Shown here: positions 1 through 64,000 of the stretch, one piece after another
How positions within the stretch are numbered: position 1 is the stretch's first letter
Layout of the letters: each line of letters begins with the position of its first letter
IMG/VR virus record: IMGVR_UViG_3300025087_000051
Length of the DNA: 64,000 bases
Origin: a virus
Lineage: Duplodnaviria; Heunggongvirae; Uroviricota; Caudoviricetes
Reading direction: 5' to 3' (one strand)
The notes under the pieces: generated by a model
Database searches by the model: none
What the model was told of the DNA's origin: nothing
Seen by the model: only the letters and a program-made list of their open reading frames with translations
Made by a program: the position numbers and the translations under genes

Positions 1-116
1 CTAATTCTGACGAAATAGCGGTCGGTGTTGGTGCTGGATTTATCTTTAAGATTTTCCAAGACGTTATATTCAAGAGGTCGTTATTTCCGGCACAGAGTAT
101 CAAGGGTATAGCATAT

Positions 117-353
117 TTGGACGGTGTTGATGCTTGTACAAACTGTTCAAACGTTGGTGATTGCAGCGATGTTGGCAGGTGTTTGGGTTATTCCGATGAT
201 GAAATTGGTGAGATAGGCGATTATGACGATGTTGATGGCTTGGAAGATTATGATGACGTTGACGGAATAGGTGACGATGATAATGATGAGGTTGGTGCTT
301 ACGCTTCATATGATTATGACAGTCGTGGCGAAGAAGAAGGAGATGATGATTAA
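117..353 (+). CDS. acidic Asp/Glu-rich repeat protein (may be 3' part of a gene starting upstream of window)
   Basis: ORF; tandem DYDDVDG(L/I) repeats encoded by a ~30-nt DNA tandem repeat; N-terminus of next ORF is similarly acidic. Confidence 0.3.
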   Translation: MDGVDACTNCSNVGDCSDVGRCLGYSDDEIGEIGDYDDVDGLEDYDDVDGIGDDDNDEVGAYASYDYDSRGEEEGDDD

Positions 354-552
354 GTAAAAATTGTAAAAAAATAATTCGTCTCCGATCTGATCAATCGGAG
401 ATTCGGTATGTCAGATGTCCGATGCGCACAAACTCTGATATTGGTTTTCGGTAATCCAATTGTAATAAACCGATGGTTGTCCAGAGCCGATACGATCTGG
501 TTGGTTACGAAAGTTATCCATTAAAACTTTTTACAGAATAGGAGAAAATTGA

Positions 553-1467
553 ATGTTAGATGATTATGAAGAAATCAGTGATGATATGGAAGATTATGAT
601 GATTTGCTCGGTGATTTGAGCGATGATGAAGCAGAAGATGTCGGGGCGTTTATGGTGATGGACGGGTACGAACTTGATGGAATTATTGGCGATATTGGAG
701 CTTCCCCTCGTAAGAAGAAGCTTGCCAGAGCAGCTAAGAGAATCAAGGTCAAGGCGAAGAGAAGGGGTGTACCTTCCAAAAAATTGTATCGAAAAGCGAA
801 GCAAAGGAAAAGGGCTAAAAAGGCTGGGAAAAAGATGAAGTCGTTTGGTGGAAAGAGTATGGTTTGTGGTGTTCAAGCTCCTTGCGCCGGACTGTTGCCG
901 AAGAACGAGCCTGTCTATGATACGGAAAGACTGAGTGCGACACAGGCCGCTGGCGACGTAACGTTCTTTGCAATACCGGAAGGACAGAGTTCGAGCGTAT
1001 CCGGTTCAGCCATAACCAAATCGAAATATCATACCAACATGACTGCGGTCAAGATGTTGCCTGTGCCGCAAAGATTCGATGTGTTTGGTCTTTCTTGGTG
1101 TATGGATAGCGCTACCGTTGCAGCCGTAAATGACATAAGAAATAAGTGTGCTGTTCAATTTTATATCGGCAATACTCCTTATGCAACATTAAGACTTTCG
1201 TTGATACCGTTTTATAGTTCTGTTAATGCCGCTTTTGACGGTACTAATGGTGCAGTTCCTAACGTTGCTTGGTGTACAGGCCCCAAAGAGATGTATGATC
1301 TGAGGACTTTCGATCTTGACAGTGGTGTTTTGATTCCGCAAAGAATTGCATTGCAGGAAAATTTCAGCGTTATTCTGAAGATTGACTCTGCGCTTAATAT
1401 GAGTGCGGCTAAAGATGTTTGTTTCACGTTGCATGGTATTAAGTGGACAGAGATTCGTCAGGGTTAA
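553..1467 (+). CDS. hypothetical protein: acidic N-terminus, Lys/Arg-rich linker, C-terminal globular domain (possible virion/DNA-associated protein)
   Basis: 304-aa ORF, strong composition domains, followed by hairpin+T-run. Confidence 0.55.
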   Translation: MLDDYEEISDDMEDYDDLLGDLSDDEAEDVGAFMVMDGYELDGIIGDIGASPRKKKLARAAKRIKVKAKRRGVPSKKLYRKAKQRKRAKKAGKKMKSFGGKSMVCGVQAPCAGLLPKNEPVYDTERLSATQAAGDVTFFAIPEGQSSSVSGSAITKSKYHTNMTAVKMLPVPQRFDVFGLSWCMDSATVAAVNDIRNKCAVQFYIGNTPYATLRLSLIPFYSSVNAAFDGTNGAVPNVAWCTGPKEMYDLRTFDLDSGVLIPQRIALQENFSVILKIDSALNMSAAKDVCFTLHGIKWTEIRQG

Positions 1468-1518
1468 TCGTTGTAATTGTTGAGTTGTATCGTTCTTTTT
1501 ATGTTTATTGTTATTAAT

Positions 1519-1568
1519 AGGTGTGGGGTTAAGCAAAAAATCTCACACCTATTTTTTTAGAAATTTTC
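1519..1568 (+). terminator. putative intrinsic terminator
   Basis: AGGTGTG...CACACCT stem followed by T7 run directly after CDS 553-1467 (loop is long, so moderate). Confidence 0.4.
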
Positions 1569-1589
1569 TCAAAAAGGTGGATAAAACCT

Positions 1590-2375
1590 ATGATGACAAG
1601 AGATAAAGTAAAGGAATATTTGTACAAAATCGGTGCAAATAGAAGCTGGAGCGTACTTCCGCATTCATCTATTTCGACCGTTGCCAACGGTGCTGGTTCA
1701 GTCGTTATTGTTACTCCGTCACGTTATGATTTTCTAGTAAAAGCCATATCGGGCAGAAGTACAGGATCATACCTGTTAAACTTTCTGGGCAGTGGGAAAT
1801 CTGAACTACTCAGTAATAAACCACTTCACAATTCTACCGTTATCGGCACTGGCAATCTTCCCTATCCGTTACCTTTTCCTATTATACTAAGAAGGAGCGG
1901 TAGCTTTGTAGTAGACGTTTCCGATCTTTCCGGTGCTGCTAATACTATTGAGATTCAGCTTCACGGAATAGCTCTTTATCAAGAAAAAGATACGGAATCG
2001 CTCATACAAAAATATTTAGGAATGATTCCTTATTTTTATACTACGGATTCTACCTTTGCGCTTACCACTGCCGATGCTACTAAAAATATTTCGCTTGTTA
2101 ATAGTCATGATTTTTTATGGACTCAGTGGACATATACAGATACAAACGCAACCACAACTATTGATATTAAATTACAAGCTACGGACGGAAGGACGTTGCA
2201 TCCACCAGACTTGTATATAGATTTACAAGCAGTTACAGGTGGCGCACAATATCCGAAGAAGTTGGAGCATCCAACACCACTATACGGAGGTAATACCTTT
2301 AGCGTTACGGCGAGAGATACGGCTGGTGCAAATACGCTATATCTTACTTTTGGTGGAATAGCATTGTATAAATAG
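1590..2375 (+). CDS. hypothetical protein
   Basis: 261-aa ORF in co-directional array, RBS-like AAAGGTGG upstream. Confidence 0.5.
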   Translation: MMTRDKVKEYLYKIGANRSWSVLPHSSISTVANGAGSVVIVTPSRYDFLVKAISGRSTGSYLLNFLGSGKSELLSNKPLHNSTVIGTGNLPYPLPFPIILRRSGSFVVDVSDLSGAANTIEIQLHGIALYQEKDTESLIQKYLGMIPYFYTTDSTFALTTADATKNISLVNSHDFLWTQWTYTDTNATTTIDIKLQATDGRTLHPPDLYIDLQAVTGGAQYPKKLEHPTPLYGGNTFSVTARDTAGANTLYLTFGGIALYK

Positions 2376-2495
2376 TATGGATAAAAATCTTCTTAAAAAA
2401 TCAGGCACAGTAGCGGTAATAATTATTTTCTGTCTAGTCGTTGGATGGTTCGGTATCGAACTTTCAGAAATATTGTATTGGAGGGTAGATTGATC

Positions 2496-3077
2496 ATGAA
2501 TAAATGTTTAAAACTTAAAAGCACACGGCATGATTTTTTTAATTTACCGGAAAACAAAATTCCGATAAATGAGTATGAAAAAGAAGTAGCTCTATCTAAA
2601 ACTGAATTGTATAAAGTTTTCGACATGGTGTTGAGAAAGAATGCGAAAACATTCACATCAAGAGAAAGCATATTTCTGGCGAATCAGCGTACATTTATTC
2701 AAACATCTGGCAAAATAACCGTTCCTATAGCTGTTGGCAGTGTTTATGGAACAGCAACAGTAATAGATTATACTTTGCCATTGAGGAGTGAAGGGTTTGT
2801 ACATGAGTTCGGTATTGGATATGTGACTCCGAACGGACAAGAAAAAATATTACTAAATTTCCTAGTCAATGATAAGATTGAACCAGGACTGTCCCAGCAA
2901 AGGTTTACTGAGTCTTTTGATACGCCACGACCTATAAAAATTCCACTGCCATCGAATAGTACCAATCTTAAAGTTATTGCATATAATATTGATGATGTAG
3001 CGCCATACGAAATCAAGGTTACAATGGTTGGATACTGGCAATATTTAGAATCTGATAAAGACCAACTAATCAAATAA
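2496..3077 (+). CDS. hypothetical protein
   Basis: ORF 2445-3077; GGAGGG RBS precedes internal ATG at 2496. Confidence 0.45.
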   Translation: MNKCLKLKSTRHDFFNLPENKIPINEYEKEVALSKTELYKVFDMVLRKNAKTFTSRESIFLANQRTFIQTSGKITVPIAVGSVYGTATVIDYTLPLRSEGFVHEFGIGYVTPNGQEKILLNFLVNDKIEPGLSQQRFTESFDTPRPIKIPLPSNSTNLKVIAYNIDDVAPYEIKVTMVGYWQYLESDKDQLIK

Positions 3078-3078
3078 C

Positions 3079-3804
3079 ATGAAAAAATATAAATTCTTAT
3101 CATATTTTTTTTTGTTTGTATCGTTCTTTGGGTTAATTCATGGTGTAAATGCTGAAATTGCTAAAACATTACTAGGCACAACCACGACCAATCCGACCGG
3201 AACATATACGTCCGCGCCAAAACCAACGACCGGTTATACCTGGTTTCGCGGACATATCATAACGGATGGTAGTAATGGGGCAGAAAATCAACCTACTGGA
3301 TATATTGAACAATCGCTCAATCCATCAGCGCCATTGAGTTATCACGGTACGAACACGATTACTTTTTCGAGGTCGGGACAGCTTTGGACAGGTTCGATAA
3401 ATTCTGCAATTATTGGACAATATGCAAGGCTGGTAATTGGTAATTTTGGCGATGCCTCGTTATTGGCTATTAACTGGTTCGTAACACCAGAAACGTCTGT
3501 CAGCACTACGTTAAATCTTACTACGACCCCAATTGCTTCGGGTACAGTGAAAACGGTAGGAATGTCAAGCATAACATTGATAGAAGCTAATACGAGTCGA
3601 AAGTATATACTAATAATTAATACGGGTAATCAAGATTTGTACGTAGACCCTGATAGTCCTGCTGATTCTAATACTGCACGCATATTCATTTCTGGTGGTA
3701 ATGGTTCGTATGAAAAAGAAAGCATGGCATCTATTTATACCGGTGCATTTTATTGCATAACGGCTACGGGAACAACAGAAGTGAGGGTATTTGAAAATAA
3801 TTAA
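3079..3804 (+). CDS. secreted protein with N-terminal signal peptide; paralog of 5231-6094 (tail-fibre/adhesin-like?)
   Basis: signal peptide MKKYKFLSYFFLFVSFFGLIHGVNA; shared motifs NPTGTYTS...YARLVIGNF with 5231-6094. Confidence 0.55.
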   Translation: MKKYKFLSYFFLFVSFFGLIHGVNAEIAKTLLGTTTTNPTGTYTSAPKPTTGYTWFRGHIITDGSNGAENQPTGYIEQSLNPSAPLSYHGTNTITFSRSGQLWTGSINSAIIGQYARLVIGNFGDASLLAINWFVTPETSVSTTLNLTTTPIASGTVKTVGMSSITLIEANTSRKYILIINTGNQDLYVDPDSPADSNTARIFISGGNGSYEKESMASIYTGAFYCITATGTTEVRVFENN

Positions 3805-4555
3805 AAAAATAATAAAAAAAGAAAACAAATTATTGATTCTTCTGGTTTGTCTTTTCTTGTTTTTGATAAGTAATCAAAATTTTGCCGGATATAACGTACC
3901 AAACAAACACGGAAGTCAATTATTTACTGAAACCGGCACTTTTATTGTACCTAGTGGCATTACGACCGTTTACGTAACAATGGTGGGGGCGGGCGGGGGT
4001 GGTGGGGGCGGCGCTGCCGGTAATACTGGAGGCACTACAGATACGGGCGGCGGAGGGGGAAGCAGTGGTGGTGCTTTTGTAAATCAACCATTGGTGGTAA
4101 CTGGTGGAAATTCTTATATAATAACTGTGGGTGTTGGTGGAATTGGCGGAAGCGGTGCAACCACTTCCCAGACCCAGGGTACTACCGCAAATGCTGGGGG
4201 TAATTCTTCCTTTTCGAGCTTGCTTGTTGCTGTCGGTGGTGGTGGTGGTGGGATGGGAAGATTAGACGCTGTTAGTTCTAGCAGTAGCGGAGGTATTAAT
4301 ACTGCTGGTGGTATATCTGGCAGTAATGGTAGTGGGTCAGCTACTATCGATGGTGCTCCAGGCCGTGATAGTTTGTTTGGAGATGGTAGCGTTGGCGGGT
4401 ATGGCGGGTATGAGAATGACGGACTAGACGGTACGGCAGTATCCATAACAAACACTTACGGCTCTGGCGGTGGGGGCGGAGGGGCTGCTCAATATCCATA
4501 TCTCGGTGGAGATGGCGCAGACGGCGCAGATGGCATGGTATTAATAACGTGGTGA
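3791..4555 (+). CDS. glycine-rich secreted protein (tail-fibre-like Gly-rich repeats)
   Basis: signal peptide/TM then long GGGGG / GGxGG tracts, GADGADG C-terminus. Confidence 0.55.
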   Translation: MKIIKKIIKKENKLLILLVCLFLFLISNQNFAGYNVPNKHGSQLFTETGTFIVPSGITTVYVTMVGAGGGGGGGAAGNTGGTTDTGGGGGSSGGAFVNQPLVVTGGNSYIITVGVGGIGGSGATTSQTQGTTANAGGNSSFSSLLVAVGGGGGGMGRLDAVSSSSSGGINTAGGISGSNGSGSATIDGAPGRDSLFGDGSVGGYGGYENDGLDGTAVSITNTYGSGGGGGGAAQYPYLGGDGADGADGMVLITW

Positions 4556-5217
4556 TGAATAAAAAAATGAAATATATCGAAAATTTTATTCTATTTTTCT
4601 TGGCATGGTTTTTTGTGTTAAACAGTAATTTTAACACAGCAGATGCCGCTATCGTTAAAATATATAAATTGAAAGATATAGATACAGAATCAGATAAAAG
4701 ATATTTCAATGGCGGTTTGTATTTTTATCGATCAGATACTGGTGATGTTGTCGGATTTACACTTGATTCTGATTATACTGGAAACAAAGGAATAGAAATA
4801 ACCGAAAGCGAATATTTGAATTATGTCGAATCGTTTCCATTAACTCATAAAAAAATTGAATTAACTATAAAACAAAAAAGAGCATTGGCTACCAATATTC
4901 TTATCTCAAAACAGAACAAAATATTTCTTTATTTTCTCGGTAAAGAAGTAGAAACGGCGGAAGAGGTTAGGAAAATTGCTAAGGAAAGAACCAGTGATTT
5001 ATTATCAGATAAATTAGAAAATAATGAATTGAATCTTATCATGTTATTATTTGCATATTCAGGCAAGGTTCAATTCAATCAGACCGGAATACAAGGAGTA
5101 AATTCACAACTTGAAGCGGATAACTACTTGACTAATTTTTACAACGATACGATTAAGAAAATAAACAATATAAAAAATCAGGCGAAACAATTCATACAAG
5201 ACAACAATTTGAATTAA
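4549..5217 (+). CDS. secreted hypothetical protein
   Basis: N-terminal hydrophobic signal FILFFLAWFFVLNSNFNTADA. Confidence 0.45.
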   Translation: MVMNKKMKYIENFILFFLAWFFVLNSNFNTADAAIVKIYKLKDIDTESDKRYFNGGLYFYRSDTGDVVGFTLDSDYTGNKGIEITESEYLNYVESFPLTHKKIELTIKQKRALATNILISKQNKIFLYFLGKEVETAEEVRKIAKERTSDLLSDKLENNELNLIMLLFAYSGKVQFNQTGIQGVNSQLEADNYLTNFYNDTIKKINNIKNQAKQFIQDNNLN

Positions 5218-5230
5218 AGGATATAATCAT

Positions 5231-6094
5231 ATGAAAAATATTATACAAAAGATATGCTATGCAATATTTATTTTCTACTTACCCGCTTCTTTTGTTTTTG
5301 CCAACAGTGTCCCAACCACTAGAAAAATCCTCGATGTCTCCGTAAACAGTCCAACCGGAACATATACAAGCGGTTCTTTCCCCTTACAAGACTATACAAG
5401 AATCAAAGGTGCGATAGTAATGGATAGTAGTTCTGACACTACGCCGATAGCTCATTTGAATCAAATCATTGCAACCGCTACAGCATTTTGGTTCGGTACT
5501 AATACGGTTTCATTTCATTACGATGGTACTTATTGGAAGGGCGAGGTTAATATTCCTGTTTTAGGCAAATATGCAAGATTAATCGTTGGAAATTTTAACA
5601 ATGCTACGAACTGGCAGTCATATTTGTACGTAACGAATGAATCAGGTGATAGATTTGTTGAAGCGCAACGAAGCGAAATCGTCAATAATGTAAGATTGAC
5701 CTATTTTGTAGATAAATATACAGACATATACGGAGTGGTTGTGGATCGTTTCAATTCCTATAATCTTGAGCCTGCTTCTGGATATGTCTATGACGATACG
5801 GGCGGGTCTGGTACATTGAGTGGAAGCGTGGCGATTCGAGGCTTCGATACAAATGAAATCTCAATCATAATTAATAGCATCGTTGACGGTACGGTCACGA
5901 TACGAATACAAGAACAAGTCGGATCAACAACGTTTTGGTCAAATGTTGCAGATATAGAACTTGGATCGGCAACGTCTTATTCACTTTCTTTGGACGAATC
6001 TCCTTGGAATGTAAGAATTGGATTGAATAAGACCGCAACTGGCATTGCTTCTGTGAGTATTATAGAATCGTATTCAACGAAAATTAATAACTGA
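5231..6094 (+). CDS. secreted protein, paralog of 3079-3804
   Basis: signal peptide; conserved SPTGTYTSG...KYARLIVGNFNNATNW blocks. Confidence 0.55.
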   Translation: MKNIIQKICYAIFIFYLPASFVFANSVPTTRKILDVSVNSPTGTYTSGSFPLQDYTRIKGAIVMDSSSDTTPIAHLNQIIATATAFWFGTNTVSFHYDGTYWKGEVNIPVLGKYARLIVGNFNNATNWQSYLYVTNESGDRFVEAQRSEIVNNVRLTYFVDKYTDIYGVVVDRFNSYNLEPASGYVYDDTGGSGTLSGSVAIRGFDTNEISIIINSIVDGTVTIRIQEQVGSTTFWSNVADIELGSATSYSLSLDESPWNVRIGLNKTATGIASVSIIESYSTKINN

Positions 6095-6111
6095 AACAAG
6101 AAAGAAATAAT

Positions 6112-7248
6112 ATGAAAAAAAAATATCTAATTATTGTCTTGGCGGTATTGGGATGCGCAGGATTGATGGGACTGGCCGCACCTGTTAAAATTGGACTAAA
6201 AGATATGTTTAATCCTGCTGGACGAATTAAATATCTCTGGTGGGATACGGGACAAAAAGATACTCGTGCTTCACTGCTTGCTGCCGCAGGTGGTGGCGAT
6301 GTTTCATATCCTATCGACATATCAGGAACGGAAACAACAGGTATCTTGCCTGAAAGTAAAGGCGGTTTCGGTACGAGTACGCCTGGTTATGTGCGACAAA
6401 ATAGCGGTAGCTCTACAACACAAACAGCCACAGATATTACAATAGCTGGAACTGGAACTGACACATCAACGATGAGGACAAACGGAGTCGATATATCCCC
6501 AACTGAAAAGAGCTATAGCGATGGCTTGACCGGTAATATCCAAACTCAAATCAACTCTAAGGTTGGTACGCAAAGTTTTTCTACAATTACAGGTTCAGTT
6601 ACGGCAAGTCAGCTACCTTCGGACGGTATTGTTGCACAAAACAATGGATCGTCCACGAACCAAACACTAACAAATGCAATATTGCAAGGTACAAATACTA
6701 CTTTTCCAACTAATGAAACAACCACAGGAACAAAAACAATAACTCTTGCCGCAGATTCAGATTTTCAAATAATGACGAATGGTGGTAAGTTCCGTGTGTC
6801 GGGAGATATTGTAGGTTCTAGCACGCCTCGGATGCTATTCAAAATATCATCTCCTGTTGTGCTTGGTACTACTACTACTGCTGCTACAATGGTTGGTTCG
6901 TGGACAATACCAGCAGGAACTATGGATATTGACAGTGGTATACAATTTTATTTAGGTGGAACAAATACAGCAAACAGTTCAGGACTCTTTAGAATCGATG
7001 TAGGCAGTCAAACAATATTTAATAATGGGATGACAACCAATGTATTTCTCAAGGAAATACCGTATTTTCAAAATACTGGAAGTACGTCTACAAATGTGTA
7101 TGGCCCGAATTTCCAATCATTTTTGTCTCCATCGCAAAGAATTTTTAGTTCAACGGTAAACACAGCAGTTGATTTAGAGGTATCAGTATGGTTGGCTGGG
7201 ACGGGAACTACTGTGTTGTCCTGGTTTAGGGCGGTGCTAGAGCCATGA
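6112..7248 (+). CDS. Thr/Ser-rich lipoprotein-like secreted protein
   Basis: MKKKYLIIVLAVLGCAG signal/lipobox-like; TS-rich repeats. Confidence 0.55.
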   Translation: MKKKYLIIVLAVLGCAGLMGLAAPVKIGLKDMFNPAGRIKYLWWDTGQKDTRASLLAAAGGGDVSYPIDISGTETTGILPESKGGFGTSTPGYVRQNSGSSTTQTATDITIAGTGTDTSTMRTNGVDISPTEKSYSDGLTGNIQTQINSKVGTQSFSTITGSVTASQLPSDGIVAQNNGSSTNQTLTNAILQGTNTTFPTNETTTGTKTITLAADSDFQIMTNGGKFRVSGDIVGSSTPRMLFKISSPVVLGTTTTAATMVGSWTIPAGTMDIDSGIQFYLGGTNTANSSGLFRIDVGSQTIFNNGMTTNVFLKEIPYFQNTGSTSTNVYGPNFQSFLSPSQRIFSSTVNTAVDLEVSVWLAGTGTTVLSWFRAVLEP

Positions 7249-9014
7249 AAATATTAATATTAATAATCTCAATAATGCTGTCATTTGAATACTGCTCACG
7301 TGCAGATGTTTATATTGACCCATCAACAGGCACACCTACCCAAAATGGAACAATAGATGCTCCGTACGATTCGTGGAGTGATGTTGTATGGGCAGCAAAT
7401 ACTACTTATCGACAGAGGGAGGGGACAACCTATGTCAATACGATACGTGTAGATGTTCCAAACACCACAACATTTAACGGAACTATTACCTCATACAAGG
7501 CAATGCCAGAAGATTCCGGGAGACCTATTATTCATGGTTTAATTCCTGTCGAAGGTACGTGGACACAGAGAGCAGATGCAACTTACTATGCCACGCAAAC
7601 AACTACCTTTACGTTTAATAATGCAAACATGTGGGCTGATCAGGTAGAAATAAATCGCACTGCTGCTGCTACGACTACACCGAGCAATGCATCATGGAGT
7701 ACCGTTTCAAATGTGATTTATCTAAACGTAGGAACTTATACTTTTAGTATTGGTACATCAACTTTTGAAAGATCAAATAGCACGATCAATACCGGTATTT
7801 ATCTTTGGGACAGTAATTGCTCAGTTGTCGGCATGCAAGTGGAATGGACACCGTTTAGCGGTATAACGGGATTGTCTACTTCTGACAATATATATATTTA
7901 TGACTGTGTTGTTGAGCATTGTGGACAGAATCAATATACTTCTGGGCAAAACTGTATTCAGGGACTCGGGAATAATTGTTATATTGGAAGCTGCACTGCT
8001 AGGTATGCAGGAGATAATGGAATAGCACATGAAAATTTGGAAGGTACAGGGAATGAGAGGCCGACAAATACAGGTAATGTTGTTGAGAATTGCGAATCTT
8101 CCTTTAATTGGAATGTGGGGATTACTGTTAAAGGAGAGGGGCCTCTTTGTAATAGTGCCATTATACGGAATAACAATGTCCATGACAACGGATTGTTGTC
8201 GACTGATCTGAATCAGGACATTGACTATAATCGTTGTGGAATAAGATTACAGAACTTTTTCGGCACTGTGACTGGCAATACTATATATCGAAATGGAGGA
8301 GCAGGGATATATAGTCTCGGTTCAACAAATACTGCATACACAGATCCACAAATTACCACGATTGAATACAACGACGTTTACAATAATTATTTGGAGCAAT
8401 CAAGCGGGTATGGTAATAATCTGCCACCTACCGATTACCATCGCGGCGACAGGGGTGGGATTGCATTAATAACTCGTTATGTGACAGCAGATATAAACAG
8501 TTATTTTTCTTTGTCAAATAATACGGTACATGAAATGGGCACTGGTAGTGTTGCACTGTACTATTTTTCTTTATCAACATTCTCCGCTGTTAGTCCTGTA
8601 AAAGCTTATAACAATATTTTTATTTCGGAAGGTACTTATTCAGTACACAGAGATAAGTCTGATTTTTCAACAGGGAGTGATTTTGACAATAATGTATTAA
8701 ATAGTAATTCTCTTGTTTCGTCAGACAGAGGAATTGATGAAACATTTGCAACCTGGAATGCTAAAAGTTATGTTGGCACAGATTTACAATTTGATCCTGG
8801 ATGGGTAGGGTCTTCAACGTACAATCACAATCTTGTATCGAGCTCCCCAATACGGAATATCGGAATTGAAATTGGTACAAGAATTACCGATGTGCTTGGT
8901 AATCCTTTGTCTGGAATAAGGGATATAGGGGCTTTTGAATACCAGCCGGTTGGGAGTACCTTTTCTGGGGGAGCTTCAACCTTCAGCGGAAATACTTCAA
9001 CTTTTACAGATTGA
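7245..9014 (+). CDS. right-handed parallel beta-helix (pectate-lyase fold) protein, likely tailspike/depolymerase or adhesin
   Basis: signal peptide; repeated NxxxxNG / hNNhhhDNG-type turns (NNNVHDNGL, GNTIYRNGGAGIY) typical of beta-helix repeats. Confidence 0.6.
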   Translation: MKILILIISIMLSFEYCSRADVYIDPSTGTPTQNGTIDAPYDSWSDVVWAANTTYRQREGTTYVNTIRVDVPNTTTFNGTITSYKAMPEDSGRPIIHGLIPVEGTWTQRADATYYATQTTTFTFNNANMWADQVEINRTAAATTTPSNASWSTVSNVIYLNVGTYTFSIGTSTFERSNSTINTGIYLWDSNCSVVGMQVEWTPFSGITGLSTSDNIYIYDCVVEHCGQNQYTSGQNCIQGLGNNCYIGSCTARYAGDNGIAHENLEGTGNERPTNTGNVVENCESSFNWNVGITVKGEGPLCNSAIIRNNNVHDNGLLSTDLNQDIDYNRCGIRLQNFFGTVTGNTIYRNGGAGIYSLGSTNTAYTDPQITTIEYNDVYNNYLEQSSGYGNNLPPTDYHRGDRGGIALITRYVTADINSYFSLSNNTVHEMGTGSVALYYFSLSTFSAVSPVKAYNNIFISEGTYSVHRDKSDFSTGSDFDNNVLNSNSLVSSDRGIDETFATWNAKSYVGTDLQFDPGWVGSSTYNHNLVSSSPIRNIGIEIGTRITDVLGNPLSGIRDIGAFEYQPVGSTFSGGASTFSGNTSTFTD

Positions 9015-9063
9015 GCTAGTCAGAAGCGTTGCGGCATTTTTCGATAAGGAAAGAAAAAAGAAA

Positions 9064-9327
9064 ATGATCAAAAAATTGTTGATTACAAAATTAAAAGAGT
9101 ACGGAGAAAGCTTAATAATAAAACATGGAGAAACCGATATTGGCATGATTGGTAAAATTGTTGATGGTTATGTCGAAAAGTTATCACCGATAAAAAAAAG
9201 AATAACTAAGACTATGATCAGGCATGTAAAAAACGATATTGATAACTATGTAAAAAATGTAAAACAGAAGCAAAACAATCCTGGTACAGTTATAGACGTT
9301 GATTTTACCGTTAAAGATAAAAAATGA
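9064..9327 (+). CDS. hypothetical protein
   Basis: ORF 8935-9327, likely start at internal Met 9064 after previous CDS end. Confidence 0.35.
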   Translation: MIKKLLITKLKEYGESLIIKHGETDIGMIGKIVDGYVEKLSPIKKRITKTMIRHVKNDIDNYVKNVKQKQNNPGTVIDVDFTVKDKK

Positions 9328-9524
9328 GTAACAGATTTGTTTTTGATAAAGAATTTAAAGAAAAACTGAACGCTGTAAATGAAGCTGCACACAAATATTT
9401 TAAAATAAAAGCAGAATATGATGAAGCCACTGATAAATTACATTTACTCCTAGATAAACAAAAAGAAACCGATAAAGAATTATACCAACTTGTGAACTAC
9501 TCTAACCAATCAGAGATTGGATAG
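9324..9524 (+). CDS. hypothetical protein (3' end overlaps tnpB convergently)
   Basis: 66-aa ORF, start overlaps previous stop. Confidence 0.35.
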   Translation: MSNRFVFDKEFKEKLNAVNEAAHKYFKIKAEYDEATDKLHLLLDKQKETDKELYQLVNYSNQSEIG

Positions 9525-9640
9525 GGCTTCTTGGTTCTCAGGCAGCATCTGGCATAAGCTGCCTCCCCAAGCGTAACTTTCCGTAGTTCCTACGGTAGAT
9601 TTTTTTAGAATATTTAGTGAGGCATTGTGGTCTCTATCAA
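9440..9640 (-). ncRNA. putative omegaRNA/reRNA scaffold overlapping tnpB 3' end
   Basis: hairpins GGCAGC-11nt-GCTGCC and CCGTAG-GAA-CTACGG inside/after the last 35 codons of tnpB, the usual omegaRNA position; exact ends not determinable. Confidence 0.35.
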
Positions 9641-10670
9641 GAGTAGTACCACAAGCAAGACAAAAATGAATTCTATCTCTAAGTGTTTTCGGCACATGGT
9701 TGCCACAATGACTGCAATTTATGCTCGTGTGATGAGGCGCAACCTTCTCAAACTGAATACCAGCTTCTTCCGCTTTGTATTTCAGAAATCCGAGAAATTG
9801 TCCCCAACCAGCATCCGAAATGCTTTTGCTCAAGTGCCTATTTTTTACCATGCCTTTGATATTCAAATCTTCAACGGCAATAAAACCATAGATGTTTACA
9901 ATTTTGCGGGAAATCTTATGATGAAAATCAGACCTTTGATTTCTTATTTTGCAATGAAGTTTAGCAATCTTGATTCTTGCTTTTTTTCTGTTACGAGACC
10001 CTTTTTTCTTTTTAGAAAGCTGTCTTTGTTTAGAGACAAGTTTCTTTTCAGATTTACGAAGATATTTAGGGTTGTCTATAACTTTACCATCAGAAAGAAC
10101 AACAAAGGAGTGAATACCAACGTCAACACCAATAGCCTTATTGGGTATAGGCTTTGCGACAGGCTCGTATTCGACGGAAAAGCAGGCATACCATTTATCA
10201 ATCTCTCTTTTGATGGTGCAAGTCTTTATAATTCCAATAATGGGACGATGTATTTTTATTTTGACCGTTCCTATCTTGGAAAGCCTAAGACCTTGTTCTG
10301 TTATTTGAAATGCAGGTTCTTGTGGATAAGTAATGGAATCGTATCTGCCTTCATTTTTGAAACGTGGATAACCAACTTTTTCACCTGTTTTTATTCTGCG
10401 AAAGAAGCCCTGGAATGCTCTTTCAACTCTAAACAAAACATTTTGAAGAACTTGGGCATTAATATCATAGAGAAATCCCATCCTTTGTTTGTCGGATGTC
10501 AAAATCTTTTGTTGCTGTATTCTAGTAAGGCTTTTGCCCGATTGTTCATAGTTTCTTTTTCTATCAAACAGACAGGAATTGTAAAGGACTCGACATATTT
10601 CAAGAGTATGTTCAAGTACCTTCACTTGTTTTGTTGTAGGGTTTATTCTAAATTTGTAAGTTTTATGCAT
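9510..10670 (-). CDS. tnpB: TnpB (IS200/IS605 OrfB-family RNA-guided RuvC nuclease)
   Basis: RuvC-I GVDVGI, RuvC-II AVEDLNIKGM, zinc finger CSHCG...CLACG, RuvC-III RDHNASLNIL; N-terminal FRINPT...VLYN typical of TnpB. Confidence 0.9.
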   Translation of the reverse strand: MHKTYKFRINPTTKQVKVLEHTLEICRVLYNSCLFDRKRNYEQSGKSLTRIQQQKILTSDKQRMGFLYDINAQVLQNVLFRVERAFQGFFRRIKTGEKVGYPRFKNEGRYDSITYPQEPAFQITEQGLRLSKIGTVKIKIHRPIIGIIKTCTIKREIDKWYACFSVEYEPVAKPIPNKAIGVDVGIHSFVVLSDGKVIDNPKYLRKSEKKLVSKQRQLSKKKKGSRNRKKARIKIAKLHCKIRNQRSDFHHKISRKIVNIYGFIAVEDLNIKGMVKNRHLSKSISDAGWGQFLGFLKYKAEEAGIQFEKVAPHHTSINCSHCGNHVPKTLRDRIHFCLACGTTLDRDHNASLNILKKSTVGTTESYAWGGSLCQMLPENQEALSNL

Positions 10671-10671
10671 C

Positions 10672-10791
10672 TATTTTTTTCTGTTCCAATAAGGACTTTT
10701 ACATTTAGGGCAAATAACAACCTCAGACTTTCTTGGTGTCCATAGATGTTTGCATCTTTCACAGGCAAGTTTAATAATTTTAATTTTCATA
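10672..10791 (-). CDS. zinc-ribbon micro-ORF immediately upstream of and abutting tnpB
   Basis: 39-aa MKIKIIKLACERCKHLWTPRKSEVVICPKCKSPYWNRKK, CxxC...CxxC; stop abuts tnpB ATG (coordinates approximate to 1-2 nt). Confidence 0.3.
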
Positions 10792-10916
10792 ATATGAGTA
10801 TATCTTATAAGTAAGAATATGTCAAGAAAAAATGCAACCAATTCATCACCAACTAATCAAAAGAAAGATTGGTTGGGGACTTCTTGGACAACAACAGTTA
10901 AAATAATTATAAAAAA

Positions 10917-11276
10917 ATGATTGAGAGGAGACGGTACATGGACGAAGGTACGAAAGCAATTATAAGGGAAATTAGTCGTGAAATAGTCGATGCTCACGAA
11001 GAAAAATTCAATAAAATAACAGAAAAAACTAATGAATACCTAGACGAAAAGTTTAAATGTTTAAAGACCCAGATAAGCGAATTAACCAAAACAATGACTG
11101 ATCTTAGCACGAAAGGTTGTTTGCCGTTTATTGAACACAAAACAGAACATAAAGAAAAAGAAAAAAGAACTATTAAGATCGTGACACTTATTTCCACCAT
11201 TATACCGACCGTGATTTTGCTGGGAAGCTGGATAAAAGGGATAGTTATCGGATGGATACAAAAACCACATAACTAA
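10917..11276 (+). CDS. coiled-coil protein with C-terminal transmembrane helix
   Basis: 119-aa ORF; C-terminal IVTLISTIIPTVILLGSWI hydrophobic segment. Confidence 0.45.
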   Translation: MIERRRYMDEGTKAIIREISREIVDAHEEKFNKITEKTNEYLDEKFKCLKTQISELTKTMTDLSTKGCLPFIEHKTEHKEKEKRTIKIVTLISTIIPTVILLGSWIKGIVIGWIQKPHN

Positions 11277-11290
11277 GAAAAGATAAAACA

Positions 11291-11785
11291 ATGATACCGA
11301 TACTACTCGCTTCTTTGGGAATATTTTTATATTCAAATTCACCAATTAACGATACAGAGATTAAGCCGTGTAGAAATTACTGCTGTGAGAATATTTTGTT
11401 TTTTGTCGTTAAAGATATTAATAATGAAGAACTGGTAACGACTCAACACGGATCGGATTGTGTAATTCTAAATGGCACTAGATCAAGCAAGATAAGAGCC
11501 ATTATAAAGAATAGGAAAAATGATGATGTGTTGTGCTGGCTTTGTAACGGAGAACAATTAAATTATGATAAAGAATGCGGATCGTGGTGTTGTAAGCATT
11601 ATGGTTTTGTCGTTGATTTTAGGACTGGGCTGATTCATTATTTAAACTGTGATATGATTAAAGATATGCCGATTTATGACGCTATGTTTAAACCGAAAAG
11701 ATTTGATTTGATTGATGGATATAAGAAATTGGACTATTCGGGATTGTGTTTGTTTTGTTTGGGTGGATTTGCCAGATTAAATTAA
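11291..11785 (+). CDS. cysteine-rich hypothetical protein
   Basis: 164-aa ORF, many Cys pairs (CRNYCC, CWLCNG, CGSWCC). Confidence 0.45.
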   Translation: MIPILLASLGIFLYSNSPINDTEIKPCRNYCCENILFFVVKDINNEELVTTQHGSDCVILNGTRSSKIRAIIKNRKNDDVLCWLCNGEQLNYDKECGSWCCKHYGFVVDFRTGLIHYLNCDMIKDMPIYDAMFKPKRFDLIDGYKKLDYSGLCLFCLGGFARLN

Positions 11786-11786
11786 A

Positions 11787-11884
11787 AGGCCTTCGGGGGG
11801 TTTTTCTATCGGGGTAATGACGGTGGCGGTGATTAGTGGGGAATAACGCCGTGTGCCATGCAAGTGTAGTCGGCTATCGCCGAC
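11787..11884 (+). repeat. structured intergenic element, copy A (family of four)
   Basis: GC-rich hairpin+GGGGTTTTT, conserved TCTATCGGGGTAATGA, AACGCCGTG, 3' hairpin GTCGGC-TATC-GCCGAC; homologous to 12560-12680(-), 32609-32721(+), 54733-54847(-). Confidence 0.6.
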
Positions 11885-11959
11885 AGATCAATAAATAATT
11901 AACAAGGAGGCGTGGAATGGCAACCGATATGAGGATAGCCAAAGAAATATTAAAGCAAA

Positions 11960-12220
11960 TTGGGCGGGAATAGATTCATAACAATGACAGGTGCTAAAAA
12001 TTTAGCCGCAAGCGACAATGCTTTAACTTTTAAAATAATGAGAAACAGCAACGAGGTGACTCATGTAAAAATTGAATTGAATTTTATGGATACTTACGAC
12101 ATCACCTTTTACAGCATCGCAGGCATTAATATAAAAAAGGAGTATACGGTTCGTGGTGTTTATTTCGACCAATTACAAAGTGTATTTACCATGCACACGG
12201 GACTCGATACACATTTATAA
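11960..12220 (+). CDS. hypothetical protein
   Basis: 86-aa ORF between element copies A and B. Confidence 0.4.
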   Translation: MGGNRFITMTGAKNLAASDNALTFKIMRNSNEVTHVKIELNFMDTYDITFYSIAGINIKKEYTVRGVYFDQLQSVFTMHTGLDTHL

Positions 12221-12234
12221 TATGGGACAATCTT

Positions 12235-12546
12235 ATGAACAGAGAAGAACGACAGCTTTACAATTTTATAGACAAATTTAAACGTCATATCCAGAAACAT
12301 CTCAATTTTTCTCCGATGGGATTGTCGAACCTTCACCATTTTTCGGATCGCCTATTGGATAAATGCGATGGTGATTTTGAGATAAATTTTGAATTATTTC
12401 GGAAAAATATCAAAGAAATGGTGCGAGAGTCGGAACCGATCTCTGTACATGGGTATAATATTTTAGATATGTTGTTGTTGTTTGTGAAAAAAGGTGAGAA
12501 TGTTAACGATTTTATCAATTATGTTTATTGGATATACGAAGACTAA
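12235..12546 (+). CDS. hypothetical protein
   Basis: 103-aa ORF. Confidence 0.45.
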   Translation: MNREERQLYNFIDKFKRHIQKHLNFSPMGLSNLHHFSDRLLDKCDGDFEINFELFRKNIKEMVRESEPISVHGYNILDMLLLFVKKGENVNDFINYVYWIYED

Positions 12547-12559
12547 AAGAGAATTAACC

Positions 12560-12680
12560 GCCTGCGACAGCAGGCTACATCTTGGAATAACCCACGGCGT
12601 TGCAAGTACGTTTGTTTCGGCGCAACTTCATTACCCCGATAGACAAAACCCACAGCCGATAGGCTGATTTAGAAGAGATT
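12560..12680 (-). repeat. structured intergenic element, copy B (inverted relative to A)
   Basis: reverse complement reads CAGCC-TATC-GGCTG TGGGTTTTGTCTATCGGGGTAATGA ... CAACGCCGTGGG ... GCCTGC-TGTC-GCAGGC. Confidence 0.6.
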
Positions 12681-12711
12681 TAAAAGAATTTTTTTATTAA
12701 GGAGAAACGTC

Positions 12712-13026
12712 ATGGGATATAGTTGTGCTAAAGCGGCAGGAGATGTTTTAGATTCTTTGTCGCGGTATAATGCAAATTTAGGAAAAAAGTATCCATCGAA
12801 TGGTTGGTATTACAGGGGAAAAGATTATTTTTATGAAGTTGGAAAAGAAAATTATGATGGAGCGATTACTGGTGGAGTATACGATAGAAAGGGGTATAAA
12901 GCTGGAACTTTTCGTATCGAACCAAACGGATCTGTTTCGAGAGGAGCGGGTGGATTGAAAACAATTCTGAATCTTCTAAAAGAACCATTTATTGAAATAT
13001 CTGATTGGAGAAATTGGAAATTATAA
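12712..13026 (+). CDS. hypothetical protein
   Basis: 104-aa ORF with AGGAGA RBS. Confidence 0.4.
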   Translation: MGYSCAKAAGDVLDSLSRYNANLGKKYPSNGWYYRGKDYFYEVGKENYDGAITGGVYDRKGYKAGTFRIEPNGSVSRGAGGLKTILNLLKEPFIEISDWRNWKL

Positions 13027-13348
13027 AGGAAAACTAATATGCCGACAAAATACAAAATATATATTAAATTAGCAACGGTAGGGATTGTAGCATTTTATGC
13101 TTGGAGAAAATACGATAGTGTGTCGAGAGCATTATCGAGGATTCCGGTAGCGGGAAAATTGTTTAAGTAAAAAAAATGAGTGCAGGAATATACAAAAAAT
13201 TAAAAAATAGTTTGATAAGCAAAAAGCCTCTTAACGATATTCAATATGCTTATTACATGGGATATATTGATGCGCTATACGATTATGATATTTTAGAGTC
13301 GAAACACGCTCAATACTTATTAGATTTGATTGTAAAAATTAAAAGAAA

Positions 13349-13672
13349 GTGAAAAGGAGGCGTAACATGCCGGTCGAAAAAGATGAAAATCCATTAGATG
13401 ATGTAGTTGATTTGAAAGAAGATGGTCAAGATGCTGGAAAGAGTCTAATGTTCGTTGCGGTAGTGAGACATTTAATATCTCCGTTTCTTGTCGTGTTTTT
13501 CTGTTTCTTTTATGCTGCACTTGCCTTCGGAGGATTGTATTTGGCTTATTTGGGAAAGTTAGACATTAAAGATACTTTCATTCTTATCTTAACTTTTGCG
13601 TCGAACACATTGACCATGATGGTGAGTTATAGATTTGCTAAGGGGTCTGCGATAGATAAGAGCAAGCCGTAA
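13349..13672 (+). CDS. small membrane protein
   Basis: AAAAGGAGG RBS; two hydrophobic helices. Confidence 0.45.
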   Translation: MKRRRNMPVEKDENPLDDVVDLKEDGQDAGKSLMFVAVVRHLISPFLVVFFCFFYAALAFGGLYLAYLGKLDIKDTFILILTFASNTLTMMVSYRFAKGSAIDKSKP

Positions 13673-13698
13673 AAAAATAAAATATTAAAATAATTAAT

Positions 13699-13726
13699 TT
13701 GACAAATTAAGTATATCGAGTATACT
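13699..13726 (+). promoter_or_regulatory. sigma70-like promoter
   Basis: TTGACA-16nt-TATACT ahead of 13774 CDS. Confidence 0.5.
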
Positions 13727-13773
13727 ATGTCCATTAATTCTATTATCTTGGTTGACTCAATTAAAGGCATGAT

Positions 13774-13974
13774 ATGCTTGAAAACTCTAAAGGAACAAAA
13801 TATTATACTCCAAAGGAAATTGCAGAAATGCTTAACATAAGCGATAGGACTGTGTATGCTTGGATAAATGCTAGAAAAGTTAAGGCGGTACGTTACAGAG
13901 AGCGAAGAATGTTAATAAGCGAAATTGAATTAAATAAATATTTATCTAAACATTGGGGAACTATAGAGGAATAA
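13774..13974 (+). CDS. excisionase/MerR-like HTH DNA-binding protein
   Basis: YTPKEIAEMLNISDRTVYAWINARKVKAV matches Xis/AlpA-type HTH pattern. Confidence 0.5.
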   Translation: MLENSKGTKYYTPKEIAEMLNISDRTVYAWINARKVKAVRYRERRMLISEIELNKYLSKHWGTIEE

Positions 13975-14074
13975 TAAAATGAGTATAAGTAAAGTTGAAG
14001 AAATGGTAGAAACATATATGGTAAGAATGGTTCTAGCATAGTGTATCGCTACTTATCAAATCAAGATTAGTATT

Positions 14075-14734
14075 ATGGATCGAAAATTAGCAGAATTTTT
14101 ATCTAAAAAATTCAAAATTGATATTTCTCAAATAGTAAGAGAGTTTTGGGAAATGGTAATATTGTATGAAATATCAAAATCTTCTGTAGGTAAGTGGTTG
14201 ATATTCAAGGGTGGCACAGCGTTAAGACTTTCTTATAATTCTCCAAGATTTTCGGAGGATTTAGATTTTTCTTTAATACGAGACAAATTAAATATTAACC
14301 AATTTAAGAAATTGTTGGTAGATATAATTAATGAATATCCAAATGTTTCAATTGATGATTTTTGTGAAAAATATAATACATACTTTGGGGAATTAAAAAT
14401 AATTGATAATATTTTGCCATATCCATTTAGGCTAAAAATAGAAATATCAAAGAGAAAGATCAGTAGCTATGCTTACGAACCAAGATTTATTGTATCGGAC
14501 GCAGTACCGGCAAGATTTATAATGAATGTTTTCACAGTAGATCAAATATATAAAGATAAAGAGGATTGTATCAAAACAAGAGCAAAACCGAGAGACTATT
14601 TCGATCTGTGGTATATTTCTCAAATAATTGGATTACCATATAAATTTAAAAGTAAAATTAACAAGATAGAAATAGTCAGAGAAATGAGAAAATATTTGCC
14701 TAGAAATTTGTACCAAGTAATAGATTTATTGTAA
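14075..14734 (+). CDS. abiEii: AbiEii-family nucleotidyltransferase (type IV toxin, DUF1814-like)
   Basis: FKGGTALRLSYNSPRFSEDLDFSL = hGGTAL...SEDLDF NTase signature. Confidence 0.7.
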   Translation: MDRKLAEFLSKKFKIDISQIVREFWEMVILYEISKSSVGKWLIFKGGTALRLSYNSPRFSEDLDFSLIRDKLNINQFKKLLVDIINEYPNVSIDDFCEKYNTYFGELKIIDNILPYPFRLKIEISKRKISSYAYEPRFIVSDAVPARFIMNVFTVDQIYKDKEDCIKTRAKPRDYFDLWYISQIIGLPYKFKSKINKIEIVREMRKYLPRNLYQVIDLL

Positions 14735-14736
14735 AA

Positions 14737-15303
14737 ATGAATATAAAAGAATTGATAAAAATATTCAAGAGCATGGATAAGTCTTTTTATACGAAAAGGG
14801 ATTTGGAGATAATTACTAAGTTATCGGAAAAAAGATTAAAATTATTAATTGATGAACTTTTGAATCTTGGTATTATCGAAAAAGTTGCAAAAGATGTTTA
14901 CGTGGTGTTTTATTCTTATTATCAAATAGAGGAAATTGCGTCTACTTTATATTTACCTAATTATTTATCTTTTGAATCAGTATTGGCAAGATATGACGTA
15001 TTGAATCAGATACCTTACATAATAACATTTGCTACTATCAAACAATCGAAAAATATTGTAGTTGCGAAAAGACAAATAGAGTTTATACAAATTCCGAAAG
15101 ATTTGTTTTGGGGATATGTGGTGTCGGGAAACATTTATGTGGCAGAACCAGAAAAGGCTTTTCTCGATTTGGTTTATATCGCATCAATCAAAAATTATCA
15201 AATAGATATGGATGAAATAAATTTAAAAAGATTATCGAAAAAGATTTTATTGGAATATTCAAAAAGATTTCCAATAAAAATACAGAAAATACTTGCGGCG
15301 TAA
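14737..15303 (+). CDS. AbiEi-like antitoxin/transcriptional regulator (wHTH + C-terminal domain)
   Basis: N-terminal HTH-like segment; C-terminal ESVLARYDVLNQIPYIITFAT...IQIPKDLFWGY resembles AbiEi C-domain; 3-nt spacing to abiEii. Confidence 0.5.
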   Translation: MNIKELIKIFKSMDKSFYTKRDLEIITKLSEKRLKLLIDELLNLGIIEKVAKDVYVVFYSYYQIEEIASTLYLPNYLSFESVLARYDVLNQIPYIITFATIKQSKNIVVAKRQIEFIQIPKDLFWGYVVSGNIYVAEPEKAFLDLVYIASIKNYQIDMDEINLKRLSKKILLEYSKRFPIKIQKILAA

Positions 15304-15325
15304 ATATATTTAAAAGGAATTTAAT

Positions 15326-15877
15326 ATGAAATCAAAAAAAAGAAATAGGGGAATTGGCTGTGATGTTGAGCTTGGCGGCATCGGTACGAATCTAAAATCG
15401 GTATCAACAATAATGACGATAGGCGGTGTTGGTTATCTTGTCTATAAATTCAAATTATTCAAAGGATTGAAATGGCTTACCGATGCGTTTAAGGATTTAG
15501 TTGCTGCGCCCAAAACCATAGCGGTGTTCGAGGATGAGCAACTAAATGTTCGTGGTTCTCAAATCGAGAAAATGTTCAATATTTTGAGACAAAAAGCGGA
15601 TAATTTTACGAGTCAGTACGGATCATTATATGGTGAGTGGTTGAAATTGAAAAGCGAGATAAAGACAGGGGTGGAAGGTTACGGTAAGACTTTTTACGAA
15701 AGCGGGAAAATGCAATATTTTGGATTAAAATCATCTAAAGAAAAAATGACCGACAGATTGGATTCGCTACGAACTAAAATTTTAACTGAGGTTAGAAATT
15801 TGCAAAATAAAAAAGGATTTAAAATTTCTGGAAATTGGACTATCGTTAATGGTTTGGGCTGTTTTCCGTTTTGTTAA
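15326..15877 (+). CDS. hypothetical protein
   Basis: 183-aa ORF. Confidence 0.4.
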   Translation: MKSKKRNRGIGCDVELGGIGTNLKSVSTIMTIGGVGYLVYKFKLFKGLKWLTDAFKDLVAAPKTIAVFEDEQLNVRGSQIEKMFNILRQKADNFTSQYGSLYGEWLKLKSEIKTGVEGYGKTFYESGKMQYFGLKSSKEKMTDRLDSLRTKILTEVRNLQNKKGFKISGNWTIVNGLGCFPFC

Positions 15878-15900
15878 ACAAATAAATAGGAGTAAAAACA

Positions 15901-16173
15901 ATGGAAAGAATTACAGATAAAATTTTAAACAATTTAGCTGATCGTATTAATGAGGTTACTAAGAATCCAATAACGTCTTATACTAAATATAAAAATGGTA
16001 AAATGAAATCAAATGTTGGTAATTATTATATTGATTGGGCGTATGGCGGGGTAGCTTTGTATCAAATGACGAATGAAGTAGGTGGGGTAGCTGATGTTTT
16101 CGGTTCTGGATATACGACAAAACGTGATTTGTATAATAGGTTGAGAGCGTTCTTGGAAGGGATGAGAGCTTAA
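15901..16173 (+). CDS. hypothetical protein
   Basis: 90-aa ORF, AGGAG RBS. Confidence 0.4.
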   Translation: MERITDKILNNLADRINEVTKNPITSYTKYKNGKMKSNVGNYYIDWAYGGVALYQMTNEVGGVADVFGSGYTTKRDLYNRLRAFLEGMRA

Positions 16174-16187
16174 TAAAAAGTAAAAAA

Positions 16188-16715
16188 ATGGAAATCATAT
16201 CAAAACTAAAAAACTGGTTAATAGTATTGCCGATGATCCCTGTTGCTATCGGTGGAGTGGCTAAAGGGGTAGACATATTAAAATACGACATTGTTGGACT
16301 CCCGAAAAACTCCGAAGAGAAATATATCCAGCACATGATAAGGAGTCATTTCGTTGAGGGAGAAAATTCAAAATCCACAACGATTGAAATGGAAAACGGA
16401 AACAAAGTAATTATACAGGTGTTTAAGGATGGGTGTGTTACGATGAAACGAGTATCGAAGGATGGATTGGCGAGTGGATTAAAGATAATTCCTGAACCGG
16501 AACGAGAAGATAATTTGAGTCGAAATGAGGGAAACATTGCTTATGCCGGTATGCCCAGAGTTGATTTAGGAGTGCATAAGAATGATCCTAATTTCAAAGA
16601 ACATATCAAAAGTAATGAGATTGTAAGGGTTTATAACGATGGTTGTGTGTTAATTGGAAGATTGAGTAAGCTCGGAAATATCGACAGGTGGGAATGGGTG
16701 AAATATCAGCATTAA
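16188..16715 (+). CDS. hypothetical protein with internal DGCV repeat
   Basis: 175-aa ORF; KDGCVTMKRVSKDGL / NDGCVLIGRLSKLGN internal duplication. Confidence 0.45.
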   Translation: MEIISKLKNWLIVLPMIPVAIGGVAKGVDILKYDIVGLPKNSEEKYIQHMIRSHFVEGENSKSTTIEMENGNKVIIQVFKDGCVTMKRVSKDGLASGLKIIPEPEREDNLSRNEGNIAYAGMPRVDLGVHKNDPNFKEHIKSNEIVRVYNDGCVLIGRLSKLGNIDRWEWVKYQH

Positions 16716-16716
16716 C

Positions 16717-17100
16717 ATGAAATACAAACTATTATCAATTCTTATCGGTTCGATAGGCTTGATTTTAATTTCAAGATATGTCTATGGTTCGGATAAATAT
16801 CTTGGAGTTTTTGAGATAACCGGATATTGTAATGATGAGAAATGTACGGGCAAAAGTTTTGGTGATAAAGGATATGGGATTACGAAATCAGGTGAAGTGG
16901 CAAAATGGGGAACGGTGGCGGTCGATCCGAAAGTAATTCCACTCGGTACTAAATTAAAAATAAGTGGATTTCGTACAATATTCACGGCTACCGATATAGG
17001 CGGGGCGATAAAAAAGAATAAAATTGATATATGGTTTCCGGCGCACCAAGATGCGCTGAACTGGGGAAGGCAAAAAAAAAAGGTTTGGATAGTTAAATAA
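16717..17100 (+). CDS. 3D-domain (MltA/YuiC-like) peptidoglycan lytic protein with N-terminal membrane anchor
   Basis: VAVDPKVIPLGTKLKI...ATDIGGAIKKNKIDIWF three-Asp 3D-domain pattern. Confidence 0.65.
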   Translation: MKYKLLSILIGSIGLILISRYVYGSDKYLGVFEITGYCNDEKCTGKSFGDKGYGITKSGEVAKWGTVAVDPKVIPLGTKLKISGFRTIFTATDIGGAIKKNKIDIWFPAHQDALNWGRQKKKVWIVK

Positions 17101-17104
17101 TAAG

Positions 17105-17320
17105 ATGAAAAGCCAATACGCTGAAACTTTTATGAAATCGTGGTCAACTAAAGAATTGCAAAGATATTTACGCATGTTTTATAAAACTTTAGAAAACGCT
17201 GATAATTACGAACAAGAAGAAAGAATAGACAGGTTAATACATGTGATTAAAGTAATATTGGAAAAACGAGGCATTTATGTCAGGGAAAAAACTACATTTA
17301 CTTTTGTGAAAATTAAATAA
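17105..17320 (+). CDS. hypothetical protein
   Basis: 71-aa ORF. Confidence 0.35.
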   Translation: MKSQYAETFMKSWSTKELQRYLRMFYKTLENADNYEQEERIDRLIHVIKVILEKRGIYVREKTTFTFVKIK

Positions 17321-17332
17321 GAGGTTGAAATT

Positions 17333-17620
17333 ATGGCTAAAAAAATAAAATTTAAAGCTCCTTATATTGTTCATACATGGCTTGAACGAGACAGACAGAA
17401 TATTTGGGTTGAAGATGCTAAGGGTAGAGAAGTTGCGGAATGGTGGGACGAAGAATTCAAACAAATGGTAGACGATGGATTTTTTAAATTTACTGGAAGC
17501 AGGGGACGCATAGGTGAATCAGTAATTAATTATCTTGTCGAGATGAGAATTATAAAAGCGGAACAAATGTCTGATGGATTTAAAAAAGTATGGGTATTGC
17601 CGGAATTTACGGAAGAATAA
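17333..17620 (+). CDS. hypothetical protein
   Basis: 95-aa ORF, GAGG RBS. Confidence 0.4.
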   Translation: MAKKIKFKAPYIVHTWLERDRQNIWVEDAKGREVAEWWDEEFKQMVDDGFFKFTGSRGRIGESVINYLVEMRIIKAEQMSDGFKKVWVLPEFTEE

Positions 17621-17632
17621 AGGAAAACAATT

Positions 17633-18151
17633 ATGGATAAAAAATTACCAAAAGAAGTAACAACACAGACACAGACTACTACCGATGATATTGAAGGTTT
17701 GCTCGAATTAATCAAAGACAAACTTATCAAGCTTAAGAATAAATTAGGTTTTGATAATATTGTCAGTGAATATAATCGGTACATGCAATTGAAAGAACAG
17801 ACCGTTAAGAATAAAACGAAATTGAGCATGGATGATGATCTTGGTGGTGCTATGCTTGGAGAAGTCGAATCGTTACTGGGCAGGTTGGAAGATTTTGAAT
17901 TGATGAGTCCCGAAGAAGTAAAACAAGTCAAGAAATATGAGAATCCTATCAGTATTTTAGGTAGACAATTTAGGTTAGAAGGTTATAAGGGATATTTTAA
18001 AGTTGGTATTTATATCGCTGCTGGTTGGGTCGGATATAAATATTTGATCAGTCCTTATTTCTTCCCTCTGGCTAAAAAGATATTAACGACTAAAGTTAAG
18101 AAGTCGAGAAGTTACGATACTTTGAAGGATGCGGATTATAATATAATTTGA
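17633..18151 (+). CDS. hypothetical protein with C-terminal TM segment
   Basis: 172-aa ORF; VGIYIAAGWVGYKYLISPYFF hydrophobic. Confidence 0.45.
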   Translation: MDKKLPKEVTTQTQTTTDDIEGLLELIKDKLIKLKNKLGFDNIVSEYNRYMQLKEQTVKNKTKLSMDDDLGGAMLGEVESLLGRLEDFELMSPEEVKQVKKYENPISILGRQFRLEGYKGYFKVGIYIAAGWVGYKYLISPYFFPLAKKILTTKVKKSRSYDTLKDADYNII

Positions 18152-18163
18152 TGAAATAAAGAT

Positions 18164-18772
18164 ATGTTAATCAAGAAAAGATACAACGAAATCAGAGAAC
18201 AGATACAGCAAGGGGACGTGATAGCCTTTAGCGGTAAGGGTCACGTGTCTGAGTTGATTAAATTATTTACCTTGTCTTCCGTTTCTCATGTAGCGGTAGT
18301 GATGAAATCGAAACATATATTAGGCGATGGAACTGTTACGATTGTAAACGATATTATAGAATCAACAACACTGGATGGGTTTGCCGGTGTTGTTGTGAAT
18401 AGACTAAGTAAGAGATTGAAAGATTATAGCGGTGAATGTTGGTGGTTGCCTCTCAGCGATGAGACACGAAACAAGATGGATTTTGACGTGTTTTATTCGT
18501 GGTTAAAGAATCAGAAAAGAAAGTTATACGATTCGTGGCAGGCCATTGGTTCTGGATTTGATTTCATACTTGATAATAAAGAAGATTTTAACAAGTTTTT
18601 TTGTTCCGAATTGGTGGCGGCTGCACTGGAAAAATCAGGTGCAATACCGGATACGAATTGTTCTGAAATTACTCCGGCTGAATTATGTCGATGGAATATT
18701 TATCAAAATAATTATTATCAGTTAAGCGGTGAATTTAAAGAGATAAAAAGATTTAATGGAGATAAAATATGA
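18164..18772 (+). CDS. permuted papain-fold (YiiX/NlpC-P60-like) peptidase
   Basis: GDVIAFSG...SHVAVVM then later FFCSELVAAAL (His-before-Cys permuted order). Confidence 0.5.
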   Translation: MLIKKRYNEIREQIQQGDVIAFSGKGHVSELIKLFTLSSVSHVAVVMKSKHILGDGTVTIVNDIIESTTLDGFAGVVVNRLSKRLKDYSGECWWLPLSDETRNKMDFDVFYSWLKNQKRKLYDSWQAIGSGFDFILDNKEDFNKFFCSELVAAALEKSGAIPDTNCSEITPAELCRWNIYQNNYYQLSGEFKEIKRFNGDKI

Positions 18773-19185
18773 AAATTAAATATTATAAGAATAAATATGC
18801 TTACAGATTTGGAGATAAAAACGGAAATATAATTCCATTGTATTCAATACCGTATCCGAACAATGACGATTTTTCACAGTATATAAAAACAGAAAAAGAA
18901 TTTTTTTCGGAATATCCCCATCTTAAATATTCTACAGAATTAACAACCGAAATCACATTCCTCTTATCGCTTGGATCGAGATTTGGTAGAAGCGATAAAG
19001 AGTCCTGGATAGACAGCGAAAATATATTAGTATTGAGAAGCCTTCCATTGCGTAGACATATAAAAGATGCAGAGAATTTTGCTATCGCAATAGAGCATTT
19101 TTTAGCTAATAATTTATTGGAAAGTTATCAAAATACAAAGCATTTGTTTGATAAATACACTTATTTTAAAAAAAATAATTTTTAG
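18769..19185 (+). CDS. hypothetical protein
   Basis: 138-aa ORF overlapping previous stop. Confidence 0.4.
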   Translation: MKIKYYKNKYAYRFGDKNGNIIPLYSIPYPNNDDFSQYIKTEKEFFSEYPHLKYSTELTTEITFLLSLGSRFGRSDKESWIDSENILVLRSLPLRRHIKDAENFAIAIEHFLANNLLESYQNTKHLFDKYTYFKKNNF

Positions 19186-19199
19186 ATTAAAATATCATA

Positions 19200-20690
19200 A
19201 TGTCTAACCCCTTCGGAAAGGGTAATCCAAGCATAAATTTTAGAACGGAACAGAAAGAGAACAATGCTGGTATCTCTGAAGATTTCAGTGCTGACGGGCG
19301 AAAATACAATCAAAAAGGTATTGCCTGGACAAACAATAAAGCGTTATATGAAGGTGGTGACGGATTTTATTGCAGAATGTGTGGGGGTATTTATTCGTAT
19401 CGAATCTTTTTCAATACGGACGAAAATTCAACTGAGTCGGTGCTAGATAAATTTCCTATCAACGATAGATCGAAACAAGACATAATCAAGCTTATAAAAG
19501 AAACACTTGAAGAAATAAATGCTTACAAAATAGGGAATCCGATATTACAATTTAAGCTTGATGCTTCCGTAAATTATGACAGGCAAATTAAAGTACCAAA
19601 TGGCGATATTTGCGGAACATTATATTTTAGTGCGCCTGAGTTGAGAGGGAGTATTCTATGTAATTACCAGAATCGAGACGGTTCTACGGCGGGCAGCACC
19701 GGATATAAAAACAATTGGTTCTTTATTTTCTTATCAATCGCTGATAGTTATGTAAAGGACGATGCAAAGTTTAAATACACACTAAAACACGAATTATTAC
19801 ATAATTTTGGATTGGATCATGAGTATCCGGCATACAGTACAGAATATAGAAAGGAAAGAAAAGACGATGTTGGATATAGTTTTTATAATGAGCAAATTAA
19901 CTATTCAAAATTAGCTCCACAGTTTAAGACATTAGATTTGGATAAAGATAAATTGTGCTGGCTCGATACAATATACAATACGAATCGAGTCGAATCGGAA
20001 GCAAATATTGGTTGGACGTGGAAAATAAAAGGACAGATAAGTAATTTACCGATAAACTATAATGAAGAATTTGACTATAAGAGTGGGCATTGTGAGGCGT
20101 TGCTTATCAACCTCGATTCGATGGAATATGAGTATAGAATGCCGATAGACTACACGGGATATTTTGAGTTTAGATTAAGAATCGCTTCGGATAGTTTGAA
20201 AAGATATGGGTTGTTGATGGTTAGTTCTCACTGGAACTGGAAAAGAATGGTTGAATATGAAAACGAGAAACATGACAAATTTGAACCTGGTAATTTCTGG
20301 ACAGATAGTAGGGAAAGTTGGAACAAGGGATTTCTCTATTATTTTTTTGATGATAAATCTATTCAATGGGTCGCTGATAAGGCTCTAGGCAGTGAATCAA
20401 AAGGAACTGTACCATCGTTCGATAATGATGTGTGGTCGTTTCGGTATGAAATATTTGGTAAAGATAGTGGGATAATTTCGTTTGTTTATGTTCATGCAAA
20501 TAAAAAAGCTGACTCGTTACAAGATTTGGAAGATAAAACTGGAATTAAAAATATCTATGCTTATTTTATAGATATTGGTGAAAAATATAGTGTTGCATCG
20601 TTTATGAAGAAATATGTATCGGGAAATAAGTTGAAGAAGTTGGGAAAAGGATCAGATTTCAAATGCGCTAAATTTAAGAATAAAAAGTAA
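19200..20690 (+). CDS. metzincin-type zinc metalloprotease
   Basis: HELLHNFGLDH = HExxHxxGxxH. Confidence 0.65.
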   Translation: MSNPFGKGNPSINFRTEQKENNAGISEDFSADGRKYNQKGIAWTNNKALYEGGDGFYCRMCGGIYSYRIFFNTDENSTESVLDKFPINDRSKQDIIKLIKETLEEINAYKIGNPILQFKLDASVNYDRQIKVPNGDICGTLYFSAPELRGSILCNYQNRDGSTAGSTGYKNNWFFIFLSIADSYVKDDAKFKYTLKHELLHNFGLDHEYPAYSTEYRKERKDDVGYSFYNEQINYSKLAPQFKTLDLDKDKLCWLDTIYNTNRVESEANIGWTWKIKGQISNLPINYNEEFDYKSGHCEALLINLDSMEYEYRMPIDYTGYFEFRLRIASDSLKRYGLLMVSSHWNWKRMVEYENEKHDKFEPGNFWTDSRESWNKGFLYYFFDDKSIQWVADKALGSESKGTVPSFDNDVWSFRYEIFGKDSGIISFVYVHANKKADSLQDLEDKTGIKNIYAYFIDIGEKYSVASFMKKYVSGNKLKKLGKGSDFKCAKFKNKK

Positions 20691-20872
20691 TGAAAATTAT
20701 AAACGAACAATACAAAAACAGATGTTTGTATGAAGGGTTTCGTACCGAATATCCTGGTCTTTTCGAGATTATATCATTAGAATACGAAGAAGATGGTTCT
20801 GTAATTATTAGAATTAAATCAGAATTATTGCGTGTGCCACGCATTAAATTTACAGCTTTGAAAAGTGTATAG
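20690..20872 (+). CDS. hypothetical protein
   Basis: 60-aa ORF, ATGA overlap with previous. Confidence 0.3.
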   Translation: MKIINEQYKNRCLYEGFRTEYPGLFEIISLEYEEDGSVIIRIKSELLRVPRIKFTALKSV

Positions 20873-21260
20873 AAACAAAAAAAATAAAACAGTAAAAGTA
20901 GTAAAAACAGTAAAAACAGACGGATGTATTGGAATAATACTATTTACTATTTTTTTTACTGGTACAATTCTATCCGCTATTTACTTTAGTGGGCGTATCG
21001 ATCTGTATGGTTATGAAAAAGATTTAGAACGAAGAATTCCATTTACAAAACACGAACAAATAGTTTATGGAAAGCATGATAAGAATATAGTTAGATTTAA
21101 AACAAATTACGATACTGAACTTATTTATACTTTTCCTGAAAATATACCGTTGGAAAAGATAGCGCAATTTATGAAAGAAAACGTTGGACAGATTGCCAGC
21201 ATAGAGATAAAAAATATCCAAAGTGCTTTTTTGAAAACGTTTAATATAATGGTGCAATAA
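20865..21260 (+). CDS. hypothetical membrane-anchored protein
   Basis: 131-aa ORF, N-terminal TM. Confidence 0.4.
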   Translation: MYRNKKNKTVKVVKTVKTDGCIGIILFTIFFTGTILSAIYFSGRIDLYGYEKDLERRIPFTKHEQIVYGKHDKNIVRFKTNYDTELIYTFPENIPLEKIAQFMKENVGQIASIEIKNIQSAFLKTFNIMVQ

Positions 21261-21620
21261 ATGATTGAAATCGAAGAAAAAATAATTTGTTCTAAATGTG
21301 GTAAGCTGATACAATCGTATCGGGATGATGCGTTTAATCCACAATGGACTAATGTTTCTCCGTATAGCGGGAGTAATAATGTATTGTGCGATGGTTGTCG
21401 TTCAGTGCCTCCTGATTTTGCAAAAGAAGATAAAGAAAAAAAGGAAAGCATTGCAAAATTGGAAGATTTATTTAATACATTGTTGGAACAATACTATCAA
21501 GCGCAACAGTTGGCATTAGACGATGCATGTCTTGATTATGAGGAATTAGAAGAAAATGTCGATGGATATAAAAACGACTTTAACAAACTATTAAAATTAC
21601 TTAAAAAACATTTAATATAA
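21261..21620 (+). CDS. zinc-ribbon + acidic C-terminal protein
   Basis: CSKCG...CDGC. Confidence 0.4.
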   Translation: MIEIEEKIICSKCGKLIQSYRDDAFNPQWTNVSPYSGSNNVLCDGCRSVPPDFAKEDKEKKESIAKLEDLFNTLLEQYYQAQQLALDDACLDYEELEENVDGYKNDFNKLLKLLKKHLI

Positions 21621-21802
21621 TGGCTGAATTTTTACAATTTTTATTTGTAACGAGTATTGTCTTAGACATTCTTTGTGTAGGAACTATAATTTCTATAAAA
21701 CCAGAAGATTTAAAAACTGATAAAAAAATTATGAGAATTGGAAAATTTGTTTTGATTACATTAATTTTTACAACGGCGTATATTATATCTTATCTATTAT
21801 GA
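21620..21802 (+). CDS. small membrane protein
   Basis: 60 aa, two hydrophobic helices. Confidence 0.35.
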   Translation: MAEFLQFLFVTSIVLDILCVGTIISIKPEDLKTDKKIMRIGKFVLITLIFTTAYIISYLL

Positions 21803-22074
21803 GTGACGGATGGATCAGTCGAAGAAAATTAAAAGATGCTAAAAAATGTGTGAATTGTGGTAAGATTTGCAATGAAATAATTTTTTGTTTTGGTGATTAC
21901 AGGGCTGAATTTAAAAATTATTATATCGAAAGAGACAACCCTGATTCTTTGTTTCGATATTTTGATAGATTAAGCTTTGTTCTTCATCCTGACGATAAAA
22001 TTTATCAATCTCTGTTACGATGTGGTAAGTGTAGTGATACTTCTGGCAAAGATGTGAGATTTTTTAAGGAATAA
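21799..22074 (+). CDS. Cys-rich small protein
   Basis: CVNCGKIC...CGKC. Confidence 0.4.
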   Translation: MSDGWISRRKLKDAKKCVNCGKICNEIIFCFGDYRAEFKNYYIERDNPDSLFRYFDRLSFVLHPDDKIYQSLLRCGKCSDTSGKDVRFFKE

Positions 22075-22075
22075 T

Positions 22076-22312
22076 ATGACAGACCTGAAAAAGTTTACAA
22101 ATTTGTACGAGGGATTTGGTATTTCTTATAGCGTAGAAAAATTATTAAAAGGTGAAACAATTCATGACTTTATAATTAATGATGAAATCGTGGTAAATAT
22201 TCATCCATTTAATCAGCCAGAAAATTCAAAAATTTATGGGTATCATGGATTTTATACAGTTCTTATTTTTAGTAGAGATGGTAAATTTATTAAGCAAATG
22301 ATTTTGATATAA
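22076..22312 (+). CDS. hypothetical protein, paralog of 37461-37700
   Basis: shared blocks KKF.NLY.GFGI and YGYHGFYTVLIFSRDGKFIKQ vs DGYCDFYTKIVFNRNGKFTKQ. Confidence 0.45.
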   Translation: MTDLKKFTNLYEGFGISYSVEKLLKGETIHDFIINDEIVVNIHPFNQPENSKIYGYHGFYTVLIFSRDGKFIKQMILI

Positions 22313-22313
22313 T

Positions 22314-22544
22314 ATGAAAGAAAAAATCAAGCTAACTCAGGAACAAAACATTGAAAAGCTCGTCAAATTCAGTCAGTTGGATTTATTTTTAAAGATTGGA
22401 TTATTAACGATTGGTTCTATTGCATTGTATTATGGTTATATCTACGGCACTGAAAAGATGGTAGAGGTTCAGGCACAAATAGAAGAATATAGGAAAAGGT
22501 TGGCAAGATTACCGTTCGTGGGATCATCGTTTAAAGAAAGTTAA
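22314..22544 (+). CDS. hypothetical protein
   Basis: 76-aa ORF. Confidence 0.35.
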   Translation: MKEKIKLTQEQNIEKLVKFSQLDLFLKIGLLTIGSIALYYGYIYGTEKMVEVQAQIEEYRKRLARLPFVGSSFKES

Positions 22545-22552
22545 AAATAGAT

Positions 22553-22750
22553 ATGTCTATTAGAAAAATTTGTACTCAACAATTTGAAATAGAAGTTGAA
22601 AATGATTTCCAAGCATTTATCGTACCAAAAATTAATGATTTTATTAATAAACAATTTTTGCTCGGTACGCAAGAAATTGGATTACCTCCAAATACAGTTA
22701 TGAGAACAATTGCAAATGTTGTCAATTCTTATAAATTTATAGCAAAATGA
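22553..22750 (+). CDS. hypothetical protein
   Basis: 65-aa ORF. Confidence 0.35.
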   Translation: MSIRKICTQQFEIEVENDFQAFIVPKINDFINKQFLLGTQEIGLPPNTVMRTIANVVNSYKFIAK

Positions 22751-23022
22751 ATATTACGCTTCCGCTTAAATTTCTAAAACCTGTAAGAATGGTAGTACCG
22801 AAACTATGCAGGACTGTGACACAAACTAGAAAGGTAAAAATAGAAGTTGCAGAAGATAAACAATATATGTTTATCAATGTGGGGGCAATCGTGGTTTCGA
22901 CAATAGATTCAAACAATAATGATATGATACTTATGATTTGGCACATGCTGAACGATGGAATGTGCGAAGTTGATTTCGGAGTTAAAATAAATAAGAAGAT
23001 GACAGATCCAAAAATTAATTAA
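22747..23022 (+). CDS. hypothetical protein
   Basis: 91-aa ORF. Confidence 0.35.
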   Translation: MNITLPLKFLKPVRMVVPKLCRTVTQTRKVKIEVAEDKQYMFINVGAIVVSTIDSNNNDMILMIWHMLNDGMCEVDFGVKINKKMTDPKIN

Positions 23023-23232
23023 CTTTTTTTAAGGAAAAAACATAAATGGCAATCTTTAAGAGATGTATTAGAATAGAAAAAGACAAGACCGTTCCATTAT
23101 TTGATACTGTAAATGTAAAAGTCCCAAAAGGAGAACTTCCAATAGTTATTTTTAAAGATGGAAAAGAAATATGTTTAAATCCAGACACAAAAGGTAAAAT
23201 TCAATAGTAACTTTTTAATAAGGAGAAGAATC

Positions 23233-23640
23233 ATGGCAGACAATGATGTAATTAATGGTTTTTTAGGTGATATAGGGTTTAGTATCAAGAGCGTTACTGA
23301 TAAGGTAAAAGATACCGTATCGAAGGGAACTGAGATGGCAAAACAGGTATCGCCTCAGTATCAGGCTGGCAAGGCCGCACTGGATCAATTCAAAGGTGGG
23401 ATGAAAACTGTAAAAAGTACCACTCCTTCGGGTCGAACAATTTCCAGACGTGTCCCGGCCAGTTCCGGCACTGCCATTCCAACGACTGGTTCAAATTATA
23501 AGGGTCGGTTCACTATTAAGGATTTGCTTTCAAGGCTGTCAAAAAAAAGGATATTGAAAATTCCTGTTTTATATTATGGTATAGGCGGTGCGGTGTTGAT
23601 TAGCTTGCCATTTCTGAGAAAATTAGGTAGGAAAAAGTAA
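23233..23640 (+). CDS. hypothetical protein with C-terminal TM
   Basis: AGGAGAAG RBS; 135 aa. Confidence 0.45.
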   Translation: MADNDVINGFLGDIGFSIKSVTDKVKDTVSKGTEMAKQVSPQYQAGKAALDQFKGGMKTVKSTTPSGRTISRRVPASSGTAIPTTGSNYKGRFTIKDLLSRLSKKRILKIPVLYYGIGGAVLISLPFLRKLGRKK

Positions 23641-23744
23641 ATTTCGGAAGGGACAAAGAGCGGTTTCATCCTTAAAATATTTGGCGAATCGCCACAAATT
23701 ATTTTTATAAAGTCAAACCGCTCGTTCCTTTCTTTTTTAGTGTA

Positions 23745-24038
23745 ATGAATATTATAGTTCAATTCAAACAAAACGATTTTGTCTTGTTCGCTACTATTGA
23801 TAAAAAAGGTATTATTTGGGTAGAAAGCAGAACCGAGAGAGAATTTTTCCAATATCTAACCAATCCGTTTTCGTATGGGATTGTTAAAATTACCAGAGAT
23901 GAAAAGAAAAAGATTTTAAGAATATTGGAAAAAGATAAAAATGTAAAACTGTGCATGAGTAGAAAATATCCGGTTGAAACGCCACAAATGAGCAGGAATT
24001 TAAGATATTATAATGTGTTTAAAATTCAATCAAAATAA
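23745..24038 (+). CDS. hypothetical protein
   Basis: 97-aa ORF. Confidence 0.4.
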   Translation: MNIIVQFKQNDFVLFATIDKKGIIWVESRTEREFFQYLTNPFSYGIVKITRDEKKKILRILEKDKNVKLCMSRKYPVETPQMSRNLRYYNVFKIQSK

Positions 24039-24041
24039 AAT

Positions 24042-24509
24042 ATGAAACTATCCAGGAATTATCTTTTTGAATTGATTGATTATTCAAATTTTTATGATCT
24101 GTATCCTGGTTATTCCTCGAAAGCAATAAACGGAAAAGATTATTATTTTAATACGAAAAAACAAGCAATTCAATGGGTAGATATTGTAAAAGATATTTTT
24201 GAATCATTTCCATCAAAAATAAAAGTATATAGGACGGTATATTTCAAAAATATAGAATCTCTGAGAAAAGACGATCTGGGGGAAAGCTGGTCGTGGGAAA
24301 GAGATTCCGCCATTGAGTTTGGTGTTCACGCAGGAAATAATTATATTTTGTCTGGTATTGTGAATCGAAAAAATGTTGACTGGAAGCGAAGCATTGAAAT
24401 GTTTGTTGTGAATTCGTCTGATCCGTTCAGTAGTGAAAGCGAAAACGAATTATATATTCCATTCTCAGAAGAAGTAATTAAAGACTTAAAAATAGAAAAA
24501 ATTATTTAA
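24042..24509 (+). CDS. hypothetical protein
   Basis: 155-aa ORF. Confidence 0.45.
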   Translation: MKLSRNYLFELIDYSNFYDLYPGYSSKAINGKDYYFNTKKQAIQWVDIVKDIFESFPSKIKVYRTVYFKNIESLRKDDLGESWSWERDSAIEFGVHAGNNYILSGIVNRKNVDWKRSIEMFVVNSSDPFSSESENELYIPFSEEVIKDLKIEKII

Positions 24510-24517
24510 AAATATTC

Positions 24518-24564
24518 TTGACTTGAATTTTTTTTGTGATATAATGTGATACAGTGAATCACAC
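24518..24564 (+). promoter_or_regulatory. sigma70 promoter with extended -10 plus operator (TGTGAT x2 direct + ATCACA inverted)
   Basis: TTGACT-16nt-TGATATAAT then TGTGATACAGTGAATCACA. Confidence 0.55.
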
Positions 24565-24593
24565 AGATAATAAAAAAGGAAAATGATACAAAG

Positions 24594-24788
24594 ATGAAAA
24601 CTAAAACTATAAATCAAATCTGCAAGAACTTAAAACAATTTATTAATAAAATAGAACAGGCTGGAAAATATGTAGAAAAAGACAGTTTTACCCGTTCCGA
24701 AACAATAGAAATAATGAGTAATTGTATTAATATTCATAAGTCTTTAACTGTATTTGAAACAAAATTACTCCAAAAGACCTGTTTATAA
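24594..24788 (+). CDS. hypothetical protein between the two operator copies
   Basis: 64-aa ORF, AAGGAAAA RBS. Confidence 0.4.
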   Translation: MKTKTINQICKNLKQFINKIEQAGKYVEKDSFTRSETIEIMSNCINIHKSLTVFETKLLQKTCL

Positions 24789-24813
24789 ATTTTAAATAAA
24801 TTAAATTTTTTTC

Positions 24814-24850
24814 TTGACTATGTGATATAGTGTGATACAGTGAATCACAT
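24814..24850 (+). promoter_or_regulatory. second copy of promoter/operator module
   Basis: TTGACT then TGTGATATAGTGTGATACAGTGAATCACA (29/29 core identical to first copy bar 1 nt). Confidence 0.45.
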
Positions 24851-24897
24851 AAAATTTAAAAGCAAAACGATATTGGAGGGAGACGAGGAGACATAAG

Positions 24898-25020
24898 ATG
24901 AAGATAACAAAAAATTATCGAATAAAAATTAACAAAAGAGGCGACTTGGTATTGTACAAGGGCAAAGTGCTGATGGGATATATCAAAACTGTATCAACAA
25001 CTCCTGGATTAAAAGATTAA
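24898..25020 (+). CDS. small basic protein
   Basis: 40-aa ORF with GGAGGGAGACGAGGAG RBS after operator copy 2. Confidence 0.3.
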   Translation: MKITKNYRIKINKRGDLVLYKGKVLMGYIKTVSTTPGLKD

Positions 25021-25055
25021 TTTATAACTCTTATCCCCGCTAAAAGAAGAAAAAC

Positions 25056-25238
25056 ATGATAGACATTATGAAAAGAACTGACGGTAAGATAGTAACCGGA
25101 CATAGAATCCGGTTTTTAAACCAAAAGAAAATCGACCAACTGTACCATTCTTATAATGGTTACAGTATTGAAATTTTCGACACTGAAGCCGAAGCGGTCG
25201 CCTATTGGGGCGAGTTGCTAAATATTATAAAATCATAA
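25056..25238 (+). CDS. hypothetical protein
   Basis: 60-aa ORF. Confidence 0.35.
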   Translation: MIDIMKRTDGKIVTGHRIRFLNQKKIDQLYHSYNGYSIEIFDTEAEAVAYWGELLNIIKS

Positions 25239-25254
25239 CTATTAACCCTTCAAG

Positions 25255-25614
25255 TTGTCTGGATATTGTAATAGTTTGTCTATTATCAAAGTAAAAAGAA
25301 TTACCAAGACACAGATAATTTTAGAAAATGGGATTAAGCTTAGAAACGATTCCATAAAAATGTATGGAGAGAATCAAGGTTATTGTTTAAAAGCAATAAG
25401 AAGAAGTGCTTGGAATAAGACAAATTATTATATCGAAAACGAAGATATTAAAGCTCGATACAAATACGAACAACTTTATTTAAAAACCAAAAGAAAGTTT
25501 GAATCACTAAAATTAAAAGAATTAACAGTCGAGCAATTGAACATATTATTGTCTGCAATGATTCAAACAACACCCACAGAAAACAAATCAATAGAAGAAC
25601 AAGAAACAAATTAA
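25255..25614 (+). CDS. hypothetical protein
   Basis: 119-aa ORF. Confidence 0.4.
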   Translation: MSGYCNSLSIIKVKRITKTQIILENGIKLRNDSIKMYGENQGYCLKAIRRSAWNKTNYYIENEDIKARYKYEQLYLKTKRKFESLKLKELTVEQLNILLSAMIQTTPTENKSIEEQETN

Positions 25615-25630
25615 TAAATAAGGAAAATCA

Positions 25631-25798
25631 ATGAAAATGAAATTGATACAAATAAGCATAAGAGTTGAACCCGACATATTAAAAGAAGTGGATCGGATCG
25701 TTAGAAGAGACAGACCAGAAATGATTGCGCTCGGATCGGAATGTACCAGGAATAGTATTGTTAGAAAAGCTCTGCGGAAATTTGTCGAGAAACAATAA
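25631..25798 (+). CDS. ribbon-helix-helix (CopG/Arc-like) DNA-binding protein
   Basis: 55-aa ORF (below track cutoff): IQISIRVEPDILKEVDRIV...SRNSIVRKALRKF = beta-strand + two helices pattern; AAGGAAAA RBS. Confidence 0.45.
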   Translation: MKMKLIQISIRVEPDILKEVDRIVRRDRPEMIALGSECTRNSIVRKALRKFVEKQ

Positions 25799-26039
25799 GG
25801 TAAGATAGATTCTATATATGTTGAAACTTATAGTTATGGATGTGGCTTTAAAATAATTTTATGGATTGGAAAATTTTCCAAGTCAGTAGAAAAAATAAAC
25901 AGTAAGAATTATATTAAATTGGGTTGTAGTGCTAATCCTTATAATAATGACTGTCTAACCGTGATAAACGAAGAACTATTTTACTCTGGTTCAATTTTTG
26001 CAGAACTAAAACAAATAAAATCACTACCAATTATTAATA

Positions 26040-27005
26040 ATGACAAATCTTATTCCGATTGATAATCAGCAAAATAATCAAATAAAGCTATACAAGGAAA
26101 CTTATTTTGATCTGGTTGATAGATTTCTCGCTGTCTCAGACATTGTTCCAAATTCTAAAAAATTCTACAAAAAAATATTGAGATATTGGTATGAATGGTG
26201 TGAGGAAAATAACGTTACTACTCCGACAAGGGAACACATATTGATTTATAAAAATTCACTAAATATTAAATCTCGATATACTCAGGCAGCTTACTTATCT
26301 GTTGTTGGAGAATTCTATAATTGGCTCGATATTGAAGGTATTTATAAAGATATTACAAAAGGAATCAAGGTTAAACATAGACAGGTCGATCAGCATACCA
26401 GAAGTAAATTAACTCTTGAAGAAATTCACGCACTGTTAAACAGTATCGACACCAGCACTTTTACAGGAAGTAGAGATTTTGCTATGATAAATCTTATGGT
26501 GCGAACTGGATTAAGAATGATTGAATTGAACAGAGCAGATGTGAACGACTTTTTCTTTTTAAATGATAGAAGGGTTTTGTACGTACAAGGCAAGGGACGT
26601 ATCCAGAAAGACGAGTTTGTGATTATTAATGAAGAAACGTACAAACCTTTGGAAAATTATATAAATACGAGACAATTTTTATCAGTTACCAATAACAATC
26701 AACCTCTTTTCGTTTCTCATAGTATTCGAGGTTCTGTAAACGATCCAAACAAGACGAATCGGAGGCTAACCGTAAACGCTATCAGATATATTGTGTGGAC
26801 AAGGCTAAAGCAAGCCGGTATTAAGCGAAAAGACATTGTGGGGCATTCGCTTAGACATACAACGGCAACACTCGCTATAGATGCTGGCGCTACCATAGAA
26901 GAGGTTCAAGCACTAATGAGACATAAAGACCCTCGAACTACCATGATTTATATTAAAGAAAGAAACAGGTTTAAAAATGCGGCAGAAGATAAGATAAAAA
27001 TTTAA
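26040..27005 (+). CDS. int: tyrosine recombinase / phage integrase
   Basis: C-terminal catalytic box GHSLRHTTAT...LMRHKDPRTTMIYIKE (R, HxxR, Y nucleophile). Confidence 0.9.
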   Translation: MTNLIPIDNQQNNQIKLYKETYFDLVDRFLAVSDIVPNSKKFYKKILRYWYEWCEENNVTTPTREHILIYKNSLNIKSRYTQAAYLSVVGEFYNWLDIEGIYKDITKGIKVKHRQVDQHTRSKLTLEEIHALLNSIDTSTFTGSRDFAMINLMVRTGLRMIELNRADVNDFFFLNDRRVLYVQGKGRIQKDEFVIINEETYKPLENYINTRQFLSVTNNNQPLFVSHSIRGSVNDPNKTNRRLTVNAIRYIVWTRLKQAGIKRKDIVGHSLRHTTATLAIDAGATIEEVQALMRHKDPRTTMIYIKERNRFKNAAEDKIKI

Positions 27006-27019
27006 ACGAAGGAAACGGC

Positions 27020-27051
27020 TTATCCACATTAAGCGTGATTAACGTGGATAA
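27020..27051 (+). promoter_or_regulatory. inverted pair of DnaA-box-like 9-mers
   Basis: TTATCCACA ...14 nt... CGTGGATAA directly after int stop. Confidence 0.35.
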
Positions 27052-27095
27052 TAAATAATAAAGAATATTGATAAATTGATCGATCCGATAGAGGA

Positions 27096-27118
27096 ATAGA
27101 TAGAATTTTAATTCAAAA
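27096..27118 (+). repeat. ATAGATAGAATTTTAATTCAAAA direct repeat copy 1 (iteron/arm-site-like)
   Basis: 23/24 identical to 27496-27519; related GATAGATAGTAAC at 28525 and inverted at 28654. Confidence 0.45.
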
Positions 27119-27134
27119 CGAGGCAATAAAAATT

Positions 27135-27425
27135 ATGAAAATCAAATTTATATTATTATTTATTATCTTTTTCCTTTTAGGCTGTGAGGTTGGTGTTCAT
27201 GTTTGTGCCACGAGACCAGGAATTTATGAACTAAAAAGTGAAACATTTCCCAATGCACAAACCTATCGTTTTGATTCAACAGCAAAAGATAATATATTAT
27301 TTTGTGGTACGAATGAAATTGCACTTGAATTTACAGATTTAACAACTGGGAAAAGAATTAAACTGGAAGAAAACAATATGCGATATAGAGGTAAATTAAT
27401 ACTTTTAAAGGAAACATGCAAATGA
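27135..27425 (+). CDS. small lipoprotein
   Basis: MKIKFILLFIIFFLLGC lipobox. Confidence 0.45.
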   Translation: MKIKFILLFIIFFLLGCEVGVHVCATRPGIYELKSETFPNAQTYRFDSTAKDNILFCGTNEIALEFTDLTTGKRIKLEENNMRYRGKLILLKETCK

Positions 27426-27495
27426 AAACAGACACCGAAGAATGCTTAATTGAAATACAAAACAAAGCCAACGAAATCTTAAAAATTAATATAAA

Positions 27496-27519
27496 CGATA
27501 GATAGAATTTTAATTTAAA
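27496..27519 (+). repeat. GATAGATAGAATTTTAATTTAAAA direct repeat copy 2
   Basis: see 27096; ~45 nt upstream of 27568 CDS. Confidence 0.45.
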
Positions 27520-27567
27520 AAATATCCAAAAAATAAAAGGAAGAATAGAAAGAAAGGAACAAAAATC

Positions 27568-28128
27568 ATGGAAAAAACAGTAACGATAGAATTAATTACT
27601 CCGATGCTGGGAACAATCCCAAAAAACAAAGAAATCTACGCCGATTTTATCGCAACGAAAAATCCCGCAGGTATAGATAATGAAGAAATACAGACTATTG
27701 AAGAAATTGAAGAAAAAGGCTGGACGGGATTTCATTCTGATGAACAAGGGCTGTTTGTTTATGATTATTTTATCAAAGGATTCCTTAAAAATGCTGGCAA
27801 TGTTTTGAAGGAAGAGCTTAAAATTAAAGCGTTAAGAAGCAAGATAAGTGATTTTCTTTTCGTAAAGCCTAGAAAAATCTACATTGGACAGAAAGTGGAC
27901 GGGGTTCTCGAAAGACCATTAAGAGGACAGACGGCACAAGGACAGCGAGTAACTCTCATACGGAGTGATTTTGTAAAAGAAGGAACAATGATTACCTTCC
28001 AGCTGAAATTATTGCCTCACAAAGAACTTACCTGGGAAGTGATAGATTCTTTGTGGATGTATGGAGAAGATCAAGGACTTGGACAATTTAGAAACGGTGG
28101 TTATGGTAGATTTAAAATTATTGCGTAA
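27568..28128 (+). CDS. hypothetical protein with RAMP/Cas6-like C-terminal glycine-rich loop (tentative)
   Basis: C-terminus GLGQFRNGGYGRFKIIA fits GhGxxxxxGhG + hydrophobic tail 3 aa before stop; 186 aa; no other Cas signature verified. Confidence 0.3.
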   Translation: MEKTVTIELITPMLGTIPKNKEIYADFIATKNPAGIDNEEIQTIEEIEEKGWTGFHSDEQGLFVYDYFIKGFLKNAGNVLKEELKIKALRSKISDFLFVKPRKIYIGQKVDGVLERPLRGQTAQGQRVTLIRSDFVKEGTMITFQLKLLPHKELTWEVIDSLWMYGEDQGLGQFRNGGYGRFKIIA

Positions 28129-28129
28129 T

Positions 28130-28490
28130 GGTACGGTGCTGTGGTGTTTGGTTTAGGTTTAGTACGATGAGGTAAAGTGCGGCAAAAGTAATGTGTCGTT
28201 TAGCGGGACGAAGTAATGGTCAGGCAAGGACAGGTCTTGTTTGGTAGTGTAATGGTTTGGTGTTGTGGCGTATGATTTAATGTAGCAAGGTAATAATAGT
28301 GTGTGGTTCGTCCTGGCAGGGTGATGGTTGGGTATAGTGCAGTGAAGTCCAGTAATGGTGTGGTAAAGCGATGTGGGGCTAGGGTTAGGTGCGGTAAAAT
28401 TCTATATGGTTTCAGTGTGGTGGTGTTATGTACGGTAGAATGGTGTGGTCGCGCAAGGTAATGGTAAGGTACGGTGCATTAGAAGAAGAA
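28130..28490 (+). repeat. C-depleted G/T-rich degenerate repeat tract, non-coding
   Basis: ~7% C on + strand vs genome; recurring RGTAATGGT, GGTAAAGYG, ACGGTGC motifs at irregular 19-88 nt spacing; stops in all frames. Confidence 0.6.
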
Positions 28491-28524
28491 AAAAGAAAAT
28501 TATTAACAGAACTAATACAAAACG

Positions 28525-28666
28525 GATAGATAGTAACTTGTCATCCAAAACGCAAGAACGTATCATAAGGTAAGCATTGCGTGATGCAGGGAGATACTAA
28601 AAAGAATTAGCCGGAAATAAACTAGAATAAAACCGGCTACGACTCTTTCAATAGTTACTATCTATC
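28525..28666 (+). repeat. inverted pair GATAGATAGTAAC / GTTACTATCTATC flanking ~115 bp upstream of 28685 CDS
   Basis: 13-nt perfect inverted repeat; contains GCCGG-18nt-CCGGC hairpin between. Confidence 0.4.
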
Positions 28667-28684
28667 TTTTTCATAAGAAAGAAG

Positions 28685-29161
28685 GTGGTTGTGATAGAAA
28701 AAATTTACAGATGTGATTTGTGCAACATACAACAAGAAAAACAAGGATGGAGAGATTGTCTCGATTATTTATTATCAAAAGTAAGTTTAATTGAAAATAA
28801 CATATTAAACAAGAACGAAACGATAGACAGGAAAGAAGTATCGACAAACACAGACGACATTCTGATTAACAAAATAAAAGAACTTTCAAAGAAATTGGTA
28901 GAAGATAATATTGCCTTTCCGATGGAAATGGATTATTTTTTAATCGAACAAGCAATGCTTCGGGGCGCATCCATAGCTTTTCAATTGCTAATGGAAAAAG
29001 AAACAGAATCAATAACAAGTGAAATAACAACAAAAAATGGACTTTTATACCGAAACGGTAAAATGATAGAATTACCGTACGCAGACGATGTGGCAAGAAA
29101 ACATGGATATATGTATGCGGAGCAACTGGTTCGTGCGCTCGAAAGTAAAAATAAAGAATAA
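28685..29161 (+). CDS. hypothetical protein
   Basis: 158-aa ORF, GAAGGTGG RBS, unusual start region. Confidence 0.45.
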   Translation: MVVIEKIYRCDLCNIQQEKQGWRDCLDYLLSKVSLIENNILNKNETIDRKEVSTNTDDILINKIKELSKKLVEDNIAFPMEMDYFLIEQAMLRGASIAFQLLMEKETESITSEITTKNGLLYRNGKMIELPYADDVARKHGYMYAEQLVRALESKNKE

Positions 29162-29179
29162 AAAAGGAGAACTTAGTAT

Positions 29180-29425
29180 ATGAATCTAGAATGTCGTGGA
29201 GATTATTTTTCGACTGATGGTATTAATTATTATCGTTGCCTTTGGGACGGAACTGCTTTGATATTAAAAGAAGTTGAAAAATTAAAAACTTGTTCAAATT
29301 GTAAAAGAACAATATCTAGCAATGCAGAAAATCATGGAATATTAAAAGCAGAGAAAATCAAATTCGTTTATATTTCTTATTTAACTGGCAATAAACTGGA
29401 AATAAGACTTCCAGGTAAGGAATAA
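29180..29425 (+). CDS. Cys-containing small protein
   Basis: 81-aa ORF. Confidence 0.4.
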   Translation: MNLECRGDYFSTDGINYYRCLWDGTALILKEVEKLKTCSNCKRTISSNAENHGILKAEKIKFVYISYLTGNKLEIRLPGKE

Positions 29426-29575
29426 TAAATGAAAAGAACCTGTTTAAAATGCAACGAAACAATCGACTCTGGACATTTCTGTAAAAAATGTACCAAGAAA
29501 AATAAAAGAATCAAAGATAGAGAAAAGAATAGAAGGATCGGCAGCTCTGGACATTATCACAGAACTGAATAAATA

Positions 29576-29863
29576 ATGAAGCGATTAATAATCCATATAA
29601 TAGTATCAATATCAATAGCAGCTATAATTACCATAGGACTCATATATTATGGTAAGAATGAATCACCGGACGGATACATAATACTATATAATGATGCGGG
29701 AAGGTGGACATACGCTTCACCTACTGGGTCTGAACACAATCAAAGTTTACAAGATTATGCAAACAGAAAAATAGCAATTGGAAGAGCCTGGCAATATTAT
29801 AAATGGGAAAAAAGAAGAAATGCTCGCAATAACTGGCACAAATATAAAGGAGATAAAAAATGA
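29576..29863 (+). CDS. membrane-anchored small protein
   Basis: N-terminal TM IIHIIVSISIAAIITIGLIYY. Confidence 0.4.
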   Translation: MKRLIIHIIVSISIAAIITIGLIYYGKNESPDGYIILYNDAGRWTYASPTGSEHNQSLQDYANRKIAIGRAWQYYKWEKRRNARNNWHKYKGDKK

Positions 29864-30207
29864 CACCAATAAAATTGAAAAAAACAGAAAAGGAATCATG
29901 TGCATCGTTCGGGAATATGCAAAAAATAGAATTTCAAGTATTATCTAAAAAACTTAAAAAATTAGTTGATGAAGAAGGTCTCGGTCTTTATGGTTCTCTG
30001 TCAACAAAATGTTGGATAGAAAAAATAGAAAATAAAAAAATTTCCGAAGAAAGTTATTGTGGAGAATATTATATTACATATTTTCCGTCTGGACAAAAAC
30101 CAGTATATAGCATCCTACCAGATTGGTTTAACATACTGTTGGATGAATTTGAAAGAAATTCCAAAAAAACCATACAAAATGGTATTAAAAAATTACTTGC
30201 TTTATAA
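29860..30207 (+). CDS. hypothetical protein
   Basis: 115-aa ORF, ATGA overlap. Confidence 0.4.
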   Translation: MTPIKLKKTEKESCASFGNMQKIEFQVLSKKLKKLVDEEGLGLYGSLSTKCWIEKIENKKISEESYCGEYYITYFPSGQKPVYSILPDWFNILLDEFERNSKKTIQNGIKKLLAL

Positions 30208-30252
30208 TCAAAACACATGACTATTCACAAATAGACAAAAAGGAGCTTGTGG

Positions 30253-30696
30253 ATGAAACCATATCTAATACAAAGAGCAAAATTCCAGGATAATCCTAAT
30301 CGTAAAGGCATTGATTCAATCTTAGATTTTGATTACATGGGAAGCGCAGAATTTGAATTCGGAGCATTACCACAAAGCCTAAAAAGAATCAGAGAAAATA
30401 TATCTAACTATTGCATATCTTCATTTGATATAAATAACAAAAAAATCAGTATTTTTTATGATAACAAACTGATAGAAAGTCCCAAAGAATTATCAGAAAT
30501 TATAGAAGGTCTTGCAGATAATAAATTTTGTCTAAAAGAATATTGCGATTTTCAACACTTCATATATTTTAACCCACTCATGCTTAAATGTGATTTTTGG
30601 TGGGACATAGAAAATGATTATATGTTCTGGAAATACAATGAAGAATTTAATAATAAATTTATAAAATTAATAAAACCAGGAGGGAAAAATGGATGA
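30253..30696 (+). CDS. hypothetical protein
   Basis: 149-aa ORF, AAAGGAG RBS. Confidence 0.45.
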   Translation: MKPYLIQRAKFQDNPNRKGIDSILDFDYMGSAEFEFGALPQSLKRIRENISNYCISSFDINNKKISIFYDNKLIESPKELSEIIEGLADNKFCLKEYCDFQHFIYFNPLMLKCDFWWDIENDYMFWKYNEEFNNKFIKLIKPGGKNG

Positions 30697-31210
30697 TATT
30701 TTAAAAGCACTAAAGGATGGATTAGATCAATTACTAGAAGGCGATCAAGACAGTAAAGACAATACAGAATTAAAGCTACCCGATCCTGTAAAAATGAGTC
30801 TGAATCACGCTATCGCCTTAACAGATAAGTATGAATCACTGGACAAAAGATTGGATATATTAAAATTTTGGTTTGATTCAGAAAAAACCAGAATCGAAAA
30901 ACAGAAGGAATTTATCGAAAAATGTTGCGAAGGATTTATGTTAAATTACATGGAGCGGTGTGGATCGAAATCATTGATATTGCCGAATGGACATAAATTT
31001 GGATTAAGAAAATGTCCAGATTCAGTAGAAATCAAAGATGAAGAAAAAGCAATAGACTGGTGTAAAGAAAATCTAAAAGAGGCGTGTAAGGAAAAAATTA
31101 GCTTATTAAAAAAACCGATAATTGATTATGTAAAATCTACGGGTAGCTTACCGGCAGGTATTGAATTTATTAGTTCGGAATCGAAGGGGCTTTCTTTTTC
31201 GATAAGTTAA
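30689..31210 (+). CDS. coiled-coil protein (Gam-like end-binding protein is a weak possibility)
   Basis: 173 aa, N-terminal coiled coil; no verified motif. Confidence 0.4.
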   Translation: MDDILKALKDGLDQLLEGDQDSKDNTELKLPDPVKMSLNHAIALTDKYESLDKRLDILKFWFDSEKTRIEKQKEFIEKCCEGFMLNYMERCGSKSLILPNGHKFGLRKCPDSVEIKDEEKAIDWCKENLKEACKEKISLLKKPIIDYVKSTGSLPAGIEFISSESKGLSFSIS

Positions 31211-31429
31211 TGTATAAAAACGAATCCGACTTTGCAAAAGAAGTGATTGAATGGCTGAAAGATTATCAATGGGAAGTGTACCAGGAGGTTCAATTCCATG
31301 AGAAAATTGCAGATATTGTAGCGGTATAAAACAATATCGTATGGGTCGTAGAGACAAAACTTAATCTAAAGCGGATTGTCTCAACGGACAAGATCATAAT
31401 TACGAAATGACAAAAACTTATCCGATTGA

Positions 31430-31723
31430 ATGTGCCAAATCACAATGTACGATTTGCGGAGAAGACAAATAATGGAAATAGAAACTAAAGACCAATTCAC
31501 TTGTAATCATTGCGGAATATCAAAATCTTTTCTTTTCCACTGGACAAAAAATGTGTGCAAGTCGTGTTGTTGTTTATATGCTCCATGTGGCAAATGCGGA
31601 AAATTAATATTTTGGAAATTGGTTCATACCAGTAATGATAAAAGCGAAACGAATCAATATAGATGTTTGAATTGTTTAAAGAAGGAACATCAACATAAAA
31701 ACAAAAAAAAGAAAGGGATTTAA
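31430..31723 (+). CDS. Cys-rich zinc-binding protein
   Basis: CNHCG, CKSCCC, CGKCGK, CLNC. Confidence 0.4.
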   Translation: MCQITMYDLRRRQIMEIETKDQFTCNHCGISKSFLFHWTKNVCKSCCCLYAPCGKCGKLIFWKLVHTSNDKSETNQYRCLNCLKKEHQHKNKKKKGI

Positions 31724-31905
31724 TGAGTTCGGATAATATAATAACGTGTCCTAAATGTAACAAGAAAAATTCACTGTTTGAATATGTCTTGAAATACCCA
31801 CATATTACTGATGGTGTGTTTACAATTAATTATAAAGCTGAATGTAAAAACAAGAAATGTAGATTTTCTTATTGGTATGATTTTTCTGAAAAAGTAATAG
31901 AATAA
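31723..31905 (+). CDS. zinc-ribbon protein
   Basis: CPKCNKK ... CKNKKC. Confidence 0.35.
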   Translation: MSSDNIITCPKCNKKNSLFEYVLKYPHITDGVFTINYKAECKNKKCRFSYWYDFSEKVIE

Positions 31906-31952
31906 ATACCAAATCGACCAACTTACTATTCATTTTATTCAGGAGATATAGG

Positions 31953-32306
31953 ATGGATACGGAAAAAGTAATATTGAGGCTAAGCATTGACGGTAGATTA
32001 CTGAATCGATACAACAGCGTAAAACACGCCGCACTTTCTTTGTGTGGACATGAGTGTAAAATTTACAAAGCAATTGAAACAAAAATACTATACCGTGAAT
32101 CTTTCTGGCAATACGCATTCATAAAAAAAGAAATAGAATTATCAGAAAAAGAACAAATAATATACCAGGAAACAATCTGTCTTAAATGCGAACGCAAATT
32201 TCTAACTCGTAGTAAAAAAGTCAATCATGTATGCTCTGATTGCAACATAATCAATGATAACCTTTGGGACAACAACACTGTTTACAGAACCCACATAAAT
32301 GTATAG
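31953..32306 (+). CDS. Cys-containing hypothetical protein
   Basis: 117-aa ORF. Confidence 0.4.
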   Translation: MDTEKVILRLSIDGRLLNRYNSVKHAALSLCGHECKIYKAIETKILYRESFWQYAFIKKEIELSEKEQIIYQETICLKCERKFLTRSKKVNHVCSDCNIINDNLWDNNTVYRTHINV

Positions 32307-32321
32307 AAAGGAAAAAGCACA

Positions 32322-32594
32322 ATGAAAGCAAGTATAATCGAAGAAAAATCTCGTAACTTTAAACCGTTCATATTGAACATTAGCATTGAAAACATTACAG
32401 ATTTAAAATATTTGTGGTTATCGTTTGGTATGTGTATTGGTTCGGTAATACAATACTACAAAAACAAAGACCATGAAAAGATCGAACACCAAATAGCAGT
32501 TGAAGTTTTGCAAAAATTAGACTTACAATCCAAACAAAAAATATGGGAAATACTAGACGAACAATTAGAAAAGATCGAAGAATTGTCCTCTTGA
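32322..32594 (+). CDS. hypothetical protein
   Basis: 90-aa ORF, AAGGAAAAAG RBS. Confidence 0.4.
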   Translation: MKASIIEEKSRNFKPFILNISIENITDLKYLWLSFGMCIGSVIQYYKNKDHEKIEHQIAVEVLQKLDLQSKQKIWEILDEQLEKIEELSS

Positions 32595-32608
32595 TGAACC
32601 ACCTTAGT

Positions 32609-32721
32609 TAAATGTCGCCTGTGGCGGGGGTTTTGTTTGTCGGGGTAATGGGACGGTACGAATACAAACAAGCAGTCAACGCCATTGGGCATACGAAACA
32701 ATATGGCTGGCTGTCGCCAGC
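32609..32721 (+). repeat. structured intergenic element, copy C
   Basis: AAATGTCGCCTGTGGCGGGGGTTTTGTTTGTCGGGGTAATGG ... CAACGCCATTGGG ... GCTGGC-TGTC-GCCAGC; ~85% identical to reverse complement of copy D over first 42 nt. Confidence 0.6.
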
Positions 32722-32739
32722 AGTTAAGAAGAAATAAAA

Positions 32740-32982
32740 ATGAAAATAATAATCATTAAGGATTGTTTAGATTGCCCGCTGTGTGAAGTAGAAACAGACG
32801 CTAAGGGTAGTTATTTTAGATGTACGAGCCATGCCATTGATAATTCTGGGTTTTTAGGCAGATCGGTTCGTTCAGTTTTTATTCATAATAGTAAAATTAA
32901 AATACCTAAATGGTGCAAATTATCAGATATAAAAGACGGAAGCAGGGAATTTCAAAAATTAATTAATAAATATTTTACTTAA
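32740..32982 (+). CDS. Cys-rich small protein
   Basis: 80-aa ORF starting 19 nt after element C. Confidence 0.4.
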   Translation: MKIIIIKDCLDCPLCEVETDAKGSYFRCTSHAIDNSGFLGRSVRSVFIHNSKIKIPKWCKLSDIKDGSREFQKLINKYFT

Positions 32983-32996
32983 TTCGGAGAATTAAT

Positions 32997-33365
32997 ATGA
33001 AAAAGTATGTGTTTTTGGCTTGTGTATCATTATTATTTTGTAGTTTATCTTATGGCTATGATGCTTTATTTACGTGCCACCAATGCCTAAAAGAAAGAAA
33101 AGATTATATAAGTACATCCGAGAATGTCAATCGTATCGTCCTGGACGAAGAATGGCTTTATGGTAAGTTCGGGGTTAAAATAATAAACAAAAAATATTAC
33201 GATTCAAAAGGAGATTTACATAGACATTCTTATAGCGGATTTCCCGAACAAGTTACATGCTCAAATGGTCACGATTGGTATATTTTTTATTTCATGAGGT
33301 GTAATGACGAGTGTAAGTGGCCAGACGGAAATGTAAGGTTTGATGAAATAAAAAGGGAGAAATAA
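32997..33365 (+). CDS. secreted Cys-rich protein
   Basis: signal peptide MKKYVFLACVSLLFCSLSYG. Confidence 0.45.
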   Translation: MKKYVFLACVSLLFCSLSYGYDALFTCHQCLKERKDYISTSENVNRIVLDEEWLYGKFGVKIINKKYYDSKGDLHRHSYSGFPEQVTCSNGHDWYIFYFMRCNDECKWPDGNVRFDEIKREK

Positions 33366-33526
33366 ATTGAAATACATCGCATATTCTTTACTAGGTGTTA
33401 TGTGGATGGCTGCTACCGTTGCTCTAGCCTTTTCAATTATCGGAATCTTTGTCCTGATATTTTCAGAAACCTGGCGGAAGCTTATCCAGGGTATCTTGTC
33501 TGGAATGAGAGAGGAATCGGAAAACC

Positions 33527-33811
33527 ATGACTCCATACTATAAAATATATTACAGAAAAAATAGGAAAAGAATAATAGCAAGGAATCGGGAATATTATTT
33601 TAAAAATAGGGAAAAATGGCTCGTTCACGCCAAAGAATATAACCGGAAATATCCAGAGAAAAGAAAATTAGCCTTTGGGAAATGGTACAAGAAAAACAAA
33701 AGCAAGGTAAAAAAATATAATGCTCAATACTTCATAGCTAATAAAGATAAAATTTACAAGAGAAGAAAAGAACTAGAAATTAAAAAATTAATAATGAAAG
33801 GACTGGTATGA
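33527..33811 (+). CDS. highly basic Lys/Arg/Tyr repeat protein (nucleic-acid binding?)
   Basis: YxxxNRK-type repeats, pI clearly very high. Confidence 0.4.
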   Translation: MTPYYKIYYRKNRKRIIARNREYYFKNREKWLVHAKEYNRKYPEKRKLAFGKWYKKNKSKVKKYNAQYFIANKDKIYKRRKELEIKKLIMKGLV

Positions 33812-33812
33812 A

Positions 33813-34229
33813 ATGGAAAATGATTTTAGAAAAGCACGAATTGGTGATAAAGTATTTCATATAATGTATGGATGGGGAGAAATATCAGAGTTAAATTCGA
33901 ATACTTTTGGGGTAGTATTTACAGATAAAAATAATAAGCGCATCACTTCGTGGTTTTTTTACAATGGAAAGTCTGATAGCAACTATATAAATCCTTCTGT
34001 TTTTTGGGACGAAGCAATAATTACGCCCCCACCAAAACCAAAAAGGAAAGTAGAAAAAATATTGGAGGGGTGGTTGAATATTTATCCTAATAAAACATGC
34101 AACAACGACCTTTCCGCAATGTGTTACAGTTTGTATAAATCGCAAGACTTGGCCGATAAAACAGCGCGTAAAGAAAGAAGAATCGGAGAGTCCTGTTATG
34201 TGATCCATAAATACACAATCGAAGAATAG
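33813..34229 (+). CDS. hypothetical protein
   Basis: 138-aa ORF. Confidence 0.45.
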   Translation: MENDFRKARIGDKVFHIMYGWGEISELNSNTFGVVFTDKNNKRITSWFFYNGKSDSNYINPSVFWDEAIITPPPKPKRKVEKILEGWLNIYPNKTCNNDLSAMCYSLYKSQDLADKTARKERRIGESCYVIHKYTIEE

Positions 34230-34251
34230 AAAGGTAAAAACGAAAGAAGCA

Positions 34252-34461
34252 TTGAGAAGTTTAACGACTCAGTCACAAGTATCGAATATACAAGCAGAAA
34301 ATCTAATGGTTGATATCAGTGCTGTAAAAAAACTGCTCAAACAGTACGAAAATTGTTTGATTGGAGAATTAAAAACAAGCGATGAACTTGCCGAAAAGAT
34401 CAGGCTGGAATTGTTAATAGATGATGCTGTGAAGGCACAGATGGGAGTAGCTGATGAGTAA
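34252..34461 (+). CDS. hypothetical protein
   Basis: 69-aa ORF. Confidence 0.3.
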   Translation: MRSLTTQSQVSNIQAENLMVDISAVKKLLKQYENCLIGELKTSDELAEKIRLELLIDDAVKAQMGVADE

Positions 34462-34696
34462 TATAGTCGATCATTTTATAGCGAAAATTATTTCTAAAAA
34501 AATGATGGAACAATACGAAAGAATCAGACAAACGGGCTCAACCGATATGTATGATTATTATGGCGTTACCAACATTGCGAAGATTTTGCAATGTAAAGAA
34601 CTTGCCGGAATTTCATTGAAAGATTACAAAATATTGCTTTTAAATTTTCAAAAGCTTATGAAGCATTACGATATTAAACAGCCACCCAAATCTTAG
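34454..34696 (+). CDS. hypothetical protein
   Basis: 80-aa ORF. Confidence 0.35.
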   Translation: MSNIVDHFIAKIISKKMMEQYERIRQTGSTDMYDYYGVTNIAKILQCKELAGISLKDYKILLLNFQKLMKHYDIKQPPKS

Positions 34697-34711
34697 AAAG
34701 GAAAAACCAAA

Positions 34712-34936
34712 ATGTCAATATTTATCAGCGATCCACTCGGAGAATTAACAATATCCACCGGAGGAAACCTTACACACATAAGCCCAGACCTAGAAATAGA
34801 ATTTGTGGGTAAGGATAATAGTTTTTTCGTTTCTTTGACACAAGATGGAAGACTTAAAATAGTGAAATCAACCAGGAAAAATAGTATACAGACAAAATTA
34901 ATCAGTACCTTAGCAAATGAAATAATTGTCAGCTAA
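34712..34936 (+). CDS. hypothetical protein
   Basis: 74-aa ORF. Confidence 0.35.
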   Translation: MSIFISDPLGELTISTGGNLTHISPDLEIEFVGKDNSFFVSLTQDGRLKIVKSTRKNSIQTKLISTLANEIIVS

Positions 34937-35008
34937 TGAACAAAAAAACACAAAAAACACAACAGATAGTACGGTATAAAAAATCATAAAATTATTTTAA
35001 ATTAGTTG

Positions 35009-35037
35009 TTGACAAGATTGAAAAAGGTGTGTATATT
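35009..35037 (+). promoter_or_regulatory. consensus-like sigma70 promoter driving RHH-tnpB
   Basis: TTGACA-17nt-TATATT. Confidence 0.55.
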
Positions 35038-35045
35038 CGCTGTAT

Positions 35046-35171
35046 ATGAAACGTATCAATTGCCATTTAACAAATCTTCAAATCAAACAATTAAAAAAAC
35101 TATCAAAAGAAGTTGGGCTGTCGGTTGCTGAAATTATTCGCCGAGCAATAGATGAATATATAACAAAATGA
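35046..35171 (+). CDS. ribbon-helix-helix micro-protein translationally coupled to tnpB
   Basis: 41-aa MKRINCHLTNLQIKQLKKLSKEVGLSVAEIIRRAIDEYITK; stop TGA overlaps tnpB ATG (ATGA). Confidence 0.45.
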   Translation: MKRINCHLTNLQIKQLKKLSKEVGLSVAEIIRRAIDEYITK

Positions 35172-36292
35172 AAAAGACATTTCTTTATCGTGCGAAAATA
35201 AACAGACAGACAGAATCTAATTGCTGTCGATGGATTGAAATTTGTCGTGATGTTTATAACTCCGCATTAGGGCAAAGAATTAATACGTACAAGGAAGCCG
35301 GAAAATCTATAACCAAAAACAATCAAGTAACACAATTACCTTTAATTAAAAAAGATTTTCCAAGTATTAAGATAGTTAGCTCTCAAACACTTCAAGATGT
35401 GATTGAACGTCTCGATAAAGCCTATAAAGCATTTTTTCGTAGAGTAAAGTTTGGAGAAAAAGCCGGATTTCCCCGTTTTAAGAATCGAAACAGCTATAAT
35501 TCCTTCACCCTTAAACAGCATGGATATAAACTTGATGGTAGGTATTTATATATTAAAAACATTGGCAGGTTCAAACTCTTTCTTTCCAGACCGATTGAAG
35601 GAAACGTCAAAACCGTTACCATCAGAAAGATGCCTACAGGTAAATGGTATGTATCTTTTTCTTGTGATGATGTTTCTGCCAAGCAAGTCTCAATAACCGA
35701 TAAAATCATAGGAATAGACGTAGGAATTAAAAATTTCTGTGTTGACAGCGAAGGAACATGCGTTAAAAACCCTAAATTTTTATTTGATTCTGAAAAAGAA
35801 CTTAGACGTAAACAGAGAAAACTTTCCAGAAGAAAAAAGTGTTCTAGCCACTGGAACAAAGCAAAAATATTAGTTGCTAAAGTGCATGAAAAAATAACAA
35901 ATCAAAGAAAAGACTTTTTACATAAGATTACCAATAAATATATTAATAATTTTCAAACTATTTATATTGAAGATTTAAAGATTAAAAATATGGTTAAAAA
36001 TAGATATTTGAGCAAATCTATTTCAGACAGTAGTTGGGGTACTTTCTTTCGGTTTCTTTCTTATAAAGCTGAAAATGCTGGTAGGAAAGTAATTAAGGTG
36101 AACCCTGCCAATACTTCACAAAAATGTTCTACTTGCGGAGAAAAAGTCCAAAAATCTTTATCTGTTCGTATACATTCGTGTTCTTTTTGTGGCTTGAAAA
36201 TAGATAGAGATTTGAATGCTGCAATAAATATAAGTCAGGATGGGCAGTCCTGTCAGGCATTAACTAATGATATGTTAGAATTGGTAGCCTGA
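35168..36292 (+). CDS. tnpB: TnpB (second, divergent copy; ~40% identity to 9510-10670)
   Basis: IGIDVGI, YIEDLKIKNM, CSTCG...CSFCG, RDLNAAINI. Confidence 0.9.
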   Translation: MKKTFLYRAKINRQTESNCCRWIEICRDVYNSALGQRINTYKEAGKSITKNNQVTQLPLIKKDFPSIKIVSSQTLQDVIERLDKAYKAFFRRVKFGEKAGFPRFKNRNSYNSFTLKQHGYKLDGRYLYIKNIGRFKLFLSRPIEGNVKTVTIRKMPTGKWYVSFSCDDVSAKQVSITDKIIGIDVGIKNFCVDSEGTCVKNPKFLFDSEKELRRKQRKLSRRKKCSSHWNKAKILVAKVHEKITNQRKDFLHKITNKYINNFQTIYIEDLKIKNMVKNRYLSKSISDSSWGTFFRFLSYKAENAGRKVIKVNPANTSQKCSTCGEKVQKSLSVRIHSCSFCGLKIDRDLNAAINISQDGQSCQALTNDMLELVA

Positions 36293-36400
36293 GTATCTTT
36301 TGATTTCAACTACAAGGAATGTCAAATATCGTATATACGTAAAAGCCTTGCAAAATAAGGGAAAATCCACAAAATAATAATATGAAAACCAATACCGAAA
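36293..36400 (+). ncRNA. possible omegaRNA 3' portion / right end of TnpB element
   Basis: CAAGG-28nt-CCTTG hairpin just after stop; boundaries unknown. Confidence 0.3.
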
Positions 36401-36603
36401 TTACGATATGTCAATCCCGAAAAACACTTGCAAAAGGAATCATAGAAATAGCATTAGATGAGTGCATTCAAAAAATTAACCAAGAAATCGAACAAGAAAA
36501 ATCAGAATCAGTAAAATATACAGTGTCTCCACTTTATATAAATGGACTTACAAAGGCGAAAAATATTATTAGTGAAATGAAACGAATTGTGAGTTCAAAA
36601 TGA
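36382..36603 (+). CDS. hypothetical protein, tandem paralog of 36625-36825
   Basis: shared E.L.ECI.EI..EI and AKNII.EMKR blocks. Confidence 0.4.
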   Translation: MKTNTEITICQSRKTLAKGIIEIALDECIQKINQEIEQEKSESVKYTVSPLYINGLTKAKNIISEMKRIVSSK

Positions 36604-36624
36604 AAAAACTCATAAAACTATAAC

Positions 36625-36825
36625 ATGGAAATCATTATCGAACAAATCAGACAAACGATCATAAAAGAAATCACAAAAGAAACGTTGGAGGAATGTATCA
36701 AAGAAATTGACAGAGAAATTCTTTCGATAAAATCGCGTCCATACCCATTTTATCAACATCATGCGGATGGACTTGTAATGGCAAAAAATATCATCAACGA
36801 AATGAAACGAGAAAGATATTTATAA
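36625..36825 (+). CDS. hypothetical protein, tandem paralog of 36382-36603
   Basis: see previous. Confidence 0.4.
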   Translation: MEIIIEQIRQTIIKEITKETLEECIKEIDREILSIKSRPYPFYQHHADGLVMAKNIINEMKRERYL

Positions 36826-37157
36826 TGAAAAAACTAATTAATAAAAAGTTCAACATGGCACACTCATTAAAACATTTAGATGAAGCGTATAAAACAATTT
36901 GCGATTTAACATTAGAAGAACAGTCCGATTACGCAGATGAAGTTTGTATTAAAAATGTAAACAAGAAATTTTTAATAAATTCTTGTAAAAACATCGACCT
37001 TTATAAGGAAAATTTTACAGTCTACAATACAACCTCAATTGGCAATTTGGCGTATATAATATTGCACTGTAAGGATAAAGAAGCTGTAGATGTTTGCAGA
37101 GAATTATTATTAAGGTATGAAGATTATATGAACGAGGGATGGGATATTTGGAATTAA
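36825..37157 (+). CDS. hypothetical protein
   Basis: 110-aa ORF. Confidence 0.4.
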   Translation: MKKLINKKFNMAHSLKHLDEAYKTICDLTLEEQSDYADEVCIKNVNKKFLINSCKNIDLYKENFTVYNTTSIGNLAYIILHCKDKEAVDVCRELLLRYEDYMNEGWDIWN

Positions 37158-37158
37158 T

Positions 37159-37296
37159 ATGAAAAAACTTATCAACTTTCCAGACGACTTAATCAAAAAA
37201 ATTGTCAAAGAACAGTGCCAAAGAGGAATATTACAATTTAATAAAACGGTTGTTACAATTCTTTACGAAGCAATTGATAATAAAAAGAAGAAATGA
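37159..37296 (+). CDS. small RHH-like protein (weak)
   Basis: 45-aa ORF MKKLINFPDDLIKKIVKEQ...TVVTILYEAI. Confidence 0.3.
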   Translation: MKKLINFPDDLIKKIVKEQCQRGILQFNKTVVTILYEAIDNKKKK

Positions 37297-37460
37297 AAGT
37301 AAAACTCCATGCATTAACAAGAAGTGACGTTCCGAACTATGCATGGCAATGATGGGTAATCATGCGAGCCGACCTGTGCCATCCTCGATACGGTGGATAG
37401 CGTATGTCAAAACGTATACTCCGTATCGGGTCGGTCGGATTATTAAAAAACAGTTTTTGA

Positions 37461-37700
37461 TTGATTTTTAAAACGATACGCAAAATGAATAACGATGATG
37501 ATGTGGAAAAATTTATAAAATTTTACAAACAATTTGGAATAGAAATTGTGTATCCCAAACTTATTGATAATGAATATTTTATGATTCTTCCAAAAGATGT
37601 TGTCTCTGGACATGAAAAACTTGACGGCTATTGTGATTTTTATACTAAAATAGTATTTAACAGAAATGGTAAATTTACAAAACAAGGATTTTGGGAGTAA
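37461..37700 (+). CDS. hypothetical protein, paralog of 22076-22312
   Basis: see 22076. Confidence 0.45.
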   Translation: MIFKTIRKMNNDDDVEKFIKFYKQFGIEIVYPKLIDNEYFMILPKDVVSGHEKLDGYCDFYTKIVFNRNGKFTKQGFWE

Positions 37701-37772
37701 TTACAAAAGCGTTGTAGTGATCGTCAAATTATTTCTGATTTTATTAAAAATAGTTAAAAAAGGAGGGGCAAA

Positions 37773-38663
37773 ATGATTTGGATGTCTATGGTATGTTTTG
37801 TTGCATTTGTTATTTTTTTTATCATTTTAAAGAATTTGAATAAAGATACGAATGATAGCGATAAATTAATTTTAAAAATATTCGCAGGAGCGTTTGGCGG
37901 TATTGGTGGACTTTTGTTCTTTTTTAGTATTTTTTCAATAATTCCGGTTGGCAACGTTGGAATACAAGTTATATTCGGAAAGGCTTCCCAGAACATACTC
38001 GAAAATGGATTAAGAACTAAAAATCCGTTTACTAGTGTTCAAAAAATGAGCGTGAAGACTCAGGAACTGAAAGAAAGCGCACAAGTTCCATCAAAAGAAG
38101 GACTGATCATGGATGTGGATATTAGCCTATTGTATCGATTAAACCCCCAAACATCTTTCGAGGTATATACAAAAGTTGGAAAAGATTATCAATCAGTTAT
38201 TGTAGAACCTCAACTCCGTTCGGCAATTCGTGAGATTACATCATCCTACGAGGCGAAAGTATTATATTCATCGGAAAGAGACAAAATAAGCAATGAAATA
38301 TATTCCTTATTCAAGAAAATGACTGAACACAGAGGAATTATCACAGAGCAATTACTGCTAAGAGACATTGGGCTGCCGAAAGTTGTTTCTGATGCAATTG
38401 AACAAAAACTTGAAGCGGAACAAAGATCAGAACAAATGAAGTTTACCTTAATGAAAGAGACACAAGAAGCAGAAAGAAAAAGAATCGAAGCAAGGGGTGT
38501 ATCTGATTTCCAACACATAGTTAGTGAAGGAATTAATGACAATCTTTTGAAGTGGAAAGGAATCGAAGCCACGGAAGCATTAGCAAAGTCTCCAAATGCT
38601 AAAATCGTTGTAATAGGTGGTAGAGACGGTATGCCGCTTATTCTTAATGCAGAAACTAAATAG
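37773..38663 (+). CDS. SPFH/band-7 (stomatin/prohibitin/HflK-like) membrane protein
   Basis: N-terminal TM then band-7 core and coiled-coil EQKLEAEQRSEQMKF..QEAERKRIEARG; GGAGGGG RBS. Confidence 0.75.
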   Translation: MIWMSMVCFVAFVIFFIILKNLNKDTNDSDKLILKIFAGAFGGIGGLLFFFSIFSIIPVGNVGIQVIFGKASQNILENGLRTKNPFTSVQKMSVKTQELKESAQVPSKEGLIMDVDISLLYRLNPQTSFEVYTKVGKDYQSVIVEPQLRSAIREITSSYEAKVLYSSERDKISNEIYSLFKKMTEHRGIITEQLLLRDIGLPKVVSDAIEQKLEAEQRSEQMKFTLMKETQEAERKRIEARGVSDFQHIVSEGINDNLLKWKGIEATEALAKSPNAKIVVIGGRDGMPLILNAETK

Positions 38664-38676
38664 GAATTGATAAATT

Positions 38677-38862
38677 ATGGATATGTTTTCTCGTTGCATG
38701 AATATCGCTTATTTTATAATGCTTGTTGCGACTATTTGTTTTTTGGTAATAGGAATTGAGCTCGAAATGCCAAATATCACCATTTTGGGGATTCCATGCG
38801 CCTTGACAGGTATATGTATTGCATTGATAGAAAAAGGAATCAGATCGATAATAGAAAATTAA
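38677..38862 (+). CDS. small two-TM membrane protein (SPFH partner?)
   Basis: 61 aa, two hydrophobic helices, 14 nt after SPFH gene. Confidence 0.4.
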   Translation: MDMFSRCMNIAYFIMLVATICFLVIGIELEMPNITILGIPCALTGICIALIEKGIRSIIEN

Positions 38863-39119
38863 TCAAATAAAATAGGGCGTGCGCCCACAACCAAGGGAGG
38901 TTTTAATCTTCTTGCTTTTACCTCCTTTGGTTGGTTTCTCCGAGATAGATTTAAATAAAAAAGTTAGCCTGGGCAGAGACCATTTAGAATCGAAACATAT
39001 AATTCTAAATGCAATTCTGATAATCATAGCCGAATAGGGGCATAATCCTACAAAGAGTTGCTATATGGTATGTGGGATGCCCCTCCCAGGTATGTAATTC
39101 AAAATATAAAAATAAAATT

Positions 39120-39407
39120 ATGAGACTTTTAGACGCATTAAAAGAAACTGGTATGGCTCGTAATGATAAATTTTACAAGACGTTTTACGTCAAGAAAACC
39201 GATGAGGGTTATTATGCTTGGTGTTCAATGCTTAATGATGAATGCATAGGAAATTTTTTTGGTAACAATGCGTACGAATCTGAAGAGTGGCTACCTTATA
39301 CAAAATCAGTATTAGTATCTAATAATATTAAAGTTATGACGGTTACTATGCAATGTTCGTGTGGACAAACAGTAACGATAAACCTTGATTGGTTGAATAA
39401 AAAATGA
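39120..39407 (+). CDS. Cys-containing hypothetical protein
   Basis: ORF 39072-39407; upstream part overlaps hairpin so start at Met 39120 preferred. Confidence 0.4.
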   Translation: MRLLDALKETGMARNDKFYKTFYVKKTDEGYYAWCSMLNDECIGNFFGNNAYESEEWLPYTKSVLVSNNIKVMTVTMQCSCGQTVTINLDWLNKK

Positions 39408-39620
39408 AAATTATAAGCAAAAGTAACTTTGATAATGAATTTGTAAACGATGTATTGGTTTGCGATAATGTTAATCAATACTTTGGTCAGAAGATTGTTG
39501 ACTTATTAAATTCCCCTGTCGGTCAAGCGGTCAAGATTCAATTTATTTTTACGAATTAGTTCAGGATAATCACAAGCTCTATTCTTTTAAACCATAAAAT
39601 TATATTCAGTAGAAAGTGAT

Positions 39621-39836
39621 ATGGCAAAAAACAAAAAAGAAAAATTTATAAGGTACGAATACGAACCAGAATTAAATATGAAAATAAAATTTAGATGCGA
39701 AGACAATGTTTATTGTATTCATTTCATAGAAGATGGAGGCGTTGCAATAGAAAAAACATCATATAGCGCACCAAGTAATTACGGTAATAAACTTTCAATA
39801 AAACCAATAGCCACAAATCATATAGTTGTTTATTGA
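39621..39836 (+). CDS. hypothetical protein
   Basis: 71-aa ORF. Confidence 0.35.
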   Translation: MAKNKKEKFIRYEYEPELNMKIKFRCEDNVYCIHFIEDGGVAIEKTSYSAPSNYGNKLSIKPIATNHIVVY

Positions 39837-39969
39837 TGATAATTTTTATGAAATCTTATAATAAATATAAAAATTCAAAGTTCGGTAATGTGATATTTGT
39901 TTTGTTTGTTTTGTTTTCTTTTGTGTTAATTTTTTATTGTTTCTACATACCATTAATTAGTATAAAAAA

Positions 39970-40896
39970 ATGACCTGCAAAGACTTAAACGATTCAATCA
40001 AAGCTCCCTGCAATTTCTACATTCCTACAGGATTTTGCAGTAAACCTGACTATTTCAGATGTGTCGAATACATGGCTAAAAACGAACCAGTAATATCATA
40101 TTCAGCGATGAGAAATTTTCTAAAGTGTGAAAGATTATACTACCATACTTCTATATCTGGCGATGAGTTGATTGAAAAGCCTGATGCGTTAAATATTGGT
40201 TCTTATGTTGATTCCGTTCTGAGTCAGAAAAAATTTAATATAACTGGCGCAGAAAATACTGTATGGTTGCAAAAGGCAAGGGCAATTATTGATGGTATGG
40301 GTATGCTAGAAATAACAACACACATCGTTAATAAAGATTTTGAATCTCAAAAAGAATTTACAATACAACGAGACGGGCTTCCGCAAATACATGGCTTTAT
40401 AGATTTTCATCATACTTCTAATAGATTTTTCCTCGAACTTAAAACTACGAAAAGAATAGACGATTACAAACAAGATAAGTTCAAATTCCAAATAGAAGAT
40501 CAGTGCGGTATGTATTTTTTATCGAATCCGGCGTACGAGTTCTGCGTTATACTTCCTATAAAAGTGCCAGAATTGGAATACAATGAAAACAAAGAAACGA
40601 TACAACAATATTACAACCGATGTTTAACGGACATTACAAACAGACCTCGTCATTATTTTGTCAATTATAATTACGAAACAAAGAAATTTGGCATCAAACT
40701 CTATCGGCAAGAAATTGATGAAAATGAATTAATAAAATTATGTAAATGGACGGCGCAAAATATTCAACGATGTGCCAAAGAAAATTATTGGCCGATGCGA
40801 AAAGATTCGTGTTTTTCTCCGATTAAGTGTGATTTTTACGAGGCGTGTTCGATAGGAATTTCAGAAGATAGATATAAAAAAAGAAAGAAAGAATAA
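39970..40896 (+). CDS. Cas4/RecB-like PD-(D/E)xK exonuclease with Cys cluster
   Basis: IDFHH...FLELKTTK (D...ELK motif); N-terminal Cys pair plus C-terminal CFSPIKCDFYEAC. Confidence 0.55.
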   Translation: MTCKDLNDSIKAPCNFYIPTGFCSKPDYFRCVEYMAKNEPVISYSAMRNFLKCERLYYHTSISGDELIEKPDALNIGSYVDSVLSQKKFNITGAENTVWLQKARAIIDGMGMLEITTHIVNKDFESQKEFTIQRDGLPQIHGFIDFHHTSNRFFLELKTTKRIDDYKQDKFKFQIEDQCGMYFLSNPAYEFCVILPIKVPELEYNENKETIQQYYNRCLTDITNRPRHYFVNYNYETKKFGIKLYRQEIDENELIKLCKWTAQNIQRCAKENYWPMRKDSCFSPIKCDFYEACSIGISEDRYKKRKKE

Positions 40897-40900
40897 AACA

Positions 40901-41095
40901 ATGATAAAAATGATGGTTGTAAAAAAATTAAATATAGAGGTATATAAATGTATTTTTTACGAAGGACGTGAAGACAATATCGCAAAACCAATAATGGTAC
41001 TTTCTGATTATGAACTTAGTAAATTTTACAATCAATTAATAAACGAAAAAAAAGAGAGAGAAAACAATGAAATCGGCAAAAATATTAATCCATGA
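40901..41095 (+). CDS. hypothetical protein
   Basis: 64-aa ORF. Confidence 0.3.
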   Translation: MIKMMVVKKLNIEVYKCIFYEGREDNIAKPIMVLSDYELSKFYNQLINEKKERENNEIGKNINP

Positions 41096-41276
41096 ACACG
41101 CTCATGGATATTGGGCATCGGTACGAACTTATGATTATAGCGATAAACTGCCTGTATTTTTCTGTTACGATACTAATTATTACAAAACAATTAAAGAAGC
41201 GGAACAAGAAGTTAGGGCGTTTTGCAAATGGAAAAAATTAAAAATTAGAAAAATAGTAAGGGATTATAAAATATAA
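41067..41276 (+). CDS. hypothetical protein
   Basis: 69-aa ORF. Confidence 0.35.
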   Translation: MKSAKILIHEHAHGYWASVRTYDYSDKLPVFFCYDTNYYKTIKEAEQEVRAFCKWKKLKIRKIVRDYKI

Positions 41277-41288
41277 AGAGAGCGGAAA

Positions 41289-42128
41289 ATGAGAATACCA
41301 ACACCGGATGAGCTTAGTAATTTATCACGAGGCAAAATAATAGTAATTTATAGCGATGAAGCTGGTGTCGGCAAAAGCACGTCATGTATACAGTCTTTAC
41401 CCGAACCAATACTCGATATTTACATCGAAAAAAGAAATTTTGTCAGTTCTTTAGAGTCGATTACAAAAGTAGAAAAATTACCAGATGAAAAGCACGAAGA
41501 TTGGATAAAAAGAGTTGTACTGGACTGGACATCAAGAGGCAATAGAGTAGTAAATCCGACAACCCATGAAGATTTCTTCGATTTTCTTGATACTTGCTAT
41601 CAAAAATTAAAGGCAGGTACATTTCCATTCAAATCAATACTATTCGATTCTTTCGGTTACTGGATTAACATTGAACTGTCGAAAAGATTGGAAGATGAAG
41701 CGTACCAGTCAAAGGTCGAGAACCTTAAAAGGGGAGAAACGCTAAGAAATTTAACCGAACAAGTACAGATGGATTTAAGAGCGTATGGAAGTTTGTCTGG
41801 TATAGTTAATCGTTACATGGGACTAATCAAGCCATTCTCTCAATATAATGTAATGGTAGTGTTGATTTTTCAAGGTGATAACAGCCCATCGTATAATAAG
41901 GCTCTGTCTTGCGCTCCGTACATTAAGGGTAAGATGATTGGGCAAGATTTAAAATCTGAGATTGATTATGCAGGTATTGTTGAAAAAAAGTATATAAATG
42001 AACAATTAGTATTTCCTCCGCAGATTAGTTTCGACAAGCCTGGATTCTTCTGTAAATGGTGTGGGGAAAGACCGGAACGATTAAATGGATTACCGTTAAA
42101 TTTCAAGAAAATATTTAAGCTGGAATAG
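41289..42128 (+). CDS. RecA-like P-loop NTPase (Sak4-type recombination ATPase?)
   Basis: Walker A SDEAGVGKST; Walker B-like ILFDSF; C-terminal CKWCG. Confidence 0.55.
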   Translation: MRIPTPDELSNLSRGKIIVIYSDEAGVGKSTSCIQSLPEPILDIYIEKRNFVSSLESITKVEKLPDEKHEDWIKRVVLDWTSRGNRVVNPTTHEDFFDFLDTCYQKLKAGTFPFKSILFDSFGYWINIELSKRLEDEAYQSKVENLKRGETLRNLTEQVQMDLRAYGSLSGIVNRYMGLIKPFSQYNVMVVLIFQGDNSPSYNKALSCAPYIKGKMIGQDLKSEIDYAGIVEKKYINEQLVFPPQISFDKPGFFCKWCGERPERLNGLPLNFKKIFKLE

Positions 42129-42143
42129 ATTGGAGTAATTTAT

Positions 42144-42332
42144 ATGATAATATCTTTGGTTCTTGTTTCTGTTTCTATTTTTGTTCTTTTAAGAAATAAT
42201 TGGGTATTAAAAAAACAATTAGAACTTATAGATAAAGCAAATTTGTCACAATCAGAATATTTATCATACGATCAAATGATGCTTAGATTTTGGATATGGG
42301 ACGTTGAGAAATTAAAGAAAAAGGGTTTATAA
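42144..42332 (+). CDS. small membrane protein
   Basis: 62 aa, N-terminal TM. Confidence 0.35.
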   Translation: MIISLVLVSVSIFVLLRNNWVLKKQLELIDKANLSQSEYLSYDQMMLRFWIWDVEKLKKKGL

Positions 42333-42333
42333 C

Positions 42334-42645
42334 TTGAAAAAACATATTTGTAGGCTAATGAGATATTGTATATGTTCGAGAGAACCTGATGAGAATTGCC
42401 CCATACATGGATATAGCAGGGAAAATCGTTGCGCTTGTGGCAAATTTGTGAAAACAAAAAAAAGAAAAAGCTGTAAAAAAAGTAAAAAATACAAATTTAT
42501 TACAGGGTGGATGGGTTTTAACATTGCTAAACAACACCAAGAAGAGCATATCATAGCGTATGTATCCCATGTTTATTTAAGAAGAAAAGACGTACCTAGT
42601 ATATGGTGTAACAAACAAAAGATAATCCTAAAAGTAAAAAAATAA
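42334..42645 (+). CDS. Cys-rich basic protein
   Basis: 103-aa ORF. Confidence 0.35.
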   Translation: MKKHICRLMRYCICSREPDENCPIHGYSRENRCACGKFVKTKKRKSCKKSKKYKFITGWMGFNIAKQHQEEHIIAYVSHVYLRRKDVPSIWCNKQKIILKVKK

Positions 42646-42648
42646 ATC

Positions 42649-42834
42649 ATGGTTTACCTGCTTATATCTTTAATAATCCTTGCTTGGCTCTGTTGCTTCT
42701 TATCCATGTTGATACTTTTCAAATTATGTAATGTAGAGTATCGTCTTCATTGGATTTATCAGCAAGTCGAGGAATTAAAACTTAAAATTAATAATGAATC
42801 AAAAAACCATTGGCATGATAAAAAACTAAATTAA
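42649..42834 (+). CDS. small membrane protein
   Basis: 61 aa, TM. Confidence 0.3.
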   Translation: MVYLLISLIILAWLCCFLSMLILFKLCNVEYRLHWIYQQVEELKLKINNESKNHWHDKKLN

Positions 42835-42915
42835 AAAAAGGAGGTATCGTATGAATTAGATTTGTCGTTCTGATTATATTGTGTTTTATTTTTTTGTAAG
42901 AAAGAAGGAGGTAAT

Positions 42916-43470
42916 ATGGCTATAGTAAAATCAGACAAAGAAGGAAAAGCTCCAATCGGCTTTGATAAAATGCCGGAAGGGAAGCATATCGTTACGCCAG
43001 AAACTTTTGAAATGGCTGAGGACAGAACGACCAAACAAGGAAAACCGCTACAGTACAATACAGTTTTTCGTGATCCGGCGAATCCAGAAGCGTCTAATAA
43101 TTCAATTCTACTCTCCTCAAATTTTGGACATGTAAAAGGGGTCGTAAATTTTCTGACATTTCTGGATAAGTCAGGAATTGCGAAGAAATTATCTGAACAG
43201 CATCCGACCCGATTCCCTTACGATCCAAAAGCGGATCATCTCGAATGGGATGATGACAATTTCCTTAATAAAAAAGACGGGAAACCTGTGGATGTAAAGC
43301 AAGCATTTATCACAACGATCAGATTGGCAATGAAGGGCGCAATGGTCGGTATTAATGTCCAGTTCAATGAAAAGACTGGATTCAACGAGATTACTGAATG
43401 GTACAGTCCTAACAGCCAGACAACTACCGCGCCTACTTCTACTACTAAAGATGATTCTGCTTGGATATAA
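42916..43470 (+). CDS. hypothetical protein
   Basis: GAAGGAGG RBS, 184 aa. Confidence 0.45.
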   Translation: MAIVKSDKEGKAPIGFDKMPEGKHIVTPETFEMAEDRTTKQGKPLQYNTVFRDPANPEASNNSILLSSNFGHVKGVVNFLTFLDKSGIAKKLSEQHPTRFPYDPKADHLEWDDDNFLNKKDGKPVDVKQAFITTIRLAMKGAMVGINVQFNEKTGFNEITEWYSPNSQTTTAPTSTTKDDSAWI

Positions 43471-43482
43471 TAGGTTTGCCGG

Positions 43483-43560
43483 TACATCCTCGTAAAACCG
43501 GCATATTTTCTTGGGAGTCCTGGCAGGTTTTGTTTTTGCGCCTGCCAGGAAAATTTTAGA
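43483..43560 (+). terminator. double hairpin terminator-like structure
   Basis: GCCGGT-13nt-ACCGGC and CCTGGCAGG-13nt-CCTGCCAGG after CDS end. Confidence 0.45.
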
Positions 43561-43819
43561 TAAAAAATAAATAAGCCGATTATTGCAAAAAATATTAAAA
43601 TGATTATTAAGGTGTGAGTCTATACCTCACATCAACTGAAAATAAAGGCAATACTGTGCTGATATTGGAGGTTGGTGTAGCGATTAAAAGAGTATGGGTA
43701 AACAGTAAATGAGTCCTAGAGGGTATTAATCTGAGAAAGACATCCTAAAAGACCTAGGGGTGCTAGGGAACCGATCTCTGTATAGACAAGGCAATAAAAT
43801 AAAAAAAAGGATAATATTG

Positions 43820-44068
43820 ATGACAGAATATGAATTTAAAAAATTAAAACCCGACGATGTCGCCTCAAATCTTTATACTGGTAATTATTGCGGAAATATA
43901 GAGGGAAAATTCTACAACAAGGAAGACGTAATCATCATGCTTGCCAACTTCGTTAATACGTTTTCACCGGTTGCCAACTCAATCAAAGAAATGGTGGCAT
44001 TTTATAATGAATTGATTATAAATAAACAACAAGATGAACAAGAAAATAGAAAGAATTTTCAACGTTGA
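43820..44068 (+). CDS. hypothetical protein
   Basis: ORF 43760-44068, Met at 43820 follows AAGGATAA. Confidence 0.4.
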   Translation: MTEYEFKKLKPDDVASNLYTGNYCGNIEGKFYNKEDVIIMLANFVNTFSPVANSIKEMVAFYNELIINKQQDEQENRKNFQR

Positions 44069-44586
44069 CAATCATTAGGTCGAAACGATACGAACCGAAT
44101 AAAACATTAACAAGAACTCAGCATAACTATATACCACCGATACCGGACGGATTTTGTATCGTATATGATACTAGAGAGCAATTACCATATACGTTTAACG
44201 ACTTAAAGATAAATTCATTAAAACAATGCTTGGGAATATCTGGTGCTGATTATTCTATTAAAGGATTTGAAGATAAGATAAGAATTGAAAGAAAAAGCCA
44301 GTCCGATTTTTACAGAAGCATCGGCAAAGGTCGAGAAAGATTTGAAAAAACAATTAAATTTTTAAGCACGTTGGAATTTGCCGGATTGGTTATTGAATGT
44401 AGTGAGGAAGAGCTTTTATGTCCTGAAACTAGCTATTCAAATATTAATGCTAATTCAATTTACGGAACAATAGTGTCGTTTCAGGTTAAGTACGGAATCC
44501 ATATATATTGCGGGAACAGAAACCAGTGCCGCCAAAGGTTGACCCACTGGCTATTAAAATTTTATAAGTGGAAAAGGAATTTATAA
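44065..44586 (+). CDS. ERCC4 (XPF/Mus81/Hef-type) nuclease domain protein
   Basis: YDTREQ ... GADYSI ... IERKSQSDF = GDY/ERKxxxD ERCC4 signature. Confidence 0.55.
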   Translation: MTIIRSKRYEPNKTLTRTQHNYIPPIPDGFCIVYDTREQLPYTFNDLKINSLKQCLGISGADYSIKGFEDKIRIERKSQSDFYRSIGKGRERFEKTIKFLSTLEFAGLVIECSEEELLCPETSYSNINANSIYGTIVSFQVKYGIHIYCGNRNQCRQRLTHWLLKFYKWKRNL

Positions 44587-45216
44587 ATGAAATGTAAATA
44601 TAACGAAACAATATTAAAACCAAAAGTATTAGAATTATATAACAAAGGAATGTCACAGAGAGGAATAGGAGAAATTTTAAATATAACCAGAGGACATTTG
44701 GTAAGATGGTACAAAAAATGGGGAATACGATCAAAAAAAATTCTTGGTATTTATCGTAAAAATTATAAAAACGGTAAAAGTCTTTGCTGTGGTTATTATA
44801 GAATACGTAATCCAGATCATCAGAAAGGAATTATAACTTATAGATATGAACATGTTTTTATTGCAGAAAAAGTATTGGGAAAGCCTCTAATGCCTAAACA
44901 CGAAGTTCATCACGTAGATAACAATAGAGCGAATAATAAAAATAATAATTTAGTTATATGTGAAAGTAGAAATTATCATAGATTACTTCATGTAAGAACA
45001 AAAGCATTGAAAGAATCTGGCGATGCAAATAATATGAAATGTAAATATTGTAAGAAATGGGATACTCTAAAAAACTTGATACAGCAAGACAAAAAAAGAA
45101 TTAATTATTCACATGAACAGTGTACCACAAATTACAGAAAAGAATATTGGATTAAAACAAAAAATGCAATAAAATTCCATAGAATGAAAAGAGAGGATTG
45201 TAATGATCAGTATTAA
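44587..45216 (+). CDS. HTH + HNH endonuclease
   Basis: N-terminal MSQRGIGEILNITRGHL HTH; HEVHHVDNNRANNKNNNLVICESRNYHRLLH HNH. Confidence 0.7.
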   Translation: MKCKYNETILKPKVLELYNKGMSQRGIGEILNITRGHLVRWYKKWGIRSKKILGIYRKNYKNGKSLCCGYYRIRNPDHQKGIITYRYEHVFIAEKVLGKPLMPKHEVHHVDNNRANNKNNNLVICESRNYHRLLHVRTKALKESGDANNMKCKYCKKWDTLKNLIQQDKKRINYSHEQCTTNYRKEYWIKTKNAIKFHRMKREDCNDQY

Positions 45217-45400
45217 TTATGAATTTGGTGACGCAGATGTGTCTTGCAGTAATTGCGGTTTTTGTGAAAATATAAAAGGTTTTGGCGGCCATATTTCTTT
45301 TGATTTTATTGCTGATAAACTCAGAGGGTGTGATTGGAAAACAACAAAAGAAGATGGCGAGTGGAAACATTTTTGTCCTGATTGTAAAAAAAAATTGTAA
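45203..45400 (+). CDS. zinc-ribbon protein
   Basis: CSNCGFC ... CPDCKKK. Confidence 0.35.
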   Translation: MISINYEFGDADVSCSNCGFCENIKGFGGHISFDFIADKLRGCDWKTTKEDGEWKHFCPDCKKKL

Positions 45401-45554
45401 TCAGGTTCGCTGGTTGTAAAACGGGTATCAAATATACCGATACCACCTGAAAGACAGTACAAAAACCAGCATCAAGCAGGATGATCTGGCGGGTTATATC
45501 CCTTAGCCCGCCAGGTCGATTAAATTTTATAATATAAACAAGGAGAGAGCGACA

Positions 45555-45749
45555 ATGAACATAAATTTTGACTTTTTAGATTCTGAGGAATTTTATAATT
45601 TAATGCAAGATTATAGGAATGCACCTGTTTATACGCAAAGTTTTGCATTAGAGATTTATTGTAAGATTAAAAAATACATCAGATTGGAAATATCTAAGCA
45701 AATAATTAATGAAGAAAAAAGACATGAAGATTTTAACGATATTGATTAA
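45555..45749 (+). CDS. hypothetical protein
   Basis: AAGGAGAGAG RBS. Confidence 0.35.
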   Translation: MNINFDFLDSEEFYNLMQDYRNAPVYTQSFALEIYCKIKKYIRLEISKQIINEEKRHEDFNDID

Positions 45750-45752
45750 AAC

Positions 45753-46190
45753 ATGATTAAAAACTATACATCAACCGTACCAATAGAAAGATCAATTAGC
45801 CATATAGAATCTAAACTAGTCGCTCACGGTGCTAAAGATATTATGAAAAGATACGATTCTGTGGGCATACTCGAAAGTATCTGTTTCATTATCTTTGTCT
45901 CTGGTAGTAATCTTTCGTTTAAATTACCAGCCAAGATAGACGCCTGTTGCGAAATATTAAAATCAAAAATCAAAAGACCCAGAGATGGTACTTACGAAAA
46001 AGTCGAGAAACAAGCGGAAAGAACAGCATGGAAATTGGTATCTGACTGGGTAGATATTCAAATATCAATGATTGAATTGGAACAAGCCGAATTTTTAGAA
46101 GTATTTCTACCCTATGCCTATAATCCACAAAAACAACAAACATTTTACGAACAGATACGGGAATCAAAATTTTTGGCATTGACAAAATGA
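45753..46190 (+). CDS. hypothetical protein
   Basis: 145-aa ORF. Confidence 0.4.
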   Translation: MIKNYTSTVPIERSISHIESKLVAHGAKDIMKRYDSVGILESICFIIFVSGSNLSFKLPAKIDACCEILKSKIKRPRDGTYEKVEKQAERTAWKLVSDWVDIQISMIELEQAEFLEVFLPYAYNPQKQQTFYEQIRESKFLALTK

Positions 46191-46453
46191 AAGATATTTA
46201 TGAATGGGGACTTATTCCTAGCCATAGAGTCGGGTTATTACATAGATGGACTGTTGGTAGTGGAAAAACATTTCTTCATACTTTGGTATGGGTTTCGTCT
46301 TGCGGATTACACTATTGTAATGAACATAATCGTCCAGAGCCTGGTTTTACAACTGAAGGAATAAAATGTGAAAAATGTCGAAAAGAGCAAAAAAGAGTTA
46401 ATAAGATTTTAAACATTAACAAAATAAAAAAGACAATAAATGGGAATGATTAA
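46187..46453 (+). CDS. Cys-containing small protein
   Basis: 88-aa ORF. Confidence 0.35.
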   Translation: MKDIYEWGLIPSHRVGLLHRWTVGSGKTFLHTLVWVSSCGLHYCNEHNRPEPGFTTEGIKCEKCRKEQKRVNKILNINKIKKTINGND

Positions 46454-46724
46454 AAAAATAAACTTTCATAAAATCTTTGGAAGCGTAGTCCGTACAATTT
46501 TTATCTTTTCTGTCTTCACATTACTTTTTATAATATTTCATCACACAATAAAGATTAAAAAATTAGAAAAAGACATAACAGTTTTAAAAGAAGAAATGTC
46601 TAATATCTGTGATGCCGGAATGAAAACTGTTGAAGGATTAATGAATAATCAGGACGGACTTATCGAAGCATTTAATGAAATTCAGAAATTAAAACAGACA
46701 CAAAAGGGAATGATATACCACTGA
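46440..46724 (+). CDS. membrane-anchored coiled-coil protein
   Basis: N-terminal TM. Confidence 0.35.
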   Translation: MGMIKKINFHKIFGSVVRTIFIFSVFTLLFIIFHHTIKIKKLEKDITVLKEEMSNICDAGMKTVEGLMNNQDGLIEAFNEIQKLKQTQKGMIYH

Positions 46725-46857
46725 TGCTATTAATAAAACAAATACTTGTTACCGTTTCGATTCTTTCGTATTCTGGAATAATATATTCTGAAACGAACGA
46801 CAATAAACGTGTTAGAGTTCTAATGGCTTTGATTCCATTAATTGTTTTGCCTGTTAT

Positions 46858-47079
46858 TTGGTTTTTATAAACAAGATGGAATTTGATAAATACTTACAAT
46901 CCCAAGCCGTAATTCATTGGAATAACATAGTAAAAAAGTTAAGAGAAGAAGCGAGAAAATTAAAAGAACAAGAAATGAAACGATTAAGATTGTTGCAAGA
47001 AACTACTGATTTTATAAATGAATGCAATAGAGATTTAGACAATATCGAAAGAATATTTTTCGTAGAAAGGGAAAACTAA
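46858..47079 (+). CDS. hypothetical protein
   Basis: 73-aa ORF. Confidence 0.35.
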   Translation: MVFINKMEFDKYLQSQAVIHWNNIVKKLREEARKLKEQEMKRLRLLQETTDFINECNRDLDNIERIFFVEREN

Positions 47080-47082
47080 ACA

Positions 47083-47289
47083 ATGACAACAGACAATATA
47101 AATCATCCGCCACATTACAAATCAAACGGTATGGAAGCTATTGACGTGATAGAGGCGTTTGGTCTTGGATTTCATCTTGGTAATGCCATGAAATACATTC
47201 TTAGAGCTGGCAGAAAAACAGAAGACGATACGGAAGATACAAAAAAGGCTATTTGGTATTTAAATCGTTATTTAGGAGAAAAACAGTGA
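47083..47289 (+). CDS. DUF3310-like phage protein
   Basis: NHPPHYKSNGMEAIDVIEA pattern recalled from phage DUF3310 family (from memory). Confidence 0.45.
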   Translation: MTTDNINHPPHYKSNGMEAIDVIEAFGLGFHLGNAMKYILRAGRKTEDDTEDTKKAIWYLNRYLGEKQ

Positions 47290-48824
47290 AAATAATTAAA
47301 CCGTCAATTGAAATTTTAGACGTATTAGACCAAACCACTATTTTGAAAAGATTGGAATTAGTTGGAAGGACTTGCTATAAATCAGAAGATAAAATAACCG
47401 ATAATTCTTGTGTTGAGTTTATCAGAAAGATTATTAAGTCTGGACACCATTCCATAATTGAACATTACGATATTTCGGTTAGAGTAATATGTGATAGGGG
47501 CGTTACCCACGAAATAGTTAGACATAGAATAGCCAGCTATGCTCAGGAATCTACACGATATTGTATATCGGGAGACATGGGTTTATCTTTTAAAAATCCT
47601 CATCAAAAATTTACTGTGAGCCAACTTTATAACAATCGAATTAACTCAAAAAATAATTCGTGGAAAAGAATGTTTATTAAACAACTTAACGAAGACACCG
47701 GATATATCACTTTTGACAAAATAAAAAATATTGTTTATACAGGATTTAAAGAGGTAGTAAAAATTACTACTTCTCTTGGGTATTCTCTTATTGTTACGCC
47801 AGATCATAGAATAAAAACCAGTTATGGATATGCAAGGGCAGACAGTTTAGCGGGAAGGGAGATAGCTGTAAATGGAATTGGAATTTGTACAACAAAACAT
47901 GCCTACCAAGATAAAGATTGGCTTAAATATCACTATATTGTGTTAAACAAAACAGCAGTACAAATTGCCAATGATTTAAAAGCTAGTACCTCTGCCGTTA
48001 AGAAATGGATAAGATTGCATGGCTTTGCGAATACTAAACCAAAAAGCTATTGGAATAAGGGAAGAAAACCCTGGAATAAAGGACTTACCGAAAGCAATGA
48101 TATAAGAATCAAAAAACAAGGAGATGCCCTACGAAAATTCGGATATAGAAAAGGAGAAAAAAAAAGACAGAAAACAATATCTATAAGAACTTATCATAAA
48201 ACCGTAAAAGATAAATGTGTTTTGTGTGGAGGTTGTTTATCCCTTCATGTTCACCACAAAAACAGCAACAGGATGGATAATTGTACTGACAATTTGATAA
48301 CCTTATGCCCCTCTTGTCATGGGGGTGTCCATAATAAAAATCTATCATTTGTATATTTTGATAAAGTAGTATCCATAGAAAAATTGCCTAATACTATTCC
48401 TGTTTATGATATTGAGATGGGAGGGCAATATCATAATTTTGTAGCAAACGGTGTGGTTGTGCATAACTGTAATTATGCAAGCGGTAAATTTGGAAATGAA
48501 ATCACTGTTATTGAACCTTGTTTTTGGAATATAGATAACGATGAAAAGATGTTAGTATGGGAATTAGTCATAAAAGCCTCAGAAGCCGCATATCTCAAAC
48601 TTATAGAACTTGGAGCAACTCCACAAGAAGCGAGGAGTGTGCTTCCAAATTCTTTGAAAACAGAAATAATTGTTAAATTCAATCTTCGAGAATGGAGACA
48701 TTTCTTAACTTTGAGAACTTCTAGGGCTGCTCATCCACAAATGAGAGAAGTGACAAACATGATACTAACAGAGTTTAAATCAAAATTACCAATTATTTTT
48801 GAGGATATATCCAATGAAAATTAA
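47253..48824 (+). CDS. thyX: flavin-dependent thymidylate synthase ThyX interrupted by an HNH intein
   Basis: N-extein IVRHRIASYAQESTRY (RHRx7S...SxRY ThyX motif); C-extein ARSVLPNS...NLREWRHFLTLRTS; exteins total ~221 aa. Confidence 0.8.
   Translation: MVFKSLFRRKTVKIIKPSIEILDVLDQTTILKRLELVGRTCYKSEDKITDNSCVEFIRKIIKSGHHSIIEHYDISVRVICDRGVTHEIVRHRIASYAQESTRYCISGDMGLSFKNPHQKFTVSQLYNNRINSKNNSWKRMFIKQLNEDTGYITFDKIKNIVYTGFKEVVKITTSLGYSLIVTPDHRIKTSYGYARADSLAGREIAVNGIGICTTKHAYQDKDWLKYHYIVLNKTAVQIANDLKASTSAVKKWIRLHGFANTKPKSYWNKGRKPWNKGLTESNDIRIKKQGDALRKFGYRKGEKKRQKTISIRTYHKTVKDKCVLCGGCLSLHVHHKNSNRMDNCTDNLITLCPSCHGGVHNKNLSFVYFDKVVSIEKLPNTIPVYDIEMGGQYHNFVANGVVVHNCNYASGKFGNEITVIEPCFWNIDNDEKMLVWELVIKASEAAYLKLIELGATPQEARSVLPNSLKTEIIVKFNLREWRHFLTLRTSRAAHPQMREVTNMILTEFKSKLPIIFEDISNEN
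47562..48467 (+). other. intein (302 aa) with HNH homing-endonuclease domain inside thyX
   Basis: starts CISGDMG (block A), HVHHKNSNRMDNCTDNLITLCPSCHGGVHN HNH, ends VYDIEMGGQYHNFVANGVVVHN followed by +1 Cys. Confidence 0.8.
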
Positions 48825-50124
48825 AAGTATTAAATTGGAAAATTTTGCAAAATATTCACATATTGAAGTATCTTTTGATAAAAATGTCACTTATTTAATA
48901 GGAAACAACGGTGCTGGTAAAACCACGCTGGGTCTTAACGCTATATGGTTTTTATTTTGTGGAATTGCTGAAAAAAGTAGCAAAGGCAATAATCCTTTAA
49001 TTGCGGAGCGATTCAGGTTTATTGGTGAAAATGGTGCTTCGGCTAAAGGTGAAATGGTACTGATAGACGAGGTGCGAAAAGTAAAAATCAAAGTTATACG
49101 AAAATTGACCAAAGATGGCACTTCGTTAAGTTTTGAAGCTCCCGAAGGCTTAGTATTAAATCAGGAATGGCTCAATGATTTATTCAATGTATTTTTAATC
49201 TCTCCCCGATCCTTCCTTGCCTTAGATAGTAAAAAACAGACCGAAGCGTTAGGTATTGATACGAGTAAATTTGACGCTGAACTTGAAAATCTTAAATCGG
49301 AACACACCTATACCAATCGAGAATTAAAAAGCATCGGATCACTTGAAGCGGTTCTACCCACCGATGAAGTCGATATAGAATCTCTGATCGAAACCAAAAA
49401 CAATATGGTAAGTTTCAATACGAAACAAATAGCATTAGAACAAAACATTGTGAGGAATAAAGAAAAGTTAAAATTGTGCGAACAAGAACTGGACGGATTG
49501 ATAAAACAAAAAATAGAAATAGAACAAAAAATTGAAAAATTAGACAACAAAATACAAGCTGGCGAAAAACATATATCGTCCATGCCTCGACCCGAAGAAC
49601 TAAGAAGCATGGAACAAATAGACAACGAAATTAAAGAAGCTACCCAAAACAATAATAAAAACATTGCTTATCGAAACTATCTGCAACAGAAGCAAAAACA
49701 TGACCAGAAATTAACCGAGTTGAATAATAATAAAGAGAAGCAATCCGAAGTAATAAAGAACCGCATAGATTATATCCGATCCAAAAAGCTACCATTTGAC
49801 AATCTCGAAATAAACGAAAATGGTGAATTATTATTATCCGGTAAACCTATCAAAGAGCAATATTTCGCTACGGGTGAGTTATTAAAGATAGTGCCTGTGT
49901 TGATTAGCTCGCTCAATCCTGAATTAAAATATGTATTTATACAGCAATTTAACCTTCTCGATGAAAAACAACAAAAAATAGTTGAGGAATATTTGGTTGA
50001 CAAGGGATTCCAGCTAGTAGCCGAGATCGTAGGCGAAAAAGAAATAGAGAGTAAGCACTGTATAGTTTTGAAGGATATGCACCTAGTAACTAAGAAAGAA
50101 AATGTTGCAGAGAATATATTATGA
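48799..50124 (+). CDS. SMC/SbcC/RecF-like ABC ATPase with coiled-coil
   Basis: N-terminal KLENF...LIGNNGAGKTT Walker A; long coiled coil; C-terminal LLDE Walker B/D-loop. Confidence 0.6.
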   Translation: MRIYPMKIKSIKLENFAKYSHIEVSFDKNVTYLIGNNGAGKTTLGLNAIWFLFCGIAEKSSKGNNPLIAERFRFIGENGASAKGEMVLIDEVRKVKIKVIRKLTKDGTSLSFEAPEGLVLNQEWLNDLFNVFLISPRSFLALDSKKQTEALGIDTSKFDAELENLKSEHTYTNRELKSIGSLEAVLPTDEVDIESLIETKNNMVSFNTKQIALEQNIVRNKEKLKLCEQELDGLIKQKIEIEQKIEKLDNKIQAGEKHISSMPRPEELRSMEQIDNEIKEATQNNNKNIAYRNYLQQKQKHDQKLTELNNNKEKQSEVIKNRIDYIRSKKLPFDNLEINENGELLLSGKPIKEQYFATGELLKIVPVLISSLNPELKYVFIQQFNLLDEKQQKIVEEYLVDKGFQLVAEIVGEKEIESKHCIVLKDMHLVTKKENVAENIL

Positions 50125-50363
50125 ATAAACTTGAGGAAAAACATATAACCTTCAAGAGACCTGATAGATGTCAATTCTGTAAACAGCGAATGTATTACAT
50201 TGACGATAAAAGACATATTTCTGAAAGAGAAATCAGAGTAATTAAAAAATCGAAAAAAGATTATGATAGTTTTTATGTTCATTGGAAATGCTGGAAGGCA
50301 GGACTGAAAATAATCAAAAACACGATAGGATCATACGAGTTATGGTATGAGGATTTGAAATGA
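50121..50363 (+). CDS. zinc-binding small protein
   Basis: CQFCKQ ... HWKCW. Confidence 0.35.
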   Translation: MNKLEEKHITFKRPDRCQFCKQRMYYIDDKRHISEREIRVIKKSKKDYDSFYVHWKCWKAGLKIIKNTIGSYELWYEDLK

Positions 50364-50563
50364 CCATAATCAAATCAAATAAATCTGGCAGTTCTAAAAA
50401 AGACTACGAATTTACCGAAAAGCAGAAATTTGTAGCCAAGTTAATTTCCGATTATGGATTAGATCGGATAGAAGCAGTTAAATGGTGCTGGGTATTTAAA
50501 GCGTTTGGTGTTGAAACGTGCGAAGAAGCATTTGAAAAATATGAAATGAAAGCAAATCAATGA
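50360..50563 (+). CDS. hypothetical protein
   Basis: 67-aa ORF. Confidence 0.35.
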   Translation: MTIIKSNKSGSSKKDYEFTEKQKFVAKLISDYGLDRIEAVKWCWVFKAFGVETCEEAFEKYEMKANQ

Positions 50564-50586
50564 AAATACAGAAAAGGAATTAAATC

Positions 50587-51063
50587 GTGGTAGAAGCTGC
50601 TTTCGGTAATATATGGGACTTCCATTCGCAAGGCAAATGGATTGTTATAACTACCAACGGTACTGTTAAGTCTGATGGGTCGTGTGTAATGGGACGTGGC
50701 GTAGCGAAACAGGCAAAAGAAAAACATCCATCGTTACCGTTTTGTGTTGGCGATATGATTAAACGAAACGGAAACCATGTTTATATGTTTCCTCAATATA
50801 AAATTATTACATTTCCAGTCAAACATAATTGGTATGAAAAAGCCGATATTAATTTAATCGAACAAAGCACAAAAGAACTCAAAGAGATGATATTGCAATT
50901 AGACCAGAATGTTTCGTTACCAAGCGATACATTCTTTTATATGGTTCGTCCAGGCTGTGGTAATGGACAGTTGAATTGGAAAGACGTGAAGCCTATTCTT
51001 GAAAAATATTTAGACAATCATTTCATTGTTGTGGAAATAAATACGAAACAAGGAGAGAGATAA
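50587..51063 (+). CDS. macro-domain-like (ADP-ribose binding/hydrolase) protein (tentative)
   Basis: IVITTNG...DGSCVMGRGVAKQ resembles macro NAAN...GGGV motif pair. Confidence 0.45.
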   Translation: MVEAAFGNIWDFHSQGKWIVITTNGTVKSDGSCVMGRGVAKQAKEKHPSLPFCVGDMIKRNGNHVYMFPQYKIITFPVKHNWYEKADINLIEQSTKELKEMILQLDQNVSLPSDTFFYMVRPGCGNGQLNWKDVKPILEKYLDNHFIVVEINTKQGER

Positions 51064-51069
51064 CGAAAA

Positions 51070-51693
51070 ATGATAGACCTTGAAAAATTTTGTAGAAAAA
51101 GTCATTATACAGGAACATTAAATGAACCGTTTAGCGATAATGACTATACTTATGCTTCTGATGGTTCTATAATAATCAGGGTTGATAAAATTCAAGAAAT
51201 GACAGAGAAAGATACTCATTCTAATAAAGCAAAAGAACTGTTTGAAAAAAATAAAATTAATGGAAATGAAATATGGACTGATCTGCCTAAATTTGAAGTA
51301 ATAGAAAAAAATTGTACCGAATGTGTTGGCACTGGCAAAATTATTATATGCAAAGAATGTAATAGCACTGGAAGTTTAGAATTTAGTAGCAATTATAACG
51401 ATTATGATGTTGAGTGTAAGTCTTGTTTTGGTAAAGATATTAAAGATGAAAAATGCGAAGATTGTGACGGTACTGGCAAATATAAAGAATATTCAAATCC
51501 TGTTATAGAAGTTCCTATAAGAAAAGATGGAAATTTAGAACAAATCGAAATAATAATAAATGGTAAATATCTGGAAATGATACAAGACTTGCCGAACATC
51601 AAAATAGCATTGCAAGGTGAAAAAGAACTTATAAAATTAAAATTTGATGGCGGTATCGGATTGCCGATGCCGATAGAACGAGGAAAGCCTTAA
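51070..51693 (+). CDS. DnaJ-type zinc-finger (CxxCxGxG x4) protein
   Basis: CTECVGTG, CKECNSTG, CKSCFGKD, CEDCDGTG. Confidence 0.55.
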   Translation: MIDLEKFCRKSHYTGTLNEPFSDNDYTYASDGSIIIRVDKIQEMTEKDTHSNKAKELFEKNKINGNEIWTDLPKFEVIEKNCTECVGTGKIIICKECNSTGSLEFSSNYNDYDVECKSCFGKDIKDEKCEDCDGTGKYKEYSNPVIEVPIRKDGNLEQIEIIINGKYLEMIQDLPNIKIALQGEKELIKLKFDGGIGLPMPIERGKP

Positions 51694-52685
51694 TGCTTCC
51701 AAACAAAAATAACTTTTGTGGTGGTAATTTCTTCGATTGGATCGAAGTAATGCTCATTGATAAATGTAATGGGACTTGTTCGTGGTGTATAGAAAACGAA
51801 GGATATAAACCGAAAAAAGTAGCAACGTGGCAGAAATTACTCGAAAAATTAATACAATCAAATAAAAAAAATATCATATTTCTTGGCGGAGAACCAACAC
51901 TTTATAAAGACCTTCGGCTCTTGATTACAAATTTATATTTAGTAAATAAAAATACATACATTACTACAAATGGTAGTTTGTTATGTGCAGAATATATAGA
52001 AAATAATCTGCCTGGATTGACTGGAATTAACATATCTATTCATCATTATCATTTAGGTATGAACAAACAAATAACTGGCATAAAATTAGAAGAATATCTG
52101 TTTCGTAGTGCAATTAGCAAAGCAAAAGAATTAAATATAAAAGTACGATTAAATTGTAATGTCATTAAAAAATATATAGACAACGAAAATGAAGTTAATA
52201 AGTATATAGAATTTGCCAAAAATATTGGCGCAAATAATGTGCGATTCGCAGAATTAAAACACGATGATAAAAATTTTATAGATATGGCTGAAATATTAAA
52301 TTATAAATACGGATTAAACGATGATCCTTTTTCCAATGGATGTATCAGAGATGTTGTAATAAATAACATGCCAATAAATTTTAGACAAATGTGTGGTCTA
52401 CAAACAACGAAAAGAATTGTTCCAGAAAATCCTGAGCAAATTAGTAAAAAAGTATTATATTATGATGGTAACTTTTACAATGGTTGGCAAGCCGAAAAAG
52501 AGGAAGATATGAAAAAAACAAAAAAAGAAACAAAAGCGGTTAAAGATTTTACTGAAACTGACAAATTATTAAGAGAATTGAAAAATGGGAAAATTACATT
52601 AAAAGAAGCAAAAATAAAGATGAATGTCATTCTTGAAGAAACAGAGAAAATTGCTGTGGCTGCTTCCGGTGGATGTAATTACTAA
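51693..52685 (+). CDS. radical SAM enzyme
   Basis: CNGTCSWC (CX3CX2C) and FLGGEPTL (GGEP) motifs; 330 aa with C-terminal extension. Confidence 0.7.
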   Translation: MLPNKNNFCGGNFFDWIEVMLIDKCNGTCSWCIENEGYKPKKVATWQKLLEKLIQSNKKNIIFLGGEPTLYKDLRLLITNLYLVNKNTYITTNGSLLCAEYIENNLPGLTGINISIHHYHLGMNKQITGIKLEEYLFRSAISKAKELNIKVRLNCNVIKKYIDNENEVNKYIEFAKNIGANNVRFAELKHDDKNFIDMAEILNYKYGLNDDPFSNGCIRDVVINNMPINFRQMCGLQTTKRIVPENPEQISKKVLYYDGNFYNGWQAEKEEDMKKTKKETKAVKDFTETDKLLRELKNGKITLKEAKIKMNVILEETEKIAVAASGGCNY

Positions 52686-52784
52686 AAAAACAAACAAGGC
52701 TATGACAATACTGATTAAATATCTTGTTGGGAGATGTGGTATTTATGGTATTGTTCATAGCCTTATGTTCAGAAAGGATGAATC

Positions 52785-52970
52785 GTGAAAAACAAAGAAG
52801 TGTTGATTACCCTGACTTACAAATATGAAATTAATCCTGAAAATTATCCCGAAGGACTTACGACAAAACAAATGATAGAAATGGATATAAAATCCTTTCG
52901 AGAAGATCCAGACGCATTGTTTGAATTGGTAGGCGATTCTCCGTTGACAATTTCTGGTAAAATAATCTAA
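52785..52970 (+). CDS. hypothetical protein
   Basis: 61-aa ORF. Confidence 0.3.
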   Translation: MKNKEVLITLTYKYEINPENYPEGLTTKQMIEMDIKSFREDPDALFELVGDSPLTISGKII

Positions 52971-52993
52971 AAAATAATGAAAGGAGCGGTGGC

Positions 52994-53245
52994 GTGGCTA
53001 CAACAAAAAACGAAATCGATGATTATTTCAAAGAACGTGGCAATTATGGGTTAATCCAGGTATCTTGTTGTGGAAAATGTAAATATTGTATAAATAATGA
53101 GTTGAAAACAATGACTACCAACAGGGTCTTTGCTACTTATCGTTATGTTTCTTTTTGTAAATATTGGAGTGATAAAAAGCCACCACCTTCTGGATATTTT
53201 GTTATTGATCGTTCGGGGCTTTGCGATAAATTTAAAAAAATATAA
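52994..53245 (+). CDS. Cys-rich protein with GTG start; N-terminus paralogous to 53264 gene
   Basis: AAAGGAGCGGTGGCGTGGCTACA start context duplicated at 53264; MATTKNE vs MATVKSE. Confidence 0.4.
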   Translation: MATTKNEIDDYFKERGNYGLIQVSCCGKCKYCINNELKTMTTNRVFATYRYVSFCKYWSDKKPPPSGYFVIDRSGLCDKFKKI

Positions 53246-53263
53246 AAAGAAAGGAACGGTGAT

Positions 53264-54070
53264 GTGGCTACAGTAAAATCTGAGAAAAGAGTTTCAACAT
53301 ATCATGGGATTGAAAACTTATTCACCCCTGATGTTTTTTTCAACTTGATGGGCTGGACAGACAGAGAATGTCATACGGAAAGAATAAGATATGCAATTAG
53401 TAATTTTCATTATGCAGCAGGAGAAAAATTATCTTTTATTTTTGGAACTGAAAAGTTTGGAAATATTACAAGGGCAATAACAAGTTTGGGTGTTTTGTCT
53501 TTGGCTAGGTTTCACAATATTACCAATGAACAGATAGAAAAAATCATAGAAGATAGTAAGGGGAAAGGTTTTGAATTATTGAAAAAAGAAATTGAGTATA
53601 TTTGTTCATGTAGAAATATACATGCAGATAAAATAAAAGAAAAATTAACCGATATTACAAGTTTGTATGGTGGTAATAAATATAATAATATTTTGCGTAC
53701 AATGCTGAACATGAATGCAAATGATAGTGATATGGAAAACAGAAAAACAATAAATATCAACGCATTCCAGTTTAATACTATTTGCGAAAAAGAATTGAAT
53801 GAAAATATGTATAAATTGCAAAGAAATAGCGAAAATTGCGTTGTGAATATTTATATATCTAAAATCGTAAGCCATATCAATAATAAAATAAGAACTAACT
53901 ATAGGCGAAACGATACAAAATCTGAAATATGTCGTGGAGCGCACGTTGCAGGTTTGTATATTGTTTCAAAATGGATAATAAATGGTACATTGCCAAAGTA
54001 CGATGAATATTATTCGGCAAGTTTATTGTCTGATATTAAAGATGTTGTCTATTCTAATATTAAAGGATGA
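53264..54070 (+). CDS. hypothetical protein (GTG start)
   Basis: 268-aa ORF; AAAGGAACGGTGATGTGGCTACA. Confidence 0.45.
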   Translation: MATVKSEKRVSTYHGIENLFTPDVFFNLMGWTDRECHTERIRYAISNFHYAAGEKLSFIFGTEKFGNITRAITSLGVLSLARFHNITNEQIEKIIEDSKGKGFELLKKEIEYICSCRNIHADKIKEKLTDITSLYGGNKYNNILRTMLNMNANDSDMENRKTININAFQFNTICEKELNENMYKLQRNSENCVVNIYISKIVSHINNKIRTNYRRNDTKSEICRGAHVAGLYIVSKWIINGTLPKYDEYYSASLLSDIKDVVYSNIKG

Positions 54071-54400
54071 AAATGGCTAAACGTCTTTATGTCTTTATGA
54101 CTTTATGTCTTTATGTCTTTATGGCTGTACAAAGGGATGGAAATCAAAAATTTTCATCCGTTTATATGGCTAAACGTCTTTATGTCTTTATGACTTTATG
54201 TCTATATGACCGAATGGTCAAATGTCTTTATGACTTTATGGCTAGTATAAAGGGATGCTAGAAACGTGTAACGTAGTAAGGAAAATTTTTTCCTGTGTTT
54301 TTGTTAAATAAGTTGATAATGGCTAAATGACTGTATGGCTGTATGACTATGTGGCTAAATGACTAAATGGCTAAATGACTAAAAAGAACGAGGTACTTAA
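54070..54400 (+). repeat. tandem/micro-satellite-like repeat array (iteron-like)
   Basis: 38-nt ATGGCTAAACGTCTTTATGTCTTTATGACTTTATGTCT exact duplicate at 54073 and 54166; 8-10-nt units (GTCTTTATG, ACTTTATG, GGCTAAATGAC x3-4). Confidence 0.7.
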
Positions 54401-54402
54401 AA

Positions 54403-54573
54403 ATGATAAATCCAAGTACAATGAGTAACGGTAAGCCAACATGCTGTCCCTTCTGTTTGAGACCTTACGTTGAGCTTGACGGCAAAATAGTACCGGAATG
54501 TCTTTGTGGATCGTACTTTACAGCTAAAGAATTATGCGGCAGGCATGGGGTGAAGAATTGTCCAAGATGTTAA
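54403..54573 (+). CDS. zinc-ribbon micro-protein
   Basis: 56 aa; CCPFC ... CLC ... CPRC. Confidence 0.35.
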   Translation: MINPSTMSNGKPTCCPFCLRPYVELDGKIVPECLCGSYFTAKELCGRHGVKNCPRC

Positions 54574-54732
54574 ATCAAAACCAATACCTAAGGAAACGCT
54601 ATAATATTCGATTTAAGCCGTTTTTCTATTTCGGCGTGTCTGGGTCGAGGGATGGTGTCCATGTGGCAAATTTCATTAAAAGCGATACGCTTGGCAGTGT
54701 TATTTTTGATTGTGGTGGATGTCGGCGATCTT

Positions 54733-54847
54733 CGGCTGGCGATAGCCAGCAACATTTGTTGTGTCCCGCCCACGACGTTGACTACTTGTTTGTGTTGCAA
54801 CGGCACATTACCCCGATAAACAAAACCCCCGCCACAGGCGACATTTG
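54733..54847 (-). repeat. structured intergenic element, copy D (inverted)
   Basis: reverse complement AAATGTCGCCTGTGGCGGGGGTTTTGTTTATCGGGGTAATGT ... CAACGTCGTGGG ... GCTGGC-TATC-GCCAGC. Confidence 0.6.
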
Positions 54848-54879
54848 GTTATTGTTTTTGAATTATTTAATTTTTGCTA

Positions 54880-54908
54880 TTGACAGTTTCTAGAAAACAA
54901 ATTATATT
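54880..54908 (+). promoter_or_regulatory. sigma70-like promoter
   Basis: TTGACA-17nt-TATATT. Confidence 0.5.
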
Positions 54909-54959
54909 CTTGTTTGTTTGGAATATTTTATGTTTATTTTATTAAAAGGAGAAATTTTT

Positions 54960-55142
54960 ATGGTACTGTCCGTCCTCGAGGAAGTGGAAAGTTTCAAAAA
55001 TATTACTATTAGTGTTCCGGTGGATCAATACAAAAGATTGCAAGAAATAGCGAGAAGAAGCACTCTGTCGATTTCAAAGCTTGCAAAAAAAGGAATTGAG
55101 TTAGTGTTGAATGAATACGAATACGAATTCAAGAAATCTTAA
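54960..55142 (+). CDS. ribbon-helix-helix DNA-binding protein
   Basis: AAAGGAGAAATTTTT-ATG; ITISVPVDQYKRLQEIARRSTLSISKLAKKGIELVL RHH pattern. Confidence 0.45.
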   Translation: MVLSVLEEVESFKNITISVPVDQYKRLQEIARRSTLSISKLAKKGIELVLNEYEYEFKKS

Positions 55143-55156
55143 AAGGAATTAGTGTA

Positions 55157-55429
55157 ATGGCTAACAAAGGATTGGAAGAATATCATAAAAAATTAAAAGC
55201 CGGACTGATTAAAAAAACCAGAGACAAAAATAGACCGAGTGCTATAAAAGCAATTAGGGAAAAGTGTCTGGATTGTATATGTGCTAAGAGCGAAGGACGA
55301 ATTGACTGTCAGGTAGAAGATTGCAGCTTGTATTACTTCATGCCTTATGGAAGATTGAAAAATGAAAGAAAATCACAAAAAGCTAATCAAAAGAAAGAAC
55401 AAGATGCCGTATCTCCCGCAAGACATTGA
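55157..55429 (+). CDS. Cys-containing basic protein
   Basis: 90-aa ORF. Confidence 0.4.
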   Translation: MANKGLEEYHKKLKAGLIKKTRDKNRPSAIKAIREKCLDCICAKSEGRIDCQVEDCSLYYFMPYGRLKNERKSQKANQKKEQDAVSPARH

Positions 55430-55604
55430 AAATTTTAAAATAAAAGAAATCTGTTCGGGTTGTTTCGGCTTTATCGAAAAAGATTTATCTTGTAGCGAGA
55501 AAAAAGAATCATACCGAGACTATACAACAACTTGCTGTAAGTTTTATTTTGTCATGGTCGTCTCGGTAAAAATCTGAACAATTCCTAAAAAATTTGGAGA
55601 AATA

Positions 55605-56159
55605 ATGGAAAACAAAATAATTATGTTCGATTCTGGTGAGGCAGCACAGACAAAAACTATAACGGGATGGGTTTCTGGTAATGGCTTTTTTTACGGTAAC
55701 GATGAACAATCTGCAAGGTATATGGGATGCACTCATCAACGTTGCGAATGTGGAATGATTATGAAAAAAGGCTATACTATCTGTGAGTCGTGCCGACACA
55801 AAAAAGCATTGGAAAGATACAGAAATATGCCGTTTAAGGAATGGAACGGTGCTGATTTTTTATATTCAGAAGTAGCGGATAAATATTTTTACGATAGCGA
55901 AGAAATCTTTGATTATTGTGAAGACGAAGGTATCCTTGTAGAGTCTTTACGATTTATAATTTGCGAACCTGTATATCCAAAAGAAATCAATTTATCTGAG
56001 ATTTATTCGGATTTATTACCGGAATATTCTGGTGGCGAATTGCCACAATATTTAATAGACGCTGAAAATGAATTAAACCAAATAATCAGAGAAGAAAAAG
56101 AACTACTGTCTTGGATACCTGGAAAATATCGGACAGAAGTCGAGGGGAGGAAAGAATGA
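55605..56159 (+). CDS. zinc-binding hypothetical protein
   Basis: CTHQRCECG ... CESC. Confidence 0.45.
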   Translation: MENKIIMFDSGEAAQTKTITGWVSGNGFFYGNDEQSARYMGCTHQRCECGMIMKKGYTICESCRHKKALERYRNMPFKEWNGADFLYSEVADKYFYDSEEIFDYCEDEGILVESLRFIICEPVYPKEINLSEIYSDLLPEYSGGELPQYLIDAENELNQIIREEKELLSWIPGKYRTEVEGRKE

Positions 56160-56578
56160 TATTGAAAAAACTAAAAGGAAAAATAATAAAATTGGTGTTG
56201 GTTAGCTTTGTGTGTTTGAATACTTATTCCTCATTTGCTCTTAATGAAATTACAGAAAAAAAATATAAAACATTCGATGGAAAAATATTTAATAAGAAGG
56301 AAGACGCCCTGCTCCATGAAAAAATCCAGAAAAATGTCAACCTGCTTATGGAAATATTCAAAGAGGATACAGAAGCCGCTCTACAGCAAAAAGAACACGA
56401 TATGGATCACGACTTGAGATTGTATCTCTGGGGACACCGTCCTTATCGCTTAGACGAATACGAAGAAGAATATAGAAGTCATTTCTATAAATATTTTAAA
56501 ATATTAGAAGAAAAAGGAATCGAAATAGAAATCACACTTAAAAAAGATTATGGAACTTTTACAGTAAATAAAAAATAA
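56156..56578 (+). CDS. secreted hypothetical protein
   Basis: Met at 56156 followed by signal-like LVLVSFVCLNTYSSFA. Confidence 0.4.
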   Translation: MILKKLKGKIIKLVLVSFVCLNTYSSFALNEITEKKYKTFDGKIFNKKEDALLHEKIQKNVNLLMEIFKEDTEAALQQKEHDMDHDLRLYLWGHRPYRLDEYEEEYRSHFYKYFKILEEKGIEIEITLKKDYGTFTVNKK

Positions 56579-56601
56579 AACAAGAAATAGGAGAAAATAA
56601 T

Positions 56602-56823
56602 ATGATATTAAACGAATCGAGTATGTTAAAAAACTTTAAAGGCAAAACGAGAAATATGAAAAATATATTGGATTGTCTTTATGTTGATATATGTACTGCA
56701 ACACCGTCACCGAATGATATTCACGATCTAGACAAAGAAAAGAAAGAACTGTTAAGACGTATCAAAAAATTAGAAAAAGAAATTTTATCTTTAAAAAATA
56801 AAAAAATCAAACGAAACATCTAG
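56602..56823 (+). CDS. coiled-coil small protein
   Basis: AGGAGAA RBS; followed by CGCAG-GTTTT-CTGCG hairpin. Confidence 0.35.
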   Translation: MILNESSMLKNFKGKTRNMKNILDCLYVDICTATPSPNDIHDLDKEKKELLRRIKKLEKEILSLKNKKIKRNI

Positions 56824-56930
56824 TCTAAGTGTTTCGTTATCGATCCGCAGCGTTTTTCCCGTATCGCAGGTTTTCTGCGGGTCGAAACTTTAGAAATTTA
56901 ATCTAAAAAAATTCACTACATCAATATATT

Positions 56931-58868
56931 ATGAATTACGATAATTTTCTTACTCATAAAAAACAGCAAGGATCTAATCATGGATTTGATCCTACATTTG
57001 TTCCAGATTATTTGTTTGATTTTCAAAAAAGTTTGGTTGAATGGGCTGTAAATAAGGGTCGTAGTGCTATATTTTCTGATTGCGGCACAGGAAAAACTAT
57101 TATGGAGCTTGTGTGGGCATACAACATAGTAAGAAAAACAAACAAAAATGTATTGATATTATCACCGCTGGCCGTCTCTTGGCAAACCGCAAAAGAAGCG
57201 GAAAAATTTGGAATTGAATGTAAGGTATCAAGGGATGGTAAAATTAACAGCAAAATAACAATTACCAATTATGAACAATTACATAAGTTTGAACCGTCTG
57301 ATTTTGTCGGTATTGTATGTGATGAGAGTGGAATATTAAAATCGTTTAAAGGTGCATTAAGAAAAGAAATAACAATATTCATGCGTAAAATTGAATATAG
57401 ATTATTAGCTACGGCAACGCCAGCTCCGAACGATTATATTGAATTGGGAACTTCGTCTGAAGCCTTGGGATATCTAGGTGCAATGGATATGTTAAATAAA
57501 TTTTTCAAAAACGATCAACACAATAGCAAAGTGGGAAGATATAGAGGACAAGAAGTTAAATGGAGATTGAAAGGTCATGCAGAATTACCTTTTTGGAGAT
57601 GGATATGTTCTTGGGCTAAAGCAATGAGAAAACCATCTGATTTAGGTTTTGACGATAATGGATTTATATTGCCAGAATTAATAATTAATCAAACCGTTGT
57701 AAAATCTAATAGTCTTCCTAAGGGTAAATTATTTTCTATGCCAGCGATAACACTACAAGAACAAAGAGAAGAAAGAAGAAGAACTATAATGGAAAGATGT
57801 GAGATGGTCGCCAGCAAGGTCAATACTGGTAAACAAGCATTGGTTTGGTGTCATTTAAACGACGAAGGAGACTTGTTAGAAGCACTTATTCCTAATTCAA
57901 TACAAGTAAAAGGGTCTGATTCTGTTGAATGGAAAGAAGCAGCGGCTGAATGGTTCGTTGGAAATAAATGTATTTGCAATGATAATATGTTTCGTGCTAA
58001 ACTTTTAGCATGGAAAAGAGAAAAACAAATCTTGAATACCATCGCCGATACTATCAAGAACATCGAGAGGAACGATTGCGTCAATCCATCGAATACCAGC
58101 GAGCACATAAAGTTGAACGAAAATCTTATCTATCAGAATATTACAAACACAACAGGGGGAAATGGGTGCGGACACAAAAACAAAAGGATGAAAGAAATAG
58201 AAGACGACGAGAGCGATATGCAAATGACGAAAAATTTCGTCTCGCTAAAATTGAAGAATCAAAAGAAACAAGAAGAAAAAACCCAGACACTCGGCTCAAA
58301 TATTGTCTTAAAAAATATGGTGTGTCCATCGAAGAATATCGAAAACTTGAATCAAAAGGATGCGCAATCTGCGGAAGAAAAGAAAACGGAGATATTCGAG
58401 GACACCGATTCCACATCGATCACTCCCACGATACTGGAAAATTCAGAGGGGTACTGTGTACAGGATGCAATCAAGGACTCGGAAAGTTTGGTGACGACCC
58501 TAAACGGCTCGAAAATGCCGCCATGTATCTGCGGGCATAAGACAGGACGTCGCATCCTCATAAGCAAGCCTGTCATGTTTGGGTATGGCTTAAATTTCCA
58601 ATGCTGTAATTATATGGTTTTATTCCCTTCCCATAGTTACGAACAATATTATCAAGTAATCCGCCGGTGTTGGCGTTTCGGACAAAAAAATCCAGTAACA
58701 GTAGATATTATAACAACGGAAGGGGAGTCAAGAATTATAAACAATTTACAAAGAAAATCTAAACAAGCTGATGAAATGTTTGAAAGATTAATTAGCGAAA
58801 TGAATCATGTGTTAAATATAAATCGAATGGAAGAATATTCACAAAAAATAATACTTCCTAATTTCTAA
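56931..58868 (+). CDS. SNF2-family helicase carrying an in-frame 555-nt insertion that encodes an HNH endonuclease in another frame
   Basis: motif I SDCGTGKT, II CDESG, III LLATATPAPND, V RILISKPVMFGYGLNF, VI QVIRRCWRFGQ; middle 185 codons low-complexity. Confidence 0.7.
   Translation: MNYDNFLTHKKQQGSNHGFDPTFVPDYLFDFQKSLVEWAVNKGRSAIFSDCGTGKTIMELVWAYNIVRKTNKNVLILSPLAVSWQTAKEAEKFGIECKVSRDGKINSKITITNYEQLHKFEPSDFVGIVCDESGILKSFKGALRKEITIFMRKIEYRLLATATPAPNDYIELGTSSEALGYLGAMDMLNKFFKNDQHNSKVGRYRGQEVKWRLKGHAELPFWRWICSWAKAMRKPSDLGFDDNGFILPELIINQTVVKSNSLPKGKLFSMPAITLQEQREERRRTIMERCEMVASKVNTGKQALVWCHLNDEGDLLEALIPNSIQVKGSDSVEWKEAAAEWFVGNKCICNDNMFRAKLLAWKREKQILNTIADTIKNIERNDCVNPSNTSEHIKLNENLIYQNITNTTGGNGCGHKNKRMKEIEDDESDMQMTKNFVSLKLKNQKKQEEKTQTLGSNIVLKNMVCPSKNIENLNQKDAQSAEEKKTEIFEDTDSTSITPTILENSEGYCVQDAIKDSESLVTTLNGSKMPPCICGHKTGRRILISKPVMFGYGLNFQCCNYMVLFPSHSYEQYYQVIRRCWRFGQKNPVTVDIITTEGESRIINNLQRKSKQADEMFERLISEMNHVLNINRMEEYSQKIILPNF
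57978..58532 (+). mobile_element. inserted segment carrying HNH gene, bounded by 9-bp direct repeat TGTATTTGC / TGTATCTGC
   Basis: 555 nt (3 x 185) purine-rich, GC-richer than flanks; removal restores ...GNKCIC-GHKTGRRILIS... SNF2 motif IV-V spacing. Confidence 0.6.
58010..58540 (+). CDS. HNH homing-type endonuclease
   Basis: CAICGRKENGDIRGHRFHIDHSHDTGKFRGVLCTGCNQGLGKF. Confidence 0.75.
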   Translation: MEKRKTNLEYHRRYYQEHREERLRQSIEYQRAHKVERKSYLSEYYKHNRGKWVRTQKQKDERNRRRRERYANDEKFRLAKIEESKETRRKNPDTRLKYCLKKYGVSIEEYRKLESKGCAICGRKENGDIRGHRFHIDHSHDTGKFRGVLCTGCNQGLGKFGDDPKRLENAAMYLRA

Positions 58869-58889
58869 ACAATAGAGGAGGTCAGGATC

Positions 58890-59903
58890 GTGACAGTTAA
58901 AGATCAGGTAATAACAAGTAATTATGCAATATACAATGGAGATGCTGTAGAAGTATTAAAAACACTACAAAGCAATTCTATTCACTTCTCTGTATACTCT
59001 CCTCCGTTTGCTACTGGCGGTGGCGGGCTTTATACTTATTCAAGCCACGAAAGAGACCTTTCTAATTGCGATAGTTACGAACAATTTTTTGAACATTACG
59101 CTTTTGTCGTAGAAGAAATAGCAAGATTAACATTACCTGGAAGATGTTCTGTCGTGCATTGTATGGATGTGCCGAAAAGTAATTCCGGTAATGATCTATT
59201 GAGGGATTTTCCAGGAGATATAATCAGATTACACGAAAAATATGGATTTGGATATGCGGCAAGACACTGTATTTGGAAAGAACCATTAGGGGTAAGATTG
59301 AGAACTATGCAAAAAAATTTAGCGCACAAAACATTAGTAGAAGATTCTATTGCATGTGGAGTGGCATCTGCTGACTACTTGTTAGTTTTTACGAAAAAAG
59401 GCAAGAATCAAATACCCATATCTCACCCAACCGGATTAAGTAATTATGCTGGAGAAAAGCCAATACCTTCCAACATATTACAATACAAGGGATATACTGG
59501 TAAACAGACAGAAAATTCATACTCGCATTGGATGTGGCGACAATACGCTTCTTCTATGTGGGACGATATAAGACTTGAAAGAACATTGCCATATAAAGAA
59601 GCAAGAGACAGCGAAGACGAAAAACACGTACATCCATTACAATTAGATGTTATTGAAAGATGCGTTGTTTTAAGGTCTAATATAGACGAAGTCGTGTTGA
59701 CACCATTTATGGGAGTTGGAAGCGAATGTTATGGTGCTATTATTAATGGCAGAAAAGCCATAGGAATCGAATTGAAACCATCTTATTACAGACAAGCCGT
59801 TAAAAATATGGAATTAGCTAAAAACGAAAAAACATTACAGAAAAAACTATTCAACGAAAACAATACCTTACTATCATTGATGAGTGAGGAAAAATCGGAA
59901 TAA
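58890..59903 (+). CDS. beta-class N6-adenine/N4-cytosine DNA methyltransferase
   Basis: motif IV SPPF (FSVYSPPFATGG) N-terminal, motif I FMGVGSE C-terminal; GAGGAGG RBS. Confidence 0.8.
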   Translation: MTVKDQVITSNYAIYNGDAVEVLKTLQSNSIHFSVYSPPFATGGGGLYTYSSHERDLSNCDSYEQFFEHYAFVVEEIARLTLPGRCSVVHCMDVPKSNSGNDLLRDFPGDIIRLHEKYGFGYAARHCIWKEPLGVRLRTMQKNLAHKTLVEDSIACGVASADYLLVFTKKGKNQIPISHPTGLSNYAGEKPIPSNILQYKGYTGKQTENSYSHWMWRQYASSMWDDIRLERTLPYKEARDSEDEKHVHPLQLDVIERCVVLRSNIDEVVLTPFMGVGSECYGAIINGRKAIGIELKPSYYRQAVKNMELAKNEKTLQKKLFNENNTLLSLMSEEKSE

Positions 59904-59905
59904 TA

Positions 59906-62611
59906 ATGGAAATCTCGAACAAAATCCCATTTTCTAATCCTAAATTTAAAAAAGGATTAACACCGCTACAGCACAAAACCGTCACGGACGTGCTATCAAG
60001 CAGAAAAACAATAACGATGATTAATGCTCCCACCGGATTCGGGAAGACTCCGACAGCTATGACCCTTGCCCACCATATAAACTACCCGAACCAATCTCTA
60101 TATCTTTGTAGTTCTAAAATTTTACAAGATCAATTGGCTGGGGATTTTACAGAAGCGTATCAATTAAAAGGGCGGGGAAATTATCCGTGCACACTTCTAC
60201 CCACCTATAATGCAGACCGATGCTTCCAACAATGCGATGAATATAAGTGCGGTGAAATTTCATGCGCTTATGAAGATGCGAAAAAAGAAGCCTTATCATC
60301 AACTTTTACCATTCTCAACATGCACTATTACGAGACCGAAACGAATTTTGTCGGTAGATTTTCAAAGCGTAAAACCGTAATAATTGACGAGGCAGATGTA
60401 TTAGAAGATATTTTGATAGATTTTATCGCACTAGACGTCCATCCGAAAACATTGGAAAAATTCAAGCTGGATCAGCCCAAATATGTGACTAAGTTAGATT
60501 CATGGAAGGAATGGGCGGATAAAACATTAAAAATATTAGAAGAAAAAGTTAAAAAGCTAAGAGCCGCCGAAGACCACTTGGATAGAGAATCAAAATTAGA
60601 ACTAAGTAAATTGTTGAGAATGTGTCTGAAATTAAATATGCTAAAAAACGATATAACGGAAGAGTGGATATTCGACCATGCCGAAAAATTTCGCTTTCAA
60701 CCTCTCTGGCTAGACACAAAACTTACCCAACAATATTTACTCAAACATGCGGAAAGATTCGTTATGATGTCTGCGACCATGCTCCCGAAAGTTATAGCGT
60801 GTAAATTATTGGGATTAGATATTAACGATGTGGATTATCACGAGATAGATTCACCTATACCCGTAGCGAATCGTCCCATTGTTTATAAGCCAATTAAAAA
60901 GCTAAAATACGGTGAATCAGAAGAAGATGTTTATAATGAAATTAAAAGATTGATAGAAGGGTACAAAGGAATTAAAGGGATTATTCATGCTGTGAGCTAT
61001 ACCCGTGCAAAGGCAATAGCAGGACTGGACAAGCGTTGCATCACTCATAATACCTACGATAAAAACGAAAAAATAAAACAATTCATAGACTCAAAAGATG
61101 GGATATTGGTAAGCCCATCGTGTGATCGTGGACTTGACCTGCACGGCGATCTAGCAAGATTCTGTATAATTCCAAAAGTTCCGTTCCCGAACACAACGGA
61201 CAAGGTGGTCTCCAAGCGTTTGTACAGCTCTCCCTTTGGTAGGGTATGGTACAGGGCTGTAACGGCGCAAACCATTGTTCAGATGGCGGGGCGTACTACT
61301 CGATGTTTTAGCACAGACACAGAAATCTTAACGATACATGGATGGAAAAAATACAACGAAGTAAATATGCACGATAAAACTTATTGTATTGATCAGAAAT
61401 CTTTTAACAATAAAACTAAACGTCCAGTTATGGAGGGTTCTTCGATATTAGTAGAAGGAGAAATAGAGGATGTCTATACATCAGATAAAGAAGAAAAAGT
61501 TATTAATATTAAAAATCAAAACATTGATGCTTTAGTTACTCAAGACCACGACATGATTGTTCAAATGAGAAAACAGAAAACTTATAGGGGGAAGTATAAA
61601 AAACCTTATGGAGTTTATGATTGGAAATACTGTCATCGTACAAATAGTCATGGATTAGAAAAAATAAAAGCATCTAAATTACCAGACAGATTTAAAATAC
61701 CACTAGCAGGAAAAATTATACGCAAAAACAAATCTCGTGCTAAAAAAGAATGGTTCTGGCTGATAGGTTTCATAATAGGGGATGGACATATTCATAAAAA
61801 CAAAAACGTCGTAACAATACATCAATCGGAAACCAACATAGACTTAATAGAAAAAATCAGAAAAGTTCTTGGTATACTTAAAATAGAATATTCAGAATAC
61901 AGACGACAAGTAAAAGGAACAAAAATAAATTTAAACGATAAGGAGTATTCAAGAAAAGAAGATATGATAAATTTTCAAATAACGGGTAAGTCTTCTTCGA
62001 TGATTAGGGATATGTTTAATAATGGCAAAAGAAGAAGGTATTCAAAAACAGTAACATACGTACAAAGAACTCACTTTTCTTTTAGTAAAAAAATAGGGGG
62101 AAAGCATAAAATAGATGGGTGGAAAGAAGTGGAAAAAATCATACCAAGATGGTGTCTGGAGAAGGGGTCGAAATCCCAACTTATTAAATTAATTCATGGT
62201 TTGGTTGACAGCGACGGAAGCTGGAAAAAAACTAATGGTAAATATAATAAAAACGTTGGAGGTTTTTACAACAAAAATAAAATCATAATAGATGCTTTTC
62301 AGGAGTTGTGCGTATTGACAGGATATAGAAGTTTGATTCGTAACAGAAGGAATCAATACGAAGTTTCCTTTTGTTGTCCCTCCATGATTGACTGTACGAA
62401 AAATAATGATGTAAAAGACGGAGGGATGTCTAAGGTGTGGTGTGTTAAAACAAATCATGGAAATGTTATAATGAGGAGAAATGGTAAACCTTTTTTGTGT
62501 GGAAACAGTGCCAGCGACTTTTCCACTGTTCATATACTGGACGCTGCTTTTGATTCGGTCGTAGAATTTGTCCCGAAATGGTTTCGAGATGCAATCAAGG
62601 TTGAATTTTAG
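59906..62611 (+). CDS. DinG/Rad3(XPD)-family FeS helicase interrupted by a LAGLIDADG intein in motif VI
   Basis: motif I NAPTGFGKT, four-Cys FeS cluster, DEAD box, motif VI QMAGRTTR | intein | SASDFSTVHILDAAF. Confidence 0.8.
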   Translation: MEISNKIPFSNPKFKKGLTPLQHKTVTDVLSSRKTITMINAPTGFGKTPTAMTLAHHINYPNQSLYLCSSKILQDQLAGDFTEAYQLKGRGNYPCTLLPTYNADRCFQQCDEYKCGEISCAYEDAKKEALSSTFTILNMHYYETETNFVGRFSKRKTVIIDEADVLEDILIDFIALDVHPKTLEKFKLDQPKYVTKLDSWKEWADKTLKILEEKVKKLRAAEDHLDRESKLELSKLLRMCLKLNMLKNDITEEWIFDHAEKFRFQPLWLDTKLTQQYLLKHAERFVMMSATMLPKVIACKLLGLDINDVDYHEIDSPIPVANRPIVYKPIKKLKYGESEEDVYNEIKRLIEGYKGIKGIIHAVSYTRAKAIAGLDKRCITHNTYDKNEKIKQFIDSKDGILVSPSCDRGLDLHGDLARFCIIPKVPFPNTTDKVVSKRLYSSPFGRVWYRAVTAQTIVQMAGRTTRCFSTDTEILTIHGWKKYNEVNMHDKTYCIDQKSFNNKTKRPVMEGSSILVEGEIEDVYTSDKEEKVINIKNQNIDALVTQDHDMIVQMRKQKTYRGKYKKPYGVYDWKYCHRTNSHGLEKIKASKLPDRFKIPLAGKIIRKNKSRAKKEWFWLIGFIIGDGHIHKNKNVVTIHQSETNIDLIEKIRKVLGILKIEYSEYRRQVKGTKINLNDKEYSRKEDMINFQITGKSSSMIRDMFNNGKRRRYSKTVTYVQRTHFSFSKKIGGKHKIDGWKEVEKIIPRWCLEKGSKSQLIKLIHGLVDSDGSWKKTNGKYNKNVGGFYNKNKIIIDAFQELCVLTGYRSLIRNRRNQYEVSFCCPSMIDCTKNNDVKDGGMSKVWCVKTNHGNVIMRRNGKPFLCGNSASDFSTVHILDAAFDSVVEFVPKWFRDAIKVEF
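61304..62506 (+). other. intein (401 aa) with LAGLIDADG homing endonuclease
   Basis: begins CFSTDTEILT; LIGFIIGDGHI and LVDSDGSW motifs; ends NGKPFLCGN then +1 Ser. Confidence 0.75.
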
Positions 62612-62628
62612 AAAAAAAGGATAAGGAT

Positions 62629-62820
62629 ATGTGCAATAACAAATGTCCAAATTGTGGAAGCAATATGATAGAAAAACCACCAGTAATGATTTATTCAGCC
62701 AATCCACAACAATACGATTCTGTAATGTGGTGTGGTTGTGGCTATTCTGAAAATCGAGGCAGGGTTTTTAGCAAGGCAGAAGATGAACAATTATATGATT
62801 TGTGGAAAAAAGCAAATTAA
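62629..62820 (+). CDS. zinc-ribbon protein
   Basis: CNNKCPNCG ... CGCG. Confidence 0.35.
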   Translation: MCNNKCPNCGSNMIEKPPVMIYSANPQQYDSVMWCGCGYSENRGRVFSKAEDEQLYDLWKKAN

Positions 62821-63056
62821 CAAAAAACATGGATAGCCTTGAGATAAAAAGAGGGGAGTGGTTGTTTCTTGATGCTGTTTATAACATAAATTCTCATTAT
62901 ATCGAGGGCGGCTGGGACAAAATTATGGAGAAATTTCCAGAAGAAATCAAATGCTTGGATGAAAGATTAAATCAGTATTGGAATCAGAAAGTTATTACAG
63001 AATGGAAGAATGGAATTAAAGAATATTTGATCGAAGTTAATTACTGGAAGGAGTAG
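62802..63056 (+). CDS. hypothetical protein
   Basis: 84-aa ORF. Confidence 0.35.
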   Translation: MEKSKLTKNMDSLEIKRGEWLFLDAVYNINSHYIEGGWDKIMEKFPEEIKCLDERLNQYWNQKVITEWKNGIKEYLIEVNYWKE

Positions 63057-63063
63057 TCTGGAA

Positions 63064-63933
63064 ATGGGATATTTACATATAGAAAATTTATATAAAAACA
63101 AAGATATATTACTTTTTAAAGAATGTTATGCTTTGGAAAAAATACATGGATGTTCCGCCCATATTCAATGGAAAGATAAATTAATTACTTATTTTCCTGG
63201 CGGTATCAAACTGGAATCTTTTGTCAAAATTTTTAATAATGATTTTTTAAAAAGTAAATTTTCAGAATTAGCTATTAACGATATAATCATTTACGGAGAA
63301 GTTTATGGTGGTGCTTGCCAAAAAATGAGCGATGTTTATGGTAAAAATTTAAAATTTATAGCTTTTGATGTAAAAATAGAAGATGTTTGGCTGTGTGTTC
63401 CCGATGCTTTCGATATTTGTTCTCAATTTAATATAGAATTTGTTCATTACGAAAAAGTTAAAACTGAAATTGAAATATTAGATAAATTGGCAAATGATTA
63501 TTCCATACAATCTATTCGTAACGGCATAAAAGAACCGAAAAAAAGAGAAGGTATTGTGCTGAGACCTCTTGTTGAACTTATCAAAAACAACGGAAGCCGT
63601 ATAATTTCAAAACACAAAAATGATACATTTAAAGAAAGAGAACATTTACCGAAAATTAGTGAAGAATCTCTTAAAATTTACGAAGAAGCGCAATCCGCCG
63701 TTAATGAATTTGTTACAGAGATGAGACTTTCTCATATTTTGGGGAAATTAACTGAATGTAATATCGAAGATGCGGGAATGATAATAAAATTTATGATCGA
63801 AGATGTTTTCAGAGAAGCAAAGGGAGAAATTATAGAAAATACTGAAATTAAAAAATTAATAGGCAAAAAAACTGCAATAATGTTTAAGCAAAGAATAGTT
63901 GATAAGTTAAAAACAGGATCAAAGAATATTTAG
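63064..63933 (+). CDS. Rnl2-like ATP-dependent RNA/DNA ligase (nucleotidyltransferase)
   Basis: motif I EKIHGCSA (KxHG as in T4 Rnl2 KIHGTN); GEVYGG; EGIVLRP. Confidence 0.55.
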   Translation: MGYLHIENLYKNKDILLFKECYALEKIHGCSAHIQWKDKLITYFPGGIKLESFVKIFNNDFLKSKFSELAINDIIIYGEVYGGACQKMSDVYGKNLKFIAFDVKIEDVWLCVPDAFDICSQFNIEFVHYEKVKTEIEILDKLANDYSIQSIRNGIKEPKKREGIVLRPLVELIKNNGSRIISKHKNDTFKEREHLPKISEESLKIYEEAQSAVNEFVTEMRLSHILGKLTECNIEDAGMIIKFMIEDVFREAKGEIIENTEIKKLIGKKTAIMFKQRIVDKLKTGSKNI

Positions 63934-64000
63934 TAGAAGTTGATTATTGGAGGGAATGAATAATGGGCATTGAAATTTTATCAATTATATTTTTGACTTG

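Follow-up and report, generated by a model that had tools for sequence, protein, structure and literature searches.

The locus described here lies within a 64,000-nucleotide (64-kb) stretch of DNA, referred to as the window, from a ~78.6-kb AT-rich groundwater phage. An arc-like gene that encodes a small ribbon-helix-helix (RHH) protein stands between a sigma-70-type promoter and a tnpB gene, and an omegaRNA scaffold overlaps the 3' end of tnpB. The features of this locus are listed in Table 1, together with a second TnpB encoded elsewhere in the window.

Table 1. Features of the arc-tnpB locus and of the second TnpB, with positions counted from the first letter of the window.
Feature	Position	Strand	Description or basis
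Left flank, expected site of the left-end (LE) hairpin	34937-35008	+	AT-rich, without an LE-like hairpin
Sigma-70-type promoter	35009-35037	+	TTGACA (35009-35014), 17-nt spacer, TATATT (35032-35037)
Candidate Arc operator	35030-35047	+	Direct repeat of TGTATAT (35030-35036 and 35041-35047), 11 bp start to start
arc-like gene, 41-aa RHH protein of CopG/Arc type	35046-35171	+	Pfam, homologues, pN/pS, AlphaFold2/Foldseek
tnpB, 374 aa, ISDra2-like RNA-guided nuclease	35168-36292	+	Pfam domains, ISDra2 match, catalytic residues
omegaRNA scaffold and right end (RE)	36203-36325	+	Covariation in a 35-sequence alignment; terminal GTCAA (36321-36325)
Predicted guide segment of the omegaRNA	36326-36345	+	DNA directly 3' of the RE
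Second TnpB	9510-10670	-	46% identical to the TnpB at 35168-36292; own micro-ORF

The product of the arc-like gene (MKRINCHLTNLQIKQLKKLSKEVGLSVAEIIRRAIDEYITK) matches two Pfam families above their cut-offs, RHH_1 (E = 2.7e-6, 27.6 bits, cut-off 20.5) and RHH_3 (24.3 bits, cut-off 21.6). AlphaFold2 predicts an extended amino terminus followed by two α-helices (residues 10–23 and 27–40) with a pLDDT of 85.8, and the top PDB matches that Foldseek returned for this model are all RHH proteins (YiiF, CopG, CopA_SO, ORF56 and P22 Arc). Thus, the RHH-like reading frame that had been noticed in an initial annotation made from the sequence alone is matched by both family profiles and a predicted CopG/Arc-like fold. 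The predicted β-strand reads K2-R3-I-N5-C-H7-L-T9. At the sequence level, the protein is weakly similar to CopG (E = 0.11); a tblastn search with the RHH protein against phage records gave no match, and against plasmids it gave weak CopG-family matches and nothing stronger.

Since homologues share 61–80% identity and have pairwise pN/pS values of 0.17–0.55, with synonymous sites close to saturation, the micro-ORF is, by its pattern of substitution, a real gene under purifying selection. A lack of conservation had been named at the outset as the result that would count against the proposal, and the opposite was found. The RHH ORF is absent from the gene annotation of L184. At its 3' end, the stop codon of the gene overlaps the tnpB start by 4 nt (ATGA, 35168-35171), as first reported. 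No Shine-Dalgarno sequence is visible upstream of the tnpB start, and translation of tnpB may be coupled to that of arc through the overlap.

The TnpB protein contains the Pfam domains OrfB_IS605, Cas12f1-like_TNB and HTH_OrfB_IS605 and aligns with the TnpB of ISDra2 (8bf8/8exa/8h1j) with an E-value of 1.3e-65. The intact RuvC residues and zinc finger seen initially could be assigned to D184, E268 and D348, the last within a retained RuvC-III motif (DRD348LNAAINI), and to two CxxC pairs (C320xxC and C338xxC). From the intact triad, the protein is predicted to be an active nuclease.

In a 35-sequence alignment (A1), the consensus omegaRNA structure has 33 pairs, 24 of which show compensatory changes, and the window sequence keeps 29 of the 33. 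The terminal GTCAA is invariant across the alignment, and the RE boundary was set at the point beyond it where the flanks of the relatives diverge. The terminal RE hairpin of the window copy has drifted towards AT and is still compatible with RNA pairing (six Watson-Crick and two G-U pairs). An Rfam scan of the whole window at the gathering threshold returned 0 matches, which excludes a curated omegaRNA family for the scaffold; with no group I intron found by the same scan, an IStron is ruled out as well.

By analogy with the biology of other TnpB systems (Meers 2023; Nety 2023), the DNA directly beyond the RE may be used as the guide, with an assumed length of ~16–20 nt. The predicted guide (ATATCGTATATACGTAAAAG, also written ATATCGTATATACGTA) has no second match in the 64-kb window at up to three mismatches, and its only site there is the right flank of the element itself. 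A TldR-type nuclease-dead regulator is ruled out by the intact D/E/D triad together with this lack of a second guide match in the window. Guide-independent targeting, which had also been suggested, is unsupported since the omegaRNA scaffold is intact, covarying and ends at 36325.

The -35 and -10 elements of the promoter match the consensus at 11 of 12 positions, in agreement with its first description as near-consensus. Taken together, promoter-like sites are no more frequent than expected in the 64-kb window (52 observed against 53.7 expected). The composite TTGACA-N16-18-TANNNT-N5-10-ATG occurs twice in the 64 kb where 0.42 occurrences are expected, and both belong to TnpB modules. The same layout of promoter and first ORF is repeated at ~20 related loci, and the position of the promoter is kept across the RHH cassettes described below and the whole TnpB lineage. 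Across the IS lineage, the left end always consists of a hairpin, then TTGACA-17-TAtAaT, then 6–10 nt and the first ATG, regardless of whether the first ORF is tnpA, an RHH gene, another micro-ORF or tnpB itself. The promoter is thus a family-wide feature of the left end and not the dedicated promoter of the initial annotation. In the window, 8 nt separate the -10 element from the RHH ATG; from this spacing, the arc-tnpB mRNA is probably leaderless.

The TGTATAT repeat runs across the -10 element, through the predicted transcription start and into the RHH ATG. Taken from the window alone, the repeat is not significant (1 observed against 1.4 expected). Homologous cassettes carry equivalent TGTATA/TATACA half-sites in the same place, and in two of them, L190 (GTGTATAT-A-ATATACAC) and L198 (GTCTGTATA-A-TATACAGAC), the half-sites form perfect palindromes. 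The orientation therefore varies, with direct repeats in the window and inverted repeats in some homologues. This segment is a candidate operator to which the RHH protein may bind.

The left flank differs from that of related elements. It contains a small palindrome (TAAAAT-T-ATTTTA, 34987-34999), and the minimum free energy of its DNA (34937-35010) is -1.3 kcal/mol compared with -7.7 to -15 kcal/mol for the LE of relatives, where TTAC or TTAT is found just outside the hairpin. A search of the left flank of the window copy with an nhmmer profile of the LE from 18 relatives gave no match. A 23-nt indel polymorphism is present within this same stretch in L015. Since the left-end hairpin is missing, the window copy is probably not mobilisable by TnpA.

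A tblastn search over the 64 kb with three Y1 TnpA seeds and the gamma-delta resolvase returned nothing credible. The one match at E = 0.008 was rejected since it falls in the tnpB reading frame itself. The absence of a Y1 or serine TnpA from the window, as first stated, is borne out, and a tnpA remnant of the type expected of an ordinary decayed IS was looked for in the window and not found.

The closest relatives place the element. The TnpB proteins of L023 and L024 are 73–74% identical to that of the window, and in both a Y1 TnpA gene abuts tnpB in the slot that is occupied by the RHH gene here; for this reason, the window element is assigned by sequence comparison to the ordinary IS200/IS605 lineage. 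In L025, where TnpB is 75% identical to the window protein, RHH and tnpB lie within an intact left end. The L025 TnpB, which has an RHH partner, is 80% identical to the TnpA-associated TnpB of L023 compared with 75% to the window copy. As read from these identities, TnpB relatedness does not track the partner gene, and the RHH gene and tnpA exchange in the slot among TnpBs that are 75–84% identical. The left-end and right-end architecture is common to the RHH and TnpA relatives of the window copy, save for the LE hairpin that the window lacks. By this comparison, the Arc/CopG-type 41-aa RHH gene replaces the Y1 transposase gene in its usual slot, and the initial view of the module as unlike a canonical IS was overstated.

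The promoter, the operator-like repeat and the RHH gene form one cassette at nine independent loci (the window, L025, L185, L188, L189, L190, L198, L199 and L200). A 4-nt overlap between the RHH stop and the start of the next gene is found at seven of the nine, that is, in the window and six of the other eight. The genes behind the cassette encode TnpB in four cases, a GIY-YIG protein, a LAGLIDADG_3 protein and three unknowns. A search for RHH genes directly upstream of tnpB, which the initial annotation had recommended, thus identified L025, L188 and L198 besides the window. The occurrence of the cassette before such different genes fits an RHH protein that regulates the promoter and is not a partner specific to TnpB.

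With the cassette conserved at other loci, the micro-ORF under purifying selection with Pfam-significant homologues, the tnpB frame and catalytic residues intact and 29 of the 33 omegaRNA pairs kept, it is very improbable that the locus is an ordinary decaying IS remnant in which the small ORF and promoter are incidental. This reading, already disfavoured, draws on the loss of the left-end hairpin, the lack of tnpA and the drift of the RE hairpin to AT.

The variety of genes behind the cassette also bears on a toxin-antitoxin-like arrangement, in which an RHH antitoxin would bind TnpB and block the nuclease. This hypothesis is in print for an archaeal RHH/MazE-TnpB clade (Altae-Tran et al. 2023, PMC10691335), which resembles the window in having an RHH gene directly upstream of a non-mobile tnpB and a 3' region potentially coding for a guide. 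The order of RHH then tnpB with overlapping genes recalls type II toxin-antitoxin operons, and several of the Foldseek matches are RHH antitoxin DNA-binding domains. However, the 41 amino acids constitute a bare RHH DNA-binding domain without the usual C-terminal toxin-binding tail, and nearly identical RHH proteins precede GIY-YIG, LAGLIDADG and unrelated genes. In the archaeal clade, RuvC-III is rearranged (Asp to His), whereas the window TnpB keeps the canonical D348 and a full D/E/D triad, and the window element resides in a phage with sigma-70-type, bacterial promoters. An antitoxin role is considered quite improbable.

Each recovered contig of the phage that extends to this position has the insert at one and the same locus. 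These contigs are near-clonal, and so the uniform position says little about selection. Exact look-ups with the RHH gene and an upstream 74-aa ORF returned contigs that all carry the insert, no relatives emerged when IMG/VR was scanned with the two flanking ORFs, and an insert-free allele in which 34.9 kb is joined to 36.3 kb did not turn up in these searches. More distant homologues of the 74-aa ORF are found on contigs shorter than 1.2 kb that diverge at ~34946, where a different downstream gene follows, or at ~35026. The related phages L193–L197 diverge at ~34946 or 35026 with no rejoining of the right flank. L197 shares the left flank through the -35 box, to ~35026, before it diverges; thus, the phage backbone may itself contribute the -35 box, and recombination at the promoter, rather than transposition, may have brought in the module. 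An 11-nt match between the tail of L197 and the right flank was set aside as chance level (94 of 300 shuffles). Searched against phage records, the module DNA gave short TnpB-internal matches of 69–75% identity and nothing else. Clostridium phage c-st was rejected as an Arc-TnpB relative since the sequence upstream of its tnpB is an internally deleted TnpA remnant and not Arc.

An immobilised, RHH-restrained TnpB-omegaRNA might also be retained for the benefit of the phage rather than for its own persistence, either to cut competing phages or host DNA, or as an RNA-guided regulator. The lack of tnpA in the window and of a left-end hairpin, the single insert locus in all recovered contigs and the TnpB and omegaRNA that are intact and not decaying all agree with a domesticated tool of this kind, as does a terminal RE hairpin that loses DNA-level G-C pairs yet keeps RNA pairing via G-U. 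Against this, the guide is the element's own right flank and has no further target within the 64 kb, as is the default for a selfish element, and, unlike in TldR-type regulators, the nuclease has not been inactivated. The close relatives are ordinary IS copies, and uniformity among near-clonal contigs is uninformative on selection. Domestication is therefore viewed as unlikely.

The initial annotation knew of no RHH protein as an IS605 component; published work shows otherwise. RHH genes named arc beside tnpB have already been described (Zedaveinyte et al. 2023, bioRxiv 10.1101/2023.11.20.567912), in addition to the archaeal clade of Altae-Tran et al. (2023), and Arc has been shown to bind IS605 promoters by ChIP-seq and to repress a tnpB-promoter reporter (Moon, Zedaveinyte, Wiegand & Sternberg 2026, bioRxiv 10.64898/2026.09.24.754181). 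The set of Moon et al. (2026) includes elements with arc and tnpB only, as well as Arc proteins no longer than 50 aa that had escaped annotation. Close relatives of the published Arc also adjoin homing endonucleases (Zedaveinyte et al. 2023; Moon et al. 2026). The published Arc set numbers 8,024 sequences, and the transposon-associated Arc sequences include WP_094548610.1 and WP_003367503.1; the window RHH is likened to this clade by description and architecture. In both cases, tnpB has a small RHH gene next to it within an IS200/IS605-type element, adjoining a strong sigma-70 promoter, and the DNA contacts of Arc (Asn5, Asn7 and Thr9; Moon et al. 2026) have similar counterparts in N5, H7 and T9 of the window protein. 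In many published elements, arc occurs with tnpA and is divergent from tnpB over a bidirectional promoter, whereas in the window it runs in the same direction as tnpB, with an overlap between the two, and fills the tnpA slot. The window element further differs in its probably leaderless mRNA, its phage-borne location and its lack of a left-end hairpin.

Other known systems provide partial parallels. As in ISDra2 and IS608, which encode a Y1 TnpA and TnpB, the omegaRNA overlaps the tnpB 3' end and terminates at the right end; unlike them, the window element has neither tnpA nor a left-end hairpin and has an RHH gene in the tnpA position. The RHH protein resembles CopG of pMV158 and Arc and Mnt of P22 in its size class (41–45 aa), its β-strand DNA reader, the placement of its gene right behind the promoter that it presumably controls and candidate half-sites one helical turn apart. 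In contrast to these repressors, the cargo in the window is an RNA-guided nuclease and not a replication initiator or antirepressor.

The locus is best explained, with a probability of roughly 70%, as a non-autonomous IS200/IS605 derivative in which the RHH protein autoregulates an arc-tnpB-omegaRNA unit and the nuclease stands in a homing configuration. The strong promoter native to the IS family would fire a leaderless, bicistronic arc-tnpB transcript on which the ATGA overlap would couple tnpB translation to arc. The same transcript would yield the omegaRNA at its 3' end, with scaffold to 36325 and guide from 36326. Dimers of the RHH protein on the TGTATA half-sites over the -10 element and transcription start would shut the promoter, and this negative autoregulation would keep both nuclease and guide RNA low. 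Repression by the window protein is proposed by analogy with other Arc homologues, for which promoter binding and repression have been shown; the autorepressor role raised in the initial annotation fits those experiments in IS605-family elements (Moon et al. 2026). The TnpB-omegaRNA complex would be a competent RNA-guided nuclease with its own right flank as guide, a selfish configuration suited to homing and retention. The element may home: in a phage, it would cut the insert-free alleles of co-infecting relatives. The arrangement at this locus is real; the notion at its centre, that an RHH protein autorepresses an IS605 element, has already been published, and nothing is overturned.

The second TnpB of the window was missed by the initial annotation and carries a zinc-ribbon micro-ORF (10671-10790) in the same slot. 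This pairing is more novel than RHH-TnpB; the literature searched yielded no relevant report of a micro-ORF partner of TnpB, zinc-ribbon or other. From these pairings, the slot behind the left-end promoter may hold either tnpA or one of at least three unrelated micro-proteins, leaderless and overlapping tnpB, namely an Arc-type RHH, a CxxC..CxxC zinc ribbon or a helical family (KLDLEQLR...HWKQxKRGKPNP). The RHH version may be a portable promoter-operator-repressor cassette that serves TnpB, GIY-YIG and LAGLIDADG nucleases. The joint proposal that this slot swaps tnpA and micro-proteins as general governors of selfish nucleases is a tentative one, and we regard it as rather doubtful. If true, both TnpB copies of the phage, with RHH and zinc ribbon, would be immobilised RNA-guided nucleases for homing or inter-phage competition, with the zinc-ribbon and helical proteins as new regulators or TnpB cofactors.

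The locus provides a phage-borne example of Arc-TnpB with a clear anatomy, comprising a probably leaderless promoter, a candidate operator, the RHH gene, a putatively coupled tnpB and the omegaRNA. For genome editing, it offers a compact TnpB (374 aa) whose omegaRNA has a defined 3' end, together with a putative natural off-switch. For the IS200/IS605 family, there is some value in a promoter-RHH cassette that is common to TnpB and homing endonuclease genes and in the exchange of RHH and tnpA within one slot.

The window locus is organized as the initial annotation had described it, with a consensus sigma-70 promoter preceding a 41-aa ORF whose stop codon overlaps the tnpB start. The micro-ORF, proposed earlier to be ribbon-helix-helix (RHH)-like, matches Pfam RHH_1 at 27.6 bits (gathering cut-off 20.5) and likewise exceeds the gathering score of RHH_3. 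An AlphaFold2 model of its product, calculated from nine homologues (pLDDT = 85.8), has an extended N-terminus followed by two helices, and every one of its best PDB matches is a ribbon-helix-helix protein (YiiF, CopG, CopA_SO, ORF56, PutA and P22 Arc). TnpB contains OrfB_IS605, TNB and HTH domains and matches ISDra2 TnpB structures (E = 1.3e-65). The intact RuvC D/E/D residues and zinc finger claimed for it correspond to D184, E268 and D348 and to two CxxC pairs. As also claimed, neither a Y1 nor a serine transposase was identified in the 64-kb window when three Y1 TnpA sequences and the gamma-delta resolvase were used as tblastn queries.

Features of the two TnpB modules in the window
Feature	Position	Strand	Details
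Promoter, -35 box	35009-35014	+	TTGACA; 17-nt spacer to -10
Promoter, -10 box	35032-35037	+	TATATT; 11/12 consensus match for both boxes
RHH micro-ORF	35046-35171	+	41 aa
RHH stop / tnpB start overlap	35168-35171	+	ATGA
tnpB	35168-36292	+	374 aa
Right-end terminus	36321-36325		GTCAA
Predicted guide start	36326		ATATCGTATATACGTAAAAG
Second module, LE-like hairpin	~10880-10830	-	
Second module, promoter	10825-10797	-	TTGACA-17-TATACT
Second module, zinc-ribbon micro-ORF	10790-10671	-	39 aa, probably leaderless; CxxC..CxxC, MKIKIIKLACERCKHLWTPRKSEVVICPKCKSPYWNRKK

Coding conservation shows the RHH micro-ORF to be a genuine gene. Eight homologues (61–80% identity) were retrieved from 5.8 billion proteins; all have an RHH Pfam match, and R3, N5, L8 and an RRAID motif are invariant. 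A codon comparison across six loci gave pN of 0.14–0.26 versus pS of 0.47–1.07 (pN/pS 0.17–0.55). In Clostridium phage c-st (L192 1664-1789; AP008983.1 ~38213-38338), TnpB is also preceded by a 41-aa ORF; that ORF is what remains of a Y1 TnpA after an internal deletion (MITIKLDTNNHLVFLLHYHLVLVIKYRREVIKKYIENQGTK) and exemplifies a decayed tnpA, whereas the window ORF of the same length is an RHH gene. In an ENA assembly of the phage from which the window comes (L184 3225-3457), the RHH gene is uncalled and a 231-nt gap separates a 74-aa ORF from tnpB, an example of how micro-genes escape annotation.

Related TnpB loci (183) were gathered from viral, metagenome and genome collections. The left end (LE) in this lineage consists of TTAC/TTAT, a ~45-nt G+C-rich hairpin, TTGACA-17-TAtAaT, and 6–10 nt leading to the ATG of the first ORF, which is probably leaderless given this short distance from the -10 box. 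Since the promoter is present in every LE whichever ORF comes first, the window promoter is a standard LE feature and not the dedicated one that it had been taken for. The slot behind it, directly before tnpB, was surveyed in the 38 distinct loci whose TnpB identity is 50% or higher: Y1 TnpA occupies 13, a helical micro-ORF six, RHH three and a zinc-ribbon micro-ORF one, and 15 have none. In L023 and L024, whose TnpBs are 73–74% identical to that of the window, a 140-aa Y1 TnpA directly abuts tnpB; in L025 (75%), an RHH homologue overlaps it. The partner gene is not tracked by TnpB identity, as the L025 TnpB is 80% identical to that of L023 versus 75% to the window, and the TnpB of L031, which has a helical micro-ORF, is 84% identical to that of L034, which has TnpA. 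These comparisons therefore argue that the slot has been swapped repeatedly.

The second TnpB module (9510-10880, minus strand) runs opposite to the phage genes around it. Its 386-aa TnpB is 46% identical to the first with D/E/D motifs intact, and the TAG stop of the zinc-ribbon micro-ORF abuts the tnpB ATG. Pfam zinc-ribbon matches to this micro-ORF are sub-threshold only, and a literature search found nothing on it as a TnpB partner. A homologous ORF lies ahead of TnpB in L064, a related locus whose TnpB is 56% identical to that of the RHH locus. The helical micro-ORFs (50–65 aa; L031, L032, L033, L042, L059, L062) end at the tnpB start and fill the tnpA slot behind the same LE promoter in TnpB relatives 52–56% identical. 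They share the motif 'KLDLEQLRxEI...HWKQxKRGKPNP' and have no Pfam match.

The promoter-RHH cassette is portable. From a look-up of RHH homologues, it was found in nine independent contexts (the window and eight others) as TTGACA, a ~17-nt spacer, (G)TGTATAAT, a TATACA-like sequence and the RHH ATG. It precedes TnpB in four of the nine, so that RHH directly upstream of tnpB, a suggested database check, recurs in L025, L188 and L198; a GIY-YIG endonuclease follows in L189, a LAGLIDADG_3 protein in L200, and unknown proteins in L185, L190 and L199. In seven contexts, the RHH stop and the start of the following gene share 4 nt. TGTATA/TATACA half-sites, a candidate operator, flank the -10 box and transcription start in all nine, pairing into perfect palindromes in L190 and L198. 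The window has them as a direct repeat (TGTATAT x2, 11 bp apart, 35030-35047) that is not significant in the window alone, its support being comparative. The pattern TTGACA-N16-18-TANNNT-N5-10-ATG occurs only twice in the 64 kb, at the RHH-tnpB locus and at the second TnpB module. At L189 922-1893 and L200 87-934, the RHHs are 68–78% identical and come with the same promoter/operator cassette. Ahead of the -35 box, L200 keeps an IS-LE-like 'GGGAGATGAATTGCC' motif, a hint that a homing endonuclease gene acquired the cassette from an IS605 left end.

The right end (RE) is common to all relatives (...TGAGAATCCCC-loop-GGGGAGTGTCAA), and the flanks diverge beyond it. Since the RE ends at GTCAA, the guide is predicted to begin immediately after; it has no second match within the window. 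The omegaRNA consensus structure, from a 35-sequence alignment, has 33 pairs with compensatory changes in 24. The window omegaRNA forms 29 of these, on par with its closest relatives; pairs in the terminal hairpin have shifted to A-U and G-U. Directly 3' of the RE are two tandem small ORFs (36382-36603, 73 aa; 36625-36825, 66 aa) that look like paralogs from the common motifs '...ECI.KI..EI...' and C-terminal 'AKNII.EMKR'; neither has a family match.

At the RHH-tnpB locus the LE hairpin is absent: 34937-35010 folds at -1.3 kcal/mol versus -7.7 to -15 in relatives, and an LE profile gave no match there. Because the hairpin is missing, Y1 TnpA acting in trans should be unable to excise the window copy by the established IS200/IS605 mechanism. 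No clean empty site was found in the related phages L193-L197. Four of these (L193-L196) depart from the window at ~34946, where another gene, nucleotidyltransferase-like in appearance, takes over. L197 matches through the -35 box to ~35026, where the match is lost in the promoter spacer, within the last 64 nt of L197. The related locus L015 is without 23 nt (aaaaaacacaaaaaacacaacag) present in the window. By comparison with these sequences, the left junction (34945-35026) is a mosaic hotspot.

The window is AT-rich (33.6% GC) with nearly all genes on the plus strand. Exact look-ups placed it on ~78.6-kb groundwater-metagenome contigs, and every recovered contig reaching the locus carries a near-identical RHH-tnpB insert there. 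Among its phage hallmarks, an intein (Intein_splicing, E = 1e-15) splits the ThyX gene (47253-48824), and a DEAD/ResIII helicase (59906-62611) includes a LAGLIDADG_3 domain, which probably marks a second intein or an endonuclease insertion. Both are selfish elements that the phage carries besides RHH-tnpB.

The best-supported reading is that the Arc/CopG-type RHH would act as an autorepressor on its own promoter, which would drive a leaderless arc-tnpB mRNA with tnpB coupled to arc. The 3' end of this mRNA would supply the omegaRNA; work from 2023 attributed to Nety and colleagues reportedly describes omegaRNA processing from tnpB mRNA. TnpB-omegaRNA may then be an active RNA-guided nuclease aimed beside its own RE. 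Such a guide would suit homing and retention at the locus, a configuration that Meers and colleagues are said to have described for IS605 TnpB, also in 2023. The initial view of a regulated module is supported, but those of an unusual unit and of guide-independent targeting do not, given the well-formed omegaRNA and the Y1 TnpA found in the same slot of L023 and L024.

RHH was also not known to the initial annotation as a standard IS605 component; however, an Arc-like RHH ORF has been reported in IStrons and IS605/IS607 elements, with hundreds of Arc homologues adjoining TnpB, homing endonucleases and TA systems (Zedaveinyte et al. 2023, bioRxiv 10.1101/2023.11.20.567912). Moon et al. (28 Sept 2026, bioRxiv 10.64898/2026.09.24.754181) combined ChIP-seq with mutagenesis and reporter assays to show that Arc occupies the IS605 promoter and acts as a repressor of tnpB; their set includes elements with arc and tnpB alone, as well as Arcs no longer than 50 aa that are overlooked by annotation. 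The window locus is the same in kind as these elements. Unlike in many of them, arc here occupies the tnpA slot, running in the same direction as tnpB and overlapping it; the mRNA probably lacks a leader, and the copy, which has no LE hairpin, resides in a phage host. An archaeal RHH/MazE-TnpB clade with a proposed toxin-antitoxin role is defined by a rearranged RuvC-III (Altae-Tran et al. 2023, PMC10691335), whereas the window TnpB retains D348. As an Arc-type RHH beside tnpB is of an already known kind, the window locus adds another member; the zinc-ribbon micro-ORF of the second TnpB and the helical micro-ORF family in relatives are the more novel leads.

Follow-up and report, generated by a model that had tools for sequence, protein, structure and literature searches.

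In an uncultured AT-rich phage, thyX is interrupted, within the codons for the active site of its product, by what its sequence marks as a full-length, canonical class-1 intein that is real and cleanly delimited. As a whole, the explanation that this element splices itself out of the ThyX precursor and spreads by homing is very probably correct. The window, meaning the whole 64,000-nucleotide stretch of DNA that was analysed, holds the gene and its parts as follows.

47286 to 48824, + strand: thyX precursor coding sequence, 512 aa plus stop, matched by Pfam Thy1, TIGR02170 and PHROG 85.
47286 to 47561, + strand: N-extein, 92 aa, with the C-terminal ThyX motif RHRIASYAQESTRY at 47520-47561.
47562 to 48467, + strand: intein, class 1, in frame, 302 aa (CISGDMG...GVVVHN), 906 nt.
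47562 to 47873, + strand: N-terminal splicing lobe, intein aa 1-104, with block A Cys1 (47562) and block B T79-P-D-H82 (47796-47807).
47898 to 48026, + strand: HTH-like DNA-binding module of three helices, intein aa about 113-155, where the endonuclease insert begins.
48027 to 48209, + strand: basic linker with the YWNKGRKPWNKG repeat, intein aa about 156-216, largely disordered by prediction (pLDDT 48-79).
48210 to 48335, + strand: HNH nuclease core, intein aa 217-258, with two CxxC zinc knuckles.
48345 to 48467, + strand: C-terminal splicing lobe, intein aa 262-302, with block F D283 and block G H301-N302.
48468 to 48824, + strand: C-extein, 118 aa (48468-48821) plus stop, opening with the +1 Cys (CNYASGKF...) and holding the second Thy1 stretch.

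The family matches of the open reading frame are, as profile comparisons go, far beyond chance. Pfam Thy1 matches in two stretches (8.3e-44; 150.1 bits against a threshold of 24.8) that flank a match to Pfam Intein_splicing (1e-15), TIGR02170 for thyX gives 1.3e-35 (122.8 bits, threshold 87.9), and the TIGR models for the N- and C-terminal parts of inteins are both above their cut-offs, with TIGR01443 scoring 28.6 bits on the C-terminal part where 15.6 suffice. The original prediction, that an HNH-containing intein splits ThyX beside its catalytic motif, is thus borne out by a Thy1 domain in two parts around a splicing domain. All the strings it quoted from the + frame of 47253..48824 are there, namely ...RHRIASYAQESTRY running into CISGDMG..., HVHHKNSN...CPSCHGGVHN, and ARSVLPNS...WRHFLTLR, as is the canonical intein C-terminus VYDIEMGGQYHNFVANGVVVHN followed by the +1 Cys. 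Its reading frame stands but its start does not: 47253 is an upstream in-frame TTG, and the GTG at 47286 is the likelier initiation codon, to judge from an AGGAGA 7 nt upstream (47274-47279), an overlap (GTGA) with the stop of the preceding DUF3310 gene, and use of the same start by both a 99%-identical protein and an intein-less homologue from a syntenic relative. The exteins accordingly sum to 210 aa, the 221 aa proposed earlier holding for the TTG only; either sum is a normal ThyX length, the intein-less homologues having 205-225 aa.

What of the splicing residues themselves? By alignment, the insert directly follows the Tyr of the active-site S-x-R-Y element and precedes a native Cys, two residues that correspond to Y91 and S92 of the Thermotoga maritima (T. 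maritima) enzyme, and this position, here termed site c, is occupied by allelic inteins in no fewer than 115 metagenomic ThyX clusters. C1, T79, D283, H301 and N302 are present in 115/115 of these inteins and H82 in 114/115, so that the block homology of an intein is evident both in the Pfam and TIGR matches and in class-1 residues that are invariant or nearly so. The N-terminal lobe can be aligned to the Ssp and Npu DnaB inteins. An AlphaFold2 (AF2) model of the intein (overall pLDDT 85.9) brings the N-terminal lobe (90-98) and C-terminal lobe (96-97) together in a HINT fold, for which the best Foldseek matches are the mini-inteins of Ssp DnaB, Npu DnaB and Mtu RecA, at TM scores of 0.80-0.88 when normalised to the target.

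Evidence for the boundaries comes from relatives whose site is empty. A syntenic metagenomic contig, L007, has 72-82% nucleotide identity to the window from 33.5 to 51.5 kb (about 18 kb), and in blastn comparisons with it and a second syntenic contig, L005, the alignment stops at 47565 and resumes at 48466-48468; the thyX genes of both lack exactly 47562-48467, leaving a clean in-frame insertion of 906 nt here. The L007 protein passes through the site without a gap as ESTRY-CNYGSGKFGNE, and its DNA reads ...CAAGAAAGTACAAGATAT/TGTAATTATGGCTCAGG..., the slash being the junction. Similarly, the 23 closest extein homologues (71-83% identity, 207-225 aa) continue unbroken through ...ESTRY-CNY..., and the sequence RYC is found in 119/120 intein-less homologues, which identifies the +1 Cys as a native ThyX residue. 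All homologues with at least 71% extein identity are intein-less apart from one, P0001, which is the same phage in another sample (intein 99.7% and extein 99.5% identical), and the nearest intein-bearing extein beyond it has 64% identity. With the close homologues lacking the intein and the nearest other bearer so distant, its presence on the extein tree is sporadic. A search of GenBank phages for close relatives gave nothing beyond short matches of 68-77% to the thyX genes of gut phages.

These comparisons bear on whether the segment might be native to ThyX, a lineage-specific insertion, perhaps with a regulatory role through DNA binding, instead of a mobile intein. The HTH and zinc-finger elements could indeed bind nucleic acid, yet the segment has a HINT fold with intein termini, would if left unspliced split the dUMP-binding loop, is scattered across the extein tree, and is precisely missing from syntenic relatives, one of which aligns only outside it. 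The empty-site comparison effectively refutes the idea, and it is barely conceivable that it is correct.

Returning to the spliced enzyme that the intein reading predicts, RHRIASYAQESTRY aligns with R78-H79-R80...S88-G89-R90-Y91 of T. maritima ThyX (PDB chains) and with M. tuberculosis ThyX, so placing RHR-x7-S together with the dUMP-loop residues R and Y, and the C-extein supplies the remainder of ThyX including ARSVLPNS, WRHFLTLR and AHPQMRE. Over its whole length the 210-aa product can be aligned to ThyX proteins of solved structure, RHR, S, R and Y all falling where they should, and it is colinear throughout with ThyX proteins of 205-225 aa at up to 83% identity. Could splicing nonetheless be dead, the gene be a pseudogene and the phage rely on host thymidylate synthesis? 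Some inteins with canonical residues do splice poorly in foreign contexts, but a remnant sits ill with 512 codons open throughout without stop or frameshift, with retention of all catalytic residues of both intein and ThyX, with 99.97% identity over 6.4 kb in a second sample, and with an extein 75-83% identical to intact ThyX proteins. Such decay is very improbable.

The residues suggest the following course of events. The 512-aa precursor would be made as a single chain; an N-S acyl shift at Cys1 would be followed by trans-thioesterification moving the N-extein onto the +1 Cys, whereupon Asn302, helped by His301, would cyclise to free the intein and an S-N shift would yield the 210-aa ThyX, whose dUMP-binding loop would be intact only then. 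Whether this is conditional is a fair question. A disulfide between Cys1 and the +1 Cys, or DNA sensing by the HTH-HNH module, might gate ThyX maturation and so act as a dTMP switch; members of the family have a Cys at each of the two splice junctions, and disulfide-trapped and ssDNA-stimulated inteins are known from archaeal PolII and RadA. Against this, no intein configuration is commoner than Cys1 with a +1 Cys, intein-less ThyX has that +1 Cys anyway, and nothing in the sequence sets such gating apart from ordinary constitutive splicing. Gating of this sort is distinctly improbable.

Between the two splicing lobes lies the endonuclease insert. The HNH claimed for the intein is substantiated by a CxxC...HH...N...CxxCH...H pattern (C219, C222, H231, H232, N244, C249, C252, H253, H257), by PHROG HNH families (4.7e-11 to 1e-7) and the NCBIfam IscB HNH region (1.2e-5), and by a beta-beta-alpha unit in the AF2 model (strands 229-232 and 245-248, helix 250-257). 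The motif itself reads H229-V-H231-H232...N244...H253...H257, invariant or nearly so among the allelic inteins. The Pfam models PF01844 (HNH; 14.7-16.9 bits, gathering score 21.4) and PF13392 (13.7-15.5 bits, threshold 24.8) stay under their limits on this intein, while one or other has precomputed matches in many homologues. A Pfam scan of the middle of the intein at E <= 5 returned HNH matches below threshold and none to a named HTH or NUMOD family. Within the linker W171 and N172 are invariant in alignment A1 and K173 and G174 nearly so. A free-standing HNH gene (44587-45216) lies 2.3 kb upstream; both it and the intein HNH match PHROG 7545, and BLASTP gave nothing significant for kinship between them.

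Once freed, the 35-kDa intein would serve as a homing endonuclease. On co-infection with a related phage having an empty thyX it may nick or cut near ...GAAAGTACAAGATAT/TGTAATTAT..., and recombinational repair would then copy the intein in. An essential conserved motif would be an apt site, guarding the intein against imprecise deletion and keeping its target conserved. Of the 115 allelic inteins, 103 keep the HNH and zinc motif whole, and in five natural deletion variants that share the site the endonuclease module is gone wholly or in part, which is the pattern expected if homing selection maintains the nuclease and decay sets in otherwise.

Perhaps, however, homing is over, and the intein still splices but its HNH no longer homes, leaving a fixed passenger late in its cycle whose imprecise loss would destroy ThyX. 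Its nearest relative beyond P0001 is only 53% identical, which makes the invasion an old one, and nuclease activity or target may have been lost without visible damage to the motif. The composition is wholly adapted to the host genome: GC is 0.328 in the intein, equal in the exteins and about 0.33 in the window with no step, for which reason a foreign origin by composition was rejected. Decayed mini versions exist at site c in other lineages, and comparison with L007 showed no tract of raised identity beside the junction of the kind co-conversion would leave. On the other side, all nine HNH/zinc residues are intact here as is the motif in most of the family, intein-free target alleles abound among the closest relatives, and a dispensable module of 150 aa has been retained; since deletions are quick once constraint is lost, its retention argues for continuing selection. 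A passenger that has ceased homing is possible but unlikely, and an intein that both splices and homes is preferred. A scan for a promoter or terminator belonging to the intein gave fewer sites than shuffled sequences did.

Elsewhere in the window, the DinG-like helicase at 59906-62611 likely has a second intein, of the LAGLIDADG type, with GRTTR/S as the candidate junction. A PDB sequence search with it gave a weak LAGLIDADG match, the splicing-domain models gave none, and an IMG/VR scan found no relative of the candidate.

ThyX inteins have already been published, and the one described here adds an unexceptional example to a type of selfish element that is already known. Splicing of the Ter ThyX intein, from Trichodesmium erythraeum, was reportedly shown by Liu and Yang in 2004. 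That intein is likewise in a flavin-dependent thymidylate synthase and proves that ThyX inteins can splice efficiently, but its gene is cellular (cyanobacterial) and not from a phage. No Trichodesmium locus is among the best 80 of 95 relatives from a scan of 185,579 species genomes, so Ter ThyX is not a close relative, and only one close relative came out of the same scan. Natural DnaB inteins have other nuclease types. The crystallised Npu and Ssp DnaB mini-inteins (PDB 4O1R, 1MI8, 6FRG) come from a host protein other than ThyX and, unlike the intein here, are minimised forms with the endonuclease absent. Ter ThyX has been used as both a mini and a split intein (PMC3620165).

[quoted passage not shown] Their block G, NG.VVHN, is the same as here, but their hosts are high-GC actinophages, unlike the AT-rich phage considered here, and they belong to a separate site a/b clade with about 29% identity to the present intein, tblastn covering only its residues 121-302. 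In Gizmo and Colt the arrangement is RHRSGF/C...HN/SYNEESGRY with a +1 Ser, 7 residues upstream of the STRY/C...HN/CNY found here. The comparison with reported ThyX inteins that had been suggested therefore confirms that the kind is known but not that the place is the same: set against the mycobacteriophage inteins, the aligned insertion site is distinct, and with the low identity and separate clade this rules out their being one allele.

The ThyX active-site loop (RHR...S.RY) is, on the alignments, an intein hot spot, with related HTH-HNH inteins at three or more insertion points and almost all of them in viral contigs. A jumbo phage, LR756500, and a Methanomassiliicoccales virus, vir335, have HNH-bearing class-1 inteins in the same 14-residue motif, though at other points of it, site b in the former (...AQE/STRY, the +1 residue being the catalytic Ser) and site a in the latter (RHRLASY/SQQSQRY), and at 27-31% identity to the one here. 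The count for site c refers to clusters at 90% identity, with 39 representatives at E <= 1e-30. Its metagenomic members (P0002-P0106 and IMG/VR L089-L098), for which no source gives a name or description, have the same junction, ES[TS]RY/C...VHN/CNY, and the same succession of HINT-N, HTH, WNKG linker, zinc-HNH and HINT-C; with P0001 excepted they are 41-53% identical to the intein here, while the exteins that house them share only 30-64% identity with the one here. Some are mini-inteins, naturally reduced to 159-183 aa, or reside in ThyX-like proteins without RHR.

For annotation the lesson is that 'ThyX' proteins of about 500 aa are precursors, with the true start in this case at 47286. The value of one more phage ThyX intein is modest, though the pairing of occupied and empty sites provides a clean textbook example for an intein of an uncultured phage, and the site-c family may prove a source of HNH homing enzymes or of tools for splicing. 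It is improbable that the site-c intein is more than a passive parasite, acting as a dTMP switch, and with its site a and b relatives makes up a large, undescribed and mostly viral radiation whose speciality is the 14-residue motif of ThyX; were that so, the radiation would also be a stock of natural mini-inteins and of HNH homing specificities yet to be characterised.

The + strand open reading frame at 47253..48824, in which all the strings quoted in the original prediction are found, encodes ThyX in two pieces: Pfam Thy1 (8.3e-44) matches in two stretches, one on either side of an Intein_splicing match (1e-15), NCBIfam gives TIGR02170 thyX at 122.8 bits (cut-off 87.9) with both intein terminal models also above their cut-offs, and PHROGs give a thymidylate synthase match at 2.9e-46. 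TTG 47253 is the first possible start but probably not the real one. AGGAGA lies 7 nt upstream of GTG 47286, which shares a GTGA overlap with the stop codon of the DUF3310 gene before it and is the start called both in 99%-identical P0001 (the same phage sampled elsewhere) and in the intein-less homologue of the syntenic metagenomic relative L007. With GTG 47286 favoured the exteins sum to 210 aa, not the ~221 aa claimed from the TTG, while the claim of a normal ThyX length stands, homologues being of 205-225 aa.

Parts of the thyX gene
From GTG 47286, + strand: thyX precursor, 512 aa
47286-47561, + strand: N-extein, 92 aa
47562-48467, + strand: intein, 302 aa
48468-48821, + strand: C-extein, 118 aa

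Were the segment native to ThyX, its homologues should carry it. The conceptually spliced 210-aa query instead retrieves ThyX proteins of 205-225 aa and up to 83% identity without any insert, and R-Y-C spans the junction in 119 of 120 of these, which makes the +1 Cys native to this ThyX clade. Groundwater contig L007, whose ThyX is P0121, has the window's gene order (68-aa DUF3310 gene, thyX, 436-aa AAA_23 ATPase), and blastn aligns the two collinearly over window positions ~33.5 to 51.5 kb, with 72-82% of nucleotides identical. The alignment ends at 47565 and restarts at 48468, the 4-nt boundary ambiguity being the TGTA common to the Cys1 and +1 Cys codons; it breaks in the same way against L005, a second intein-less relative, and the L007 protein reads gaplessly ...ESTRY-CNYGSGKFGNE.... 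The intein-containing gene recurs in a second sample, on L008 (the source of P0001), 99.97% identical over 6.4 kb. On sequence comparison, then, 47562-48467 is an insertion and not native ThyX sequence.

Numbered from Cys1, the residues C1, T79, H82 (block B, TPDH), D283 (block F), G297, H301, N302 and the +1 Cys are invariant or nearly so in an alignment with 70 homologues, and C1, T79, D283, H301 and N302 are each conserved in 115/115 inteins at this insertion point (site c). An AlphaFold2 model from that alignment has a mean pLDDT of 85.9 (>90 in both splicing lobes); its best Foldseek matches in the PDB are the Ssp DnaB, Npu DnaB and Mtu RecA mini-inteins (target-normalised TM 0.80-0.88), and DnaB inteins are also matched by both lobes in a PDB sequence search. 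Intein block homology is thus present in the Pfam and NCBIfam terminal models and in the block residues of the 115 inteins, and the insert is a predicted canonical class-1 intein. That the element is a class-1 HNH intein in ThyX can be held with high confidence, and, start codon apart, both the original observation and its interpretation are upheld.

The endonuclease module lies between the splicing lobes (intein aa ~105-260) and comprises three elements: an HTH-like module, a basic linker of low predicted order in which a WNKG repeat is conserved, and a zinc-finger HNH core (C219-x2-C222, H229-V-H231-H232, N244, C249-x2-C252-H253, H257), modelled by AlphaFold2 as strand-strand-helix. The HNH motif reported inside the intein is borne out by a series of PHROG HNH endonuclease families (best 4.7e-11), by the NCBIfam IscB HNH region (1.2e-5) and by precomputed PF01844 and PF13392 matches in many homologues, though for this intein Pfam HNH itself falls below its gathering score. 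In 103/115 site-c inteins all nine HNH and zinc residues are intact; five family members have internal deletions, the smallest being P0103, a mini-intein of 159 aa from which aa ~113-258 are missing. Such a pattern would be expected from a homing cycle, in which the nuclease would be kept while the element spreads and decay once no longer needed. Less certain than the identity of the intein, but still rather likely, is that the nuclease is an active homing enzyme. A scan for its separate expression gave no promoter or terminator excess, and nothing suggests such expression. The HTH module of the intein (aa ~113-163) also matches 6-11 tandem stretches in seven otherwise unrelated proteins of 480-650 aa (P0277, P0296, P0303, P0305, P0335, P0353 and P0371), which suggests a putative repeat-forming DNA-binding module, the intein's copy of which has no Pfam name.

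Aligned with T. maritima ThyX chains, RHRIASYAQESTRY of the spliced protein corresponds to R78-H79-R80...S88-G89-R90-Y91, so that the residues flanking the intein are the equivalents of Y91 and S92, which places it in the dUMP-binding loop and, as proposed, next to the catalytic RHR...SxRY motif. The loop would be broken until the intein is removed, and ThyX activity should therefore depend on splicing. Over occupied and empty alleles the junction consensus (slash at the insertion point) is cAaGAaagtACncGaTAt/TGTAAtTAt; by this measure the DNA is constrained by the ThyX motif, and homing sites usually lie in DNA constrained in this way.

With the full-length query, >100 metagenomic ThyX clusters were found whose intein occupies the window's junction, ES[TS]RY/C...VHN/CNY. 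P0001 excepted (intein 99.7%, extein 99.5% identical), these inteins are 41-53% identical to the window's and their exteins 30-64%, while all exteins at least 71% identical are intein-free. The intein is thus scattered sporadically over the extein tree, a distribution to be expected of a mobile element; its donor lineage has not been sampled. GC content shows no step at the junctions (intein 0.328, exteins 0.328-0.330) and comparison with L007 reveals no co-conversion tract, so the element did not invade recently. HMMER, run exhaustively against 1.84 billion representatives, gave 39 proteins at E <= 1e-30, rising to 446 at E <= 1e-10 and 2959 at E <= 1e-3; of the best 150 matches, most could be placed at one of three insertion points in the ThyX motif.

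Insertion points in the ThyX motif
Site a, after RHRxxS[YF], +1 Ser or Cys: mycobacteriophages Gizmo and Colt, Methanomassiliicoccales virus vir335, P0107, P0110
Site b, before the catalytic Ser, ...QE/S.RY: jumbo phage LR756500, several IMG/VR contigs
Site c, after S.RY: the window's intein

In a neighbour-joining tree the nine inteins of sites a and b (27-32% identical to the window's) group together as a clade, separately from the 115 at site c. Close loci number eleven in IMG/VR (contigs of 12-254 kb); among the best 80 of 95 relatives in 185,579 species genomes, a close site-c relative occurs at one locus only, L009, on an Anaerolineales MAG contig. Six ThyX-like proteins of ~630 aa (P0108, P0109, P0115, P0117, P0119, P0120) have RHR replaced (EFRTHVGLSHLAESTRY) and retain a site-c intein, with its HTH module duplicated. 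SNF2-type helicases of Bryobacterales, Solibacter and Myxococcota MAGs (L010, L011, L012) have an HNH-bearing intein, ~24% identical to the window's, directly after a Walker-A-like GMGC motif, which shows that the predicted HNH-intein architecture occurs in cellular helicases.

Other features of the window
26040-27005, + strand: tyrosine integrase (Phage_integrase 3e-24)
35168-36292, + strand: IS200/IS605-type TnpB gene (OrfB_IS605, Cas12f1-like TNB, HTH_OrfB_IS605)
37773-38663; 51693-52685; 63064-63933: SPFH/Band_7, radical SAM and RNA ligase genes
44587-45216, + strand: free-standing HTH_23 + HNH_3 endonuclease gene, absent from L007
56931-58868, + strand: SNF2/ResIII-type helicase N-terminal half, 645 aa
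58890-59903, + strand: separate N6_N4 DNA methylase, 337 aa
59906-62611, + strand: DinG/YoaA-like helicase (DEAD + Helicase_C_2), apparently interrupted in motif VI

The integrase suggests a temperate or integrative element. Two further insertions set the window apart from L007, the TnpB and free-standing HNH genes. The TnpB region spans ~1.6 kb (34714 to 36326) vs ~137 nt in L007 and is therefore an insertion in the window's phage; around the HNH gene, L007 7255 to 7435 corresponds to window 44602 to 45388. BLASTP detected no significant similarity between that gene and the intein HNH, though both match PHROG 7545. The helicase at 59906-62611 appears interrupted by ~400 aa (aa ~467-867), ...QMAGRTTR/CFSTDTEILT...WFWLIGFIIGDGHI...LIHGLVDSDGS...KPFLCGN/SASDFSTVHILD, with the C-side junction FLCGN/SASDF and a penultimate Gly. 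The insert matches LAGLIDADG_3 (1.9e-10) and Hom_end, and the PHROG helicase profile ends at aa 466 (profile position 542 of 579); splicing-domain models have no match in it and no empty-site relative was found. It is probably a second, LAGLIDADG-bearing intein. The methylase C-terminus matches the C-terminal part of phrog_16, a helicase family also matched by its 645-aa neighbour, and the two genes may represent a helicase-methylase that has been split or rearranged.

ThyX inteins have been known since that of Trichodesmium (Liu & Yang 2004, as cited in PMC4649490), which splices efficiently (PMC3620165), and two thymidylate-synthase inteins are reported in cluster C1 mycobacteriophages (Kelley et al., PMC5050341). 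An in-frame HNH is reported to be a rare, non-canonical intein architecture, with actinophage thymidylate synthase among the examples (preprint 10.1101/2025.01.02.630785, 2025). The mycobacteriophage elements share architecture and host protein with the window's; however, its insertion point is 7 residues downstream of theirs, the inteins are ~29% identical, and its phage is an unrelated one, AT-rich and uncultured. By site and sequence it is arguably a new allele among ThyX inteins. The case is clean, yet unsurprising to a specialist; what it points to is a sizeable, mostly viral intein radiation on the ThyX motif, undescribed in the literature searched.

Follow-up and report, generated by a model that had tools for sequence, protein, structure and literature searches.

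The radical SAM (rSAM) enzyme MftC modifies the C-terminal Val-Tyr of the small peptide MftA (PMC9679996). In MoaA, the C-terminal tail of the enzyme itself, RKKINMNYIGG, reaches into the active site with its terminal carboxylate and triggers SAM cleavage, and the free peptide works in trans (PMC12625886). Enzymes fused to their own C-terminal substrate peptide, with natural split variants, are found in the borosins (OphMA-type and split borosins). Among macrodomains, N22 and K80 of TaqDarG are catalytic, K80 as the catalytic Lys and N22 as the substrate-positioning Asn (PMC5179494), and AdfM, a phage DarG2-like macrodomain, removes DarT2 marks from DNA (PMC13309987). Here we compare with these systems three adjacent phage genes, the first encoding a probable macrodomain and the last an rSAM protein with a conserved C-terminal end.

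Gene order and inheritance of the region

The macro ORF (50587-51063, 158 aa, GTG start), the zinc-finger ORF (51070-51693, 207 aa) and the rSAM ORF (51693-52685, 330 aa) lie next to each other on the plus strand of the window, i.e. the whole stretch of 64,000 nucleotides that was analysed. Their adjacency had been reported in a previous sequence-only reading, with which the ORF list agrees exactly. The stop codon of the second gene and the start codon of the third overlap in the sequence TAATG, with GAGGA upstream. The SMC-type ATPase that had been placed upstream of the trio is likewise present: the product of the plus-strand ORF at 48799-50124 (441 aa), an SMC/Rad50/AriA-like P-loop ATPase, matches Pfam AAA_15 (9.3e-10), AAA_23 (5.1e-9) and SMC_N, as well as phrog_1499 (1.5e-30) and PADLOC AriA (2.1e-16). 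This gene is kept in relatives L018 and L020, and two small ORFs (80 and 67 aa) lie between it and the trio; it is mentioned as context only, outside any unit with the three genes. An Rfam scan of positions 46000-56500 gave no match, nor did a search of the DNA from 48799 to 54070 against INPHARED phages in distant mode.

The tight adjacency and shared direction of the three genes, and the overlap of the zinc-finger stop with the rSAM start, could be taken as signs of one functional module, e.g. a DNA-modification or repair unit directed against host defence. The relatives L018 and L019 retain the trio, and in L015-L017 (three assemblies of one 98%-identical relative) an 81-bp in-frame deletion fuses the macro to the zinc-finger protein, a weak Rosetta-stone hint that concerns these two proteins only. 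This fusion, however, goes back to one microhomology deletion in a single lineage, and the three families are far apart in size (at least 3523 members for the macro protein, 21 for the zinc finger and at least 411 for the rSAM protein) and unlinked outside this phage group. At 100 other rSAM loci, homologues of the macro or zinc-finger genes were found only in close relatives (L015-L019 and L023). L020, a relative with syntenic gene order, has retained the zinc-finger gene together with o268 but has no macro or rSAM gene, and in L021 a distant zinc-finger homologue lies between primase and helicase, again without macro or rSAM. The trio to which the sequence-only reading had drawn attention does not hold together as a module, since its co-occurrence is confined to close relatives and since L020 and L021 break the linkage. 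A single module thus appears highly improbable, being largely refuted by distribution, and the region is better described as a patchwork of phage genes, each of the three inherited on its own, than as one system. The case warns against inferring a functional module in phage accessory regions from close adjacency or even from translational coupling.

The macrodomain and the zinc-finger protein

The assignment of the first ORF as a macro domain is upheld at profile level by its matches to DarG, both in NCBIfam (1.9e-14 over residues 31-145) and in PADLOC (1.9e-15); phrog_335 is also matched (3e-21). The NCBIfam score remains under the full-length cut-off because the protein corresponds to the macro half of DarG only. 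Searched against the PDB, the family profile hit DarG macrodomains and TARG1 exclusively (5m3i, 1.3e-12; 5m31, 1.6e-10; 7omu; TARG1, 6.5e-8). The protein displays the motifs ITTNG (with N24), VMGRGVA, FPVKHNW (with K79) and RPGCGNGQLNW. Neither N24 nor K79 varies among 31 homologues; the two residues align with N22 and K80 of TaqDarG, FPVKHNW being found opposite FPTKKHW of DarG; the counterpart of the catalytic Lys in TARG1 is K84. Homologues form at least 3523 clusters, a very large metagenomic family of proteins of 140-160 aa, and none of the 120 macro-family matches listed hit Pfam Macro.

A DarG antitoxin proper, as part of a type II toxin-antitoxin system, was considered and rejected: the 158 residues make up a macro domain only, without the C-terminal DarT-binding domain, and no darT gene adjoins, the neighbours being the 67-aa ORF and the zinc-finger gene. 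The protein resembles AdfM in being a stand-alone phage macrodomain that lacks this C-terminal domain of DarG, and it has kept the catalytic Asn and Lys. It differs from AdfM of the chimalliviruses in that the phage carrying it is not nucleus-forming, and in belonging to a very large metagenomic family with no Pfam Macro hit among the matches listed. Sequence comparison thus points to an orphan, AdfM-like macrodomain of the DarG2/TARG1 type, probably a DNA ADP-ribosyl glycohydrolase. Such a protein is predicted to be a further member of an already known kind, the AdfM-like anti-DarT factors. It would most likely hydrolyse ADP-ribose off DarT-modified bases in phage single-stranded DNA via Lys79, and a DarTG-type defence would be neutralised as it is by AdfM. 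The earlier suggestion that the macro domain counters ADP-ribosylating host defences is, with type and catalytic residues both retained, well supported by homology. We know of no macrodomain anti-DarT factor characterised so far other than AdfM. With this gene, the anti-DarTG repertoire would gain a family of small phage proteins that is large and so far without annotation.

The second gene had been described as encoding a four-fold CxxCxGxG zinc finger. The finger is indeed of DnaJ type, with four CxxC pairs (C82/C85, C94/C97, C116/C119 and C129/C132), but only two of the four CxxCxGxG repeats are perfect in this copy and the other two are degenerate. All eight Cys are invariant in 19 homologues, and the family profile matches the Cys-rich domain of Escherichia coli DnaJ (1exk, 3.4e-7); in a single-sequence Pfam scan, DnaJ_CXXCXGXG scored 22.7 bits, under the cut-off of 32.7. 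The finger is a two-zinc domain of about residues 79-139 of the 207-aa, plus-strand-encoded protein, inserted between N- and C-terminal segments. A DnaJ/Hsp40 chaperone was discarded as a candidate since no J-domain hit was obtained. The protein shares with DnaJ the four CxxC(xGxG) repeats of the cysteine-rich domain, and DnaJ models match the finger only (residues ~78-150). It differs from DnaJ in lacking both the J domain and the DnaJ C-terminal domains, the finger being placed in an unrelated domain. The AF2 model has a pLDDT of 67.5, with 75-89 in the flanks and less than 50 in the finger. The top 50 Foldseek matches of this model are all β sliding clamps (DnaN), weakly matched (E 0.014-0.14, TM 0.34-0.38), and DnaN was not found by a sequence profile search with the family. 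Judging from the model, the N- and C-terminal segments may together form a β-clamp-like domain, and the protein is possibly replication-associated. The family is tiny, with only 21 homologues detected, and specific to this lineage; its gene is a core gene of a small phage group.

The radical SAM core and its family

The catalytic core of the rSAM protein comprises residues 1-266 (51693-52490, plus strand). As the sequence-only reading had stated, it contains the CX3CX2C cluster motif (CNGTCSWC with C25/C29/C32, nt 51765-51788, plus strand) and GGEP, and it matches Pfam Radical_SAM above the cut-off (51.2 bits, 2.2e-13; cut-off 29.5). Other core motifs are NFCGG at the N-terminus (C9), TTNG, NISIHH, RLNCN (C155), RFAELK, GC (C217), RQMCGLQT (C234) and VLYYDG..Y.GW. 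The listed core residues, including C25/C29/C32 and GGEP, are 100% invariant in 200 unique members, and so are the polar or basic barrel residues E18, H117, R152, R184, E187, K189, R231, R241 and Y256. All three clades of the wider superfamily keep C9, C217 and C234 without exception; C155 is not invariant among them. The spacing C217-x16-C234 plus C9 contains no CxxC auxiliary motif; we infer that an auxiliary [4Fe-4S] cluster is bound by these three Cys, which leaves one of its iron sites open. The AF2 model (pLDDT 85, pTM 0.78) matches rSAM structures, MoaA and viperin being the closest in a fold search of the PDB, where the two were not separable (TM about 0.5-0.55). C25, C29 and C32 bind the rSAM cluster in a core resembling these two enzymes. 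A search of BFVD with the same model yielded no close member and no annotated viral relative.

The best sequence and profile match of the enzyme is MoaA (NCBIfam 1.1e-19, PDB profile 1.2e-14), and a PADLOC pVip model is matched at 1.9e-15. These matches, the fold matches to MoaA and viperin, low-level hits to NrdG and QueE, and JGI names of homologues such as ‘organic radical activating enzyme’ would suit a divergent orthologue of a viperin-like ddhNTP synthase, of an NrdG activase, of QueE or of MoaA. Every score, however, is far under the curated NCBIfam cut-off (MoaA, 70.6 vs 284; viperin, 48.3 vs 180; NrdG2, 29.6 vs 131; QueE, 29 vs 260), and the alignments to known rSAM enzymes cover the generic core alone, about residues 18-200. 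The family also has invariant signatures of its own (NFCGG, MCGLQT and CxY), and partner genes were not found in the window: none of MoaC, NrdD, QueC/QueD or FolE was seen among the scanned ORFs of at least 120 aa. Orthology with any of the four is for these reasons extremely unlikely.

The individual comparisons agree with this. MoaA was rejected given its score, the absence of CX2CX13C and of MoaC, the CxY end of the tail, and the replacement of R17, which aligns in the HMM alignment with the invariant E18. The MoaA residues R266 and R268 lie beyond that alignment and fall on non-conserved positions when C217 is placed manually on MoaA C264. For viperin and prokaryotic viperin, no full-length alignment including the nucleotide-binding C-terminal extension was obtained in addition to the low score; the alignments end at residue ~174, and N-x-H before the cluster is found opposite E-V-N/M. 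NrdG and QueE failed on scores and on cognate partners, so that the outcome named beforehand as refuting the proposal, namely that the enzyme resolves as one of these two, did not arise. rSAM-SPASM maturases (MftC, PqqE and sactisynthases) were also set aside, as only two invariant Cys (C217 and C234) lie C-terminal to the barrel and SPASM is a seven-Cys domain. No SPASM or RRE hit was obtained with Pfam, and the matches of PqqE and SkfB cover the core only. Of the three types that had been put up for checking, viperin-like, QueE/NrdG-like and SPASM, the enzyme is none.

Affinity to MoaA nonetheless extends beyond scores and fold: the enzyme shares with it TTNG, the N-x-S motif and R/K positions in the pocket, the substrate-pocket positions retained being T91/N93 (TTNG), N113, R152 (for K163) and R184 (for R192), and a β-hairpin lies between the Cys of the C-terminal region, as it does in the auxiliary-cluster motif of MoaA. 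The tail of MoaA is flexible, functionally essential and able to act in trans, and the tail described below is also C-terminal and flexible. The differences lie in the auxiliary Cys (C9, C217 and C234 here), in a tail ending in C-x-Y and not in G-G, and in a family confined to phage and metagenome sequence, with no MoaC partner found.

At least 411 full-length homologues of the rSAM protein were detected at ~50% identity, and a search of 1.84e9 representatives gave 77 clusters of the family at E<=1e-30. Only one of 185,579 species genomes, a MAG, carries a member, and tblastn against INPHARED (50,697 phage records) retrieved only core matches of ~30% identity in four Listeria phage fragments. 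The nearest record that bears a name is a 5-kb contig assigned to a Woesebacteria MAG. No cultured relative offers annotation to borrow, and Pfam, NCBIfam and PHROGs contain no specific model. Going by sample names, the carriers apparently come mostly from groundwater and other subsurface or sediment sites. The family is undescribed and almost exclusive to viral and metagenome sequence; in the literature, incompletely covered, no prior description was found of a phage rSAM protein with a fused peptide or an anti-defence role. BLAST clustering of flanking ORFs revealed no recurrent neighbour besides the CxY peptide discussed below, and when 150 neighbour proteins were dereplicated and scanned with Pfam, no family came up in more than two. 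The ‘faint’ second rSAM ORFs located 4-5 kb downstream in L012 and L014 were dismissed as partners, being unrelated to each other and absent elsewhere.

The C-x-Y tail and its possible function

The C-terminal extension recorded in the sequence-only reading is real and spans residues ~267-330. It can be viewed as a fused partner-peptide module (52491-52685, plus strand) consisting of a semi-conserved helix (LLRELKNGKITLKEAK), a variable linker and the terminus S-G-G-C-N-Y-COOH, the ORF ending ...ASGGCNY*; C328-x-Y330 is encoded at 52674-52682, followed by the stop codon at 52683-52685. The informative feature of the extension is its invariant C-x-Y end, which had not been recorded before. Among 177 unique members with a tail, all have C at -3 and Y at -1, and 144 have G at -4. 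AF2 gave the tail no confident position (pLDDT <50 for residues 316-330). A glycyl-radical site was rejected, for no RVxG[FWY]-type motif is present and the glycines are not invariant, as was a ubiquitin/MoaD-like GG terminus, for GG is not conserved in the tails and C and Y are.

Of the 101 ORFs that match the rSAM profile, 86 end in C-x-Y; among 5943 other ORFs, this ending occurs away from an rSAM gene in only 5. Thirteen of 14 tail-less family ORFs adjoin a small ORF ending in GC[QVK]Y, the fourteenth (L012) being an unrelated second rSAM. The separate CxY gene follows the enzyme gene at eight loci (L009, L101, L029/30/34/35 and L094/95), where a Shine-Dalgarno sequence and a start codon precede it, and lies upstream, with its own start, at five (L004, L006/87, L081 and L102), so that the split arrangement occurs in about eight lineages; these genes encode proteins of 60-95 aa with a helix of their own. 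In L101 the core is at 403-1323 and the peptide at 1327-1530, and in L004 the peptide is at 5694-5966 and the enzyme at 5983-6900. The peptide module is the only constant partner of the enzyme. In a sister clade of the rSAM family, the tails contain 2-6 copies of a C-H dyad, suggestive of multiple core sites, and a third clade has no tail.

With 86 fused cases and the split loci, the arrangement of enzyme and peptide is borosin-like, in that the enzyme is fused to a C-terminal peptide and natural split variants exist, the peptide being here the putative substrate. Borosin enzymes differ in being SAM-dependent N-methyltransferases, unrelated to rSAM proteins in sequence and fold. With MftC and MftA the locus shares the association of an rSAM enzyme with a small peptide of conserved extreme C-terminus, encoded next to the enzyme in the split lineages. 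Unlike in MftC/MftA, the peptide is mostly fused to the enzyme and the motif is Cys-x-Tyr, not Val-Tyr; and unlike in rSAM RiPP maturases in general, no SPASM, RRE or MftB-like chaperone was detected, and no peptidase or tailoring genes are conserved near the family.

The enzyme most likely acts on, or through, its tail; both the chemistry and the role we infer. That the three genes are independent and that the rSAM protein with its CxY tail is a self-modifying enzyme-substrate fusion is a proposition to which we give even chances. By analogy, such a fusion would be built like the borosins and would have a target like that of MftC on the Val-Tyr of MftA. The flexible tail would bend back and enter the barrel, either of its own subunit or of a partner, and the thiolate of the tail Cys would dock on the open iron of the auxiliary cluster. 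The 5'-deoxyadenosyl radical would then abstract hydrogen from the Cys-x-Tyr segment, and this might cross-link Cys to Tyr and/or lead to the oxidative decarboxylation of the terminal Tyr. The wider proposal, of an essentially phage-restricted class of self-modifying rSAM enzymes that modify their own or an adjacent C-terminal Cys-x-Tyr, or Cys-His dyads in the sister clade, is put forward tentatively, as somewhat more doubtful than not. To our knowledge, a borosin-like autocatalytic architecture would be the first in the radical SAM superfamily.

Several observations speak against the tail as substrate. In the AF2 model the tail is left undocked. The invariant polar and basic residues of the barrel exceed the apparent needs of a tripeptide and fit a small-molecule (nucleotide) substrate, a single-turnover enzyme would be biologically odd, and the third clade is tail-less. 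Nor do fused and split tails prove substrate status, because the tail of MoaA, the closest homologue of solved structure, is an active-site sensor and not a substrate, and works in trans.

The C-x-Y tail might accordingly be a MoaA-like element that completes or gates the active site, or a Cys/Tyr relay for hydrogen atoms, in a multi-turnover enzyme acting on a small molecule, plausibly a nucleotide, and serving host takeover or counter-defence. The rank of MoaA as best sequence and profile match and, together with viperin, as top fold match would fit such a role, as would the several pocket positions kept, the many invariant polar residues in the barrel and the precedent of a tail that inserts its carboxylate into the active site and works in trans (PMC12625886). 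The regions that carry the gene are moreover variable, with anti-defence genes next to it (here the macro gene of DarG type, and a gene with a weak ArdA match in L014). Yet the separate tail genes encode proteins of 60-95 aa with their own helix, upstream or downstream of the enzyme, and the variable number of C-H dyads in the sister clade (2-6) is unlike a tail of fixed geometry. The triphosphate ligands of MoaA (R17, R266 and R268) are not kept, and genes of a cognate pathway (MoaC, NrdD, QueC/D) were not found among the window ORFs scanned. We consider a gating or relay function of the tail less likely than not.

If the tail is instead the substrate of a self-modifying enzyme, the product would be a phage RiPP-like peptide or a protein-derived cofactor acting in infection, where it might inhibit a target, serve as a signal or, in anoxic hosts, be a redox cofactor. 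Of the two results, that on the rSAM enzyme is of greater importance than that on the macrodomain: enzyme and CxY peptide make up a compact, self-contained two-part unit that is widespread in uncultured phages and is represented neither in curated family libraries nor in cultured phages. This unit could reveal new radical chemistry on Cys/Tyr (or Cys/His), a new mode of rSAM gating, or a new phage effector.

Genomic setting of the three genes

The three genes lie on the plus strand as a macro-domain ORF (50587-51063, 158 aa, GTG start), a zinc-finger ORF (51070-51693, 207 aa) and a radical SAM (rSAM) ORF (51693-52685, 330 aa), the stop of the second and the start of the third overlapping (TAATG, with GAGGA upstream). 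ORF calling at exactly these positions, and the SMC_N match of a 441-aa P-loop ATPase upstream (48799-50124; also AAA_15, AAA_23, phrog_1499 and, at 2e-16, PADLOC AriA) beyond two small ORFs, bear out the sequence-only reading of three adjacent genes downstream of an SMC-like ATPase.

The trio is not one module. Among 100 collected loci with rSAM relatives (11 from IMG/VR, one from a genome, 80 from metagenomes, several by exact look-up), macro and zinc-finger HMMs found partners only in close relatives (L015-L019, L023); clustering of the ORFs flanking rSAM genes gave no common neighbour, and a Pfam scan of 150 dereplicated neighbour proteins gave no family more than twice. Locus L020 keeps the order of the window (ATPase, a 67-aa ORF, zinc finger, a 268-aa ORF, then ResIII, methylase and helicase) without macro and without rSAM. 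The proposal of a single module, and with it co-occurrence of the trio beyond close relatives, is thus not sustained; because L020 retains the zinc finger without the other two, this is a core gene of the present phage group, and macro and rSAM are accessory genes inserted independently. In a 98%-identical relative represented by three assemblies (L015:1-907, L016, L017), an 81-bp in-frame deletion flanked by direct repeats CTTGAAAAAT(A/T)TT joins the macro to the zinc-finger protein (junction ...KPILEK/FCRKSHY...), weakly suggesting a link between the two. Of the fused assemblies, one (NCBI LBOI01000024) has been assigned to a MAG labelled 'Candidatus Woesebacteria'.

The window appears to come from a strongly diverged phage; a distant-mode search with 48799-54070 gave no DNA match in INPHARED. 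Coding is on the plus strand throughout, GC is about 30-35%, and no tRNAs are present. Large ORFs (300-590 aa) at 553-9014 and 19200-20690 match neither PHROGs (1e-5) nor Pfam; if those in the first third are structural genes, the phage is very distant from described ones. Other genes encode an N6/N4 methylase, an RNA ligase, an integrase, ERCC4 and PDDEXK nucleases, a ThyX thymidylate synthase (47253-48824) split by an intein that includes an HNH endonuclease, and two helicases, one of which (DEAD/Helicase_C_2, 59906-62611) has a LAGLIDADG insert resembling an intein. The scanned ORFs further include an AbiEii-like nucleotidyltransferase, an SPFH/Band-7 protein and a 3D-domain protein. Two IS605 OrfB/TnpB genes with a Cas12f-like TNB domain are present, one at 35168-36292 (plus strand) and one at 9510-10670 (minus strand); the latter is the sole sizeable minus-strand gene, and the plus-strand ORF that it overlaps (9627-10745) is unlikely to be real. 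A related TnpB directly adjoins the rSAM gene in L010 and L011. Directly 3′ of the 268-aa ORF, the intergenic stretch 54065-54396 contains octamers repeated every 8 nt in three clusters (approximate consensus CTTTATGN / TAAATGRC), and an 18-nt inverted repeat occurs at 54057-54074 / 54150-54167. The repeats resemble iterons or an array of protein-binding sites and may mark an origin or a regulatory site; the predicted ORF at 54067-54261 is probably an artefact.

Macro and zinc-finger proteins

The macro ORF has no Pfam match, and the assignment to macro domains made from sequence was borne out at profile level by DarG models (NCBIfam DarG, 1.9e-14, residues 31-145; PADLOC DarG, 1.9e-15; also phrog_335, 3e-21). 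A profile of 31 family members matched only four groups in the PDB, namely the DarG macrodomains of M. tuberculosis (1.3e-12) and T. aquaticus (1.6e-10), 7omu, and TARG1 (6.5e-8). The family comprises at least 3523 clusters, mostly stand-alone proteins of 140-160 aa. N24 (ITTNG) and K79 (FPVKHNW), invariant in 31 homologues, are counterparts of TaqDarG N22 and K80. In TaqDarG, the K80A mutation eliminates DNA de-ADP-ribosylation, and the second largest effect is that of N22A (PMC5179494). AdfM, likewise a phage-encoded DarG2-like macrodomain, removes DarT2 marks and protects chimalliviruses (PMC13309987). Given this precedent and the DarG-type profile matches and residues, the macro ORF is best read as a predicted AdfM-like orphan antitoxin.

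The four-fold zinc finger also proved correct: the family (21 proteins) has four CxxC pairs whose eight Cys are all invariant in 19 homologues, and its profile matches the Cys-rich domain of E. coli DnaJ (3.4e-7), whereas the J domain of DnaJ is absent from the zinc-finger ORF. In the AF2 model the flanks reach pLDDT 75-89 and the finger stays below 50. The top 50 Foldseek matches of this model in the PDB are all β sliding clamps, and since they are weak (E 0.014-0.14), a clamp-like domain with the finger inserted is only a lead. In L021 a homologue (31% identity) is flanked by genes for a DnaG-type primase and a DEAD helicase, which hints at a replication-associated protein.

A radical SAM family with a CxY peptide

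At least 411 homologues share about 50% identity with the rSAM protein over its full length, and its HMMER profile retrieved 77 clusters at E<=1e-30 from 1.84 billion representatives. The family is absent from cultured-phage records apart from weak matches to the core, occurs in 1 of 185,579 species genomes (a MAG), has no close relative in BFVD and is not represented by a model of its own in Pfam, NCBIfam or PHROGs. Its top NCBIfam scores all fall far under their cut-offs, so that MoaA (70.6 bits, cut-off 284), viperin (48.3, 180), NrdG (29.6, 131) and QueE (29, 260) were rejected as identities. Alignment to MoaA or viperin covers the core only (residues ~18-200), and the AF2 model (pLDDT 85) matches both equally (TM ~0.55). 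The pocket residues TTNG, N113, R152 and R184 are kept as in MoaA; unlike in MoaA, R17 is replaced by an invariant Glu (HMM alignment), and R266 and R268, outside that alignment, are non-conserved when C217 is manually placed on MoaA C264. C9, C25, C29, C32, C155, C217 and C234, as well as many polar residues, are 100% invariant in 200 unique members. Because C9, C217 and C234, though not C155, are invariant in all three superfamily clades, they fit a predicted auxiliary cluster that is held by three Cys and leaves a site open.

Residues 267-330 form a tail of helix, linker and G-C-x-Y-COOH. Of 101 ORFs matching the rSAM profile, 86 terminate in C-x-Y-COOH, most commonly as S-G-G-C-x-Y; among unique sequences, 177/177 have C at -3 and Y at -1, and 144/177 have G at -4. 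Of the other ORFs, one is cut off by the end of its contig and another is L012's second rSAM, which is unrelated. The 13 remaining tailless ORFs each adjoin a small ORF that shares the semi-conserved helix and terminates in GC[QVK]Y, located either downstream, with its own ribosome-binding site and start (L009, L101, L029/30/34/35, L094/95; in L101, AAGGAG-N7-ATG directly after the core stop ...GWQSQRR*), or upstream (L004, L006/L087, L081, L102). Among 5943 other ORFs of at least 40 aa in the same loci only 19 end in C.Y, 14 of them the partner ORFs. With the tail fused or adjacent throughout and chance endings rare, the CxY peptide module is the sole constant partner of the enzyme.

In L094 (5880-6180) and L095, TAA ends the rSAM ORF, an in-frame remnant tail KYGSSCQY* follows, and a separate second tail gene ending GNGSCQY comes after it; the arrangement may reflect a fusion in decay after the tail module was duplicated, or read-through of the stop codon. 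In L068 an rSAM gene with its own CxY tail is followed after ~650 nt by a 105-aa ORF (5275-5589) ending ...LMGCGY, which may be another free-standing CxY substrate or a coincidence. In a sister clade (30-36% identity) the tails bear 2-6 repeats of a C-H dyad and often end GCH, and a third clade has no tail, ending directly after the G-W motif. Sister-clade proteins among P0296-P0358 begin with NPCxGxYGKCLDVK, a tail example being ...GCHGLPMGDNCHPAPNSDEEECHPTPRSNEEECHPGSG.

We found no description of an rSAM enzyme with such a C-terminal peptide in the literature. The rSAM and peptide family is apparently new within the radical SAM superfamily, and the macro gene is a further case of what is known; the initial observation and its domain calls stand, and the three-gene module does not.

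Substrate or active-site element

The tail may be the substrate of the enzyme, a reading we favour modestly and hold with close to even confidence. The protein would then be an enzyme-substrate fusion, as in borosins, where split systems also exist, and the target would be its conserved extreme C-terminus, comparable to the Val-Tyr of MftA modified by MftC. This reading draws on the split peptide genes, which encode proteins of 60-95 aa and lie upstream or downstream of the enzyme gene, on the varying number of C-H dyads in the sister clade, and on the lack of any other conserved partner. We consider it less likely that the tail is instead an element of the active site, as in MoaA, the closest solved relative, whose flexible C-terminal tail inserts its carboxylate, senses substrate and triggers SAM cleavage, an 11-mer tail peptide working in trans (PMC12625886). 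Points in favour of this alternative are a core resembling that of MoaA, a polar pocket with many conserved residues, and the low plausibility of a phage enzyme limited to a single turnover.

Under either reading the functional unit is rSAM plus CxY peptide, not macro plus zinc finger plus rSAM. The location of the rSAM gene in variable regions beside anti-defence genes (macro here, a weak ArdA match in L014) suggests a possible role in host takeover or counter-defence.
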